A stretch of DNA of 64,000 nt from an uncultured Acidobacteriota bacterium (GCA_963761805.1 CAVXIV010000003.1:89627-153626), one strand, 5' to 3'. Positions 1 through 64,000 are shown, numbered from the stretch's first letter. Numbers and translations: made by a program. Notes: generated by a model from the sequence alone, not told the origin.

Positions 1-19
1 GGCATGTACGCCTGAGGGC

Positions 20-1660
20 TCACCCCGCCGCCCGCTCCAGGATCCGCCCGAAGTCCGTCAGCGGCGGCAGGGTTCCGAACGCCCTGCCGCCGTCCCCGGC
101 GAGACGGCTGGCACAGAAGGCGTCGGCCACGTCCGCCGGGGCGTTCCGCAACAGGAGAGAGGCTTGCAGCGCCAGGGCCAGCCGCTCCACCAGGCGGCGG
201 GCGCGGGTCTCCAGATCGTCCAGGTTTTCCAGATTGGCCCGCAGCTCGTTCATATAGAGGTCGAGCCGGTGATCCGCGCCCCGGGCTTCCTGGATCTCCT
301 GGAACAGGGCGCCCAGCGAGTCGGGGGACTTCTGGAGGGCGCGCAGCACGTCCAGGCACTGCACGTTCCCCGAGCCTTCCCAGATCGAATTGAGCGGCGA
401 CTCGCGGTACAGGCGGGCCATCCCCCATTCCTCCACGTAGCCGTTGCCGCCCAGGCACTCCAGCGACTCGGCGGCGTGCACGGGGGCCCGCTTGCAGATC
501 CAGTACTTGAGGATGGCCGTGGCGAGGCGGCGGAACGGCGTCTCCGCCTCCGAATCGTAGGCGCGCGCGAGGCGCATCATCGCCACCGTCGCCGCCTCGG
601 ATTCGATCGCCAGGTCGGCCAGGACGTTGCGCATCAGCGGCTGATCGATCAGCAATTTCCCGAAGGCGCGGCGGTGGCGGGCGTGGTGGATCGCCCGCGC
701 CGTGCCGGCGCGCAGGCCGGCGGCGGAGCCGATCACGCAGTCGAGCCGCGTGTGCATCACCATCTCCAGGATCGTCGGCACGCCGCGCCCCTCTTCGCCC
801 ACGAGGCGCGCCCAGGCGGCGCGGAACTCCACCTCGCTGGAGGCGTTGGAGCGGTTGCCCAGCTTGTCCTTGAGGCGCTGGAGATGGAAACGGTTGCGCG
901 CGCCGTCCGGCGTGAAACGGGGGAGCAGGAAGCACGAGAGCCCGCCCGGCGCCTGCGCCAGGACCAGGAACGCGTCGCACATCGGCGCCGAGCAGAACCA
1001 CTTGTGGCCCGTGAGCTCGTATTCGCCGCCGCCGAGGGGACGCGCCTCGGTAGTGTTGGCCCGCACGTCCGAGCCGCCCTGCTTCTCGGTCATCGCCATG
1101 CCGCCGAGCGCGCCGGTCTTGCCGTCCGCCGGGATCAGGCGCGGATCGTAGACGGTCGACGTGAGGCGCGGCTCCCACTCCGCCGCCAGGTCGGGCTGGA
1201 GACGCAGGGCGGGGATGGCCGAGTAGGTCATGGAGAGCGGGCATCCCACGCCGGCCTCCACCTCGGCGAGCATGCGGAACATCGCCGCCCGGGCCACGTG
1301 GGCGCCCGGCCGCGGCTCGCGCCAGGGCATCCCGTGCAGCCCGTGCTCGACCCCCAGGGCCATGAGCGCGTGCCACGCGGGATGGAATTCGACCTCGTCG
1401 ATCCGTTCGCCGCGCGGGTCGTGGGTGCGGAGCCTGGGCGGGTTCTCGTTGGCCTCGAACCCCCACCGGATCGTCTCCCGCCGTCCCGCGGCCTCCCCGA
1501 ACCCCCGCGCCCGCTCCTCCGCCCACTCCGCTCCCTCGCGCCGCAGCGCCTCGACGAGGGCGGTGTCGGAGGTGAAGAGGTTGACGTCCTCGAAGGGAGG
1601 GGGCTGGTTGAGGACGGTGTGGGTGGCGTGGGCGACGGCGGTGTCGGCGAGGTGTTGCAT
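20..1660 (-). CDS. aidB: acyl-CoA dehydrogenase family protein, AidB-like
   Basis: 546-aa ORF. It is colinear by eye with E. coli AidB, with matching segments MTEKQGGSDV, HKWFCSAP, LKDKLGNRSNASSEVEF and YRESPLNSIWEGSGNVQCLDVLR. Confidence 0.85.
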   Translation of the reverse strand: MQHLADTAVAHATHTVLNQPPPFEDVNLFTSDTALVEALRREGAEWAEERARGFGEAAGRRETIRWGFEANENPPRLRTHDPRGERIDEVEFHPAWHALMALGVEHGLHGMPWREPRPGAHVARAAMFRMLAEVEAGVGCPLSMTYSAIPALRLQPDLAAEWEPRLTSTVYDPRLIPADGKTGALGGMAMTEKQGGSDVRANTTEARPLGGGEYELTGHKWFCSAPMCDAFLVLAQAPGGLSCFLLPRFTPDGARNRFHLQRLKDKLGNRSNASSEVEFRAAWARLVGEEGRGVPTILEMVMHTRLDCVIGSAAGLRAGTARAIHHARHRRAFGKLLIDQPLMRNVLADLAIESEAATVAMMRLARAYDSEAETPFRRLATAILKYWICKRAPVHAAESLECLGGNGYVEEWGMARLYRESPLNSIWEGSGNVQCLDVLRALQKSPDSLGALFQEIQEARGADHRLDLYMNELRANLENLDDLETRARRLVERLALALQASLLLRNAPADVADAFCASRLAGDGGRAFGTLPPLTDFGRILERAAG

Positions 1661-1804
1661 GGGGGTAAGGATACCTTCCCCTGGGACCGCCGGCGTCCCG
1701 CCGGCCTCTCTTCCTTAAAAGCTGATGAGCAGGCCGGCGGGACGCCGGCGGTCCCAGGGGGCCCGGGGCCTGATAATCTCTCCCTACACAACAGGAGACA
1801 TGCC

Positions 1805-2875
1805 GTGGCCATTCGTGAAGGCGCTTGGGATTGCCCCGCTTGCGGACGCAAGGGGAACCGTGGACCGGAGAAGTTTTGCGGCGGCTGTGGCAGCCCGCGC
1901 GGCCCGGAGGTGAAGTTCTACCTGCCGGAGGAGGCCGCCGAGGTGACCGACGCCGCGGCCCTCGAACTGGCCAAGACCGCTCCGGACTGGCACTGCCCCT
2001 ACTGCGACGCCGACAACCGCGACGCCAACGCCTTCTGCTCCGGTTGCGGCGCGCCCCGGGACGGCGCCGCCACCCGCCAGGTCGTCGAGCACCGCTTCGA
2101 CGCGCCTCCCCCGCCGCCGCCGCAACCCGTGAAGCCCCAGGAGCCGGGCAAGGGCGGCCTCCTCAAGAAGGGCTGCGCCATCGGCTGCCTGGGCCTCGTT
2201 CTCTTGTTCGGCCTCTTCTTCTGGCTGGGGCAGCCCAAGGCGAAGGACCTCACCGTCACCGGCCATCACTGGCTGCGCTCGATCCAGGTCGAAGAGCTGC
2301 GGCCGGTGCAGAAGCAGGCCTGGGAAGGCGAGCTCCCGAGCGGTGCCCGGACCCTCTCGAGCAGCCGCGAGGTCTTCCGCGTCAACAAGATCCAGACCGG
2401 TACCGAGACCCGCACCCGCACCGTCAGCGAGAGGGTCCAGACCGGCACCGAAAGGGTCCAGGTCGGCACCCGCGACCTCGGCAACGGCTACTTCGAGGAC
2501 GTCTACGAGGACCGTCCCGTCTACGAAACCCAAGAGCGGGAGGAGACCTACCAGGAGCCGGTCTACCGAGAGGAGCCCGTCTACCGCCAGCGCTACCGCT
2601 ACGAGGTCGACGAGTGGGTCCAGGACCGTGAAGCCAAGGCCGAGGGAGAGGATCTGTCGCCCGCCTGGCCCGATCCGGAGCTGGACGAGAACGAACGGGA
2701 GGGGGCGAAGAAGGAGGAGTACACCGTCCTCTTCCAGGACCCGGACGGCGAGTCCGCCCGCTACAAGGCGCCGGACGAGCAGACCTGGCGCGGCTTCGAG
2801 CCGGGGCGGACCTATCCAGGAAAGGTGAAGTCGGGCGGCGAAGTGGTGGAGATCGAAAACGCGCCGAAAAGGTAG
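1805..2875 (+). CDS. double zinc-ribbon membrane protein, function unknown
   Basis: GTG at 1805 lies 6 nt after AGGAGA (1793-1798). The protein has two CxxC..CxxC ribbons (CPACG..CGGCG and CPYCD..CSGCG), a Pro-rich linker, one TM helix (GCAIGCLGLVLLFGLFFWL) and an acidic Tyr/Glu-rich C-terminal region. The upstream part of ORF 164..2875 is the antisense shadow of aidB. Confidence 0.7.
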   Translation: MAIREGAWDCPACGRKGNRGPEKFCGGCGSPRGPEVKFYLPEEAAEVTDAAALELAKTAPDWHCPYCDADNRDANAFCSGCGAPRDGAATRQVVEHRFDAPPPPPPQPVKPQEPGKGGLLKKGCAIGCLGLVLLFGLFFWLGQPKAKDLTVTGHHWLRSIQVEELRPVQKQAWEGELPSGARTLSSSREVFRVNKIQTGTETRTRTVSERVQTGTERVQVGTRDLGNGYFEDVYEDRPVYETQEREETYQEPVYREEPVYRQRYRYEVDEWVQDREAKAEGEDLSPAWPDPELDENEREGAKKEEYTVLFQDPDGESARYKAPDEQTWRGFEPGRTYPGKVKSGGEVVEIENAPKR

Positions 2876-3473
2876 GAGGCGACCGCCCCGCCCGCGGTCG
2901 CCCGTTTCTGGCAGGAAAATCAGACTTCAATTGTCAAAGATCACGCGGGGAATCGGGATTGAACCCTGATTCCCCGGCCTCGTCCCCGAATATACGGACG
3001 GCCCCCGAGTCCGTCAATAATAATCTTGCCAAAAGCCCGTGGGATCTCGCCAAAAAGTCATTAAGTCGGACCAAAAGCTCTTTTGCTCCGGGCAAAAGAC
3101 CAATTGCCGAAGATAGTGGGTTTTTAGCGCGAGATTCCTCTTGCGCGCCGGACCGAAAGCTCTTTAGACTCCTTCCCGGTCGCATTGCCGCGAGGAAAAG
3201 ATCTTTATCAGTGACCGTGGAAGCTTTTCCGCGAGCAAAAGGGTATTACCTGCGGCCAAAAGAGTTTTTGGAACGGCCTGGGACTCATAGCTACGGGGAA
3301 GAGCTTCAGAACCGCGGCCGAAAAAGGAATAGCCGCGATCCCGAGGGGGAGCGCGGCGGGATCTTTGACAGACGAAGTACCTTTACGGGGCTCCCCGTCG
3401 TGGGCGGGGCGGGGGGCTCCGGATTTTTCTATGGGTGGGGAACGGTGCTGATAGGCGCCGTTCCGGGTTGATT

Positions 3474-3504
3474 CCGCCCCAGGTTGAAACCATGGGGCTA
3501 CCCA
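3474..3504. repeat. 29-nt palindromic element, left copy; its reverse complement recurs at 8636-8663
   Basis: ccgccccaggttgaaaccatggggctacc here matches ggtagccccaggtttcaacctggggcgg at 8636-8663 as its reverse complement, apart from a 2-nt indel. The core ccccagg..cctgggg can fold as a hairpin. Confidence 0.6.
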
Positions 3505-3572
3505 CGAATGTCCCTGAAGGGACGATCCAAACCAAACCTCCCGGCCATGGAGCATGCCATGGTCTCTGGGAC

Positions 3573-3784
3573 CGCCCGGAACGGGCGAAATTTGAATAGC
3601 CCGGCGCTTCAGCGCCGGGTAGGGGGGCCATCAAATTTCCATCCGCCCTGAATGGGCGGGACCCAACGGTTCAGCCAGCCGGAACGTCCGGTTCCGCCAC
3701 CTTCGGGGCGGGGATGGATAGGGGAGATCCCGTTGACCCGGCGCTAAAGCACCGGGCTATTCAGATTCCGCCCATTCTGGGCGG
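3573..3784. repeat. MITE-like composite repeat, left copy
   Basis: The unit is about 212 nt and is bounded by about 48-nt inverted repeats (ccgcccggaacgggcgaaatttgaatagcccggcgcttcagcgccggg at one end, cccggcgctaaagcaccgggctattcagattccgcccattctgggcgg at the other). It also has an internal hairpin ccgccctgaatgggcgg. The whole unit recurs in direct orientation at 8719-8932. Confidence 0.65.
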
Positions 3785-3805
3785 TCCAGGATGGGGCGAA
3801 ATTTC

Positions 3806-6800
3806 TCACGCCTTCGCCTGCACCCACGGCGGCACGGGCGGCAGATCGAAGAACGACGCGTCGTCCGGCAGCCGCAGACCGGGAACGAACTCATCGAGCT
3901 CGCCTACCTCGAACCGGCACAGGTTGATGGCATGCCAGAACCCGCCGGCGATCACGCCGCCGTATTTGTAGCGGCCATCCGGGGCGAAGGCGACCCAGCC
4001 CTCGGGGAGATGAACGAGAATGACGATGCAGCGGCCGGTGGCGACGTCCCAGAGGCGGACGGTGTTGTCGAAGGAGGCACTGGCAAGGGTGTTTCCCTCG
4101 GGGCTGAACACAACGCTTGAAACGCCCCCCTGGTGTCCTTGGAAAGCTTGGCTCTCTCGCCCGGAGGCGGTATCCCAAAGCCGCACGGTTTTGTCGTCGG
4201 ACGCGCTGGCGAGGGTGTTTCCCTCGGGGCTAAACACTACGCTATTGACGCCCTCCTGGTGTCCCTGGAAAGTTCGGACCTCCCGTCCGGAGGCGATCTC
4301 CCAAAGCCGCACGGTTTTGTCGTCGGATGCGCTGGCGAGGGTGTTTCCCTCGGGGCTAAACACCACGCTATAGACATGTCCTTCGTGTCGTTGGAAAGTC
4401 TGCATCTCTCGCCCGGAGGCAATGTCCCAAAGCCGCACGGTTTTGTCGTAGGAGGCGCTGGCGAGGTTCTTTCCGTTGGGGCTAAACGCCACGCTAGAGA
4501 CGCCCCCATGGTGTCCTTGGAAAGTCTGGATCTCTCGCCCCAAGGCAATGTCCCAAAGCCGCACGGTTTTGTCGTCGGATGCGCTGGCGAGGTTTTTTCC
4601 GTTGGGGCTAAACGCCACACTCCTTACGACGCTTTGGTGTCCTTGGAGAGCCCGGATCTCTTTCCCGGAGGCGGTGTCCCAGAGCCGGACGGTGTGGTCG
4701 TCGAAGGCGCTGGCGAGGGTATTTCCCTCAGGGTTAAATGCTACGCTCATAACCCAATCCTGGCGTACTTGGAAAGCCCGGATCTCTTGCCCGGACGCGA
4801 CATCCCAAAGATGTATAGTGTGGTCGTCGGATGCGCTGGCGAGGGTGTTTCCCTTGAGGGTAAAGGCCATGCTTCTGACGCCCCTTTCGTCTCCTTGGAA
4901 AACTCGGATCTCTCGCCCGGAGGCGATGTCCCAAAGACGCAGGGTGCTGTCGTTTGATGCGCTGGCGAGGGTGTTTCCGCCGGGGCTAAACGCCACGCTC
5001 CTCACATACCAGTAGTGTCCTCGGAAAGTCAGGATCTCTACCCCGGAGGCGGTGTCCCAAAGTCGGACGGTTTTGTCGTCAGATGCACTGGCGAGGATGT
5101 TTCCATTGGGACTGAACGTCACACTATTAACAGGAGCTAGGTGTCCTTGGAAATTCCGGATCTCTCGTCCGGAGGCGGTGTCCCAAAGCCGGACGGTTTT
5201 GTCGTCGGATGCGCTGGCGAGGGTATTTCCCTCGGGGCTAAACACTACGCTTCTGACCCAATCCTGGTGACCTCGGAAAGTCCGAATCTTTCGCCCGGAG
5301 GTGGTATCCCAAAGATGCACGGTGTTGTCGTAGGAGGTGCTGGCGAGGGTGTTTCCTGTGGGGCTAAACACCACGCTTAAAGAGCCTCCCAGGTGTCCTT
5401 GGAAAGCTCGGATCTCTCGTCCGGAGGCGGTGTCCCAAAGCCGGACGGTTTTGTCGTCGGATGCGCTGGCGAGGGTGTTTCCCTCGGGATTGAACACCAC
5501 GCTATTAACCCTCCCTAAGTGTCCTTGGAACGCCCGCATTTCTCGTCCGGAGGCGGTGTCCCAAAGCCGGACGGTTTTGTCATCGGATGCGCTGGCGAGG
5601 GTGTTTCCCTCGGGGCTAAACACCACGCTATTGACGGCTCCCTGGTGTCCTTGGAAAGCTCTGATCAGTTGTCCGCTGGAAGGATCCCAAAGCCGTATAA
5701 GGCCCCCTTCTGCGCTAGCCAGCAGGTCTCTTTTAGGATTCCAAGCCACGGCACTGGAAGGCGAGGAAAACAGGGTCATTCCTTCGGGTGCGTCAGGGAT
5801 TCGTAGAGCGGAGCCAAAGAAGTCGGCGGAGTCGGACTTTTCGTCGAGCGAGGCTCCTATCAGCTTTGCGCGCTCGAAAATCGCGTAACCGAGATCGGTT
5901 CCCCTAAGATCGGCCCCCAGGAGGCGTGCGCGAGTGAGATTGGCGTGCGCAAGGTCGGTTTGGCTTAGGTCGGCACGAGTGAGATCCGCGTCCCGGAGAT
6001 TGGCGTAAACGAGCCGTGCCCTGTGGAGACGGGTCCTGATCAACTTCGCGGAGCTTAGATTCGTTCGCTCCAGGTTCGCGTTTTCCAGATTCTGATCCGA
6101 GAGATCCTGGCCAGTGAGATTCTGGCCTGACAGATCTATGGCCTGATCAAGTTTTTCCTGAAGACGATCGAGGACCAGTAAAGCGTTTTTCTTGGGAATG
6201 TCATCGTTGCCCCGAGTCGTTTGGCGAGCCCAGGCAACGATGTTCTCTCTTCCGGTAAAGCTGGTCAGGAAATCGATCATCAGTAACGAGAGATCCTTCT
6301 CGCCCAGCAGGCTTGAGATGCCTTCCTTCTTGAGCCCCTCGGCTGCCGCCTGAGCCACGAGGAACTCCAGGATAGATTGGTGGAGGAAGGAAAAATTACC
6401 TTCGTCATCTCGGACGAGAAGAGTTCCAGAGCCTACCTGGAAAGCAGCAATCGCTTCATCGAAGACGCGATCGATTTTCTGGATCGCCTCGGCGGCATCC
6501 GCTTGGATCTCCTCCAGATTCACATAGCGATCCGTCTTCTGCCAGAGGCGAACGGCCAATAAGGTGACCGCGTTCCAGCGATCCTGCACGGAGAGGCCAG
6601 GAGGCGCTCCCTTGGGATGGACACGCTCAAATTCATGGACGAGCCAGCGCTCCAAGATGAGCCGGTAGAGCGTGGCCGCTGTAATTACTCCACCGGCAGC
6701 AGCCTCGCAGAGCTGCACCTCGGGAAGGTCGGCGATGAATCCCAGCATGCGGGGATTCTCGGAGAGCCCCAGGAGATCCTTGATGCTGTCAATCAGATTC

Positions 6801-8530
6801 AGCCTGGTGTCCGCTTCGGCTTCGCTCCCGCAGCGGTTGCCGAGGAAAGCACGGATCTGATCGCGGCTGAAGGTCTGGAGGATGCCGATTCTCGATCCTG
6901 AGATCAACTCGACTTCTTCGCCGAGCTTGGAACGGACCTGTTGGTCGGAAAGGAAGTGCTGACGGCGGCTGGTGACGACGATCTTGGCGTCACCCTGGGC
7001 GGCGGAGAGGAGGGTTTCGAAGTGCTCGGCGGCACGGTCGTACGTAACCCGCAAAGCAAGCTCGTCGAAGCCGTCGAAGAGGAGCACGATCCGGCCCTGC
7101 TCCAGCATGTAGCGGAATCTCTCGAAGCGGTAGCCCTCGGGTTCGTTCTGTCCGAAGTGCTGGCCGAGGAGCTGGGCCAGCGTACGGCCCTTTTCAAGGG
7201 ATCTCATCTGGAGGAGGATCGGGACCGGTCCCGATTCCAGGAGCCCCATGCGGCGCGCGAGCTCGTGCAGGAGGAAGGTCTTGCCCGTCCCGAAATCTCC
7301 CAGGATGACGGCGAAGCGCCGGTTGGGCGTGGAGAGCCACTCCTGAAGTTTCGCCAGGGCGTCCGGATGCTCTTCGTTCCGCTCCAGGGAGACCATCCGC
7401 TGGGTCACGTAGAGGCTGGGAGGGTAGAGCTTGTCCCGGGTCAGCTCTTCGGTCTGCCGGCGGAGATAGCCGCGGAAATCGATGAGGCCCATGTATTCGA
7501 TGAGGCTCATCAGGCGGACATCCCTGTTGCTGGCGACTTTCTGGAGGCCCTCCGGAGCCGGAGCGCCGCCGTAGATGAGATAGGAGATCATTCGGGGGTC
7601 GGCTGCGCGGAAGCCTTTATCGATCCGTTCGCGGAAGGCGTTCAGGTCTTCCAGAGAGACGTCATATTCGACGCCCGCGACCGGATAGTCCCGCACGATG
7701 TCTCCGTGCCGGACCGAGACCCGCAGGTAGTCCCAGAAGTCGCCTTCGCCCGAGATCCGCTCGATCTGCGCCGCGGGCTCCCGGAGACGGCAGACCCTCT
7801 CAACACGGGCGAGGAAGTCGTCCCGGATCTCGATAAAGGAGGGTTCGAGATCCTTTGAGGCCTTCGGCATGTAGTAGCCGCGGGTCCGTTTGGAAGAACG
7901 AACGGTGGTGGTCTCGATGACGGGCGCGGGCTCCGGTTCGGTGAAGGCGTTTGGAAATTTCTCGATGTCGAGAGGTGGGACAGCGGGTTCGAAAGGGGAG
8001 GATTCCGACGCGTCCACGATCCTCTTCGCGAAGGCGACGAGGAACTTTTGATAGGTGTCCTTCTGTTCGTCCAGACGCAGGAGGTATTGAAGCCCCTCGT
8101 TCCGGTAGGTCTCACCCAGATCGTCGAAGGAATATTGGATTTCGCGGAACTCCTTCGGGAGCGTCTCGAAGCTGGCGCCGAGGGGTTTCCAGAGGATGGG
8201 CAGGATGAGCTTGGGATTGGAGCCGTGAGAATCCAGGCGCGAGCGGAAGGCGGACCATTCCTTGCCGCAGTACTCGCTGTTGAAGAAGGAGCGGGAGTAG
8301 AGGGGAAGAAGGATCTGGCAGGTGGAGAGCGCCGAAGACAGCTCTTCGGGCCAACGGTCGCCGGTCTTGATTCCGTGGGTATCCCGGAAGCCTACGGGAT
8401 GGCTGGCTGAGAGGCCCATGAGGCCTCGGACTTCTTCGCGGATCTCCTGGAAGAAGCGGCCGAGGTGTTCGTCCGCGTCATTGCGGGCATAGCTGAAGAA
8501 GAAGATGGGACCGTCTTGTTTTAGGGTCAC
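3806..8530 (-). CDS. NLR-like STAND NTPase: TIR, unknown region, NACHT, pentapeptide repeats, 14 WD40 repeats
   Basis: 1574-aa ORF. Residues 7-140 form a TIR domain (FFFSYARND, SEYCGKEW with the conserved Glu). Walker A GDFGTGKT is at aa 411-418 and Walker B-like LLFDGFDE at aa 483-490 (NACHT). Residues about 798-895 carry roughly 19 pentapeptide repeats (ANLER/TNLSS/ADLTR and similar). Residues about 920-1530 form fourteen 42-aa WD40 units (GHxxxVxSVxFSPxGNTLASASDDKTVRLWD). Confidence 0.9.
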   Translation of the reverse strand: MTLKQDGPIFFFSYARNDADEHLGRFFQEIREEVRGLMGLSASHPVGFRDTHGIKTGDRWPEELSSALSTCQILLPLYSRSFFNSEYCGKEWSAFRSRLDSHGSNPKLILPILWKPLGASFETLPKEFREIQYSFDDLGETYRNEGLQYLLRLDEQKDTYQKFLVAFAKRIVDASESSPFEPAVPPLDIEKFPNAFTEPEPAPVIETTTVRSSKRTRGYYMPKASKDLEPSFIEIRDDFLARVERVCRLREPAAQIERISGEGDFWDYLRVSVRHGDIVRDYPVAGVEYDVSLEDLNAFRERIDKGFRAADPRMISYLIYGGAPAPEGLQKVASNRDVRLMSLIEYMGLIDFRGYLRRQTEELTRDKLYPPSLYVTQRMVSLERNEEHPDALAKLQEWLSTPNRRFAVILGDFGTGKTFLLHELARRMGLLESGPVPILLQMRSLEKGRTLAQLLGQHFGQNEPEGYRFERFRYMLEQGRIVLLFDGFDELALRVTYDRAAEHFETLLSAAQGDAKIVVTSRRQHFLSDQQVRSKLGEEVELISGSRIGILQTFSRDQIRAFLGNRCGSEAEADTRLNLIDSIKDLLGLSENPRMLGFIADLPEVQLCEAAAGGVITAATLYRLILERWLVHEFERVHPKGAPPGLSVQDRWNAVTLLAVRLWQKTDRYVNLEEIQADAAEAIQKIDRVFDEAIAAFQVGSGTLLVRDDEGNFSFLHQSILEFLVAQAAAEGLKKEGISSLLGEKDLSLLMIDFLTSFTGRENIVAWARQTTRGNDDIPKKNALLVLDRLQEKLDQAIDLSGQNLTGQDLSDQNLENANLERTNLSSAKLIRTRLHRARLVYANLRDADLTRADLSQTDLAHANLTRARLLGADLRGTDLGYAIFERAKLIGASLDEKSDSADFFGSALRIPDAPEGMTLFSSPSSAVAWNPKRDLLASAEGGLIRLWDPSSGQLIRAFQGHQGAVNSVVFSPEGNTLASASDDKTVRLWDTASGREMRAFQGHLGRVNSVVFNPEGNTLASASDDKTVRLWDTASGREIRAFQGHLGGSLSVVFSPTGNTLASTSYDNTVHLWDTTSGRKIRTFRGHQDWVRSVVFSPEGNTLASASDDKTVRLWDTASGREIRNFQGHLAPVNSVTFSPNGNILASASDDKTVRLWDTASGVEILTFRGHYWYVRSVAFSPGGNTLASASNDSTLRLWDIASGREIRVFQGDERGVRSMAFTLKGNTLASASDDHTIHLWDVASGQEIRAFQVRQDWVMSVAFNPEGNTLASAFDDHTVRLWDTASGKEIRALQGHQSVVRSVAFSPNGKNLASASDDKTVRLWDIALGREIQTFQGHHGGVSSVAFSPNGKNLASASYDKTVRLWDIASGREMQTFQRHEGHVYSVVFSPEGNTLASASDDKTVRLWEIASGREVRTFQGHQEGVNSVVFSPEGNTLASASDDKTVRLWDTASGRESQAFQGHQGGVSSVVFSPEGNTLASASFDNTVRLWDVATGRCIVILVHLPEGWVAFAPDGRYKYGGVIAGGFWHAINLCRFEVGELDEFVPGLRLPDDASFFDLPPVPPWVQAKA

Positions 8531-8635
8531 CTCGAAAAGTTAGCATCTGGAGGGCTGGGTTCCAAGGGGGCCGGCGCTCCGAGAGGGCCGGGAAGATTCC
8601 GGTCTGAGCCGTCCCGCCAGGGACAAGAGGCGGTA

Positions 8636-8663
8636 GCCCCAGGTTTCAACCTGGGGCGGGGAG
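8636..8663. repeat. 29-nt palindromic element, right copy (inverted relative to 3474-3504)
   Basis: ggtagccccaggtttcaacctggggcgg is the reverse complement of the element at 3474-3504. Confidence 0.6.
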
Positions 8664-8718
8664 GGCGGGGTGCCGCGCCGCCTCCGGACACCGCGCCTCC
8701 GGACGCCGGTCCCGGGAC

Positions 8719-8932
8719 CCGCCCGGAACGGGCGGAATTTGACTAGCCCGGCGCTTCAGCGCCGGGTAGGCGGTCCCCCCCAATTCTCATCCGCCCAGAA
8801 TGGGCGGGACCCAACCGTTCAGCCGGGTCGGACCGTCGTGTTCCGCCACCTTCGGGGTGGGGGATGGGGGGAGGGCGTCGGTGACCCGGCGCTGAAGCAC
8901 CGGGCTATTCAGATTCCGCCCATTCTGGGCGG
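8719..8932. repeat. MITE-like composite repeat, right copy (direct relative to 3573-3784)
   Basis: It has the same three sub-elements in the same order as 3573-3784: ccgcccggaacgggcggaatttgactagcccggcgcttcagcgccggg, then catccgcccagaatgggcgggacccaac, then cccggcgctgaagcaccgggctattcagattccgcccattctgggcgg. Identity to the left copy is roughly 85-90% by eye. Confidence 0.65.
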
Positions 8933-9125
8933 GCCTGAATGGGAGGGCGACGGTGTTCAGGCGGATGTGCCGGCCGGGGGCGGCGCGCCCTTCGAAGAGA
9001 CGCCTCGCCGTCCCCATGGCCTCCGCGAGGTGTCGTTGATCGTCTGAGGCGTCTCTACGGCCCTTCGGTGGAGGGGGGAGGTCATCGGATCGTTCTACGG
9101 CTCGGACCTCCTGTAGCATTCCTCC

Positions 9126-9878
9126 ATGCTCTGCCCCAAATGCCAGTTCGAGCAGGCGGACGGACCGGAGTGCGTCCGGTGCGGGGTGCTGTTCAGCCGG
9201 GTGGCCGAGGCGCAGGCGGCCGGCGGACGGATGTACAGGCCGGCGCCGGTCCGGGAAGAGCCGGAACCCACGGCGGCGGAAGAGTGGAAGGCGCTTTTGT
9301 TGGAGGAGGAAGACGCGCGGACCGATCCGGTGCGGTTCTGGGGACGGACGGCTCTCTACGCCATCCTCTTCCTGTGGAGCTGGCGGTTCCTGACGTCCTC
9401 GGTGGCGGAGAACTACGTGGGGGAGTCGTTCCTGCACTGGATCAACCTGCCGTTCCACGAGGCCGGCCACGTGCTGTTCGGGTTCCTCGGCGACTTCGTG
9501 CGGGCGCTGGGCGGGACGCTGGGGCAGCTCCTCATCCCGGCCATCTGCCTGGGGACGTTCCTGCTCAAGAACCGCGATCCGTTCGGCGCTTCGGTGGCGC
9601 TGTGGTGGCTGGCCGAGAACTTCATGGACATCGCTCCCTATATCGCCGACGCCCGGTCGGGACAGTTGCTACTTCTCGGCGGCGTCACCGGCCGGGACGT
9701 GCCCGGCTACCACGATTGGGAGAACGTGCTGGGGGACCTGAACCTCCTCCAGTACGACCAGACGCTGGGCGGTCTGTCGTACGCCTGCGGCCGGCTCCTG
9801 ATGCTCGCCGCCCTGGCCTGGGGCGGGTGGCTGCTGGTGCGCGAGCGGCGCCGTCTTGTGTCCAAGGAAAGCCTTTGA
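9126..9878 (+). CDS. zinc-ribbon membrane protein with an HExxH motif, putative membrane metalloprotease-like
   Basis: 250-aa ORF with an N-terminal CPKC..CVRCG ribbon, several TM helices, and HEAGH within LPFHEAGHVLFGF. Confidence 0.65.
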   Translation: MLCPKCQFEQADGPECVRCGVLFSRVAEAQAAGGRMYRPAPVREEPEPTAAEEWKALLLEEEDARTDPVRFWGRTALYAILFLWSWRFLTSSVAENYVGESFLHWINLPFHEAGHVLFGFLGDFVRALGGTLGQLLIPAICLGTFLLKNRDPFGASVALWWLAENFMDIAPYIADARSGQLLLLGGVTGRDVPGYHDWENVLGDLNLLQYDQTLGGLSYACGRLLMLAALAWGGWLLVRERRRLVSKESL

Positions 9879-10069
9879 AGAAGCTACTTCCGGACGCCCG
9901 TAGCGCCCGGGCGGTACACTGAACAGCACAGAAAAACTTGCAGTTTCGCTCGGACCGCTGATTTCACGCCTCTGCGCACGCTCTTCTAGAACGCTGCGGG
10001 ATGGGCTACGATACGGGCCGCGTCGCGTTTCTACCCATCTTTTACAAGGAGAGTCGAGGTCACACCGAT

Positions 10070-11545
10070 ATGACGGATGTCGTCCAGAAGTTCTGGGGGT
10101 TCTGCCACACGCTGCGGCATGACGGCATCGATTACGGCGATTACATCGAGCAGATCACATATCTGCTCTTCCTCAAGATGGCGGACGAGCGGAGCATCGA
10201 TCTGAGCCGGATGTCGGTGCCGGAGGAAGGGGAGGCGGTCATCGATTGCTCATGGCCGGCGCTGGCGGCGGAGTCGGGTGCGAAGCTGACGGCGCACTAC
10301 GCCGGCGTGCTGCGGACGCTGGGACGCCAGCCGGGTCTGCTGCGAGAGATCTTCGCGGGCGCGTTGTCGCGCTTCAACAATCCCGCGAATCTGAAGCGTC
10401 TGATCGATCTGATCGATGAGACGGAGTGGAGCGCGCTGGAGATCGACCTCAAGGCCGCCGTCTTCGAAGGCCTGCTGGAGAAGGCCGCGAGCGAAGGGAA
10501 GAAGGGCGCCGGGCAGTACTTCACGCCGCGCCGCCTGATCCAGAGCATCGTGCGCTGCGTGCAGCCGGACCCGCGCGGGGAAGCGGACTTCACGATCTGC
10601 GATCCGGCGTGCGGCACCGGCGGTTTCCTGGTGGTGGCCTACGAATGGCTGCTGGCCGCGAGCCGCGAGGACTCCCCCGGTCCCGAGGTGCTGGAGAAGG
10701 TGCGGCGCGGCACGTACTACGGCCAGGAGCTGGTGCCCCGGCCGCGGCGGCTGGCGCTCATGAACCTGTTCCTGCACGGCCTCGAGCCGGAGATCAAGCA
10801 GGGCGATTCGATCTACGACCTGCCGGAAGACCACAGGTTCGACGTGGTGCTGACCAATCCGCCGTTCGGCAACAAGGGCGCGAACCAGGTGCCGGACCGC
10901 GAGGACCTGATCGTCAAGACGTCCAACAAGCAGCTCAATTTCCTGCAGCACGTGGTGACGATGCTGAAGCCGGGCGGCCGCGCGGCGGTGATCGTTCCGG
11001 ACAACTGCCTTTTCGCCGATCAGGCCGGCGAGGTGTTCAAGCTGTTGACGCAGGAGTGCGATCTCCACACGGTGCTGCGGCTGCCCAACGGCACGTTCAC
11101 TCCGTACAGCGCCGGGACCAAGACGAACGTGGTCTTCTTCAAGAAAGGCGCGCCGACGGAGACCGTCTGGGTTTACGACGCGCGCACCAACGTGCCACGG
11201 ATCACCAAAAAGGACCGGCCGCTGACGCAGTCGCATCTCGCCGCGTTCGAGGTCTGCTACGGCATCGACCCGAACGGCAAGTCGCGGCGCTCGCCGGCCG
11301 ATTCGCTGGAGGAGCGCTGGCGGTCGTTTTCGATCGCCGAGGTCCGCGCCCGCGATTTCAAGATCGACGGTCTGAAGTGGCTCAAGGAAGAGTCACGCGA
11401 CGATGATCTGCCGGAACCCGAGGAGCTCGCGGAGGATGCCATCAATGAATTGGAGCGCGCAGTGGACGAATTGACGGCTGTGCTCGACTTGCTGGCGGAT
11501 GACGTAGAGCCGAGGCGCCCGCGCGTCCTCCCGGGTGGCGCGTGA
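10070..11545 (+). CDS. hsdM: Type I restriction-modification system DNA methyltransferase subunit
   Basis: The N-terminus MTDVVQKFWGFCHTLRHDGIDYGDYIEQITYLLFLKMADE parallels the EcoKI HsdM start. SAM motif I is DPACGTGGFL and catalytic motif IV is NPPFG. An alternative upstream start exists at 10001. Confidence 0.9.
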   Translation: MTDVVQKFWGFCHTLRHDGIDYGDYIEQITYLLFLKMADERSIDLSRMSVPEEGEAVIDCSWPALAAESGAKLTAHYAGVLRTLGRQPGLLREIFAGALSRFNNPANLKRLIDLIDETEWSALEIDLKAAVFEGLLEKAASEGKKGAGQYFTPRRLIQSIVRCVQPDPRGEADFTICDPACGTGGFLVVAYEWLLAASREDSPGPEVLEKVRRGTYYGQELVPRPRRLALMNLFLHGLEPEIKQGDSIYDLPEDHRFDVVLTNPPFGNKGANQVPDREDLIVKTSNKQLNFLQHVVTMLKPGGRAAVIVPDNCLFADQAGEVFKLLTQECDLHTVLRLPNGTFTPYSAGTKTNVVFFKKGAPTETVWVYDARTNVPRITKKDRPLTQSHLAAFEVCYGIDPNGKSRRSPADSLEERWRSFSIAEVRARDFKIDGLKWLKEESRDDDLPEPEELAEDAINELERAVDELTAVLDLLADDVEPRRPRVLPGGA

Positions 11546-13671
11546 GCACGGCGTTTTCCGATTGGGAGCTCGGACGCCGCGAAGGCGAGCTTCCCGACGG
11601 CTGGGCGACGACGACGCTCGGCGACATCGTCGTCCATCGCATCGGCGGCGAGTGGGGCGAGAGCCCGGAAACGGTGGCGGCGGACGATCCGGAGTACGTC
11701 CGGGTGCGCGTGATCCGCGGCACGCAGTTCCGGGACTGGGAGCGCGACAAGGGCTCGACGGCGGACGTGCGGGCGGTCAAGCGGTCGAAGCTGGCGAAGC
11801 GCCTGCTGGTCGAAGGGGACTTGGTGGTGGAGATCTCCGGCGGCGGGGCCAGCCAGCCGGTGGGCCGCACGTTGCTGATCGACGAGGAAGCGCTCCGCCG
11901 CGCCGGCATGCCGCTGATCTGCAGCAACTTCTGCCGTCTGGTGAGACTCCACCGCGAGGTCGATCCCGCGTACGTCCACCTGGTCCTTACGTTCCAGTAC
12001 CTGTGCGGCCGGTTCGACGAGTTGCAGACGCAGACGACGAACATCCGCAACCTGAATTTCGACGATTTCCTGGCGAACGTGATCCTGCCGTTGCCGCCGC
12101 TGGCGGAGCAGCGGCGGATCGTCGCGAAAGTCCGCAAGCTCCAGAAACCGGTGGGCACGGCTCGCAAGTGCCTCGCGAAGATGCCGGAGATCCTGCGGCG
12201 CTTCCGCCAGTCGGTGCTCGCCGCGGCGTTCGCGGGCCGGCTGACGGAGAGCTGGCGCGAAGGGCGCCCGCCGGCCGAGTCCCTGGAGGAGAAGCTGCGG
12301 CTGGCGTTCAAGACGCGCCGCGAGGCGTGGGAGATGGCGCGCGAGGAGGCGGAGGCTTTCGACCGCCGGGCGCCGCGCCGGCCGAAGAACCTGGAGCCCA
12401 CGCCGTGGGAGGCGCCGGAGCCGCTGGAGGAGCCGAAGACGCCGGACGGCTGGCTCCTCGTGGCGCTGCACGACGTGGTGCATCGCGCCCAGTACGGACT
12501 CTCCACCAAGGCGGACGCCAACGAGAAGACCGGTATCGCGATCCTGCGCATGGCGAACATCCAGGACGGCCGGATCGACACCTCGGATCTCAAATACATC
12601 CGGCGCAAGGGCCTGGACGTCCAGGGCTACATGGTGCGGCAGGGGGACATCCTGTTCAACCGCACGAACAGCCCGGAGCTGGTGGGCAAGGCCGCGGTGT
12701 TCGACGCCAGCCTCGAGGCGGTGTTCGCTTCCTACGTGGTGCGCGTGGAGTGCGACGAGCGGCTGATCGACAGCCGGTACCTGTGCTGGTGGATCAATTC
12801 GCCGTGGGGCCGGCGGTGGGCGCGCACGGTGCGCACGGAGAGCGTCAGCCAGTCGAACATCAACATTTCGCGGCTGGTGACGATGCCAGTGCCGTTCCCG
12901 CCCCTGGAGGAGCAGCGGCGGATCGTGGAGCGCATCGAGGCGTTTTTCGCCGACGCCGCGAGCGTCGAGGCGAAGGTGGCCTCGTCGGCGGAGCGGGCGG
13001 AGAAGCTGTGGATGACGATCCTGGTGCGGGCGCTGCGCGGTGAGCTGGTGCCGAACGAGGCGGAGATCTCCGGTCCCGAGGGCGGAGGCTTCGAGCCGGC
13101 GGCGGACCTGTTGGACCGGATCGTCGGGGAGCGGCTGGCTTCGCGGCCCGAGAGGATGGAAGCGGTGAGCCCGGAGGAGGGCGTCGCCGAGCCGATCCTG
13201 GCCGCCATCCGCCAGTCCTGCTGGGGCGCCGGCACGATGACCCGCGAGGAGCTGATCCGGAAGGTGGCGGTGCGGCTGGGCTGCCCGCGCTTCGGCAAGA
13301 GCATCCGGGCCCGGCTGGAGCGCCACGTGGAGGTGGCCCTGGCGCGGCGGATCGTGGAGGTCAAGGACGGCCTGCTGTGCGGCGCCACTCCGACCTTCGC
13401 GCGCTACGACTGGAACTTCCTGGTGCGGACGGTCCGCTCCCTGCTGAAGGACGGGGTGGAGCGCAACACCGGGGAGCTGATCAACGCCATGGCCGCCTAT
13501 CTGGGCTACGGGCAGGTCACCATGCCGATCCGCGAGCGCACGGAGCGGATCCTGACCTGGGCGTCCCAGAACGGGCTGGTGGAGATGCGGGAAGGGAAGG
13601 TCCAGCGCACCCCCGGGCTTCCCCCGGCCCCGCCTTTCCCCAACGATCCGGCGCGGCGGGGGCGGAAGTAG
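11542..13671 (+). CDS. hsdS: Type I restriction-modification specificity subunit with a C-terminal extension of about 200 aa
   Basis: The GTG start overlaps the hsdM stop (GTGA). There are two target-recognition halves, each followed by the conserved helix (LPLPPLAEQRRIVAKVRKL and VPFPPLEEQRRIVERIEAFF). The canonical HsdS ends near aa 505, and an extra helical region follows up to aa 709. Confidence 0.85.
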   Translation: MSTAFSDWELGRREGELPDGWATTTLGDIVVHRIGGEWGESPETVAADDPEYVRVRVIRGTQFRDWERDKGSTADVRAVKRSKLAKRLLVEGDLVVEISGGGASQPVGRTLLIDEEALRRAGMPLICSNFCRLVRLHREVDPAYVHLVLTFQYLCGRFDELQTQTTNIRNLNFDDFLANVILPLPPLAEQRRIVAKVRKLQKPVGTARKCLAKMPEILRRFRQSVLAAAFAGRLTESWREGRPPAESLEEKLRLAFKTRREAWEMAREEAEAFDRRAPRRPKNLEPTPWEAPEPLEEPKTPDGWLLVALHDVVHRAQYGLSTKADANEKTGIAILRMANIQDGRIDTSDLKYIRRKGLDVQGYMVRQGDILFNRTNSPELVGKAAVFDASLEAVFASYVVRVECDERLIDSRYLCWWINSPWGRRWARTVRTESVSQSNINISRLVTMPVPFPPLEEQRRIVERIEAFFADAASVEAKVASSAERAEKLWMTILVRALRGELVPNEAEISGPEGGGFEPAADLLDRIVGERLASRPERMEAVSPEEGVAEPILAAIRQSCWGAGTMTREELIRKVAVRLGCPRFGKSIRARLERHVEVALARRIVEVKDGLLCGATPTFARYDWNFLVRTVRSLLKDGVERNTGELINAMAAYLGYGQVTMPIRERTERILTWASQNGLVEMREGKVQRTPGLPPAPPFPNDPARRGRK

Positions 13672-13840
13672 GCCCTCACCTCCCGGCCTCCTCTCCCGAC
13701 CCCTCCCTCCCACCCACACCGGGAGAGGAGGAGAAGTTAGCCAAGAGAAAGGCACGGGGAAGCTTTCCTGACAAACCTTTCCCCCTCTCCCGGTGTGGGT
13801 GGGAGGGAGGGGTCGGGAGAGGGGGCCAGGGGGTGAGGGC
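13672..13840. repeat. inverted pair of GC-rich REP-like elements (R1/R2), a likely bidirectional terminator hairpin
   Basis: R1 (13672-13733) reads gccctcacctcccggcctcctctcccgacccctccctcccacccacaccgggagagg. R2 (13781-13840) is its reverse complement. The pair lies between the convergent hsdS and GNAT genes. Confidence 0.7.
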
Positions 13841-13852
13841 TCGGGCGGGGGC

Positions 13853-14308
13853 CTACTTCAGCCACTCGAACGTGTCGTAGTGCTCGCGGCTCATGCCGAG
13901 CTTCTCGTAGACCGCCTGCGCGGCGGTGTTCCGCTTGTCCACGTAGAGACGGATGCCCTTGAGATCCGGGTCGGCCTCGACGCGGCGGCGCAGGTGCTCG
14001 TAGAGGACGCGGTAGATCCCGCGGCCCCTCTCCTCGGGGATGACGTAGACGGACTGGATCCAGAGGATGACGCCGTTGCGCCAGTCGCTCCACTCGAAGG
14101 TGGTCATCAGGCAGCCGGCGACGCGGCCGTCGCGCTCGGCCACCCAGTAGGCGGCCTTGCGGGGATCGGCGAAGACGGCTTCGACGCCGGCCGTCACGGT
14201 GGCGAGGTCGAGCTCCAGGCCTTCGGTCTCCCGGGCCATGCGGCGCTGGAAGTCGACGAGGACCGCCGCGTCTTCGGGCCGGGCGGGGCGGACCACGGTA
14301 TCAGCCAA
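13853..14308 (-). CDS. GNAT family N-acetyltransferase
   Basis: 151-aa ORF with an acetyl-CoA binding-type segment IQSVYVIPEERGRGIYRVLYEHL and a GNAT-typical length. Confidence 0.85.
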   Translation of the reverse strand: MADTVVRPARPEDAAVLVDFQRRMARETEGLELDLATVTAGVEAVFADPRKAAYWVAERDGRVAGCLMTTFEWSDWRNGVILWIQSVYVIPEERGRGIYRVLYEHLRRRVEADPDLKGIRLYVDKRNTAAQAVYEKLGMSREHYDTFEWLK

Positions 14309-14567
14309 GGGGGGGCGTGTCCTCCGGGTGCAGAGCGGTCTGGAGACGGGCCTCGACTTCGGGCGCGAGCGGCGGGTCCGGGAGGGCGCGCACGGCCCGG
14401 ATGACGAGGCCGAGGTCGTGGAGCAGGCGGCGGCAGCCCTCGCAGCCGCGCAGATGCTCGCCGATCCGCTGCGAGCGGTCCTGACCCGACCAGCCTTCGA
14501 TGTACTCGGTCAGGTCCGCCAGGACCTCGCCGCAATGCAGGCCGGCGACGACCCGTTCATCGTCCAT
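14301..14567 (-). CDS. zf-HC2 type anti-sigma factor
   Basis: 88-aa ORF overlapping the upstream ECF sigma gene. It has an H-x3-C-x2-C motif (HLRGCEGC) plus an N-terminal HC pair. Confidence 0.7.
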   Translation of the reverse strand: MDDERVVAGLHCGEVLADLTEYIEGWSGQDRSQRIGEHLRGCEGCRRLLHDLGLVIRAVRALPDPPLAPEVEARLQTALHPEDTPPLG

Positions 14568-15126
14568 CGGCCTCTCCTTCCCTCAGCCTGGCGACCAGGC
14601 GCAGGCGGGCCCGGTGGAGGCGTGCCCGCACGGCGGCGTTGGTGAGGCCGGTCACGCGGGCGGCTTCGTCCGGCCCCAGCTTCTCGCGTTCGCGCAGGAT
14701 GAGGGCTTCGCGGTCCTCGGGCGCGAGCGCTGCCAGGGCCGCCTCCAGGCTCCGGGCGTCGACGGGCGGGCTGGCGGCTCCGTTGGGGCTGTTCCAGCCG
14801 GCGGCCCGGGCGAGGTCGCGCAGGGGCGTGGCGTCGGCCTCGCGGTCGCGGGGATGCCTCTGCCGGGCGGCGTTGTGGGCGAAGGCGAGGAGCCAGGAGC
14901 GGGCGGAGGGCTCGTCCCGGAAGCGGCCGGCGGCGCGCCGGGCGGCCTGGAAGGTGTCGCGGAGCACCTCTTCGGCGTCCGCGCCGTCGGGGAGCACGGC
15001 CCGCGCGTAGCGGTAGACCGCCGACTGGTGGCGATTCACCAGGCGATCGAACGCGGCGGCGTCGCCGGCCGTGAAACGGCGGAGCAACGTCTCGTCGCTG
15101 ATCCTCGGGTCGTCTGGATCGACCAT
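14557..15126 (-). CDS. ECF-type RNA polymerase sigma factor
   Basis: 189-aa ORF with a region 2 segment (FDRLVNRHQSAVYRYARAVL) and a region 4 HTH (EAARVTGLTNAAVRARLHRAR). Confidence 0.85.
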   Translation of the reverse strand: MVDPDDPRISDETLLRRFTAGDAAAFDRLVNRHQSAVYRYARAVLPDGADAEEVLRDTFQAARRAAGRFRDEPSARSWLLAFAHNAARQRHPRDREADATPLRDLARAAGWNSPNGAASPPVDARSLEAALAALAPEDREALILREREKLGPDEAARVTGLTNAAVRARLHRARLRLVARLREGEADGR

Positions 15127-15171
15127 GTCCTCCGTTCCTGCTGATTGGGACGGAAGACATCTTACACCGGA

Positions 15172-15232
15172 CCCTCACCCCCGGCCCCCTCTCCCGACCC
15201 CTCCCTCCCACCCACACCGGGAGAGGGGGAGG
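15172..15232. repeat. GC-rich REP-like element (R3), single copy
   Basis: ccctcacccccggccccctctcccgacccctccctcccacccacaccgggagaggggg belongs to the same family as R1. Confidence 0.65.
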
Positions 15233-15241
15233 AAAACCGCC

Positions 15242-16102
15242 TCAGAAAACGATCCGGCGGTAGCGGGCGAGCAGGATCGAGTAGGCGCCGAAGGCGATCA
15301 GGCCGAGGGCTACGATCGCGAGGAGCCAAGGGCCGTAGGGCTGGCTGGCGAGCGTCTCCAGCGCGCCGCCGAGGCCGCGGGCCTGGGACGGATCGAAGCG
15401 CAGGGCGGCCTGGACCAGGAACCAGCCGGACATCAGGAAGACGATGCCGCGGGCGATCAGGCCCAGCTTGCCGGTGTTGACCGCGAGGCGCTGCTCGTTG
15501 GCGTCCATCTCCTGAGTCTTGAAATGCTTCCGGAACTTCTCGGTCCAGCCGTTGTGGATCTGGTAGAAGCCCGAAATGATCACCGCCAGGCCGGCCAAGG
15601 CCACCAGCCAGCGGCCGAAGGGCTTGGTCATCAGCTCGGCCGTGAACCCCTGCTGACCGCCGCCCCCGGATCCCGCGCCGCCGGCGCCCGAAGCCATGCG
15701 GAAAGCGGCCAGCGCGAGACCGCCGTAGATCAGGCCGGAAGCGATCATGGCGCCGCGCTGGACCAGGCCCTTGGGATCGTGCCCCTTGTTCTCGGGGTCG
15801 AGGGCGCCCTGGAGGATCCTCCAGATGGCGTAGCCGAGCAGGCCGATGGCGAGCAGCCAGAGGAGCGCCGTGCTCTGCCGGGCGACGGTCTGGAGGGCGC
15901 CTTCGGTGTCGGTGACCTGTCCCCGGTTGCCGAAGGCCGCCTGCACCGCGAGAAGACCGACGATCGCGTAGACGGCCCCGCGCGCGGCATAGCCGAAACG
16001 GGCCAGCCACTCGATCCAGGGGCCGCGAACCGCGGCGCGCCCGGTGGCTTCCACCTGGCGCCCCGCGTTGGAAAGTGTGTTGGTTGGGGTAGAGCGTGCC
16101 AT
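15242..16102 (-). CDS. DUF1206-like integral membrane protein
   Basis: Start is taken at ATG 16102, preceded by AGGAGG. There are repeated paired TM helices with ARG(A/I)V(Y/F) motifs (YAARGAVYAIVGLLAV, LIARGIVFLMSGWFLV). The upstream part of ORF 15242..16192 lies in repeat R4. Confidence 0.7.
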   Translation of the reverse strand: MARSTPTNTLSNAGRQVEATGRAAVRGPWIEWLARFGYAARGAVYAIVGLLAVQAAFGNRGQVTDTEGALQTVARQSTALLWLLAIGLLGYAIWRILQGALDPENKGHDPKGLVQRGAMIASGLIYGGLALAAFRMASGAGGAGSGGGGQQGFTAELMTKPFGRWLVALAGLAVIISGFYQIHNGWTEKFRKHFKTQEMDANEQRLAVNTGKLGLIARGIVFLMSGWFLVQAALRFDPSQARGLGGALETLASQPYGPWLLAIVALGLIAFGAYSILLARYRRIVF

Positions 16103-16148
16103 CTCCGTACCTCCTGGGAGGACAGGGATGAGCAAGGGGCGTACCAGG

Positions 16149-16334
16149 GCCCTCACCTCCCCGGCCCTCCTCTCCCGACCCCTCCCTCCCACACCACACC
16201 GGGAGAGGAGGGAGAGGTTAGCGAAAAGAAGCGGCTCCTCGAAGGGCTCCAGGGTTGAGCTTCTCCAATCCCCCTCTCTCCCGGTGGGGGTGGGAGGGAG
16301 GGGTCGGGAGAGAGGGGGCAGGGGGAGTGAGGGC
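16149..16334. repeat. inverted pair of GC-rich REP-like elements (R4/R5)
   Basis: R4 (16149-16218) and R5 (16270-16334) are reverse complements from the same family as R1-R3. They sit immediately after the stop codon of the S9 peptidase gene. Confidence 0.7.
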
Positions 16335-18847
16335 CTACTTCAGATGGGTCTCGAACAGCTTGTAGATCCGCCGGTACTCGTCGAGCCAGCTCGTGGGCTG
16401 GACGAAGGTGTGATCCTCGACGGGGTAGATGGCCGTCTCGAAGCTCTCCTTCTTCAGCTCGATGAGCTTCTGCACCAGCCGGACCGTGTCCTGGAAGAAG
16501 ACGTTCTGGTCCAGCATGGGGGCGCAGATCAGCAGCGGCTTCTGGAGGCCGGCGGCGTACTCGATGGGCGAGCTCTTCTCGTAGGCCTCGGGGTCGATCT
16601 CCGGGCGGTTGAGGATGTTGGCGGTGTACTCCTCGTTGTAGTGCGCCCAGTCCGCCACCGGCCGCAGGGCCGCGCCGGCGGCGAAGAGGTCCGGCTGGCG
16701 GAAGAGGGCCATGAAGGTCATGAAGCCCCCATAGGAGCCGCCGTAGACGCCGACGCGCTGGGGATCGACGTTCTTGTTCTTCACCAGCCAGGCGACGCCG
16801 TCCTCCATGTCCTCGAGCTCCGGGGTGCCCATCTGGCGGTAGATGGCCGTCCGCCAGTCGCGGCCGTAGCCGGACGAGGCGCGGAAGTCCATGTCGATCA
16901 CCACGTAGCCCTGGCGCGTCAGCAGGGTGTGGAACATGAACTCGCGGAAGTAGCTCGACCAGCCGTAGTGGATGTTCTGCAGATAGCCGGCGCCGTGGAC
17001 GAACATCACGGCCGGATAGGTGCGCGCCGGATCGAAGTCCTTCGGCGTGTAGACCCGCGAGTAGATCGGCCCCGCGCCGTGGGTGGAGGGGACGGCGACG
17101 GTCTCGGGCATCGTCCAGTCCTGGGCCAGGAAGAATTCGGTGCGGGTCCGGGTGACCTGCCGCGCTTCGGCGTCCGGCCGGTTGGGCTGCACGAACAGCT
17201 CGTCGGGACGGTTGATGGAGGAGGCGGTGACGAGGAGCCGGTCCTCGTTCGGCGACAGCACCGGCTCGCCGACCAGGCCGCCGAAGCCGGTGAGCCGCTC
17301 GGCCTTGGCGGTGGCCACTGCGACGCGCCAGACGTCGTACTTGCCCGGATGCTCGCGGTTGGCGACGTAGTAGATGTGCTTGCCGTCCCAGCTCCGCACC
17401 GGGCGCGAGACCTCGTACCGGCCTTCGGGGGTCAGCGGCCGGATCTCCCCGGTGCGGCCGGAGAGCGCGTACAGCCGCGAGTAGCCGCTCTCCTCGGAGA
17501 GGAACCAGAGCGTCTCGTCGTCCGGCAGCCAGCCCATCTCGTTGAAGTCCCAGTTGATCCACGCGGCGTCGGTCAGCCGGTGGCGGGGCGTGAGCTTGGC
17601 GGTGGCGGTGTCGAAGGTGGCGATCCAGCGGTCCTTGTTGTCGCGGGCGCGGAGCTGCACGGCGAGCCTTTGGCCGTCCTCGGACCAGGAGACGTCGGAG
17701 ACTTCCATCGGACGGACCTGGGCGGGCTCTTCCTTCTTCTCTTCCGCCTTCGCCTCTTCGGGCTTGGCTTCGCCTTCAGCCTGGGGCTCGGCCGCGGCCT
17801 CGTCCTTCTTTTCTGCTCGTCCTTCTTCTTCATGGCCTCCTTGCGGACCTTGGCGGCCTCGCGGAGGGCCTTGAGGGGATCGTCCTTGGAGCCGGGGAGC
17901 ACGGCGAGGTCGAGGTCGTGGCGCTCGTGCTTCACGAGGTCGAGCAGGATCACGGAGTGGGGGACGGGCTTGTCGATGCCCACCTTGGAGCGGACGTCGC
18001 GGACCTCGATGTGGCCGCTCTCGGTCACCCACTGGGGGAGCCTGGCGCGCTTGCTCTCCTCGGACCATTTGGGCGCGGTGACCACCAGCAGCCAGTCGCC
18101 GGAGGGGGAGAGGGCGGCGCGCTCGATGACGGCGTCCTTGCCCAGGTACCAGGTCTGGGGCGTACGCGTGGGGTCGTCCTTGCGCAGGGCGAGGTCCTCT
18201 TCGCGTTCCTTCTTCTCCTTCTCCTGCCGCTGGCGGATGACGTCGAAGAAGCGCGTCTGCTGCTCCTGGAGCAGGGTGGGCTCGTCCTTGTCGGCGGGGT
18301 CCTTGTCGAGCACGAGCCGGGCGGGCTGGGAAGTGAGCCCGGTCTCCAGGTCGTAGACGAAGACGTCGTCGCCGGACCGGAAGGTGACGCGGCGGTTGTC
18401 GGCCAGGAAGCGCGGGTCGTCCTCGTCCCCGTCGGTGCGGGTCAGTTGCCGCACGGCGCCGGTCTTCAGGTCCTTGACGAAGACGTCGCCGTGGCGCTCA
18501 TAGACCTTGCGTTTGCGGTCGCGGCTGAGCACGCCGCGCGAGTCTTCCTTCACTCTCTGGGCGGGCTCGATCAGGACCGTCTTGCCGGTGGCGAGATCGA
18601 CGCGGTAGAGGTCCATCCGCTGGTTGCCGATCCCCTCGCGCTGGCGCTCGTAGTAGACCGACCGGCCGTCGTCCGACCAGTAGGGGTTCTGGGGCGGATT
18701 CCCGATCCAATCCGGGTCGGCCATGATCTGCTCGAGAGTCAGCGCGGAATCGTTGTCCGCGGCGAGCGCCGGAGCCGCGGCCAGCGGCAGGGCCAGCAGG
18801 AGGCAGAGGGCTCCGGCGGTGAAGCGGTGTCGTGCGTTCGGAGTCAT
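16335..18847 (-). CDS. S9 family serine peptidase (DPP-IV/prolyl oligopeptidase fold), exported, with one apparent frameshift
   Basis: The N-terminal ORF 17573..18847 has a signal peptide and propeller region. The C-terminal ORF 16335..18068 has GGSYGG (nucleophile elbow) and a catalytic domain. The two join if one A is added in the A4 run at 17809-17812 (KKKDEQKK/KDEAAAEPQ). Confidence 0.8.
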
Positions 18848-18856
18848 TCGTAATCC

Positions 18857-20281
18857 TTATCGAGTAGCCGTCTTCTTCGGAGCCGCGAACCTGTCGCGGA
18901 TCCACTTCGCCACCAGGTCGAGCATGGCGGGATCCATGGTGACCTCGCTGGCCGCGTATTCGGCCGGGCTGCCGGTCTTGGCGGGCTGGAAGAGGTGGTT
19001 GAGGCCGGGCAGGCGGCGGATGGTCACGTCCGGGTTGCCGGCCTCCTTCAGCGCCTTTTCGATCTCGGGGATGTTCTGGTCCGCGATCACCTGGAGGTCG
19101 AGCTCGCCGTTGACGACCAGCACCGGAACCTTGACCTTGCGCAGGGCCGGCCGCGGGTCGTAGTCGAGGAAGTAGCGGAACCAGTTGGAGGTCGCCCTCT
19201 TCACCTGTGCGTCGATCATGTCGTCGCCGCCGGCCTGCTCCTCCGGGCTCTGCAGGGCCAGAGCCTCCTTGCTGAGTTGCCGCAGCTTGGCATCGCGGAC
19301 GGCGGGGTCCTTTTCGGTGCGGATGAGCTCGAGGCTCTGGCGCATGATCGCGTCTTCGCGCTTGATGTTCTCCTCCGGCATCCCGCCGGCGCGGGAGATG
19401 CGCTCGCTCTGGAGGGAGAGGACCTCCGCGCCGGGGACGCCGGTGCCCGCGAGCATCACCACGAAGGCCACGTCCGTGGACTGGCTGGCGGCGAGCGGCC
19501 CCACCACCCCGCCCTCGCTATGGCCCACGAGGCCGACGCGGTCCGGGGCGATCTTCGCGTGCTTTTTGAGGAACCGTACGCCGGCCAGAGCATCCTGCGC
19601 GAAGTCGGCGGTGGTGGATTCGTCGACGCTGCCGGTCGAGCCGCCGACGCCGCGGTCGTCCACCCGCAGCACGGCGATGCCGTTGCGGGTCAGGTAATCG
19701 GAGAGCACCAGGAACGGCTTGTGGCCCAGGAGCGCCTCATCGCGGTCCTGCGGGCCGCTGCCGGTGATGAGCAGCGCGGCGGGGAAGGGGCCGGGGCCCT
19801 CCGGGATCGTGAGCGTGCCGGCGAGCTTGATGTCGCCGTTGGTGTAGGTGACCTCTTCGGAGATGTAGGGAAGCGGCGGCTTGGGCTCCTGCGGCTTGCG
19901 CGCCACCTCGACGGCCTCGCGGCCCAGGCGGAACGGCAGCGAGGCGCTCCCCTGCGTAAAGGTGCCGCGGATGGCGCCGTTCTCCAGCGTGCCGTCGAAG
20001 GTCGGCGCGCCGGGGATGTTCGCGATGGCGAAGCGCACCTTGGAGCCCTCGACCGTGATCCCCTCCAGGGGCAGGTCCTTGGCGCCTTGCTGCGGGATGT
20101 CGATGTCCCCTTTCCAGGCGCCGTTCTCCCAGGTCAGGTCGACCATGACCTGGAGCTTCATCGAGGGGAGCTCGATCTCGCCCTCCCAGTGGCCCGCCGC
20201 CGGGGAATCGGCGGCCTGGACGGCACTGGGGACAGTCATGGGGACGAGGATCAGCAGACAGAGAAGAAGGATGGAACGCAT
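18857..20281 (-). CDS. exported alpha/beta hydrolase
   Basis: ATG at 20281 follows GGAGG. The protein has a signal peptide MRSILLLCLLILVPMTVPSAVQA and a GHSEGG nucleophile elbow. The upstream part of ORF 18857..21136 is Arg/Pro-rich shadow. Confidence 0.8.
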   Translation of the reverse strand: MRSILLLCLLILVPMTVPSAVQAADSPAAGHWEGEIELPSMKLQVMVDLTWENGAWKGDIDIPQQGAKDLPLEGITVEGSKVRFAIANIPGAPTFDGTLENGAIRGTFTQGSASLPFRLGREAVEVARKPQEPKPPLPYISEEVTYTNGDIKLAGTLTIPEGPGPFPAALLITGSGPQDRDEALLGHKPFLVLSDYLTRNGIAVLRVDDRGVGGSTGSVDESTTADFAQDALAGVRFLKKHAKIAPDRVGLVGHSEGGVVGPLAASQSTDVAFVVMLAGTGVPGAEVLSLQSERISRAGGMPEENIKREDAIMRQSLELIRTEKDPAVRDAKLRQLSKEALALQSPEEQAGGDDMIDAQVKRATSNWFRYFLDYDPRPALRKVKVPVLVVNGELDLQVIADQNIPEIEKALKEAGNPDVTIRRLPGLNHLFQPAKTGSPAEYAASEVTMDPAMLDLVAKWIRDRFAAPKKTATR

Positions 20282-20295
20282 TTCGGTCCTCCGTA

Positions 20296-23130
20296 TCAGA
20301 CGGGAGAGGCCGCGGGCCGCCGGCGGAGCCAGAACAGGCCGCCGAGAGCCGCGAACAGGAGAACGCCGCCGGCCAGGGTCCAGGCCCAGACCGGCAGAGG
20401 GGGAAGGGCGGGACCCCGGCGGCCGCCGGGCAGGGGCACGGCGTCGCCGTCGCCGAGCACGACGATGCCGGCCCAGGCGGCGGCGGGAGCGCCCTCTTCG
20501 ATCAGCTCGCGCTGGGCGGCGTGGGCGCTGGCGGCCACGCTGAGGCCCCGGCCGAGATGGTCGTAGAAACGGTCGAAGAATTCGGCGGCCTCGTCGTCGC
20601 GGAGCTTCCAGAGGCTGGCGACCACGGTGTGGGCGCCGGCCTGGAAGAAGGCGCGGGCGAGGCTCATCACGCCCTCGCCGCGCAGCACCGCGCCGGTATT
20701 GGTGCTGCAAGCGGAGAGGACCACGGTGCGGCCTTTCAGGTAGAGGTCGACGATCTCGCGGATCTGGAGCAGGCCGTCCTCGGCGGCGTCGCCGGGGGCC
20801 AGCAGGACGCCCGACCGCTCGGGGTTGGCCTCGTCGGTGACGGCATGGGTGGCGAAGTGGAGCAGCGCGTACTCGTGCAGCGGGGCGTGCTTGAGGAAGG
20901 CCTCGGTAGCCTTCTCCCCCAGGCGCCGCACGCTGCCGCCGCCCATATGGCTCACCACGGAGCGGCTCTCCTGGCGGGCGAAGGGGAGGGCCCCCAGGCG
21001 GTCCGTGGAGGCGAAGACGGCGGCCGAGCGCTCCATGGACGCGAGCGCCGTCCGGCCGTTCCCGCTGCCGGGCGGCGGCGGGTCCGCGAAGACGAGCGCG
21101 GGCGTGCGGGGGGCGGACGGCTTGTCCTCCTTCCATTCCAGCCAGAGCGTGGCGGACGGCGCCTGGCTCAGCCTGTAGCGGGCGGCGAGGGGCCGCGCCT
21201 CCTTGGAAGCCCGCAGGGCGCCGAAGGGGAGCTGGTGCAGCACGTCGTCCGGGATCAGGATCAGCCGCTCGATGCCGGGCGGGAGACCTTCAAGCGCCGG
21301 CTCCAGGAGCTTCCGGTAAAGGGCGATGGAGGGGGTCACCTCGGAGCTGTCCCGCCGGTTGAAGGTACCGTTGAACAGACGGACGGCCGACCTCAGCTCT
21401 CCCCGGCCGGGCAGGCGGTAGGCGCGGGCGCCCTGGCGGGTGACCACGGTCAGCCAGGAGCCGCCGGAGAAGTCCTGCCAGGGGTCTTCCCAGGGCGCGA
21501 TCTGGAAGGAGAGCAGGGCCTCGTTGGCGGCGAGGGCCTGCCGCACCTCCGGGATTCCGGACAGAGGCCGCTGCTCCGCCAGAGGGGGGGCTGCGCGGGC
21601 GAGCTGGTTCTGGATCTCTGCCTCTTCAATCTCCAGGTCGTTGAGATGCCGGACCGCTTCGGTCCTCTCGGCCGCGGGGAGATCGGGGTTCATGAGCCGG
21701 CGCTGGACGCCCGAGAGCTCCTCCCGGACGGCGGCGCGGCGTTGACGCAAGGGCAAAGCCGCCTCCGGCAAGGCCTTGGCGGCTTCCAGCGTGTCCAGCA
21801 GGGTGCGGGCGCGCATCCGTTCCGCCACCAGGAAGGCGCTGCCGATCCCCTCGCGGTTGCCGGCGAGCGCCGCCTCGATCAGGCGTCCGGAGAGCCAGTA
21901 GTAGTCTTCGGACCAGGCGGCGAAGGCCCGGGCCTGGTTGGTGGAGCTCGCCTGGAGCTCGCGAAGGGTCTCGATGGCTTCAAGAGCCAGGCGCGAGTCC
22001 CGGACCACCAGCTTGTAGGGATCGCCCGCCGCCCAGCTCACCCGCATCCGCTCCCGCCAGGCGAAGGCCATGGACCAGTAGTCCTTGGCCTCGCGGGCCA
22101 GCTCCAGGGATTCGGCGATCGCCTTGCGGGCGCGGGGAGGGTCTGTCGAGGCGAAGTGCCGGGCGAGAGCGTTCAGGCAGTAGCTCCGGTCGCGCGCGGT
22201 GTCGGCCGCCTCCAGGCAGGCCTCCAGATGCCGGTAGGCCTCCTCGCCGCTCAGCAGCGTGCCCAATTGCCAGTGCGCTCTGGCCTGGATGCTACGGTAG
22301 TCCGCCGCGACGGCGGCTTCCAGGGTGGCGCGGGCGAGGCGGATCACTTCCTGCCGGCGCTCTTCTGTCGGGATCTCCGCCGCCTCGTCCAGGACAGCCC
22401 GGGACATACCATAGCGGGCCTCGGCTTCTCCCGAGCGGTCCCCCGCGGCCACCGCCAGCTCCACCGCGCGGCGGAAGGCTTCGTAGCCTTCCCGGGAGCG
22501 TCCCAGGTCGACGCTGATGTTGCCCAGCATGTTGAAGCTTTCCCGCTTCGTGTAGTAGTTGTCGCTCTCGACGGCGGTGACGGTGGCGCGCCGGAGCAGG
22601 AGGTAGACCTGCTCGAAGTCGCGGCCGACGCTCCAGAGATGGCGGGCCTTGAGGATCTGGGCCCGCGCGACCGCTTCGGGGTGGCTCGCGGCCTCCGCCG
22701 CTTTGAGCGCCAGATCCGCCTGGGCTCCCGCGTCGTCGACCCGGCCCGCATTGAACAACAGGCGGTGGAGGTTGGCCCGGGCCAGGACCTCGCCCCAGGC
22801 GTCCTTGCGGGCCACGAAACCCTTGACGGCGATGCGGAAGAGCGCCTCCGCGCGCTCCCGGTCCCCCAGCTCGAGGATGCCGAGGAACAAGCTGGGCCAC
22901 GGGCTCTCCGGGTGACGCGACAGCAATTGCCGGAAGCGCGCCGCGGTCTCTTCCGGCCGCTGGAGTCTCTCTCCCACCTTGTCGTAGCACCGGGTGGTGT
23001 CCTCGCTTTCCGGCTGGCTGGCGGCGAGCTTGTCGCACGCGGCGAAGTCGGCCGGCTCGGCGCCTCGGGCCCAGGAAGGGAAAGAAAGCGCCAGGATGAG
23101 GAGGAGGAGAGGAAGAGCCCGGAGCATCAC
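20296..23130 (-). CDS. TPR repeat plus CHAT (caspase-like) domain protein, with signal peptide and C-terminal TM anchor
   Basis: 944-aa ORF with a long N-terminal TPR-like helical region. The CHAT His/Cys dyad context is present (LLHFATHAV and VVLSACSTN). The C-terminus has a hydrophobic helix (WAWTLAGGVLLFAALGGLFWL). Confidence 0.85.
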   Translation of the reverse strand: MMLRALPLLLLILALSFPSWARGAEPADFAACDKLAASQPESEDTTRCYDKVGERLQRPEETAARFRQLLSRHPESPWPSLFLGILELGDRERAEALFRIAVKGFVARKDAWGEVLARANLHRLLFNAGRVDDAGAQADLALKAAEAASHPEAVARAQILKARHLWSVGRDFEQVYLLLRRATVTAVESDNYYTKRESFNMLGNISVDLGRSREGYEAFRRAVELAVAAGDRSGEAEARYGMSRAVLDEAAEIPTEERRQEVIRLARATLEAAVAADYRSIQARAHWQLGTLLSGEEAYRHLEACLEAADTARDRSYCLNALARHFASTDPPRARKAIAESLELAREAKDYWSMAFAWRERMRVSWAAGDPYKLVVRDSRLALEAIETLRELQASSTNQARAFAAWSEDYYWLSGRLIEAALAGNREGIGSAFLVAERMRARTLLDTLEAAKALPEAALPLRQRRAAVREELSGVQRRLMNPDLPAAERTEAVRHLNDLEIEEAEIQNQLARAAPPLAEQRPLSGIPEVRQALAANEALLSFQIAPWEDPWQDFSGGSWLTVVTRQGARAYRLPGRGELRSAVRLFNGTFNRRDSSEVTPSIALYRKLLEPALEGLPPGIERLILIPDDVLHQLPFGALRASKEARPLAARYRLSQAPSATLWLEWKEDKPSAPRTPALVFADPPPPGSGNGRTALASMERSAAVFASTDRLGALPFARQESRSVVSHMGGGSVRRLGEKATEAFLKHAPLHEYALLHFATHAVTDEANPERSGVLLAPGDAAEDGLLQIREIVDLYLKGRTVVLSACSTNTGAVLRGEGVMSLARAFFQAGAHTVVASLWKLRDDEAAEFFDRFYDHLGRGLSVAASAHAAQRELIEEGAPAAAWAGIVVLGDGDAVPLPGGRRGPALPPLPVWAWTLAGGVLLFAALGGLFWLRRRPAASPV

Positions 23131-23173
23131 CCGTGAAGTCTACCGCAGCGCGGCAACCGGAGTGGAAAGCGAA

Positions 23174-23195
23174 GGGCGGCTCCGGAGAGCCGCCC
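23174..23195 (-). terminator. stem-loop after the twin peptide genes
   Basis: gggcggctc-cgga-gagccgccc is a perfect 9-bp GC stem. On the minus strand it is followed by ttcgctttcc. Confidence 0.45.
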
Positions 23196-23231
23196 TGTGT
23201 CTCTATGCGAGGGAGGCGAGAACCTGGCTGA

Positions 23232-23351
23232 TCAGCCCTTCGGGGGCGGCGGATCGGTGCTCGGAGGCGAGGTGCAGCAGGCCGGATTGGGATCCTCGGT
23301 CTCCTTGGTCTTCACCTTCTCGATCTTGGCGTCCTTCACTTTATTGCTCAT
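23232..23351 (-). CDS. 39-aa peptide MSNKVKDAKIEKVKTKETEDPNPACCTSPPSTDPPPPKG (not in the ORF track)
   Basis: ATG follows GGAGAAccgatc. The last 15 codons match those of the neighbouring 42-aa ORF with only synonymous differences. Confidence 0.6.
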   Translation of the reverse strand: MSNKVKDAKIEKVKTKETEDPNPACCTSPPSTDPPPPKG

Positions 23352-23406
23352 GATCGGTTCTCCTATTGCGTCCGGTTGATCTCTGGGATCGGGTCAACGC
23401 CGGGGA

Positions 23407-23535
23407 TCAGCCCTTCGGCGGCGGAGGATCGGTGCTCGGAGGCGAAGTGCAGCAGGTCGGGTCGTTCTCGCTGGAGCCGTCCTTCGTCTCGATCGTCGGG
23501 GCCGGCAGCGTCTGGTTCTGGGTCTCGTCGCTCAT
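23407..23535 (-). CDS. 42-aa peptide MSDETQNQTLPAPTIETKDGSSENDPTCCTSPPSTDPPPPKG (not in the ORF track)
   Basis: ATG follows GGGAGAcccgaaa. It is a paralog of 23232..23351 with the identical C-terminal tail CCTSPPSTDPPPPKG. Confidence 0.6.
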   Translation of the reverse strand: MSDETQNQTLPAPTIETKDGSSENDPTCCTSPPSTDPPPPKG

Positions 23536-23661
23536 TTTCGGGTCTCCCTGTGGCTTCTAGTTTCGATTGGATTCAGGTTTCGTTCGGGTCTCAGGTGTCT
23601 CTCTCGTTGTCTTCCAGGAGGTAGAACGAAGCCGGCCTCCCGATCCCCTCACTTGTCCTCG

Positions 23662-23687
23662 ATACGTCGCCACGATTTTTTTGTTTC
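23662..23687 (-). promoter_or_regulatory. candidate ECF-type promoter upstream of the twin peptide genes
   Basis: The minus strand reads cGAAAC-N16-CGTAT, close to the ECF-type consensus (TGAAAC-N16-CGTA). It lies about 125 nt upstream of ATG 23535. Confidence 0.4.
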
Positions 23688-23736
23688 GCCCGGCGCTCAC
23701 CGTAAGTCGTTGAGTTACTTAGAGGAAAAGCGGCAA

Positions 23737-23767
23737 CCCCCTCGCCGGCGGCGGCCGGACGAGGGGG
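23737..23767 (-). terminator. stem-loop after the anti-sigma factor gene
   Basis: The minus strand reads ccccctcgtccggcc-gcc-gccggcgaggggg followed by ttgccgcttttcc. Confidence 0.5.
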
Positions 23768-23788
23768 CGGACGGAGAGCGGGAGCGGC

Positions 23789-24460
23789 TTATTTCAACGG
23801 AGTGGTGAAGGTCGGCGAGCTCCGGCGGGTACCGTCGGGGAAGACGGCGTCGACCTGCCACAGGAGCGGGGTCCCCGGCGCGAAGCCGGCGAGGTTGCCC
23901 GCGGGGATGCGGTACTCCGTGGCGGTCTGCCCCTGGGCGGTGGCGATCACCTGGAGGTCCTCGGTGCTCACCTGCACGTCGTAGGAGGTGGCGCCGGGGA
24001 CCGGGGTCCAGCGCAGCACGGCTCCCTGGCGGGCCAGCGCCTGACCCTCGGGGAGGAGCGAGCGCACTTCCGTCTGCTCGACGTTGCGGTAGGTGGACTC
24101 CCGCGGGCCGACGCCCGACTGGTAGACGCCCACCGCGATGAGCAGCCCGGCCGCGATGGCGGCGGCCGCCGCAAGGGGACGCCACTGGCCGAAGCGGCCG
24201 ACGATCACCTTGCCGGGGGCGGCGGTCGCCGTGCGGGACGCCTCGCGCTCGATCTCCGCCGCGAGCCGCCAGTCCTCGGCGCAGGCGGCGCAGGAGGCTG
24301 TGTGGTCCAGCACGTCCCGCATCTGCTGAGGCTGCAGCTCACCGCGGACGCCCGCCCAGATCGTCTCCGGGGCCGGGCAGGTCTCCGGCGCCGGCGCCGG
24401 TCCCGCCGGGGCCTGGAACGCGGCGCGGAGTCTCGCGAAGTTGGTGGTGTCGTCGGTCAT
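23789..24460 (-). CDS. membrane anti-sigma factor (zf-HC2) with a periplasmic Ig/FN3-like domain
   Basis: Start is taken at ATG 24460 after GGAGcgacc. The protein has H-x3-C-x2-C (HTASCAAC), one TM helix (AAAAIAAGLLIAVGV) and a beta-rich C-terminal domain. Confidence 0.7.
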   Translation of the reverse strand: MTDDTTNFARLRAAFQAPAGPAPAPETCPAPETIWAGVRGELQPQQMRDVLDHTASCAACAEDWRLAAEIEREASRTATAAPGKVIVGRFGQWRPLAAAAAIAAGLLIAVGVYQSGVGPRESTYRNVEQTEVRSLLPEGQALARQGAVLRWTPVPGATSYDVQVSTEDLQVIATAQGQTATEYRIPAGNLAGFAPGTPLLWQVDAVFPDGTRRSSPTFTTPLK

Positions 24461-24679
24461 GGTCGCTCCTCTCTTCCTACTCATCCAAAACGGAATTGAA
24501 GACTCAAAATCTCCTCGGTCCGCCTGGCGCCTCCCAACTTCCGGGGCTGCCTGCCGGACCTCTCCGCGAAGAAGAACGTATCGGCGGTGTAAATCCCCTC
24601 ACCCTTCGTGCGTATAGAAGAGATCGCCGGTGAGGGGCTGGGGCCGCATCCTTCGTTCTCCAGGTAGGAGGAGGATGCT

Positions 24680-24790
24680 ATGAAGATCAAGACGAAGACC
24701 ACGAAGATCGAGTTGCCCTGGGTCCTGGCCAGCCTGCCGCTGTTCGCGCTGTTCGGGTTCCTGCTGGCCGGCATGGTGGCGCGGTTCTAG
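24680..24790 (+). CDS. possible 36-aa single-TM protein MKIKTKTTKIELPWVLASLPLFALFGFLLAGMVARF
   Basis: A strong AGGAGGAGGA lies 5 nt upstream of the ATG. The peptide has a basic N-terminus followed by one hydrophobic helix. It lies antisense between the sigma and anti-sigma genes, and there is no further support. Confidence 0.35.
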   Translation: MKIKTKTTKIELPWVLASLPLFALFGFLLAGMVARF

Positions 24791-25371
24791 GCCTCGATCC
24801 CCTTCGAGGTGAGGCAGCCGCGCAGGTCGGCCATCCCCCGGTAGACCAGGTTTTCCGCCTTCTTGGCGGTCCAGCCCATGAGCTTGCCGATGTCCGGCAC
24901 GCTGTGCCCCTGGAGGTTGAGGGTCACGGCATGGCGGCGGGGCGCCACCATGAGGCCCAGGCAGTCGCGGATGGCCCGCCCGATCTCACGGCCGGCCGAG
25001 GCCCGCTCCGGGTCGGGGCCGGGCGCGGCGGGATCGTAGGAGACCGCCTCCTCCTTGTCGCTCTCGCTTTCGAGGGAGACCTCCTGGCGGCGGCGCAGGC
25101 GGCGGATCTCGTCGATCAGGGCGCTGTAGGCGGCCTTGCGGAGGTAGAAGGCGGTGAACTCGGCGGTGCCTTCCTTCTTCCTCTGGATCTCCATCACCCG
25201 CATCAGCGCCACCTGGACGAGGTCGTCGGCGCGGTCCCTCATCCAGTGCGGGCAGACGCGGTCCACCGCCCGCACGAGGTCGCGGTGGAGCTGCTCGTAG
25301 TCCGTTGAATACTCCCTGGGTTTCTTCCCTGTATCCGTGATCAAGATCCGCTCCGCCCGAAATCGGGCCAT
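24787..25371 (-). CDS. ECF-type RNA polymerase sigma factor
   Basis: 194-aa ORF with a region 2 segment (DDLVQVALMRVME) and a region 4 HTH (VPDIGKLMGWTAKKAENLVYRGMADLR). Confidence 0.85.
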   Translation of the reverse strand: MARFRAERILITDTGKKPREYSTDYEQLHRDLVRAVDRVCPHWMRDRADDLVQVALMRVMEIQRKKEGTAEFTAFYLRKAAYSALIDEIRRLRRRQEVSLESESDKEEAVSYDPAAPGPDPERASAGREIGRAIRDCLGLMVAPRRHAVTLNLQGHSVPDIGKLMGWTAKKAENLVYRGMADLRGCLTSKGIEA

Positions 25372-25611
25372 AGCGTACTACACGGTCCGCCCCGCTTCGC
25401 GCTGGGCGACGATCCCGCTCCGGGGCCTTTTTTCAAGCCGGAAAGACGGCCCCCTTCGAACCCTCGATGTTACAGCCGTGTGACAACTTGGCCATCCTTG
25501 TCACGAAGCTTGTCCCGAAATCACCTTGTGCGGCCACTTATATAGGCGACGTAGATTCAAATCTTTTCGCCGCGCATCGTAGTAGGCGGCATCTTATGGG
25601 GGGAGTTCAAG

Positions 25612-27276
25612 ATGAACCATAGCGGAAGCTTTGGCGGGGAAGTCAATTACGAGTACATCATCCTCGGCGCGGGGCCCGCGGGCTTGCAGATGGGCCATCA
25701 CCTCTCGCGCGCCGGACGCAGCTACCTCATCCTCGAAGCCGGCGAGACGCCCGGCAACTTCTTCCGGCAGTTCCCGCGCCACCGCACCCTGATCTCCAGC
25801 AACAAGGTCTACACGGGTTTCGAAGACCCGGAGGTCAACCTCCGCTTCGACTGGAACTCGCTCCTCGACGAGGACGGCAACGACAAGCTGCTGTTCAAGA
25901 ACTACAGCCGCAAGTACTTCGCGCCGGCGGACGAACTGGTCCGCTATCTCTCCGATTACGCCGACCACCACGAGCTCAACGTCCGCTGCGACACGCGGGT
26001 CCTGCGCATCGAGAAGCCTCGCGAGACCCAGTTCCGGCTCCTGGACGACCAGGGCAACGCCTACTCCTGCCGGCGCCTGATCGTGGCCACGGGGGTGAGC
26101 AAGCCCTACGTGCCGCAGATCCCGGGCATCGAGCAGTGCGAGAACTACTTCGACGTCTCGGTCGATCCGGAGGACTTCGCCAACCAGCGGGTGCTGGTCC
26201 TCGGCAAGGGCAACTCGGCCTTCGAGACGGCGGACAACCTGATCCCGACGACGGCGATGATCCACGTCGCCAGCCCCAGCCCGGTGAAGCTGGCCTGGAA
26301 GACCCACTACCTCGGGCACCTGCGGGCCGTCAACAACAACTTCCTCGACACCTACCAGCTCAAGACCCAGAACGCCGTGCTCGACTGCGTCATCGAGCGC
26401 ATCGAGCGCCGCGAGGGCGTGCTGGCGGTCTCCGTGCGCTACAGCCACGCCCATGGCGAGACCGAGGAGCTGATCTACGACCGGGTGATCGTCTGCACCG
26501 GCTTCCGCTTCGACGACTCGATCTTCGCCGAGGGTTGCCGGCCCGAGCTGGTCATCAACAACCGCTTCCCGGCGCAGACCTCCGAGTGGGAGTCGATCAA
26601 CGTGCCGGGCCTCTACTTCGCCGGCACGCTCATGCAGGCGAACGACTTCAAGAAGCACAACTCCGGCTTCATCCACGGCTTCCGCTACAACGTGCGGGCG
26701 CTCCACCGGATGCTGGAGAAGAAGCACCACCGCCGCGAGTGGCTGGCCAGCCGCGAGATCGAGGCGACGCCGGAGGGCCTGCTCGAGGCCGCCCTCGCCC
26801 GGGTCAACGGCAGCTCGGCCCTCTGGCAGCAGTCCGGCTTCCTCCACGACGTGATCGTGGTGGACGAGGACTGGGACCACGCCGTGTACTACGAGGAGAT
26901 GCCGCTCGCCTACATCCACGACTGCGAGATCGGCCAGAAGAGCCACTACTACACGATCACGCTGGAGCACGGGAAGATCGCGGGGGATCCATTCAACATC
27001 CCGCGCAACCCCGAGCCGGGCAAGGCGGACGAGAGCGTCTACCTGCACCCCGTGATCCGGCGCTGGTGCGGCCAGCAGCTCATCTCGGAGAAGCATCTCC
27101 TGGAAGACCTGTTCGGCGAGTGGAAGAAGGAAGAGGCCCACATCGCCCCGCTCCGCTACTTCTTCATGGAGCAGCTCCTGGAGACGGTCGACCTCCACGT
27201 CCACCTGAACCTGGAAGAGGACCAGTTCGAGATCGGCATGGGCGAGCCCCGGCGGCCGATGCTGCGGGCGGTCTGA
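25612..27276 (+). CDS. FAD/NAD(P)-binding oxidoreductase (flavin monooxygenase-like)
   Basis: 554-aa ORF with an N-terminal Rossmann GxGxxG (IILGAGPAGL) and a second dinucleotide motif (VLVLGKGNSAFE). Confidence 0.75.
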   Translation: MNHSGSFGGEVNYEYIILGAGPAGLQMGHHLSRAGRSYLILEAGETPGNFFRQFPRHRTLISSNKVYTGFEDPEVNLRFDWNSLLDEDGNDKLLFKNYSRKYFAPADELVRYLSDYADHHELNVRCDTRVLRIEKPRETQFRLLDDQGNAYSCRRLIVATGVSKPYVPQIPGIEQCENYFDVSVDPEDFANQRVLVLGKGNSAFETADNLIPTTAMIHVASPSPVKLAWKTHYLGHLRAVNNNFLDTYQLKTQNAVLDCVIERIERREGVLAVSVRYSHAHGETEELIYDRVIVCTGFRFDDSIFAEGCRPELVINNRFPAQTSEWESINVPGLYFAGTLMQANDFKKHNSGFIHGFRYNVRALHRMLEKKHHRREWLASREIEATPEGLLEAALARVNGSSALWQQSGFLHDVIVVDEDWDHAVYYEEMPLAYIHDCEIGQKSHYYTITLEHGKIAGDPFNIPRNPEPGKADESVYLHPVIRRWCGQQLISEKHLLEDLFGEWKKEEAHIAPLRYFFMEQLLETVDLHVHLNLEEDQFEIGMGEPRRPMLRAV

Positions 27277-27379
27277 GCGGCACCTTGTCTTTCCCGTGAA
27301 TCGCGGGTAGCGTCCCGACCGTGACGCTCGCCCCGGAAACAGCAAGCTCCGCGGAGACCCTGGCGCCGTCCCCGAGGCG

Positions 27380-30140
27380 GTGATGGAGGTGGTCCAGGGT
27401 CTCGCCCGGGAGCTGCAGCCGCAGCGCCAGTCCTGGCGCGCGCTCACTCTGGACGCGTCGCTGGAGCGGGACCTCGGGCTCGACAGCCTGGGCCGCGTCG
27501 AGCTGCTGGCCCGGATGGAGAGCGAGCTTCGGCGTCCGCCTCCCCGAGGACCTGCTGGGCTCGGCCGAGACCCCCCGCGACCTTCTCCAGGCCCTGCTCG
27601 CCGCCCGGCCCGGGGCCGCCGGCGCGCCGGAGATCCTGGAGCTGCCCGGGGAGGCCGCCGAGGCGGCGCCGGACCGGACCCGCACGCTGGTCGAGGTGCT
27701 GGAGTGGCACGCCCAGCGGCATGCCGACCGGCGGCACATCCTCTACTACCCGGGCGACGGCGATCCCGAGGAGCTGACCTACGGCGAGCTGCTCCGCCGC
27801 GCCCGGGCCGTGGCCGCCGGGCTCGCCCGGCTGGGCGTAGGGCGGGGCCAGGCGGTCGGCCTCATGCTGCCGACGGGCCTGGAGTACTTCGCCGCCTTCT
27901 TCGGCGCCCAGCTCGCGGGCGGCGTCCCCGTCCCGCTCTATCCCCCGGCCCGCAAGAGCCAGATCGAGGACCACCTCCGCCGCCAGGCCGGCATCCTCCA
28001 GACCGCCGGCGCCGAGGTGCTCGTCGCCTTCCCCGAGGTCCTCCCCCTGGCCCGCCTGCTCAGCGCCCAGCTTCCCGGAATCCGCAAGGTCGTCACCGTG
28101 GCCGAGCTCTCGGCTCCCGGGCGCGAGGAACGGCTCCACATCCCGGTCCGCGAGGAGGACGTGGCCTTCCTCCAGTTCACCTCCGGCAGCACGGGCAATC
28201 CCAAGGGAGTCGTCCTCACCCACGCCAACCTGCTGGCCAACCTGCGGTCGATCGGCAAAGGGGCGGAGATCCTCCCGGACGACGTGGTCGTGAGCTGGCT
28301 GCCGCTGTACCACGACATGGGACTGATCGGCTGCTGGATGGGGAGCCTCTATTTCGGCCTGCCGCTGGTCCTGATGTCGCCGCTGACCTTCCTCGCCCGG
28401 CCCTCGCGCTGGCTGTGGGCCATCCACCGCCACCGGGGGACGATCTCCGCCGCGCCCAACTTCGCCTACGAGCTGTGCGTGAGCCGGATCGCGGACGAGG
28501 AGATCGACGGGCTCGACCTCTCCTCCTGGCGCCTGGCCATGAACGGCGCCGAGCCGGTGAGCCCGGAGGCGGTGCGGCGCTTCATCGAGCGCTTCGAGCG
28601 CAACGGGTTCCGGCCGGGGGCCCTGTCTCCCGTCTATGGCCTCGCCGAGAACTCCCTGGCCCTGGCCTTCCCGCCCCTGGGCCGGCCGCCGCTCGTGGAC
28701 GCGATCCAGCGCGAGCCCTTCCAGGATGCGGGCCGGGCCGTGCCCGCCGCGCCGGACGATCCCCGCGCCCTGCGCTTCGTCTCCTGCGGGGTGCCGCTGG
28801 CGGACCACGAGATCCGCATCGTGGACGACGCCGGCCGCGAGGTGGAGGAGCGCCGGCAGGGGCGTCTGGAGTTCAAGGGCCCCTCGGCCACCAGCGGCTA
28901 CTTCCGCAACCCCGAAGCCACGGCGAAGCTCGTCCGCGGCGAGTGGCGGGACTCCGGCGACCTCGCCTACATCGCTGGCGGCGAGGTCTACATCACCGGC
29001 CGGGTCAAGGACGTCATCATCCGCGCCGGGCGCAACCTCTACCCCCACGAGTTGGAGGGGGCGGTGGGGGAGGTGCCCGGGGTGCGCAAGGGGTGCGTGG
29101 CCGTCTTCGGCAGCCCCGACCCGGCCACCGGCACCGAGCGCCTGGTGATCCTGGCCGAGACCCGCGAGCAGGACGGCGAGGCCCTGGAGCGGCTGCGCCA
29201 GGCGGTCCAGGACGTGGCCGTGGACCTGCTGGGCACGCCCGCCGACGACGTCGTCCTCGCTCCGCCGCACACCGTGCCCAAGACCTCCAGCGGCAAGATC
29301 CGCCGGGCTGCGAGCCGCGAGATCTACGAGTCGGGCCGGATCGGGAAGGGCGGCTCGGCCCTGGGGCTGCAGCTCGCCCGTCTCGCCGTCTCCGGCCTGT
29401 GGGCCCAGGCCGCCCGCTGGCTGCGTTCGGCGAGAGACGTCCTCTACGCCGTCTGGTTCTACCTGACGGTCTTCCTTCTGGCCCTGCCGATCTGGACGGT
29501 GGTCGTGGCCGCGCCGGGTCTCGCCCGGCGACGGCGGCTCGCCCGCGGCTCGGCCCGGCTGCTGCTGCGGTGCGCGGGCATCCCCGCCCGGGCCGAGGGC
29601 CTGGAGCATCTCGCGGGAGCGCGGCCGTGCGTCGTCGCCGCCAACCACCAGAGCTATCTCGACGGCTTCGTGCTGACCGCCCTGCTGCCGCCCGACTTCG
29701 CCTACGTGGTCAAGCGGGAGCTCGAGGCCCACTTCGTCCCCGGGACGCTGCTGCGGCGGCTGGGGACTCTCTTCGTGGAGCGTTTCGACGCCACCCAGGG
29801 AGCCGGAGAGACTCGCAAGGCCCTGGAGGCGGTGCAGGCCGGCGAGTCGCTGGTGATCTATCCCGAGGGGACCTTCCGGCGCTACCCCGGCCTCCTGCCG
29901 TTCCGCATGGGGACCTTCGCGGTGGCCGTGGACGCCGGGGTCCCCGTCGTGCCGGTGGCCCTACGGGGCACGCGCGGGATCTTCCGCGGCGACACCTTCT
30001 TTCCGCGCCGCGGCGAAATCTCCATGACCGTCCTGCCGCCGGTCTCTCCCGACGGCTCCGGATGGCACGCGGGCGTCCGGCTCCGGGACGCCGTCCGCGC
30101 CGCGATCCTCGAACGCTGCGGCGAGCCGGATCTGGCCTGA
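27380..30140 (+). CDS. ACP, fatty acyl-AMP ligase and lysophospholipid acyltransferase tri-domain fusion, with one apparent frameshift
   Basis: The ACP Ser motif LGLDSLGRVEL sits in the frame starting at 27380. The frame changes at about 27527 (ESE/FGVRLPEDLL). The adenylation motifs are FTSGSTGNPKGV and SGDLAY. TM helices follow, then the acyltransferase HX4D motif (NHQSYLD) and YPEGT. Confidence 0.8.
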
Positions 30141-31623
30141 ATGAACCTCCACGACCTCTTCGCCTGCCGCCGGGCGCCGGAGCGGACCGCTCTCCGCTTC
30201 GAGGGGAGGTCCCTCTCCTACGGCGAGCTGTTCGCGGACGCGGCCCGTCTCGCCGCCGGGCTGGCCGCCAGGGGGTTGCGGAAGGGGGACCGGGTGGCCT
30301 TCTTCCTGGGAAACCGGCCTGAATTTGTAACGGCGTACCTGGCGGTCCTCCAGGTCGGCGCGGTGATGGTCCCCATCAACCTCGCCTACCGCCGGCGCGA
30401 GATCGCCCACATGTTGACGGACGCCGAGCCCCGGCTCCTGCTGACGGAGAAGGCCCAGCTTCCCTGGCCTGGGAGAGCTGGCGGCGGACGAGCGCCGGAG
30501 CGTCGAGGAGGTGATCCTCGCCGAGGATCTCGCGGGCTGGCGGACCGGCGATTTCGTCCCGCCCCTCGTGGAAGGGAGCGATCTCGCCATGCTCCTCTAC
30601 ACCTCGGGAACCACCGGGAGGAGCAAGGGCGCCGAGATCACCCACGACAACGTCCTGGCGACCGTGACGGGTCTCCTCGCGGCCTGGGGCTGGGAGGGGA
30701 CCGACTCGCTCCTCCTCACCCTTCCTCTCTTCCACACGCACGGTCTGGTCGTGGGGCTCACCTGCGCCCTGGCGGCGGGGGCGGAGGTGCGTCTGCGTCC
30801 GCGGTTCGACGCCGCCGGAGCCGCCGGCGATCTGCTCGGCGGCCAGGTCACGCTGTTCTTCGGGGTCCCGACCATGTACGTCCGGCTGGTGGAGGAGCTG
30901 CGGTCCCGGGAGAAGCCGCTCGACTTCTCGCGCATGCGCCTCTTCTGCTCGGGGAGCGCTCCCCTGTCGCCGGAGACCTTCGGCGCCTTCCGCGAGCTGT
31001 CCGGCCACGACATCCTGGAGCGCTACGGCATGACCGAGACGGGGATGAACCTGAGCAATCCCTACGCGGGGCCGCGGCGGCCGGGAACGGTGGGAACGCC
31101 GCTGCCGGGCGTCTCGATCCGCATCGTGGACCGCGAGGGCCGGGACGTGGAGCCCGGCGGGGAAGGAGATCTCCTGGTCCGCGGCTCGAACGTCTTCTCC
31201 GGCTACTGGCGCGCTCCGGAGAAGACGGCGGAAAGCTTCGTCCACGACGCGCTGGGCCGGCGCTGGTTCCGCACCGGCGACCTGGCCCGGAAGGACCCGG
31301 AAACGGGCTACGTTGCTCTGCTCGGACGCAGCAGCGAGCTGATCCTCAGCGGCGGCTTCAACGTCTATCCCCGCGAGGTGGAGGAGGTGCTGACCTCCTT
31401 CCCCGGAGTCCGCGAGGCCGCGGTGGCCGGCCGTCCCCACCCGGAGTGGGGCGAGGTCCCCGCGGCCTGGATCGTCGCCGACGCACCCGTCGACCCCGAC
31501 GCGCTGATCGCCTTCTGCAAGTCCCAGATGGCCGGCTTCAAGGTGCCGCGGGAGATCCGGACCGTCGAAGCCCTGCCGCGCAACGCGCTGGGGAAGGTGC
31601 AGAAGCACCTGCTGCCTCGATAA
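30141..31623 (+). CDS. AMP-dependent acyl-CoA synthetase/ligase, with one apparent frameshift
   Basis: The N-terminal frame starts at 30141 and the C-terminal frame at 30511; they join near 30465. Motifs YTSGTTGRSKGA, YGMTETG, TGDLA and GKVQK are present. Confidence 0.8.
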
Positions 31624-31640
31624 CCTGGCCAGCCGCTTTT

Positions 31641-32492
31641 CTACCCCAGCTTCAGCAACGACAACACCAGCTCGACCACGATCAGCAGCACGATCGCGGA
31701 CTCCAGGAGGACGAGGCGGCGGTCGCGGGCGACGTCCAGCACCAGCTCCAGGGCTTCCTGGACGCCGCGGAGCTTGGATTCCAGCGCATGGTAGCGGTCC
31801 GTAAGGTCGAACTCCGCCCGCAGGTCGCCGTAGATGAGGTCCATCGCCGGGTCATCCCAGACCGCGTCGGGCTTGTCCAGGAGGTGAAGGACCGAGAGCA
31901 CCTCGCTGCGGGTGCCCACGGCCTCGCCGATGAAGCGGTGGAGGGGGCGGACCCGCAAGGGGACGGTGCCGCGGACCTCCAGGCGGGCCACCAGGTCGCC
32001 CGTGCGCTCGAAGAGCTTGTCGACGATCCGCTCGTAGTACTCCATGGCCGCGCTCTGGGCCACGGTCTGGGCCACGATGGCCGCCCGCGCGGCGGTCAGG
32101 CGGTCCACGGTGAGCGTCCCTTCCGCCAGGCCGATCTCCGCGCCCTCCTCTTCCCGGACCGCGAAGTCCTCGCGCACGATCTCGGCGGTGAGGTTCGGGC
32201 GGAGCTGGCGCAGGCGCCCCAGGAAGCTCTCGCGCCCTTCCCTGGGCACGTCCCGGAAGACCACGGCGCCGAAAGGATAGAGGAAGACCTCGCCGCCGCC
32301 GGGCAGGGCGAGGCGCAGATCGTGGACGCCTCCCCGGGCCTCGGGGATGGCGGCGCCCATTTCCTTGAGCGGGAGGTTCTCCACGAAGGCGACGGCGTCG
32401 AAGGTGTGGGCGCGGGCGGGCATGGCGGGCTGGCCTCCATCGGGCTGACCCCCATCATAACCGTGGGCCAGGGTGTAGACTTCGCCTGTCAC
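31641..32492 (-). CDS. RMD1/DUF155 family protein
   Basis: The ORF has a C-terminal TM helix and the overall DUF155 pattern. ATG at 32423, preceded by GGAGG, is a more likely start than GTG at 32492. Confidence 0.65.
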   Translation of the reverse strand: MTGEVYTLAHGYDGGQPDGGQPAMPARAHTFDAVAFVENLPLKEMGAAIPEARGGVHDLRLALPGGGEVFLYPFGAVVFRDVPREGRESFLGRLRQLRPNLTAEIVREDFAVREEEGAEIGLAEGTLTVDRLTAARAAIVAQTVAQSAAMEYYERIVDKLFERTGDLVARLEVRGTVPLRVRPLHRFIGEAVGTRSEVLSVLHLLDKPDAVWDDPAMDLIYGDLRAEFDLTDRYHALESKLRGVQEALELVLDVARDRRLVLLESAIVLLIVVELVLSLLKLG

Positions 32493-32511
32493 GTCAGGAG
32501 GAGGAACGCGC

Positions 32512-33945
32512 TTGGTCTCTCCGGAAGAAACCGACGAGATGCGGGAACCGCTCTCCGCCGTCGATCACGCCTGGTTGCGGATGGACGATCCGACCAACCT
32601 GATGATCATCAACGGCGTGCTGGTGCTGGACGAGCCGGTGGACCTCGAACGGATCAAGGCCCTCCTGCGGCGGCGCCTCCTGCCCATCCGCCGCTTCCGC
32701 CAGCACATCATCCACTACAAGGACGATCCCTACTGGGAGGAAGACCCGGAGTTCGAGCTCGACCAGCACGTCCATCGCCTGGAGCTGCCCGCCCCGGGCG
32801 ACGACAACGTCCTGGGGGAAGTCGTCAGCAGCCTGATGAGCGAGCCTCTCCCCCCGAAGCGGCCGCTCTGGAGCTTCCACCTCCTGGAGCGCTACAAGGG
32901 CGAGGGCTGCGTCCTGATGGCCCGCCTCCACCACTGCATCGGCGACGGCATGGCCCTCCTGCTGGTGCTGCTCTCGCTGACCGACCTGACGACGGGGAAG
33001 CCGGCCGGGCCCGATCCGGGCGACGATTTCGAGGACAGCCCCTTCACCGAGCTCTTCCGCAAGCCGCCCCGGGGCCTCGAGGCCGCCAGGCAGCTCGCCC
33101 AGCACGTCATGCCGGACGGCATGCGGCTGCTCGAGCAGACCGCCCAGGCGTTCAAGTCGATGAACGCGATGGTCACGGGCGTGGCCTCGACGACCGCCCT
33201 CGGACGTCTCGTGCTCCGCCCGTCCGATCCGGACACGATCTACAAGGGCCCCCTGGGCGTCCCCAAGCGGGTCGCCTGGTCGGACCCGTTGACGCTGGAG
33301 GAGGTCAAGGCGGTCGGCAAGGCGCTGAAGGGGACGGTCAACGACGTCCTGCTCTCTGCCATGACGGGCGGGCTGCGGCGCTACCTGGGTCACCGGGGGG
33401 AGAAGGCGAACGGCCTCAACTTCCGGGCCGCCATGCCGGTCAACCTGCGGTCGCTGGACGAGATGTCGGACCTGGGCAACCAGTTCGGCCTGATCTTCCT
33501 CTCGCTGCCGGTGGGGATCGAGGACCCGGTGGAGCGGCTGGCGGAGCTGCACCGGCGGTCGATGAGCCTGAAGCGCTCGGCCGAGCCCATCGTGGTCTAC
33601 AACATCCTCAAGCTGTTGGGGGTCAGCCCCGAGCTGGTGCAGAAGATCGTGGTGGACATCTTCGCCGCCAAGACCACGGCGGTGATGACCAACGTGCCGG
33701 GCCCCCGGGAGGTGCTCTACCTGGCGGGCAAGGCCATCAAGGAGATCTTCTTCTGGGTGCCGCAGTCGGGCCGGGTGGGGCTCGGCATCAGCATCTTCAG
33801 CTACGCCGGCCACGTCCGCATGGGGCTCGCCTCGGACGCCGGCCTGGTGCCCGACCCGGAGGTCATCGTGCGAGGTTTTCACGAGGAGTTCGAAGAGCTG
33901 CGGGCCCGGGCGGCGAAGAGGCCCCAGGGACACAGGCGCGCTTGA
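32512..33945 (+). CDS. wax ester synthase/diacylglycerol acyltransferase (WS/DGAT)
   Basis: The HHxxxDG active-site motif is present (ARLHHCIGDG). Length is 477 aa. TTG at 32512 follows AGGAGGAGG. Confidence 0.85.
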   Translation: MVSPEETDEMREPLSAVDHAWLRMDDPTNLMIINGVLVLDEPVDLERIKALLRRRLLPIRRFRQHIIHYKDDPYWEEDPEFELDQHVHRLELPAPGDDNVLGEVVSSLMSEPLPPKRPLWSFHLLERYKGEGCVLMARLHHCIGDGMALLLVLLSLTDLTTGKPAGPDPGDDFEDSPFTELFRKPPRGLEAARQLAQHVMPDGMRLLEQTAQAFKSMNAMVTGVASTTALGRLVLRPSDPDTIYKGPLGVPKRVAWSDPLTLEEVKAVGKALKGTVNDVLLSAMTGGLRRYLGHRGEKANGLNFRAAMPVNLRSLDEMSDLGNQFGLIFLSLPVGIEDPVERLAELHRRSMSLKRSAEPIVVYNILKLLGVSPELVQKIVVDIFAAKTTAVMTNVPGPREVLYLAGKAIKEIFFWVPQSGRVGLGISIFSYAGHVRMGLASDAGLVPDPEVIVRGFHEEFEELRARAAKRPQGHRRA

Positions 33946-35837
33946 TCGGCGAAACGGTCTCGCATTACCGCATCCTCGACCGCCTGGGCGGCGGCGGCAT
34001 GGGCGTCGTCTACAAGGCCCTGGACCTCAAGCTCGACCGGCTGGTGGCGCTGAAGTTCCTGACCTCCCAGCGCGGCGCTCCCGAGGACGAGAAGAAGCGC
34101 TTTCTCCGCGAAGCCCGCGCCGCCTCCTCTCTCGATCACCCCAACATCTGCACCCTCTACGAGATCGGCGAGACCGAGGACGGCGCCGTCTTCCTCGCCA
34201 TGGCCTTCTGCGAGGGCGAGACGCTCCGCGAGCGTCTGGACGGCGGCCGCCTGCCCGTCGCCGAGGCCGTGGAGATCGCCTGCCAGATCACCGCCGGCCT
34301 CGCCAGGGCTCACGAGCGCGGCATCGTCCACCGCGACGTCAAGCCGGCCAACGTGATCCTCACCCGGGACGGCATGGTAAAGATCGTGGACTTCGGCATC
34401 GCCCGGCTCGCCGGCCAGTCCCGCCTCACCCGGGTGGGCACGGCGATGGGGACGCTGTCCTACATGCCCCCCGAGCAGTTCCGGGGCGAGGCCGCCGATG
34501 CCCGCGCGGACGTCTGGTCCCTGGGCGTGGTGCTCTATGAGATGGTGACCGGCCGCCTCCCCTTCGAGGGCTCCGACGAGCGCGAGATCGTCCGCGGCAT
34601 CCTCCACCATCATCCGCCTTCCATGTCCTCCCTCCGCTCCGGCGTGCCGCCGGCCCTGGACAGGATCGTGGAAAGGGCGCTGAGCAAGCACCCGGACGAC
34701 CGCCCTCCGGACATGGAGCGAATGCGGGCGGATCTGCGGGACCTGACGCCGGGGCTGGATATCCCCCAAGGCGGAGACGACGGTGACCAGACCCTCCTGG
34801 AGCTGCCCGGTCCTCCGCCCCCTTCCGCGCCCGCGCTACCGGAGGTCCCGAGCGAGGGGCTGATCGGGCGGAAGATCGGTCCCTACCGCGTGCTCGAATA
34901 CCTCGGGGGCGGCGGCATGGGGGTGGTCTACCAGGCCGAGGACACCCGGCTCTCCCGCGTGGTGGCCCTCAAGTTCCTGCCGCCGGAGCTGACGCGGGAC
35001 CCGGACGCCAAGGCTCGCTTCATGCTGGAGGCCCGGGCGGCCTCGGCCCTGGACCATCCCAACCTGTGCACCATCCTGGAGCTGGGGGAGACCGCGGACG
35101 GCCGGCTCTACCTCGCCATGCCGCGCTACGACGGCGAGACCCTGCGCCGAAGGATCGAGCGCGGGCCGCTGCCGCTGGAGGAGACTCTGGAGATCGGCGA
35201 GCAGATCTCCCGCGGCCTCGCCAAGGCCCACCGCAACGGCATCGTCCACCGGGACCTGAAGCCGGCGAACGTAATGGTCACCGGCGACGGGGTGGTGAAG
35301 ATCCTGGACTTCGGCGTCGCCAAGCTGGCGGGCGCGGCGGCCATCTCCCGCACCGGTTCCTCCTCCGGCACACCCGCCTACATGGCGCCGGAGCAGGCCC
35401 GGGGGGAGACCGTGGACTTCCGGGCCGACCTCTGGTCTCTGGGCGTGGTCCTCTACGAGATGCTGGCGGGCCGCCGGCCGTTCCGGGGCGGGCACGAGCA
35501 GGCGGTGGTCCACTCGCTCCTCAACGCGAGCCCGGAGCCCCTCGACCGTCTCCGGCCGGACGTCCCGCCGGCGCTGGCGCGGCTGGTGGAGCGCCTGCTG
35601 GCGAAGTCCCCGGCGGACCGCTATCCCACTCTGGACGAGCCTCTGGCGATCCTGCGTGAGTTGCGGGGCCAGCCGGGCACTGGCACCCTCCGCCACTGCC
35701 TGCCGCGCCGCGGACGTTTCTGGTGGTGGGGCGTGGCTCTGACCGTGGCCGCGCTGGCGGGATGGGCGTTCTATCTCTCGTGCCGCGCGGTCGGACGGGG
35801 CCCCGGGGATCGCGCCGCTCCAGGTCCAGCCCGCTGA
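33942..35837 (+). CDS. tandem double Ser/Thr protein kinase with a TM helix (copy 1, truncated by frameshifts)
   Basis: The TTG start overlaps the WS/DGAT stop. There are two complete kinase domains ([25 protein letters not shown] and GGGGMGVVYQA..HRDLKPANV..DFGVA), then a TM helix WWWGVALTVAALAGWAFYL. The reading frame is lost near 35790. Confidence 0.85.
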   Translation: MIGETVSHYRILDRLGGGGMGVVYKALDLKLDRLVALKFLTSQRGAPEDEKKRFLREARAASSLDHPNICTLYEIGETEDGAVFLAMAFCEGETLRERLDGGRLPVAEAVEIACQITAGLARAHERGIVHRDVKPANVILTRDGMVKIVDFGIARLAGQSRLTRVGTAMGTLSYMPPEQFRGEAADARADVWSLGVVLYEMVTGRLPFEGSDEREIVRGILHHHPPSMSSLRSGVPPALDRIVERALSKHPDDRPPDMERMRADLRDLTPGLDIPQGGDDGDQTLLELPGPPPPSAPALPEVPSEGLIGRKIGPYRVLEYLGGGGMGVVYQAEDTRLSRVVALKFLPPELTRDPDAKARFMLEARAASALDHPNLCTILELGETADGRLYLAMPRYDGETLRRRIERGPLPLEETLEIGEQISRGLAKAHRNGIVHRDLKPANVMVTGDGVVKILDFGVAKLAGAAAISRTGSSSGTPAYMAPEQARGETVDFRADLWSLGVVLYEMLAGRRPFRGGHEQAVVHSLLNASPEPLDRLRPDVPPALARLVERLLAKSPADRYPTLDEPLAILRELRGQPGTGTLRHCLPRRGRFWWWGVALTVAALAGWAFYLSCRAVGRGPGDRAAPGPAR

Positions 35838-37460
35838 CCAACCAGGAAGGGCGGGAGTGGTTCCCGACCCTTTCGCCGGACGGAGACTTCTTCGCCTACG
35901 CCAAGGCCTCTCCCCGGGGAGATCTCGACATCTACCTCCAGAGGATCGGCGGCGGCAATCCCATCGACTCTCACGGTGGACTCCCCCGTGAATGACACCC
36001 ACCCGGCCTTCTCTCCGGACGGCCAGCGGATCGCTTTCCGCTCGGAGCGGGACGGCGGCGGCGATCTTCGTGATGGGCGCCACGGGCGAGTCGGTGCGTC
36101 GCGTCACGAATTTCGGCTACAACCCCGCGTGGTCGCCGGACGGCAAGGAGATCCTGGTGGCGACCGAAGGCGTCAACGATCCGCGGGTCCGGAGCCGGAT
36201 GAGCCAGATATGGCGGGTGGAGGTGGATGCCTGGACAGCGGCGGCTCGTGATCGCGACCGACGCCGTCCAGCCGAGCTGGTCGCCACGAGAAGAAGCGGA
36301 TCGCCTACTGGGGAGTGCGGTCGGGAGGCGCCCGCCGGGGACCTTTGGACGGCCCGGCGGATGGGGCCGGAGCCGTGCGGGTGACGGACGACTGCTTCCT
36401 GAACTGGAACCCTGTCTGGTCTCTGGACGGCCGCTATCTCTACTACGCCAGCGACCGGGGCGGCAGCATGAATCTCTGGCGCGTCGCGATCGATGAGGAA
36501 TCGGGACGGTCCAGAGCGAGATCCGGAGCCGATCACGACCCCGTCCCAGTGGAGCGGGTTCCTGAGCCTCGCCGCGGACGGCCGCCGCATCCTTTTCGCG
36601 ACCCTCGAGGGCAGGTCGAACCTGGAACGGGTGGATCTGGACCCCGGCGGCCCCTCGGTCATGGGCCCTCTAACCCCGATAACCCAAGGTTCACGGGATG
36701 TCCGCTATGGCCGGGTCTCTCCGGATGGCCGCTGGATCGTATTCTCTTCCGGACCTCGCCGCAGGAGGACCTGTTCATCGTCGGCACTGACGGTTCCGGG
36801 CTTCGCCAGCTTACCGACGACGCCCCGCGCGACCGCAATCCTGGATGGTCTCCGGACGGCAGGAAAATTCTTTTCTATTCGGATCGCGGCGGCCGCTACG
36901 AGGCCTGGACGATCGGACCGGATGGCGGCGGTCTCCAGCGGATAGCCCCGGCCCGGAGCGAGCCGGTCTTCTTTCCGATCTGGTCGCCGGACGGCCGCTG
37001 GCTTGCGTGCGGTCTCGGGTTCACGGGGCCGGCCCTGATCGATCTCAACCGGCCGGCGGAAAAACAGATCCCCGAACGGCTTCCCAATCCGCCGCAGGGC
37101 GGCCCGTTCTTCGCCTATTCGTGGTCGCCGGACGGCAAGCGCCTGACCGGCGGTGTCCGCAACGCCGGCCTCTTCGTCCTTTCCCTGCAGTCACGCCGTT
37201 ATGAGCGCCTGATCGACCACGGATTCTTACCCATATGGCTCCCTGATGGCCGTCATCTGCTCTACCTTTACGAAGGAAAAATTCTCGCCCTCGACAGCCG
37301 GACGAGGATCTCGCGCGATCTGCTCACGCCCGCTCCAGGGACCTACTTCACCGGGTTCGACGTGTCACCAGACGGCCGCGCGCTTTATGCCATCCGCGCT
37401 AACGATCAGGGAGACATCGGAATGGACCACCCTGCCGTGAGCGAACCACGAGTGTGCTAA
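35809..37460 (+). pseudogene. TolB/PD40 beta-propeller sensor region of kinase copy 1, broken by about 8 frameshifts
   Basis: Pieces in three frames are colinear with the intact paralog 41356..44925: PLTNQEGREWFPTLSPDG, NDTHPAFSPDGQRIAFRSERDGGG, IFVMGATGESVRRVTNFGYNPAWSPDGKEI, DAVQPSWSP, NWNPVWSLDGRYLYYASDRGGSMNLWRV and so on. Shifts are seen near 35790, 35830, 35965, 36062, 36228, 36285, 36500 and 36745. Confidence 0.7.
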
Positions 37461-37516
37461 CCTAACTTTCTTCTGTATTACATCTCATTTTGATCGGGGT
37501 CTTTCCCCGGGAGGTG

Positions 37517-37795
37517 ATGATGAGCTTCAAGTCTCGAGACCTTACGGTGAAGCTGTCAGGTACGGGAGAGGGAGGCTGCGGCGGTTGTACGCCGACCAAT
37601 CCGGGTTGCGGGAGTTGCACGAACACCCATCCCGGCTGCGGCCACTGCACCGCCCTCACCGGAGGGATTTGCCCAACTGTACGGACACGTGCGACGACCC
37701 GATGCACCGAACAGACGACGCAAGCCTTGGACGGCGCCGGTCTCGCGCTGTTGCGCCAGCAACTCCAGGAAGCCCTGGGAGCGGAGTTGCGCTGA
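37517..37795 (+). CDS. 92-aa Cys/Thr-rich precursor-like peptide (P1)
   Basis: GGAGG is followed by ATGATG. The N-terminus is MMSFKSRDLTVKLS. The middle has three PGCGxCT-type units, with 8 Cys and 15 Thr in total. The C-terminal helix is LALLRQQLQEALGAELR. A paralog lies at 45014..45250. The gene sits 26 nt upstream of the lyase ORF. Confidence 0.7.
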   Translation: MMSFKSRDLTVKLSGTGEGGCGGCTPTNPGCGSCTNTHPGCGHCTALTGGICPTVRTRATTRCTEQTTQALDGAGLALLRQQLQEALGAELR

Positions 37796-37821
37796 AGAGG
37801 CGCTGTCCGGCGAGGTCGTAG

Positions 37822-38967
37822 ATGGCTGGATTTCTCTCCCGTGACTTCCGAGCGAATCCTCTCTACAACCTCGTCCTGTTCGACCGCCTGCCCGCCGGGC
37901 AGCGCGAGGCGCTGGCGGAGCTTGCCCGCGAGCCTGGTTTCTACGGCGTGCTGCGGCCTCGCGGTGAATCGGGCCTGGGCGTCCGGTCGGTGGACCGCGA
38001 TACGGCTCTCCTTTTCCTGACCCTGCGTGAGCCGGGGCCGCTTCCCGGCTACACGCGCGGCATGCTGGGCGAGGCCGCCGGGCGGACCGTCGCCCGTCTG
38101 GTGGCCGACGGTATCCTGGAAGTGGCGGACGGCGACGCCTTCGTCTCGGGCGCCGCGGCCCTCCGCCTGCTGGGCGAAGGGACCGTGGAGCTGGGAGGCG
38201 GGCGGATCGCCGAGCTGTCCCTCGCCGCCCTTCGCCATGCCCAGGCCCTGCCGGTGGACGACGTCTCGCTCCTCTCCTGGAGCCTCTACGCCTTCAACCG
38301 CCGTCCGCTGACGCCGTTCTGGCGCCGGACGCTGCCCTCGGCGGAGGCCGTCGAGAGCCATCTCGGGATCGATCCCGGCGGACGCAACCGGGAGCGGCTC
38401 GACCGGAGTTGGGGCCGCCTCCCCATGGAGGGATGGCTGAGCTGGGGGACCCGGGGCCGCGACCGGGCGCCGTCGTCCTGGGCGGGCTCCACCTACAAGC
38501 TCTACGTGAGCCCGGCGCCGGAGGCCCTCGCGGAGTCGTTCGGCGCGGTTCTCGACGCCTTGGCGGACGCGCGGGCCTACCAGTTCAAGATCGGACCGGA
38601 CGCTCCGGGCCTGCTGCGCCCCGACAAGATCGTCGCCTACTTCCACGGCTTCGATCCCCTGGCCAACGCCGCCGCGGCCGTGGAGAGACGCCTCGGCGGG
38701 GTGCCGGCCCAGGGCGTCCCGTTCACCTCCGAGATCGGCGGCGACGGGCTGATCTCGTGGGGCGTCGATCCTCCCCGGGGCGAAAGCGCGGGAGAGCGCG
38801 AGAGCTGGCGGCTCTGGCTGGCGCGCCGCTTGGCCCGGGCGATCCTCGACGCCCGGCGCTCGGACGGGGGGGGCGAGCCCTGGCGCTTCGCCGTGGAGCG
38901 CCTGCGCCTCGAAGGTGTGGACCCCGCCACCTGGACCCCGGGCGCCCTGCTCTGGCGGGAGGCCTGA
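37822..38967 (+). CDS. putative HopA1/OspF-like phospho-Ser/Thr lyase domain protein
   Basis: 381-aa ORF. Its C-terminal half has STYKLYVSP and RPDKIVAYFHGF segments, which I recognise as resembling lyase domains of class III/IV lanthipeptide synthetases. This is by eye and needs HMM confirmation. The ORF ends at a TGA that is in frame with the next ORF. Confidence 0.55.
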   Translation: MAGFLSRDFRANPLYNLVLFDRLPAGQREALAELAREPGFYGVLRPRGESGLGVRSVDRDTALLFLTLREPGPLPGYTRGMLGEAAGRTVARLVADGILEVADGDAFVSGAAALRLLGEGTVELGGGRIAELSLAALRHAQALPVDDVSLLSWSLYAFNRRPLTPFWRRTLPSAEAVESHLGIDPGGRNRERLDRSWGRLPMEGWLSWGTRGRDRAPSSWAGSTYKLYVSPAPEALAESFGAVLDALADARAYQFKIGPDAPGLLRPDKIVAYFHGFDPLANAAAAVERRLGGVPAQGVPFTSEIGGDGLISWGVDPPRGESAGERESWRLWLARRLARAILDARRSDGGGEPWRFAVERLRLEGVDPATWTPGALLWREA

Positions 38968-38973
38968 AGCCCC

Positions 38974-41334
38974 TTGGCCGTCACCGATCCCCTGCTGCTG
39001 CTGCCCGACGCGGTCCTGGTCCCGGTCGCGGACCTGCCGGAGGCGGTGCGCGGCCGCTTCGAGCACGAGGAGGGGGACTTCGCCCTCACCCATCCCCGCC
39101 TGCGCGCTCCGTCGCGCATCCTCGACGCTCCGTCCGCCGAGCTGCTGGAGCAGTTCCGCACGCCGCGCACCATCGTCGAGGCGGTGATCCGCTACAGCCA
39201 GGCCCGGCAGGCCGATCCCGAGGCCACCCTGGAGGCGGCCTATCCTCTCTTGGAGCGGCTCCTCGCCACCGGCTTCCTGGTCCCGGAGGGCGCCGCCGGG
39301 GCCGGGGGCATCCTCCCTCTGTTGCGGCCGGGAGAGACGCTGGGCGGCTTCGAGGTGCGGGAGTGCGTGCAGGAGCTGGAGGACACCGACCTCTATCAAG
39401 GCCGGGGACCGGAGGGGGCGGTGGCGCTGAAGGTGGCGCGGCCCAGGGAGGATTCCCCGGGCCCCGCTTTCGATTGGGAAGCCGCGGTCCTGCGGCATCT
39501 GGGCGGCGCGCCGGCCCCGCGTCTCCTGGCGGTGGGGGAGGCCGAGGGGCGGAGCTACCTGATCCTCGAATGGTGTTCCGGCGTGGAAGCCGGAAGCGCG
39601 GCCTGGGAGCATCGGCGGCGGGGTCCCGGCGGCCGGCGGGCTCTCCTGGCGCTCTGCCGCGAGGTCAGCGCGGCGTACGCCCGTCTCCACGAGAGCGGCG
39701 TGCTCCATGGCGACGTCCATCCCCGCAACGTTTTGGTGGGAGGGGATGGGAGCGTCCGTCTCGTGGACTTCGGCTACGCCCGTTGGGATGAAGCCCCCCG
39801 GGATCTCTCCCGCCCGGGACGCGCCGGCGTCGCCTTCTTCTTCGAGCCCGAGTATGCGGCGGCGGTGCTGGCCGGCCAGCCTCCGCCAGAGGTCTCGGTC
39901 TCCGGCGAGCAGTACGCCGTGGCGGCTCTCCTTTACTTCCTGGTGGCCGGGGCCCACTACCGCGACTTCCTCCTGGAGAGGGACGCGATGCTGCGGCAGA
40001 TCGCCGGGGAGCCGCCTCTCCCCTTCGCGGACCGTGGCGTCGAGCCCTGGCCCGAGGTCGAGGAGATCCTGGCGCGGGCGCTCGCCAAGGATCCGGATCG
40101 ACGGTATCCGTCTCTGGCCGCTTTCGAAGCGGCCTTCGCCGCCGTTCGGGAGCCGGACTCGCCTGTGGAGGCTGCGACCCGGACTCCCGCCGCCGACGAG
40201 CTCCTGGCGCGGGTGTTGGCGCGCCTGGAGCCGGGCGGCGATCTCTACGAAGGCGGCATCCCGGAGCCGCCCCGGGCGTCGATCAACTACGGCTCCTCCG
40301 GGGTAGCCTGCGCGCTCTACCGCCTCGCCCAGACGCGAGAGTCCCCGGCCCTGCTCTCCCTGGCGGAGCTCTGGGCGGCCCGCGCCGTGGCCTCCGGGGA
40401 CGCAGACGAGAACTTCTACAGCTCGGAGAAGGGGCTGGAGCCGGAGGACATCGGACGGGTCTCGCCCTACCATACCGCCACCGGGTTGTTCTGCGCGCAG
40501 GCGCTGATCGCGCATGCCCAAAACCTCCCGGGCGTGCAGCGCCAGGCGGTGAGCACCTTCCTCCGGGCCGCCCGCCAGCCGTGCGAGAACCTGGACCTGA
40601 CCCTGGGCTGCTCGGGGGTGCTCCTGGCGGCCGCTTTCCTGCTGGATATCGAGAGCGAGCCGGTCCTGGCATCGCTGGGGGAACTGGGGGACGATCTCCT
40701 CGCCGGACTCTGGAATGAGATCGATCCGCTCCCTCCCATCTCGGAGGATCGGGAGCGTCCGGTCCTTGGGATGGCGCACGGCTGGGCCGGTTATGTCTAC
40801 GCCTCGCTCCAGTGGTGCCGGGCCGCCGGCCGCCCTCTGCCTCCGCGGCTCCGCGAGAGGCTCGACGAGTTGGGGGCCTGCGCCCGGCCCTGGGGACGGG
40901 GCCTGCGCTGGCGCTGGCATGGGGGCGAGAGCCGCTGGGGTCTGGGCTCCATGCCGGGCTGGTGCAACGGCAGCGCCGGTTACGTCTTCCTCTGGACGCT
41001 GGCGCACCGGATGCTGGGCGATCCGGCCTACGCGGCCCTGGCGGAAGGAGCGGCCTGGAACGCCTGGGAGGAGCCCAGCCGCAACGCCAGCCTCTGCTGC
41101 GGCCTCGCCGGCCGCGCCTACGCCCTTCTCAACCTCCACAAGCACGGCGGCGGTCCGGACTGGCTGGCGCGCGCTCGCGACCTCGCCGAGCGGGCGGCCC
41201 GGGAGACCTCCCGGCCGTCCGATCCTCCGCACAGCCTCTACAAGGGGGAGCTGGGGGTGGCGGTCCTTACCGCCGACCTCGCCCGGCCGGAGGCTGCGGC
41301 GATGCCGTTCTTCGAAGAGGAGGGGTGGGGCTGA
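38974..41334 (+). CDS. Ser/Thr kinase domain fused to a LanC-like lanthionine cyclase domain (CCG zinc-site variant)
   Basis: Kinase motifs are AVALKVAR, HGDVHPRNVLV and LVDFGYA. LanC motifs are GMAHGWAGY, PGWCNGSAGY and SLCCGLAGRAY. The start is TTG at 38974. Confidence 0.8.
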   Translation: MAVTDPLLLLPDAVLVPVADLPEAVRGRFEHEEGDFALTHPRLRAPSRILDAPSAELLEQFRTPRTIVEAVIRYSQARQADPEATLEAAYPLLERLLATGFLVPEGAAGAGGILPLLRPGETLGGFEVRECVQELEDTDLYQGRGPEGAVALKVARPREDSPGPAFDWEAAVLRHLGGAPAPRLLAVGEAEGRSYLILEWCSGVEAGSAAWEHRRRGPGGRRALLALCREVSAAYARLHESGVLHGDVHPRNVLVGGDGSVRLVDFGYARWDEAPRDLSRPGRAGVAFFFEPEYAAAVLAGQPPPEVSVSGEQYAVAALLYFLVAGAHYRDFLLERDAMLRQIAGEPPLPFADRGVEPWPEVEEILARALAKDPDRRYPSLAAFEAAFAAVREPDSPVEAATRTPAADELLARVLARLEPGGDLYEGGIPEPPRASINYGSSGVACALYRLAQTRESPALLSLAELWAARAVASGDADENFYSSEKGLEPEDIGRVSPYHTATGLFCAQALIAHAQNLPGVQRQAVSTFLRAARQPCENLDLTLGCSGVLLAAAFLLDIESEPVLASLGELGDDLLAGLWNEIDPLPPISEDRERPVLGMAHGWAGYVYASLQWCRAAGRPLPPRLRERLDELGACARPWGRGLRWRWHGGESRWGLGSMPGWCNGSAGYVFLWTLAHRMLGDPAYAALAEGAAWNAWEEPSRNASLCCGLAGRAYALLNLHKHGGGPDWLARARDLAERAARETSRPSDPPHSLYKGELGVAVLTADLARPEAAAMPFFEEEGWG

Positions 41335-41355
41335 GGGGGGCGCGCGTGAGGGGAG

Positions 41356-44925
<3,570 letters not shown>

Positions 44926-45013
44926 AATCATGAATTCGTCCGCATCTGGTACAATTTAGCTCATCGTCCAAGGACATTTGAGATTCGATACCGGGGCTCC
45001 GCCCCAGGAGGCG

Positions 45014-45250
45014 ATGATGAGTTTTCAATCGAAGGACCTGATGATCGACCTTTCCCCCGTCGCCCGGCCCGGGTTCGAGATGTGCGGCCAGGCCACCCGT
45101 GACTCGCAGGAGGGGGGAGATCCGGACAACGAGCTGGAGTGCGGCCAGGCCACCCGCGGCGGCGACGGCGACCCTACCGAGAGCGCCAGTTTCCATATGG
45201 CGGCCCTGCGCCGGCAGCTCCGCGACACGCTGGCTCTCGAAGCGCGTTGA
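45014..45250 (+). CDS. 78-aa paralog of precursor-like peptide P1 (P2)
   Basis: The GGAGG-ATGATG start context is the same as for P1. The N-terminus is MMSFQSKDLMIDLS. The middle carries two CGQATR units. The C-terminal helix is AALRRQLRDTLALEAR. Confidence 0.6.
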   Translation: MMSFQSKDLMIDLSPVARPGFEMCGQATRDSQEGGDPDNELECGQATRGGDGDPTESASFHMAALRRQLRDTLALEAR

Positions 45251-45636
45251 AGACGAAGTTTTTTTTCCGCTTCTCTCTGGCCGCCCTCGCCGGGGCGGCC
45301 ACGGTCCTTTCCGCCTGGGCGGCCCCGCCGGAGCCGTCCGGGTTCAAGCTCAAGGGCGACGCCAAGCGCGGCAAGCCGCTCTACGCCAGAAGCTGCGCCC
45401 TGTGCCACGGCGCCACAGGCGACGGCCACGGCACGCTGCCCATCAAGCCTCCGCCGGCCGACCTCAGGGCTGTGACGCCCAAACGGAGCGACTGGGAGCT
45501 CTACGTGGTGATCCGCGACGGCGGTCCGGCCCTGGGCCTTTCCCCGCGCATGCTCGGCTGGTCCAAGACCCTGTCCGATCAGGACATCCGCGATACGGCG
45601 GCCTACATCCGCTCCATCCCGCCGGTCAAGAAATAG
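45247..45636 (+). CDS. c-type cytochrome (monoheme)
   Basis: The protein has a signal-like N-terminus (FRFSLAALAGAATVLSAWA) and a CxxCH motif (CALCHG). The only in-frame start after the previous stop is TTG 45247, which overlaps the P2 stop codon. Confidence 0.7.
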   Translation: MKTKFFFRFSLAALAGAATVLSAWAAPPEPSGFKLKGDAKRGKPLYARSCALCHGATGDGHGTLPIKPPPADLRAVTPKRSDWELYVVIRDGGPALGLSPRMLGWSKTLSDQDIRDTAAYIRSIPPVKK

Positions 45637-45645
45637 GGCGGGATC

Positions 45646-47102
<1,457 letters not shown>

Positions 47103-47115
<13 letters not shown>

Positions 47116-47768
47116 GCCGCCTCGCCGTCCTGGTCTTCCTCGCCGCCGCCGCGCTGTCGGTGAAGACCGCCATCGACCTGACCGGCGACCGGGCGATGTT
47201 TCCCTCCTGGTTCGTGCCGGCGTTCGTGGCGGGGCTGGCGGCGCTCGTCGCGTACGCGGCTTTCGTGACTCTGGGGATCTGGAGAGCGTGCGCGACGGCC
47301 CGGCTGGCGGAGAACGGGCTGGTCTGGGCGCTCCTGCCGCTGTCCTTCGTCTGCACGTCGGCGGTGCACCAGTTCTATCCGTTCCGTCCTTCCGTCATCC
47401 AGGTCTGGGGCGGGCTCGATCAGGTCCTGCGGCTCAACCTGACGCTGACGGGCGCCGGATTCCTGGCGGCGGTCTCCCTGGCGCTGCTCTACAGGTCCGG
47501 TCTGCGGGAGCGGGCGGTTCTGGGGCTGCTCATTCTCGACCTGCTGCTGCTTGTCCCCAACGACGCCTGCGCGAACCCGTTCAACACCTGGTGGATCGAC
47601 GCGGTCGGGGCCTCGCCGCTGATGTTCGTCCCGGTCCTCTACGCCAGCCTCTTCGGGATCGCGGCCCTGCTCGGGGTCCATCCGCGGTGGAACACGGCCG
47701 CCCTCGCCGCCGCCTGTCTAGGTGTCACGCTCCTGGGCCTGGGACACATGACGCGGGTGATCTGGTGA
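47103..47768 (+). CDS. integral membrane protein, function unknown
   Basis: ATG at 47103 overlaps the end of the transporter gene. The 221-aa product has about 6 hydrophobic helices. Confidence 0.6.
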
Positions 47769-47817
47769 GCCGTTACATGTACAATCTACAACGTAGTCGC
47801 CGTTCCAGCCCTGATGT

Positions 47818-48913
47818 ATGCATGAACGCGTAGTCATCGTCGATGACGAGCCCGCCATCCGCGGGCTTCTCCAGGCGTATCTCTCCGCGCTGCCTCTCGA
47901 CGTTCGGGCCGCCCGGGACGGCGCCGAGGCTCTCGCCCTCGCCGCCGAGCCGCCGCTGCCCGCGCTGGTGATCTCAGACATCGAGATGCCCGGCATCTCC
48001 GGCGTCGAGCTCCTGCAACGCCTCAAGGAGCTCGACGAGACCATCCAGGTCGTGATGGTCACCGGCGTCCAGCACATGGACACCGTGCGCGAATGCGTCC
48101 GCGCCGGGGCGTACGACTACATCCTCAAACCCTTCGAGGGCGAGGACCTCCTCGCCACCGTCGAGCGGGCGGTCGAACGGGCGCGGCTGATCCGCCAGAA
48201 CGAGGCCTACCAGCACCACCTGGAACGGATGGTGATGGAGAAGACCGAGGAGATCCGCCAGACCCGCGACATCGCCCTCCTCACCCTGGCCCGCCTCGCC
48301 GAGTCGCGCGACAACGCCACCGGCCAGCACCTGGAGCGCATGGCCGAGTACAGCCGCTGCCTCGCCGGGGCCGCCAGCCGCGAGTCCAAACTACGCATCG
48401 ACGACGGGTTCGTCGACCATCTTTACAAGTCGAGCCCCCTGCACGACATCGGCAAGGTGGGCATCCCGGACTCCATCCTCCTCAAGCCCGGCCCCCTCGC
48501 GCCCGCCGAGGAGGCGGTCATGCGCCGGCACCCCACGATCGGCGGCGACACGCTGCGCGGCGTCATCGAGCGGTTTCGAGGGACATAGCTTCCTGCGAAT
48601 GGGTATGGAAATTGCTTACTCCCACCACGAGCGTTGGGACGGCTCAGGATATCCGCACGGGCTCACAGGAGATCGCATCCCCCTGTCTGCCCGCATCGTG
48701 GCCCTTGCGGACGCCTACGACACGATCACCAGCCGTCGTCCCTACAAACTGGCGTTTGATCACGAAGAGGCGGTCCGCAGGATCGCGCGCGATCGCGGCA
48801 CGCACTTCGACCCGGTGCTGGTGGAGGTGTTCCTCCGCCGCCACCGGGATTTCGCTGAGATCCGGGGACGGCTCGCGGACCTCGCGGTGGCAGGCAGACC
48901 AGGCGGCGCCTGA
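47818..48913 (+). CDS. response regulator receiver plus HD-GYP c-di-GMP phosphodiesterase, with one apparent frameshift
   Basis: The REC domain has DDEP..SDIEMPG..KP. HD is in LHDIGKVGIP. The frame is lost near 48575 (IERF/GHSFLRMGMEIA), and the protein continues as HHERWDGSGYPHGL in ORF 48599..48913. Confidence 0.85.
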
Positions 48914-48963
48914 AGCTCCTGCTCTACCGCGGCGTCGCCGTACCCGGACCGGGAGGGACCGGG

Positions 48964-51900
48964 ATGATCGCAGGGGAGTCGTTTCGGGAGCCGTCGGTTC
49001 TGGAGAGAGCCGCCCGCTGGGAGGCGGGGAAGTCCAATGAAGAGCGCCGCTCGCCCCGGCGCCGCACGCTCGCGGGCGTGCGCATCCTGGAAGGGCCGGA
49101 GCTCGGCGGCGGGCTGCTCGTCACCGACCTCTCGGCCGACGGCGCCTTTCTCCGTACCCCGGCCGCCGTGGCCCCGGACGTACGCCTCCGCCTGTCGCTG
49201 GAGATCCCCACCGATCCCCGCCCCATCCCCCTGACGGCCCGCGTCGTGCGCTCCTCGCCGGACGGCATCGGCGTCCGCTTCGAGGAGGTCTCGGCCCGCG
49301 ACCGTGCCCGCCTGCTGGCCCATGCCGGCTTCTACGAGATGGACGAGGCGATCGTCCGCGTCCAGCGGGCCCTGGGCGACCTGATCCCCGGCAACCTGCT
49401 GCCCCTGGGCGAGCCCTCGGAGATCGAGGCCATCCTGCGCGGCGCGGTGGAGAAGAAGCTGCCCATCACCGCCATCCTGCCGGGGCGCGGCTTCAAGCCG
49501 ATCCCCTGCCGGGCCGTGTCCTTCGGGAGCACCGCCCGCCACGGCGCCTCCCTGCGTCTGGACCTCGTGCCGCCGTCGCGGCCGCGGGTGCTCTACCTGG
49601 CCTTCTCGGACCCGCCGCTGTTCTATGCGTTCGAGGGGATCGCCCTGCTCGGGAGAGGGCCTGCTGGAGCTGATGGCGCCGGAGCGGATCTACCTCACCG
49701 AGCGGCGCACGCAGCGCCGCGCGCCGCCGCGCCGACGCCTACTGCGAGCTGTCGGCCCCCCACGCCCCCGAGGGCCGGCTGCGGCTGCCGGTGATGGACC
49801 TCGGGGAGGGCGGGGCCTCGGTCCGCCTGGAGCCCGCCACCGCCCTGGTGCCCGGCGTGCGCCTGCCGGCCTTCACGCTGGAGGTGGAAGGGGAGCGCCG
49901 GCCGGTGGCGGGCGCCACGGTGCGCTACCTCTCGGCCCTGGACGACGGCGCCCTGCGCGCCGGCCTCCGCTTCGAGGAAGGGGAGACGGAGCGGGACAGC
50001 TTCCGCGAGCTCAAGCGCCACACCGCGAGCGGCGGCCTCGCCACCCGGCTCTCCCGCACCGTCTCGATGCTCGGCGGCAAGGTGGCGAGCTTCGTCCGCC
50101 GGCCCGGCCGCAATGAAGAAGGCGGCATCGAGGTGGTGCGCTTCCGCAACAAGCGCGGCGACACCGTGGCCGGTATCCTCGACGCCAACTTCGACACCAG
50201 CGATCCCGCCATCCGGCCCGACGTGGCGGTGGTGATCGCCCCCGCGATCCTCAAGCGCAAGGAGGTCTTCGGCCTGCTGGCGCGCACGGTCCTCGACGAC
50301 CTCGACCGCGACGGCCGCAAGGTGGTGACCCTGCGCTTCGACGCCTCCCACATCGTGGGCGAGAGCACCATGAACCCCAAGCTGGTGGCCGAGGGGCGGC
50401 CCTACTACAACTGGACCTTCGGCCATCTGGGGGACGACATGGCGGCCTCCCTGCGCTATCTCCAGCGCCGGTTCCGGCCGGCCAAGCGGGCGCTGGTGAG
50501 CGTCTCGCTCTCGGCCATCCCGGCCCGCAAGGTGGCGGTGGAATGCATCGATGCGCCGGTCGACCTGTGGATCGCCCCCTACGGCTGCCCCGACGCCCAG
50601 GACGTGCTGCGCAACTACCTGGCGGGCCTCGACCTGTTCGAGGTCTACCGCCAGGGCGAAGGGCCGGAGACCATCCTCATCCACGGCCGGCCCATCCGCG
50701 GCGACGCCCTCTACGGGCAGGCCATGGAGGCGGGGCTCGCCTTCCTGGAGGACGGCCGGCGCGACCTCGCGCGCCTCCAGGCGCCGGTGGTCTGGATCCT
50801 CGGCACCTACGACTGCTGGGTGACCCGCTCGCGGGTGCGGGCCCTGTTGGACGCGCCGGGCGGCGGCGTGCGCGAGGTCTTCGAGTGCGCCACGGGCCAC
50901 GTGCTCAAGAGCGGGGCCGAGGCCATCGAGCTGTTCAAGCTGGTGGCCGAGTCGATGTCCAAGCACCTGTTCGGGGCGGACCGGCCGGCCCGTGAGCCCA
51001 ACCTCGCCCGCTTCGCCCGCCAGAGCGAATCCGAGTGGGGGCGCGTGCGCCGCCTGGAGCTGGCCGACGCCGAGGGCTTCTGGAAGGAGCACCTGTTCGG
51101 CGTCCAGGGGGACGACGTCGGCTACGACATCCTCCTCGACCACCCCGAGTACCCCCGTTTCCTGGCCCGCCAGGCCGAGCTGCTCGATCCCCGGCCGGGG
51201 GAGGACCTGGCGGACTTCGGGTGCGGCACCGGCAACTTCCTGCTCGCCATGCTGGACGCCTGCCGCGCGGCCGGCGGCGCGCCGGCCTCGCTCACCTTCC
51301 TGGACCTGGTGCCGGAGGCGATCGAGCGCACGCGCGAGAAGCTGCTCACCGATTGCGCCCTGCGCGGCCTGCCCGCGCCCGAGCACCGCGGCCTGGTGGC
51401 GGACCTGGAGGTCTCCCGCCTGGCGGTGATCGCCGACTTCCTGGCCGGCCGCCTGCACGGCGTCGAGGGCCTGGTCCACCGCGTCGAGGGGCTGCCGTTC
51501 GCCACCGCCCGCAAGCTCGCCGCGCGGCTACGGCCGCGAGCTGCACGCCATCCTCCGCGGCGACCCGGCGGACCCGGCCCGGGTGCGCGAGCTCTGCCCG
51601 ACCCTGGAGGACCGCGAGGTGGAGATCGCGCTGGAGATCAGCCGCGCCGCCCGCTTCCTGCAAGGCGGCGCGCTGCCGGAGGACCGCCTGCCCGGCGCGC
51701 CAGCGGACCCGGAGGCCTGCACGGCGCGCCACCTGCGCTTCCGCCACCTCCGCTTCGGCGAAGCCACGCCGCGGCTCCGGCTCGACCTGCCGGACGCTTC
51801 TTTCGACCGCATCGGCTCGTCGCTGGTCCTGCCGTACCTCTACGACCCGCTGGCGGCCCTGCGCGAGATGCACCGGCTGCTCAAGCCCGGCGGCACGCTG

Positions 51901-52198
51901 GTGGTCTCCTCCCTGCGGCCGAACTTCGACCCCTCCAAGCTCTACACCGAGGGGGCCGACATCCTGGCCCGGCAGGCGGAGGACGGCGATTCCCGGGCCG
52001 GCCGCAAGCTGGAGGCGCTGCGCCACTTCGCCAACATGGTCAGCCGCCTCATCGAGCTGGAGGAGGACGGCCGCTTCCGTTTCCTGGACTCCGGCGTCGC
52101 TGGAGGCCCTGATGGCCGAGGCGGGATTCTCGCGGGTCCACACGTTCCATGGTTTCGGATCGCCGCCCACGGCGATCCTCGTCCGCGCGGAGAAGTAG
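48964..52198 (+). pseudogene. PilZ, PilZ, hydrolase-like region and SAM-dependent methyltransferase multidomain gene, with about 4 frameshifts
   Basis: PilZ 1 has RRSPRRR..DLSADGAF. PilZ 2 has RRTQRR..DLGEGGASV. The methyltransferase has motif I (LADFGCGTGNF) and LKPGGTLVV. The C-terminal piece EALMAEAGFSRVHTFHGFGSPPTAILVRAEK is in a third frame. Frame changes lie near 49652, 49725, 51520 and 52090. Confidence 0.7.
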
Positions 52199-52204
52199 AA
52201 GCTG

Positions 52205-54797
52205 ATGAAGGTTGCATCGCCCCGGCTCCCTGGTTTCGAAGAGGCTTTCAACGTCGAAAGGCGGCGGCTTTTCGTCGAACGGTCGCGGTTCCTGCTCTGG
52301 TCCGCCCTCACCCTGTACCCGGCTTTCTGGCTCCTGGATCTCCTGGTGGCGCCGCAGAAGGCGATGCCGTTCCTGGCCATCCGCGCCGGCGTGGCCGGCG
52401 TCTACCTGCTGGGCCTGGCGGCGGTCTACTCGCGCTTCGCGGAACGCCTGGCCCAGCCGCTGGTCATGACCGGGGCGGTCGCCTCGGCGGTGGGCATCTC
52501 GCTGATGGCCGCCCAGCTCGGCGGGTTCGAAAGCCACTACTTCGCCGGCAACGTCATCGTCATCTTCGTCATCGGCGTCTTCATCCCCTGGGAGCTGCCC
52601 GCGGCGGCGGCGCTGTGCGCTCTCATCGTGCTCAGCTATACCGGGATCAATCTGGCCGATCACGGGCCGTCCCAGGCGATGATCGCCCCTCTGTTCTTCC
52701 TCACCGGGGCGTCGGTCTTCACCTGGCTGGCCTGCCTCTCCAACCGCCGGACCCGGCGGCGGGACCTCTCGCTGCGCCTGCGCCTGGAGAAGGCCAACGA
52801 GGAGCTGAAGGAGCTGGACGAGGCCAAGACCCGCTTCTTCGCCAACGTCAGCCACGAGCTGCGCACGCCCCTGACCCTGATGCTCGGCCCCCTGGAGACC
52901 CTGCTGACCTCGGACGACGACGACGACCGGCGCTCCCTGCTGGAGGCCATGGCCACCAACTCGCGGCGCCTGCTGCGCCAGGTCAACGCCCTGCTGGACG
53001 GCGCCAAGCTGGAGTCCGGCCGGCTGCGCCTGGAGCCCGCGCCGGGCAATCTGGGAAGGCTGCTGGCCGAGCTGGCCGCCTCTGCCGCTCCGCACGCCGA
53101 GGGGCGCGGCATCCGGCTGCTCACCGAGCGGCTGGACGAGGTCCCGGATTCCTCCTTCGACCCCCACAAGGCCGAGGTCATCGCCGCCAACCTGCTCTCC
53201 AACGCCCTCAAGTTCACCCCGCCGGCCGGCTGCGTGACCGTGCGCGCCGAGGCCGGGCAAGACTTCGTGGCCTTCGAGGTGGAGGACGACGGCCCGGGCA
53301 TCCCCGAAGGCGAGCTGGAGCGGATCTTCGAGCGCTTCCACCAGGTGGACGGCTCGGCCTCCCGCGAGTTCGGCGGCACCGGCCTCGGGCTCGCCCTGGC
53401 CCGCGAGCTGGCCCGCCTGCACGGCGGCAACGTCGGCGTGCGCAGCCGCCCCGGCGAGGGCTCGGTCTTCCGTGTCGAGCTGCCGCGCGACGTCCGCGGG
53501 GCCGCTTTCGAGCGCCGCCGCCAGCCCCGCCGCCGCGAGGACCAGCTCCTCCAGGCCCGCACCGACGCCCTGGCGGCCCGCGAGTACGCCCTGCGGTCGA
53601 TGCGCGAGACCCTGCTCGCCGACGTCGAGCTGCCGCGCACCGTCCGCGCGGCGCCGGCCCCCCCGCCCGAGGGCGCGCCCCTGCTGCTGCTGGTGGAGGA
53701 CAACGAGGACCTGCGCGGCTTCCTGGCCTCCCGCCTGCTCCCGCCGCTACCGCGTGGAGACGGCGGCGGACGGCGCCGCCGGGCTCGCGGCGGCCGGGCG
53801 CTGCCGTCCCGATCTGATCGTCACCGACGCCATGATGCCGGGCCTGGACGGCTTCGAGCTCTGCCGCCGCCTCAAGGCCGACCCCGCGTTCGCCTCGACC
53901 CCCGTCATCCTGCTCACCGCCCGGGCCGGGAGCGAGGCCGTGGCCGAGGGGCTCGACGCCGGGGCGGACGACTACGTGGTCAAGCCCTTCGCCCTGCGCG
54001 AGCTGGAGGCCCGCATCGCCGCCCACCTGCGCTCGCGCGAGATCGAGCGCCAGCTCCACGAGCGCGAGAGCCGCCTCGCCGCCATCGGCCAGATGACCAG
54101 CTCCGTGGTGCACGACCTGCGCAACCCGCTGACCCTGGTGAAGGGCTACGCCGACCTCGCCCACGCCCTCGCCGTGCGCGGCGGCGACGCCGCCACCATC
54201 GCCCGCGAGCTGGACATGGTGCGCAGCGAGTCCGACCGCCTGCGGCGGATGATCGAGGAGATCCTCGACTTCGCCCGCGGCGGCTCGCCCCGCCTCGACC
54301 TCCAGACCGTGTCCGCCGCCGGTTTCCTGGGCGGCGTCCTCCAGCCGCTGGCCGAGGACCTCCGCGAGCGGGGGATCGAGGCCGAGCTCGACCTGCGGCT
54401 GGACGCCGCGCTCCAGGTCAACCTCGACCGCGACCGCATCCAGCGCGTGCTGGAGAACCTGGTGACCAACGCCCGCGAGGCGCTGGCCTGCTGGGGCTTG
54501 CAGCGGCGGGTGGCGATCCGCGTCCGGACCGAGGGGGACTTCCTCGCGGTGCGGGTGGCGGACTCCGGCCCCGGCATCCCCGAGGAGGCCGCCGGCCACC
54601 TCTTCGAGCCCTTCGCCACCGGCAAGAAGCAGGGGACGGGCCTCGGGCTCGTCACCGTGCGCAACCTCGTGCTGGCGCACGGCGGCGACGTGCGGGTGGA
54701 GACCCGGTCCCCGGAGGGAGGCGCCGCGTTCACGGTCCTGCTCCCTCTGGCCGAGCGGGTGAAGGCCCGCACCCGGGCGCTGAAGGCCGCTTCCTGA
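52205..54797 (+). CDS. hybrid sensor histidine kinase (TM sensor, HisKA/HATPase, REC, second HisKA/HATPase), with one apparent frameshift
   Basis: The first H-box is FFANVSHELRTPL, with G-box GGTGLGLALA. The REC domain is LLLVEDNEDLR..DAMMPGLDG..KPF. The second H-box is VVHDLRNPL, with GTGLGLVTV. The frame changes near 53745. Confidence 0.85.
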
Positions 54798-54882
54798 CTC
54801 CCAGAGCGTTCGTACAGTCTCCCGGATCGCCCGTCCTTCCTCCCGGACCTCTCTACCCGGCTCCCCGGACGTCCTCCCCAAG

Positions 54883-55047
54883 GGGTAGAGCGCTCCGGCC
54901 AACGGGTAGGCCCCCTCCGGCCAACCGATAGAGCCTTCCGGCGAGCGGTTGGACCGCTCTACCCCCTCGGTGGAGCCCTCCACCCGGTGGGTAGAACCTT
55001 CCACCCGTTGGGACGGACCGCCCGGGCGTCGGGACGAACCGCCCGGC
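54883..55047. repeat. array of eight direct repeats of about 21 nt in the intergenic region upstream of 55099
   Basis: Units run from 54883 in this order: gggtagagcgctccggccaac, gggtaggccccctccggccaac, cgatagagccttccggcgagc, ggttggaccgctctaccccctc, ggtggagccctccaccc, ggtgggtagaaccttccaccc, gttgggacggaccgcccgggc, gtcgggacgaaccgcccggc. Confidence 0.6.
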
Positions 55048-55098
55048 TTTCCGGAAGAACGCTTCTTGTGTCTAACCTGTTGCTCAGGAGGTTCGGAC

Positions 55099-56854
55099 AT
55101 GAGAAGACTTTTTCTGCTCGCGTGGCTCGGGCTGTATCCCGCGGTCGCCGGGGCGTTGCAGGTCACGTTGCCGCTGGAGAAATACGAGGACCTGCGCGCC
55201 CGCGCCGGCGCCGGGGGGGAGGAGCCGGCGCCTCCCCCGGCGCCCTGGGCGCTGGAGTCCGCCGACTACGAGGTCAAGGCGGGACCGGAGAGCGCCCGGG
55301 TGGTCCAGACGCTGCGCTTCACCCTGTTCGACGACAAATGGCGGTCCCTCCCCCTGGGCGAGGCCGGCGCGTTCATCCGCGCCGACTTCCGGGGGCTGGA
55401 GGGGCGGGTGGACGTGGCCGGCGGGACCTGGGTCCTCCAGGCCCGGGGCCGCGGCGCCCATGAAGTGACCCTCGAATCCGCCGTGCCGGTCGTCCGCGAC
55501 GAGACCGCCACCCGGCCCACCTGGCGCTTCGGCCTGCGCTTCCCCGCCGCGGCGGTGGTGCGCGGCCGCATCGAGGCGCCCGCCGCCGTCGAGGAGGTCG
55601 AATCCGAGGGGCCGGGCCTGACCCGCCGCGCCCCGGAAGGCGGCTGGACGTTCGTGGCCCTGCCCAACGGCGAGGTCCGCTGGACCCTCTCCGGCCGCGC
55701 CACCCTGCCGCGCCGCGCCCTGCTGCCGCTGCGCTTCGAGGCGACCACGGCCACCGCCACGACCCTCTCCCGCACCCGCCTCCAGGCGCTCGGGTGGATC
55801 GAGGCCCGGGTGGCCCAGGGGCGGCTGGAGGCCCTGCGCGTGCCGGTCCCCGCCGGGCTCAAGGTGGTGACCGTCCGCGGCCCCGTGGCGGGATGGGACG
55901 CGAAGGAGGGAGCTTTGGTGATCACCCCGCTGGCGCCCGTGGAGGACAGGCTGGCGGTCGAGGTGGAGCTCACCGGCGAGCCGCGGGACGTCTTCGAGAC
56001 GCCGCTGCTGATCCCGGAAGGGAGCGTCCGCACGCTGACGCTCGCCAAGGCGGCGCTGCGGGGGGACGGACTGCTGACCCTCGCCGATCCCGGCGCGGCG
56101 CGCGGGGCGGAGGAGGGGGAGGCGGCGAAGCTCCCGGCCTCCCTCAAGGAGCGGGACGGCAAGCTCTTCGCCGTGGCCGACGTCCGCCGGCCGCCGCGCT
56201 GGGAGGCCGTGTGGGCCGAGAGCACGGAGGTGCTGGCGGCCCAGATCGACCGGCTGCTGGTGAACGTGGCGGTGGGGGAATCCGGCCGGGCGTCGTACCA
56301 GCTCTGGGCGGAAGTGAGGAATCGCGGCGCCCAGCAGCTCTCGCTGACCCTGCCCGCGGGCTTCGCGCTCGCGGCCGGCCACCGCGACGGCGCCGCCGTC
56401 ACGCCGGGGACCGACGGCAAGACCCTGTCCGTGCCTTTGCTGACCCAGCAGGCGCCGCAGGTCGTCCATCTCGACGGCGTCGTCCCTCTGACGCTGCCGC
56501 GGGACGGGAGCTTCGAGATCCCGATGCCTGCACTGTCGGTCCCGGCGGCTCGGGTCGAGGTCAGGGTGCTGCTGCCGGGAGGGCGCTCGTACTTCCTGGC
56601 CGAGCCGGCCCGGGCCGGGCACGTGGGTGCTCTCCCCCAGACGGCCGCCCGCCGGCCGGTTTCCGAGCTGTCCCGGCAGGTGAACGCCCAACTGACCGTC
56701 AACGCCGTGGCCGCGGCCTCCCAGGCTCGTCAGCTTCTACCCGCATCCTCCGGGGTTCATCTTCCTGGACGCGGCGTGGAGCGCCCTCTCGGCCACCCCC
56801 TCCCCCCTGGCGATCCGCGCCGAAGCGGAAAAGGAGAAATCCCCATGGTTCTGA
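55099..56854 (+). CDS. secreted protein of unknown function (paralog A), with an apparent frameshift near its 3' end
   Basis: ATG follows AGGAGG. The signal peptide is MRRLFLLAWLGLYPAVAGA. The C-terminal 40 aa (SFYPHPPGFIFLDAAWSALSATPSPLAIRAEAEKEKSPWF) are in another frame from about 56730. The stop overlaps the ATG of the next gene. Confidence 0.55.
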
Positions 56855-59150
56855 GAACGTGGCTGCTGCTCTTTGTGCTGGCCGTCTGCCGCGGAGGGGC
56901 CGCGGAGGCGCCGTCGCCGGGGGAGGTCACCCTTCCCCTCAAGGACTACCTGACGCTGGTCGAGACCGTCGAAAGGGTGGAGAAGGAGAGGAAGGACCGC
57001 GCGGAGCGCAGGGAGGCTCCCGTGGCCGAGGTCGTCGCCCAGCGTGTGCGGGTCTCGCTGAACGCGGACGACACGGCGGACGTGACCTCCGAGATGGAGG
57101 TCCTGGTGCAGGGAGCGCCGGAGAAGCCGGTGACGCTCCCGGTGACCGGCGTCCCCCGGCAGGCGGAGGTGAAGGGACCGGTCCGCCGCCCTGACCGCCG
57201 GGGCCAAGGCCGGCGAGTGGCTGCTGGTGGCTCCCGAGCCCGGCCGCTACGCCGTCCGCTTCGCCGGCCCCGTCGCCATGGAACGCCGGGGCGTCAGCCG
57301 GCTCGTCATGGCGCCGGTGGCGGCGCCCGTCTCGTTGACCGAGATCGAGCTGCCGGCCGATCTCGCCTGGAGCGCGCCGGGCTCCGTGATCGTGGAGGAC
57401 ACCGTGGAGGACCGGGTGGACGGCGCCCGCCGCACGGTGCGCCTCACGGCCAGGCGCGGGGAGAGCCCGGCCCTGGAGGTGCGGCGCAAGGTGGACGGCG
57501 GCGAGGCCGACCGTCTGCTGGCTCAGGCCCTGGTCCTCACCCTGGTGCAGCTCCAGCCCGACGGTCCCCGGCGGCACGACGTGGTGCTCTACGAGGTCTC
57601 GCGCGGCGGCCTCGGCGGCTTCACGGTCGATCTGCCCCCCGGACTGGTCGTCGATCAGGTGGGCACGGACGAAGGGGACGTCGTGCCGGCGGTGGAGGCC
57701 CGGCGGCTCACCGTGCACCGCCGCAAGCAGCTCCAGGGCGTGGGCTACCTGGTGCTGACCTCGACGCCCGCGCCCGGCGCCGAGCTGGCCCTGGAACCGG
57801 TGGTCCCCGACGTCGAGGTGCGGGCGCGCTTCCTGGCCCTCTCCTCCTCGGTGGCGGCGGAGGTGCGGCCCCTCCCCGAGCCGGCCTGGGACCGCGTCGA
57901 TCTGGACGACCTGCCGTCCTCGCTGCGCGACGCCCTGGGGCCGGTGGACCTGGCGGCGGCCTGGCGGCTGAACGGCGCGCCGTCCGGCCCCCGGGTCGCC
58001 GATCTCCCTGCTGCCGCCGGCCGCCGAGCCTGCCGGCCCTGGTGCGCCTGCGGGAGACCACGACGCTGATGACCGTGGACGGCACCCTCCTGCACCGGGA
58101 CCGCATCACCCTGCGGCCCAGCGGCCTCGGCTCGGCGCTGGACGTGGCGCTGCCGCCCGCGGCCCGGCTCTGGTCGGCCAAGGTGGACGAGCTGGCGGTG
58201 CGCCCGCTGGTGAGGGGCGGCGGCGCGATCTCCGTCCCGCTGGGGTTCGAGACGGGCAAGGACGTGGTGGTGGAGGTCGTGTCGGTGCTGGAGAAGGCGG
58301 TGCCGGCGGGACGGGCGGAGCTCGCCCTGGGCCTGCCGCGCATCGTCGCGCCGGTCCAGGAGCACCGCTGGCGTCTGCTGTTGCCGGACGGCCATCGGTA
58401 CCGGTTCCGCGAGGGCACCTTGCGGCCGGCGGCGGTGGGCGCAAGCCCTACTGGCCCAGGAGCGTCGGGATCCCAGAGCCATCTGGAGTCGATCCCGGGG
58501 TCCTGACGGATCGCATCACCGTCGGAGGCAACGAATCGGGTCAACAGACGATGTTTGTAGGCCCGGGAGGGAAGGGTCCTGCATGGGCACGGTCGTGGAC
58601 GAACAAGGGCTCGCGCTTCCCGGAGTTACGGTGACGCTGCAAGGGCCGTTCGCTCCGCTCGTTACAGGTCACGGACGCGCCTCGGGCTCTTCCGCTTCGT
58701 CGGCCTGTCCACGGGGACCTACAGGATCAAGGCGGAGCTGGAGGGGTTCAGCACCATCGATTTTCCCAACGTCCAGGTGTCCAAGGGTAGGACGACGAAC
58801 CTCGAGATGAGGCTCAGCGCCGCCGTCGAGGACGTCATCACCGTGACGGCCGAGACTCCGCTGCTCGACGAGCGGCGGACCGGCAACACGCAGACTTCGA
58901 CGTCAACGAAGGCGGGAGCGGCGGCGGCTCCCTGCGTTTCCACCGCAAGCCGAAGAAGCGGGAGGCGCCCGCCTACTCCGACTTCGAATCCTTCGAGGAA
59001 CAGGCGAACAGCCTCAAGGAGGGGCTGGTGGGAGGCGTGAAGCCGCTGCCGATCGCCATCCCGGAGTCCGGCAAGCTGCTGCTGCTGACCGGCGTGCTGC
59101 CGCCGCCGGAGATCGGGGTGACGCTGGAGGTGCGGGCGAAGAAAGATTAG
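56845..59150 (+). pseudogene. secreted paralog B with an inserted carboxypeptidase-regulatory-like domain, broken by at least 6 frameshifts
   Basis: The signal peptide is MVLRTWLLLFVLAVCRGGAA. The VTLPLKDY start parallels paralog A. Pieces lie in all three frames and include GTVVDEQGLALPGVTVTLQG, YRIKAELEGFSTIDFPNVQV, ITVTAETPLLD, and IPGVLTDRITVGGNESGQQ. The C-terminus PIAIPESGKLLLLTGVLPPPEIGVTLEVRAKKD parallels the paralog A tail. Confidence 0.5.
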
Positions 59151-61810
59151 GAGCGCGCCGCCAGCCAGGCCTCGATCCCGGCGAGGTCGCGCTTGCGGTG
59201 GGGCGCGTGGCGGAGCAGCCACTCGCGGGCCTCGCGGGCGAGCTCCAGGGCCTCGGCGCGGTCGCCGCCCGATTTCCAGAGGGTCTGGGCGAGCTGGAAG
59301 CGGGTGTCGGCGCTCTCCACCGTCTCCGTGCCCGCGGCCTGGAAGGCCGCCAGGGAGCGCCGGAGCGCCGCCGCTCCCTCGCCCGGACGGCCCTGGGCCA
59401 GCAGGATGCGCCCGTAGCCGGCCTCGGCCTCGGCCGTCCAGGGATGGTTCGGCCCCACGGACTTCGCCAGCAGCTCCCGGGCCGGCTGGTTGTGGTCCAG
59501 CGCCCATTGATACCGCCCCAGCCGGTACATGGCGTCCGCCACGATGAGGTACGACACGCCCAGGTCCGCCGGCGCGGTCTCGGGGTTCTGGCGATCGATG
59601 ATCAGACCGCGGCGGGCATGGGCCAGGGCCTCCTCGTTGCGGTCGAGAACCATCAGCAGCGACGCGAGGTTGCCGTGGGTGACCGCCACGCGGGGGTGGT
59701 CCGGTCCCAGGGCCCGCACCTCGATGGTGAGCGCGTCGGACTGGACCCGCAGAGCCTCCTCGTAGCGGCCCAGCCCTTCCAGGGCGAGCGCGAGGTTGCC
59801 GAGGCGGATCGCCACCGTCGGATGGTTGGGACCCAGCAGCCGGCGGGTCTGCTCCAGGGCGCGCTGGAAGGTGGCCAGGGCCTCGGCGTGGCGGCCGGCC
59901 TGGTAGTAGGCGGCGCCGATGCGGTTCAGGGTGCGGGAGACGTTGGGATGCTCCGGTCCCAGGGTCTTCCGGTAGATGGCGAGCGCCTGCCGCAGCAGGG
60001 CGAGGCCGCGCTCGTGCTCTCCCTGGAGATCGAGGACGGCGCCCAGGTGGCCCTTCAGGTCGGCGTCCATCTCCGGGTTCCCGGCCGGGCCGCCCAGGCG
60101 GGCCAGGCTCGCCTCGGCCAGGCGCGCCCAGCGGCGGGCCTCGTCGAACCGCTTGCGCTGGAAGCCCGAGATCCACACCAGGTCGGTCCAGATGCGGGCG
60201 GCGAGCGCGTCGTGGCGCCCGCGCTGGGCCGCGGCCAGCGCCTGGAACAGGGTCGCCTCGGCGGTCTCGGACTCCCCCAGGGCGTCCTCGGCCAGCGCCC
60301 GCGCGCGCAGCAGCTCCGCCTCCAGCGGCGGCCAGGCGGGCCGGGCGGCGATCCCGGCCGCGGCGGCGGCCCGGCTCGCCTCGTAGCGCCCCAGCGCCCG
60401 CAGCGAGGAGGCTTCCGCCAGCCGCCGGTTGAGCTGGTCGAGGGCGCGCCGGGCCGACTCGCCCTTGGGCGGCCGCACCGGCGCGGTCAGGGCGGCCGGG
60501 TCCGCGCACTCGTCCAGGCTGGGCAGCGCCAGGCTGGCCTGCGTCGCGCGCTCGACCACGGCGGGATCGCCGGTCGCGAAGAGCCGGGTCAGGGCCCGCA
60601 CCTCGCGCAGCCGCCGGTCCAGGCAGGCCATGCGCAGGTCGAGCAGCTCCGCCGACTGCTCGCCGCGCCGGTGGGTGGCCTCGCAGGCCTCCGTGCGCAT
60701 GGCGGTCCAGGCGCCGGTGTAGGCGTCCAGGGAGCGCTCCACGCTGCGCCAGGCGTCTTCGGCGTAAGGGCGGGTCGAAGCCTGGAAGGCGTTGTGGACC
60801 GCCTCCTTGCGGCGGGCATCCCAGACCCCGGCCAGCTTCCTGCCGGCGTCCAGGCACAGGCGGATCTCGCTCCGCTGGGCCGTGTAAAGGGCCGCCCCGC
60901 TCGCGGTCAGGACCAGGAGCACGGCCGCCGCCGCGGCGCGCCGCCGGATCTGGGCGGCGCGGTCCCGCCCGAGCTCGGCCAGCAGCGCGTCCATCGAGGG
61001 ATAGCGCGCTTCCGGGGCGGCGCTCAGGCCGCGGATGAGGATGCGCCGCACCCAGGAGGGGACGCGCGAGCGGGGGACCTCGCGCACCCGGGCCGCCAGC
61101 ACCTCGCGGAGCACGTCCGTCAAGGTGTCCCCCCCGAAGGGACGGATCCCGTAGAGGGACTCGAACAGCGCCACGCAGAAGGAGAACTGGTCCGCCCGGT
61201 GGTCGAAGGCGCGGCCCCGGGCCACCTCCGGGGCCATGTAGCGCGGCGTGCCCATCACCACCTCCGGCCGTTCCGCCACGGCCTCGTCGGCCGGGCGGGC
61301 GACGCCGAAGTCCACCACCCGCACGCGTCCGTCGTCGCCCAGCAGGACGTTGGACGGCTTGAAGTCGCGGTGGACGAGCCCCGCGGCGTGGGCCGCCGCG
61401 AGCCCCTGGCCCGCGGCCCGGTACACCGTGAGGATCTGGCGCCAGGTGGGTGTTTCGCGGGTCAGCCATTCGTCCAGCGACTCGCCCTGGACCATCTCCA
61501 TGGCCATGAACACGCGGTCCCCCACGGCCCCGGCGTCGTAGACGTGGATGACGTTGGGGTGGGAGAGGCGGGCCAGGGCCTGGGCCTCGCGCAGCAGCCG
61601 GGCCTGGCCGCGGTCCTCCCGCTCCCGGCCGGGGTGCAGGAGCTTCAGGGCCACCTTGCGGTCCAGCTCCGGGTCGTAGGCCGCGTAGACGACGCCCATG
61701 CCGCCACGGCCGAGCTCGTGGAGGATGAAGTAGCGCCCGAGCACCTCGCCCCGGCGCGGCGACGGCCTGGGGTGCGGCGACAGCGGAAGGGTTGGATCGT
61801 CCGCCTGCAT
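59147..61810 (-). CDS. Ser/Thr protein kinase with a TM segment and a long TPR repeat region
   Basis: 887-aa ORF with kinase motifs (GRGGMGVVYAA, HRDFKPSNVL, DFGVA), a hydrophobic segment AAAAAVLLVLTASGAALY, and many TPR-like helical pairs. Confidence 0.85.
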   Translation of the reverse strand: MQADDPTLPLSPHPRPSPRRGEVLGRYFILHELGRGGMGVVYAAYDPELDRKVALKLLHPGREREDRGQARLLREAQALARLSHPNVIHVYDAGAVGDRVFMAMEMVQGESLDEWLTRETPTWRQILTVYRAAGQGLAAAHAAGLVHRDFKPSNVLLGDDGRVRVVDFGVARPADEAVAERPEVVMGTPRYMAPEVARGRAFDHRADQFSFCVALFESLYGIRPFGGDTLTDVLREVLAARVREVPRSRVPSWVRRILIRGLSAAPEARYPSMDALLAELGRDRAAQIRRRAAAAAVLLVLTASGAALYTAQRSEIRLCLDAGRKLAGVWDARRKEAVHNAFQASTRPYAEDAWRSVERSLDAYTGAWTAMRTEACEATHRRGEQSAELLDLRMACLDRRLREVRALTRLFATGDPAVVERATQASLALPSLDECADPAALTAPVRPPKGESARRALDQLNRRLAEASSLRALGRYEASRAAAAAGIAARPAWPPLEAELLRARALAEDALGESETAEATLFQALAAAQRGRHDALAARIWTDLVWISGFQRKRFDEARRWARLAEASLARLGGPAGNPEMDADLKGHLGAVLDLQGEHERGLALLRQALAIYRKTLGPEHPNVSRTLNRIGAAYYQAGRHAEALATFQRALEQTRRLLGPNHPTVAIRLGNLALALEGLGRYEEALRVQSDALTIEVRALGPDHPRVAVTHGNLASLLMVLDRNEEALAHARRGLIIDRQNPETAPADLGVSYLIVADAMYRLGRYQWALDHNQPARELLAKSVGPNHPWTAEAEAGYGRILLAQGRPGEGAAALRRSLAAFQAAGTETVESADTRFQLAQTLWKSGGDRAEALELAREAREWLLRHAPHRKRDLAGIEAWLAARS

Positions 61811-61861
61811 AAGACGAAGGTTGTCCGCGAGAGACCGGCCTATTGTAAAGGAGAAGAGGCG

Positions 61862-61884
61862 GGCGGGACCGCGCAGGTCCCGCC
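61862..61884 (-). terminator. stem-loop after the S8 peptidase gene
   Basis: ggcgggacc-gcgca-ggtcccgcc is a 9-bp GC stem. On the minus strand it is followed by a pyrimidine-rich tract (cgcctcttctcctttacaat). Confidence 0.5.
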
Positions 61885-61907
61885 CGGGTGTTTCGGTGTG
61901 TTCCTGC

Positions 61908-64000
61908 CTAGCGGCAGGTCTTGGCGCCCGGCTTGCCCTTGCAGGAGAGGCCGGGGCAGCACTGGCTGTTCTGCGTGCAGGCCCCGCCCTGCGCCGTGCA
62001 GAGGTTGACGCAGGCGCCGGTGTTCAGCGTGCAGTTGGCGTTGCAGGTGAGGGTGCCGGAGTTGAAGCCGAAGGTCTGGCAGGTCTGGCCGCCCAGGTTG
62101 GAGCCGTCGCAGCCTTCGCCGGCTTCGAGGATGCCGTTGCCGCACACGGCCGGCTGGCTGGTGCCGCCGGTCGCCACCAGGGCGAACACCGCGTCGGCGG
62201 CGGCGGTATCCGGGTGGGCGTCCTGGTTGATCTCGGCCGCCCGCACCTCGACGGTCCAGGAGCCCGCGGCGGGGTTCTGGACGAACACGTTCTCGACCGT
62301 GTCCACCGTGTTGGCGCTGCCGCCCGCGGTGGACCAGTTGCCGGCGTTCAAGCCGTTGTTGCCCCAGTAGACCGTGCCCGCGGGGGAGGTCACCCGCAGG
62401 TTCAGGTCGTTGATCCGGTGCAGGGACGCGGAGGTCGTGCCCGGCGGGTCCGGATAGACCATGGTGACCTTGAGGTCCGCCGCTCCGGCGGGGACCACGA
62501 CCGTGTAGGTCGCCGCCTGGTTGAGCTGCAGCGGCGTGGACTCGTCCACCACCAGGCTGGCGGCGGCGCGCTCGCGGGCCAGCCGGGCGCTGGGACGGCC
62601 CCAGCCCTGGTGGGTGCGGGTCAGGTCGCTGGTCGTTCCCGTGAACGGGTACTGGACGGCGTTGTTGATCAGCAGCGCCTTGATGGTCGAGGCGTGCGGC
62701 TGGCGCTCGAACACGGTCGAGCCCTGCGGGTTGGTCCCCCAGACGTTCTCCGACCACATCTGGACCATCAGGCCGAGCACGCCGGCCACCTCGGGCGTCG
62801 CGGCCGAGGTGCCGCCGAAGCCGGTGGTGTAGGCGTTGCCGGAGTTGGTGGTGAAGATGCTGTCGTACCAGTAGTGTACGTCCGGCTTGAGGCGGCCGTC
62901 CGCCGCCGGGCCGATGGAGGCGCCGCTGTTCCAGCGGTCGTCGGTGGTGGACGCGGTGTTGAAGTGATAGACGCCGCCGACGCTGATGACGTTCTTCGCC
63001 CAGGCCTGCGGCCGGCTGCTCTGGGTGCCGGCGTTGGACTGCGACTGGGCGATGGCGATGTCCAGCCGCCAGATGATGTCGTCCATCTCGCTGGAGATGC
63101 TGCCGTAGGCCGTGGTCAGGGCGTTGCCCCAGGAGTTGCTCTGGAAGGAGGCGAAGTAGGGCGAGCCCTTCAACCGCTGGGTGTGCGCGAAGCGGTCGGT
63201 GAGGAAGTCGTAGTCGGCGGAGATGCCCTGGGCGCCGCAGACGAGCTGGCCGAGGCCCTGGGCGTTGCCGTCGCCGTCCCGGTTGCCGTTGCCGAAGACG
63301 ATGCCGTAGGTGCTGGTGCCGTGGCTCGCCGACGTGTTGGAGCCGTGCAGGATGACGCCGTCGAAGTCCTGGTGGGTGCTCTCGAACCCGCCGTCGAGGA
63401 CCTCGCCGCGCACGCCCTGGCCGCAGGTGCCGAAGTTGGTCTCGAGGAAGTTGGCGCCGGTGTCGCCGCGCACCAGGTCCATGTCGTTCTCGGGGACGCT
63501 CCAGCGGTCGACCCACAGCACGTCGTCATGGGCGGCGAGGCGGCGGAGCTGGCCGCGGTTGACCACCAGCTCGATGACGTGGCCGCTGGGCGTGTTGGCG
63601 GCGACGCCGGCGCCGTCCGCCTGGGCGGCCTGGCGGATGCGCTCCTTGCCTTCGGTGCCCCACTCGAAGGCCATGACCCGCACGCGGAATTCCGCCGGTC
63701 CGCCCTCGGCCTGGACCCAGTCCCGCAGCTCCGGCTCCAGCCGGTGCGCCGGGTGGTAGGGCTCGACGCGCTCGACGAAGTCGAGGCCCGCCACGGTATG
63801 CGCCAGCCCGGGGCTCATGCGGACGATGTGGGCGTTGAACGGGAAGTAGTTGAGGACCTCGACGCCGAGGTCCTGAAGGGCGGCGCGCCACTCGGGGAGG
63901 CTGAGGGTGCGGAACTGCACCAGGAACAGCCGTCCTTCGGCGGACTGGGCGAGGCCCGGGGGAACGGCCGGGGCCTGGGAGCCGGGCTCGACGGCGCCGG
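61908..64000 (-). CDS. S8 (subtilisin-like) serine peptidase with a C-terminal Cys-rich repeat and a knottin-like tail, 5' end beyond the window
   Basis: Catalytic context motifs are HGTSTYG and GFGGTSAATPEVAG. The frame stays open upstream to position 64000. The C-terminus is CGNGILEAGEGCDGSNLGGQTCQTFGFNSGTLTCNANCTLNTGAC followed by CTAQGGACTQNSQCCPGLSCKGKPGAKTC. Confidence 0.85.
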   Translation of the reverse strand, partial: GAVEPGSQAPAVPPGLAQSAEGRLFLVQFRTLSLPEWRAALQDLGVEVLNYFPFNAHIVRMSPGLAHTVAGLDFVERVEPYHPAHRLEPELRDWVQAEGGPAEFRVRVMAFEWGTEGKERIRQAAQADGAGVAANTPSGHVIELVVNRGQLRRLAAHDDVLWVDRWSVPENDMDLVRGDTGANFLETNFGTCGQGVRGEVLDGGFESTHQDFDGVILHGSNTSASHGTSTYGIVFGNGNRDGDGNAQGLGQLVCGAQGISADYDFLTDRFAHTQRLKGSPYFASFQSNSWGNALTTAYGSISSEMDDIIWRLDIAIAQSQSNAGTQSSRPQAWAKNVISVGGVYHFNTASTTDDRWNSGASIGPAADGRLKPDVHYWYDSIFTTNSGNAYTTGFGGTSAATPEVAGVLGLMVQMWSENVWGTNPQGSTVFERQPHASTIKALLINNAVQYPFTGTTSDLTRTHQGWGRPSARLARERAAASLVVDESTPLQLNQAATYTVVVPAGAADLKVTMVYPDPPGTTSASLHRINDLNLRVTSPAGTVYWGNNGLNAGNWSTAGGSANTVDTVENVFVQNPAAGSWTVEVRAAEINQDAHPDTAAADAVFALVATGGTSQPAVCGNGILEAGEGCDGSNLGGQTCQTFGFNSGTLTCNANCTLNTGACVNLCTAQGGACTQNSQCCPGLSCKGKPGAKTCR

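Follow-up and report, generated by a model that had tools for sequence, protein, structure and literature searches.

A two-gene lyase and kinase-cyclase pair as a probable two-subunit lanthipeptide synthetase of Acidobacteriota

Two adjacent genes, ORF1 and ORF2, in a stretch of 64,000 nucleotides from an uncultured Acidobacteriota bacterium (hereafter the window) probably each encode one subunit of a lanthipeptide synthetase whose substrates would be P1 and P2, the adjacent peptides with an MSF leader; a probability of about 75% was assigned to this reading. The architecture is best read as new: the kinase and cyclase chemistry is LanL-like, the free-standing lyase resembles that of class V, and an RRE domain is present in ORF2 and probably also in ORF1. 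No description of such a two-subunit synthetase was found in the literature. The arrangement is widespread in Acidobacteriota. Both reading frames were confirmed, their GC3 (0.88-0.89) is of the coding type, and all motifs quoted in a preliminary description of the region were present in their translations. The features of the pair are as follows.

37822-38967, plus strand, ORF1, confirmed as an open reading frame
37822-38181, plus strand, ORF1 N-terminal domain, aa 1-120 (AF2, hhalign)
38182-38406, plus strand, helical region in the middle of ORF1, aa 121-195, which connects the N-terminal domain with the lyase domain
38407-38967, plus strand, predicted ORF1 lyase domain (Foldseek matches, invariant columns, residue spacing)
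38974-41334, plus strand, ORF2, confirmed as an open reading frame
38974-39288, plus strand, predicted ORF2 N-terminal PqqD-type RRE, aa 1-105 (AF2 fold, Foldseek)
39331-40173, plus strand, ORF2 Ser/Thr kinase domain (Pfam Pkinase, NCBIfam LanL kinase region)
40279-41334, plus strand, ORF2 LanC-like cyclase domain (Pfam LANC_like, LANCL1 alignment)

The preliminary description had spoken of a split, or interrupted, enzyme; the split was borne out and the interruption was not. Every one of the 69 related loci spanning the junction has, like the window, a stop codon between the two genes, and in each of the 69 the downstream gene then begins with its own start. The gap between the genes ranges from -4 to +70 nt, mostly -4 to +12 nt, which fits translational coupling. 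The kinase-cyclase gene was located directly 3' of the lyase gene in 41 of 44 metagenome loci, and the order peptide, ORF1, ORF2 was retrieved in loci L001, L002, L004-L007, and L017. As ORF1 has 1,466 homologous clusters at 50% identity and ORF2 hundreds of full-length homologues (about 790 aa), the observed pair of ORFs is not due to chance. Among the best 150 of the 1,466 ORF1 clusters, almost all relatives measure about 350-470 aa and no long fusion proteins occur. Judged from these comparisons, the division into two genes is native. It is highly improbable that a class IV LanL gene was broken in two by mutation or sequencing error, which would make the locus a pseudogene or artefact. Lyase, kinase, and cyclase are indeed encoded in the order of the LanL domains, and the window holds frameshifted genes (33942-37460 and around 30141-31623). 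Yet a stop and a separate start are found in 69/69 loci, long fusions are absent from the best 150 of 1,466 ORF1 clusters, ORF2 relatives keep a length of about 790 aa, an extra RRE domain lies between lyase and kinase, and the LanL model has no match to ORF1. A broken single LanL gene was thus ruled out by the comparative data (69/69 loci split).

The kinase (HGD, DFG) and the LanC cyclase with zinc motifs that had been proposed for ORF2 were upheld by Pfam (Pkinase and LANC_like) and by alignment to human LANCL1. The Pkinase match covers aa 149-330 (E 2e-11), next to a weak APH match, and includes AVALKV (aa 149-154; beta3 Lys), HGDVHPRN (aa 245-252; catalytic loop), and DFG (aa 265-267). 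The domain was aligned to PknE and PknB, and its catalytic residues hardly vary across the family; among the NCBIfam models, the LanL kinase region scored highest (75 bits). The LANC_like match covers aa 436-781 (E 9e-23). Its zinc motifs GMAHGWAG (aa 599-606), WCNGSAG (aa 663-669), and SLCCGLAG (aa 706-713) correspond to the ligands of LANCL1, GMAHGWAG aligning with GAAHGLAG, WCNG with WCHG, and LCCG with LCHG, and the conserved LanC residues were found in place; the catalytic residues are nearly invariant among ORF2 family members. Since LCCG aligns with LCHG, the third zinc ligand is a Cys where LANCL1 has a His, as the preliminary description had claimed. CCG was present in 15/15 genome-locus and 41/41 metagenome-locus homologues of ORF2. 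Sequence evidence thus identifies ORF2 as a LanL-like kinase plus LanC cyclase with predicted zinc ligands His, Cys, and Cys.

Class IV LanL enzymes (VenL; CuvL, 8cav) follow the same logic as ORF1 and ORF2, namely a kinase, a phospho-lyase, and a zinc-containing LanC, and their domain order (lyase, kinase, cyclase) is the order along the DNA in the window. ORF2 shares with them the zinc-ligand LanC as well as the kinase Lys, Asp, Asn, and DFG. It is collinear with positions 189-809 of the LanL model NF038150, at 166 bits against a cut-off of 650 bits, and this model gave no match to ORF1. However, LanL is one polypeptide, whereas ORF1 and ORF2 are two genes in 69/69 loci, and the LanL zinc site is Cys2His, whereas that of ORF2 is Cys3. 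The precursors differ from those of LanL too, in having a conserved C-terminal helix and Cys-first motifs. In class III LanKC enzymes (ThurKC, SalKC, PneKC, RamC), the lyase fold matches ORF1, but the cyclase is devoid of zinc ligands, all of which ORF2 keeps, and the enzyme is a single chain without RRE, unlike ORF1 and ORF2; the LanKC model scored 98.5 bits on ORF2 against a cut-off of 575 bits.

The Cys3 site had been described as ProcM-type. The third zinc ligand of ProcM and SyncM, both CCG LanM enzymes, is indeed a Cys, as in ORF2, and CCG in LanM enzymes accompanies the processing of many diverse substrates (PMC10027976); likewise, one enzyme is associated here with several very different core peptides. 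The likeness concerns the motif only. The ORF2 cyclase domain alone scored 76.5 bits with the LanL model versus 51.3 bits with the LanM model, LanL also scoring above LanKC, and no LanM dehydratase domain was found in ORF2, placing the cyclase with LanL and outside the LanM lineage. By sequence, the CCG site of ORF2 is probably an occurrence independent of ProcM.

For ORF1, no sequence-family match was found, and the Pfam HopA1 model does not pick up the protein of the window; weak matches to HopA1 (four) or RamC_N (five) occur in nine of 64 ORF1 family members. The resemblance to HopA1/OspF-type lyases that had been proposed was confirmed by the fold of its AlphaFold (AF2) model (pLDDT 91), whose best PDB matches by Foldseek are LxmY, HopA1, the lyase domains of CuvL, SalKC, ThurKC, and PneKC, and SpvC/OspF/VirA. 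LxmY ranked first (9dk2_B, E 2e-9, 21% identity; LxmY chains E 2e-9 to 1e-8), followed by HopA1 (4rsx, E 4e-7), CuvL (8cav, E 4e-5), and SpvC/OspF (E about 2e-3). Expected motifs were found at aa 93-101 (LVADGILEV), 225-230 (YKLYVS), and 265-274 (LRPDKIVAYF), and K226, Y228, K256, R266, D268, K269, S328, and R330 are invariant across the family. Matched by spacing, not by superposition, the series K226-30-K256-10-R266-7-Y273 compares with R187-32-K219-10-R229-7-Y236 of CaoY and with K104/K136/R148/Y158 of SpvC (PMC9486802). In the class V enzyme CaoY, the catalytic Lys, Arg, and Tyr are thus spaced 10 and 7 residues apart, just as they are in ORF1, while its Arg (R187) is Lys226 in ORF1. Tyr228 occupies the position of the SpvC acid His106, and class V LanY enzymes, which likewise lack that His, are nevertheless active (PMC9486802). 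The model therefore matches a phospho-Ser/Thr lyase of the lanthipeptide-pathway type, which is the predicted function of ORF1.

Of the class IV-like assignment, the kinase and cyclase part was retained, but by its modelled structure the lyase is closest to LanY, the free-standing lyase of class V, rather than to the lyase domain of LanL. In the class V LanK/LanY systems (LxmKY, 9dk1-3; CaoKY), the HopA1-like lyase is free-standing, as is ORF1, and LanK and LanY function as a heterodimer (PMC12141560). The ORF2 kinase recalls class V through its loop HGDxHxxN and its weak APH-family match. However, class V kinases are stand-alone and of APH fold, whereas that of ORF2 is LanL-type and fused to LanC; class V clusters contain no LanC-type zinc cyclase, whereas ORF2 has a canonical one; and ORF1 carries an extra N-terminal region of about 190 residues compared with LanY.

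Both proteins had been tentatively credited with N-terminal peptide-recognition modules, which is borne out by the modelled fold for ORF2 and is probable for ORF1. The TTG start of ORF2 is backed by the homologue consensus MAITDPL. Its N-terminal domain (AF2 pLDDT 86) was modelled as a three-stranded sheet plus three helices, in agreement with a winged helix, and has the fold and strand/helix order of PqqD-type RREs. Foldseek returned TigE (8vpo) first, with TM scores of 0.69 to 0.73 for stand-alone RREs (PqqD, 5sxy, TMt 0.69; TbiB1, 5v1v, TMt 0.73), and further matches to LynD, ThcOx, MibB, TglI, TbtB, MccB, and lasso B1. The E-values are modest (best 2.7e-3) but highly consistent in identity: among the top 31 PDB matches, about 27 are RiPP proteins that contain an RRE. 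No Pfam sequence similarity to PqqD-type RREs was found for aa 1-105 at E <= 10. By its modelled fold, this domain is a PqqD-type RiPP recognition element; no report of an RRE fused to a kinase-LanC protein was found in the literature. The N-terminal domain of ORF1 (AF2 order beta-beta-alpha-beta-beta-alpha-alpha-beta) parallels that of ORF2 with one helix fewer. Hhalign gave a weak profile match between the two (E 9e-4, probability 23%, 62-96 columns; controls 0.26 and 0.35), and TigE, which ranked first for the ORF2 RRE, was also among the matches of ORF1 (E 0.097). It is probably a diverged RRE-like peptide-binding domain and a putative copy of that of ORF2. The middle region of ORF1 was modelled as helices 128-142, 148-156, 165-170, and 174-180, mostly at pLDDT >90. 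Class II-V lanthipeptide enzymes have been reported without RRE domains (PMC10604976), and the RRE of ORF2, with a probable one in ORF1, sets the pair apart from them.

The two candidate substrates flank the pair.

37520-37795, plus strand, P1, 91 aa from the second ATG (alternative ATG at 37517)
45017-45250, plus strand, P2, 77 aa from the second ATG (alternative ATG at 45014)

Both have an ATGATG double start and, before it, a Shine-Dalgarno-like GGAGG, and P1 homologues begin with MSF. P1 consists of a leader (MSFKSRDLTVKLSG), a core with eight Cys and three CG-x-CT repeats, in which Ser/Thr stands at +4 for five of the eight Cys, and a C-terminal helix (LALLRQQLQEAL); it has no Pfam or NCBIfam family match. 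P2 shares with P1 the leader (MSFQSKDLMIDLSP) and the C-terminal helix (MAALRRQLRDTL), and its core has two CGQAT motifs, with Thr at +4 for both Cys. An orthologous peptide with CGQAT twice occurs at the same position as P2 in locus L001. The family is made up of an N-terminal leader MSFxSRDLxVxL, a core that is hypervariable between the conserved ends, repeat-bearing, and rich in Cys, Ser, Thr, Gly, and Pro, and a C-terminal helix LAxLRxQL. At every locus where it is recognisable, the precursor gene lies directly 5' of ORF1. Over 29 non-redundant cores, Ser/Thr was found at Cys+4 125 times versus 40.8 +/- 5.2 expected (z = 16). This supports P1 and P2 as diverse candidate substrates of ORF1 and ORF2; the two MMSF peptides singled out in the preliminary description are real ORFs and members of this hypervariable family.

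Taken together, the folds, the motifs, the linkage of the genes, and the statistics of the precursors lead us to infer a mechanism of four steps. Firstly, the leader, with its alternating hydrophobic pattern (F-x-x-x-D-L-x-V-x-L), would dock as a beta-strand on the ORF2 RRE and perhaps also on the related ORF1 N-terminal domain. Secondly, the ORF2 kinase, given its intact catalytic motifs, would phosphorylate Ser/Thr in the core. Thirdly, the ORF1 lyase, probably in complex with ORF2 as LxmK is with LxmY, would eliminate the phosphate to yield Dha/Dhb; K256 would act as the base, assisted by K226, R266, and Y273. Fourthly, the ORF2 LanC, with its zinc on three cysteines, would join Cys thiols to the dehydro residues. 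The strong enrichment of Ser/Thr at Cys+4 predicts that the hypervariable core would carry a series of small methyllanthionine or lanthionine rings of the 'Cys-first' type (i to i+4). In addition, the C-terminal helix may provide a second site of recognition, as a follower does, or may serve in assembly. In class III leaders, an amphipathic helix binds the enzyme (PMC10604976), which is reminiscent of LAxLRxQL, although that helix is N-terminal and LAxLRxQL is C-terminal.

Two related genes lie beside the cassette.

41356-44925, plus strand, tandem-kinase-PD40 gene (Pfam and NCBIfam matches; transmembrane segment)
33942-37460, plus strand, disrupted second tandem-kinase-PD40 copy, directly 5' of P1

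The former encodes a protein with two Ser/Thr kinase domains in tandem, a single transmembrane helix (aa about 608-630), and a periplasmic PD40/TolB-like beta-propeller. Of the 29 metagenome loci with a full 3.5-kb upstream flank, 19 have a homologue directly 5' of the precursor, as do L001, L004, L006, L012, and L013. The disrupted copy is 50% identical to the product of 41356-44925 over 1,213 aa, with two in-frame stops, and shows 21 gaps, most of 1-2 bases, against the intact orthologue in L004. A further frameshifted gene occurs around 30141-31623, and a c-type cytochrome gene is located 3' of P2. No dedicated leader protease or exporter was found within about 10 kb of the cassette. PADLOC anti-phage defence models gave generic kinase-domain matches only (PD-T4-6, mad6), and none to ORF1.

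This neighbourhood bears on whether peptides or proteins are the targets. An OspF-like ORF1 could irreversibly strip activation-loop phosphothreonine from the tandem kinases, with LanC capping the dehydro residues with a thiol in a LanCL-like manner, making the pair a signalling or protein-repair module. Indeed, OspF and SpvC have kinases as their targets (PMC9486802), and among solved structures the LanC domain is best matched in sequence by LANCL1, described as a glutathione S-transferase. The cassette is flanked by the receptor gene both in the window and in 19/29 loci with enough upstream sequence, and no protease or exporter gene is near. Such a role is nevertheless quite unlikely: the receptor kinase is missing from about one third of the loci, whereas a hypervariable Cys-x3-Ser/Thr peptide gene lies directly 5' of ORF1 wherever recognisable. 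Moreover, the ORF2 RRE fold is matched almost only by proteins that bind RiPP precursors, and the Cys+4 enrichment (z = 16) would be left unexplained.

The fate of the product forms a separate question. Many family precursors carry a coiled-coil tail of 53-76 residues, which is unusual for a RiPP. The peptides may hence be modified but retained, as small proteins that are thioether-stapled, or only phosphorylated, and play a structural, metal/redox, or regulatory role, or they may engage the PD40 receptor kinases as ligand or partner. The conserved association with membrane receptor kinases, the c-type cytochrome gene 3' of P2, and again the lack of a nearby protease and exporter point in this direction. 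Retention is unlikely, as hypervariable cores are typical of diversifying secreted peptides and the window's own peptides P1 and P2 have short tails. It is compatible with the proposed enzymology and differs only in the fate of the product.

A two-subunit lanthipeptide synthetase remains the preferred reading. A bolder version of it, which is tentative and rather doubtful, would make the pair a new synthetase class: two RRE-bearing subunits would read a three-part precursor through two recognition sequences, the leader beta-strand binding one RRE and the C-terminal amphipathic helix serving as a follower for the other subunit, to install 'Cys-first' i-to-i+4 thioether staples over the length of the hypervariable repeats, and the co-encoded periplasmic PD40 receptor kinases would either have the products as ligands or regulate them. 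If true, this would represent a peptide-signalling circuit in Acidobacteriota.

ORF1 and ORF2, a lyase candidate and a kinase-cyclase gene, most likely encode a two-subunit lanthipeptide synthetase. Together with P1 and P2, the two peptides considered as substrates, they are arranged as follows.

33942-37460: second, disrupted copy of the kinase-PD40 gene, directly upstream of P1, with in-frame stops at 35835 and 36249
37520-37795, plus strand: P1, 91 aa, 26 nt upstream of ORF1
37822-38967, plus strand: ORF1, 381 aa, third-position G+C of 0.89, as in real genes
38974-41334, plus strand: ORF2, 786 aa, TTG start, third-position G+C of 0.88, as in real genes
41356-44925: kinase-PD40 gene, next after ORF2, coding for a pair of kinase domains, a single transmembrane helix, and a propeller of PD40/TolB-like type
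45017-45250, plus strand: P2, 77 aa, downstream of the gene after ORF2
45250-45636: small c-type cytochrome directly after P2 (CxxCH; Cytochrome_CBB3, Pfam, E 2e-11), with a signal-peptide-like N-terminus
45637-47115: DASS-family transporter gene, after the c-type cytochrome

A first component of this system is the lyase, whose identity was revealed by fold comparison only. Sequence searches with ORF1 retrieved no match in Pfam (E ≤ 10), in NCBIfam, or in the PDB, the latter searched both with phmmer and with a 64-sequence profile. The AlphaFold model, based on an alignment of 121 sequences, was confident (pLDDT 91, pTM 0.88), and its best PDB fold matches were all phospho-Ser/Thr lyases, encompassing LxmY (E 2e-9; from the lexapeptide dehydratase LxmKY, class V), HopA1, the lyase domains of CuvL, SalKC, ThurKC, and PneKC, as well as SpvC, OspF, and VirA. 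Hence, the resemblance to HopA1/OspF-type lyases proposed in the preliminary description was borne out; all sequence motifs that it quoted for ORF1 and ORF2 were retrieved where it had placed them. When 64 members of the ORF1 family were scanned singly, the commonest Pfam matches were RamC_N (5) and HopA1 (4, best E 3.7e-4). This family comprised 1,466 clusters at 50% identity, of which the best 150 contained almost exclusively proteins of 350-470 aa; the named matches were all annotated as hypothetical protein and originated mostly from Thermoanaerobaculia and other Acidobacteriota. The family-invariant residues (K226, Y228, K256, R266, D268, K269, S328, and R330) are spaced like the catalytic residues of CaoY (R187, K219, R229, and Y236) and SpvC (K104, H106, K136, R148, and Y158; PMC9486802). 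Because of this equal spacing, rather than by superposition, K256 is the likely base. Similarly mapped, K226 would take the place of the residue that stabilises the enolate, a Lys in OspF and LanL too but an Arg in LanY, and Y228 would replace the acid His106 of SpvC.

The second component, ORF2, matched the protein-kinase and LANC_like domains of Pfam. The NCBIfam model of class IV LanL gave a single collinear alignment (residues 124-746 to model positions 189-809), covering kinase and cyclase without the lyase, at 166 bits versus a cut-off of 650. Scored alone, the kinase domain reached 75 bits with LanL and at most 57 bits with other kinases; the kinase motifs (beta3 Lys, HGDVHPRN, and DFG) are present. 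The catalytic His and all zinc ligands occur in the cyclase domain, and the claim that the third ligand is Cys (CCG) was correct, since LCCG of ORF2 stands opposite LCHG in the alignment with LANCL1. This CCG motif is a trait of the whole family, as it occurred in all 15 LanC-containing ORFs of the genome loci and in 41/41 metagenome loci, CHG being found in none. The motif is shared with the ProcM-type LanM enzymes of class II, in which it accompanies broad substrate tolerance (PMC10027976). However, the cyclase scored 76.5 bits with LanL, compared with 57.8 for LanKC and 51.3 for LanM, and is therefore LanL-like, so that the ProcM-type site suspected earlier concerns the motif and not the lineage. 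In a related genome, an extra module occurs upstream of the cassette (locus L001, 2355-3953; also locus L005, 331-1929), consisting of a 62-aa peptide with the common leader and follower (MAFDSKDL...LALLQQQL) and a stand-alone 455-aa LanC that has CCG and no kinase; thus, the cyclase can also occur alone.

The division over two genes is native. A stop codon closes ORF1 in each of the 69 related loci spanning the junction, and ORF2 starts between -4 and +70 nt from its end, mostly between -4 and +12. Of the 44 metagenome loci that extended far enough downstream, 41 had a kinase-LanC ORF after the ORF1 homologue, and the ORF2 homologues were uniformly about 790 aa long. This indicates a conserved, probably translationally coupled pair. 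Consequently, of the earlier wording of a split or interrupted synthetase, the split holds and the interruption does not. A broken LanL gene is not a serious qualification in view of the stops at these junctions. Apparent ORF1-ORF2 fusions in long stop-to-stop ORFs of three loci (L010, L012, and L016) were rejected, as the frame differs from that of the ORF1 match, and are also ruled out by the stop at every junction. A second ORF1/ORF2 pair, for instance near P2, was not found in the window by tblastn.

Both proteins possess N-terminal regions that had been suspected to recognise peptides. For ORF2, this was corroborated by the predicted fold: residues 1-142 had no Pfam match, and residues 1-128, modelled apart (pLDDT 86), matched in the PDB nearly exclusively RiPP recognition elements (RREs), such as PqqD (TM relative to target 0.69), leader-bound TbiB1 (0.73), TigE, LynD, ThcOx, MibB, TglI, TbtB, MccB, MadB, McbB, and a lasso B1 protein. 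The E-values are modest singly (2.7e-3 to 0.5) and the list is highly consistent, so that this domain is accepted as a predicted RRE. For ORF1, the N-terminal domain has the strand and helix order of the ORF2 RRE, minus one helix. As BLASTP between both regions was insignificant (E 0.75), a profile-profile comparison was needed to relate them, yielding an E-value of 9e-4 versus 0.26 and 0.35 for two controls. TigE was among the ORF1 fold matches too (E 0.097). An RRE-like domain is therefore probable in ORF1 as well.

P1 and P2 are each preceded by GGAGG and an ATGATG double start; further MSF-type peptides were absent from the window, and the peptides matched no Pfam or NCBIfam model. One three-part family unites the small ORFs that immediately precede ORF1 homologues; a regular expression recovered such a peptide in 25 of the 68 loci with enough upstream sequence. 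Its members display an N-terminal motif (M-[SAP]-F-x-[SFI]-[KR]-D-L-x-[VI]-x-[VL]), a hypervariable core with abundant Gly, Cys, Thr, and Pro and frequent repeats (CGxCT in P1, CGQAT in P2, six times CTPSPP in L006, and six times CVTCTGTTG in L025), and a helix (L-A-x-L-[KR]-x-Q-L-x-x-x-L) beginning 10-35, mostly 13-26, residues past the last Cys. The peptides end shortly thereafter (about 15-20 residues, including those of the window) or in a coiled-coil-like tail of 53-76 residues. These conserved ends and variable Cys/Thr-rich cores agree with the view of P1 and P2 as diverse substrates. Across the 220 Cys of 29 non-redundant cores, Ser/Thr occurred 125 times at Cys+4, versus 40.8 ± 5.2 in shuffles (z = 16), and 81 times at Cys+1, versus 43; in the window, 5/8 Cys of P1 and 2/2 of P2 followed the Cys+4 rule. 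As a sequence pattern, this enrichment lends independent support to cross-links between a Cys and a dehydro-residue on its C-terminal side. Alongside such precursors, a protein-directed lyase/LanCL-like module, the reading to which the SpvC and OspF folds and the LANCL1 alignment might be related, is not a serious qualification.

Among the neighbouring genes, the kinase-PD40 gene is a frequent, non-obligatory partner of the cassette. A homologue immediately preceded the precursor in 19 of the 29 metagenome loci whose upstream flank was complete, and did so too in several genome loci, distant ones included. It was mostly absent in loci with long-tailed precursors and mostly present in those with short tails, L025 being an exception. 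The disrupted copy differed by 21 gaps, mostly of 1-2 bases, from the intact orthologue in L004, and is either a pseudogene or the result of indel errors in this region. At 30141-31623, a gene for an AMP-binding, acyl-CoA synthetase-like protein is apparently split over two frames (profile positions 5-101 in the frame that begins at 30141, and 153-384 in that of 30445-31623), suggesting a further frameshift within the window. Overall, the G+C content of the window is about 70%, with clearly lower values at 2001-8000 (0.59-0.64) than in the remainder (about 0.70). L004, the closest relative (ORF1 protein 93% identical; shared region about 88% identical in nucleotides), contains about 900 extra bases (9500-10400) between ORF2 and the kinase-PD40 gene, absent from the window, which on the opposite strand look like a toxin-antitoxin pair (HTH/XRE-like and RelE/HigB-like). 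All genome matches belonged to Acidobacteriota, except for the complete cassette with precursor in a 'Candidatus Cybelea' genome of the phylum Vulcanimicrobiota (JBEKMH010000010.1), which may be explained by horizontal transfer or by misbinning. Sigma-70 promoters and intrinsic terminators did not exceed shuffled expectation at 37300-45700. Membership of a defence system was rejected. No protease or exporter was present within about 10 kb of the cassette; that the products may be modified small proteins retained by the cell is a serious qualification, which concerns their fate and leaves the enzymology unaffected.

For this enzymology, a four-step scheme is proposed with a probability of roughly 0.75. 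The leader would dock first, guided by the RRE, whereupon ORF2 would phosphorylate the peptide. ORF1 would then carry out the elimination, probably in complex with ORF2, since LxmK and LxmY form a heterodimer (PMC12141560). Lastly, the Cys3-zinc LanC domain would perform the cyclisation.

Lanthipeptide classes are defined by synthetase architecture, and none of classes I to VI accommodates the present locus. The kinase and cyclase are similar to those of class IV, as proposed in the preliminary description, the lyase is a separate protein like that of class V, and the membership tests for classes III, IV, and V were all negative. Class VI (LanKCb of streptococci) and the AciKC and ThaM clusters characterised in Acidobacteriota represent other systems. 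Furthermore, class II-V enzymes lack an identifiable RRE according to a structural paper of 2023 (PMC10604976), whereas RRE docking domains are predicted here. A description of this architecture was not encountered in freely searchable full texts, against which its novelty is provisional, and it arguably represents a new lanthipeptide class. Surveys merely counted such loci as 'class IV lanthipeptide' clusters, and genome-mining tools probably assign this label while overlooking the lyase gene and the precursors.

The ORF1/ORF2 family is large and concentrated in soil Acidobacteriota, the natural products of which are, to our knowledge, almost unexplored. Its precursors are highly diverse, yet they have in common a pair of conserved handles and one simple rule, Cys-x3-Ser/Thr. 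Should the proposed chemistry be borne out, such a system would provide a new, possibly promiscuous peptide-stapling tool, a test case for two subunits reading leader and follower sequences, and possibly a connection from ribosomal peptides to receptor-kinase signalling.
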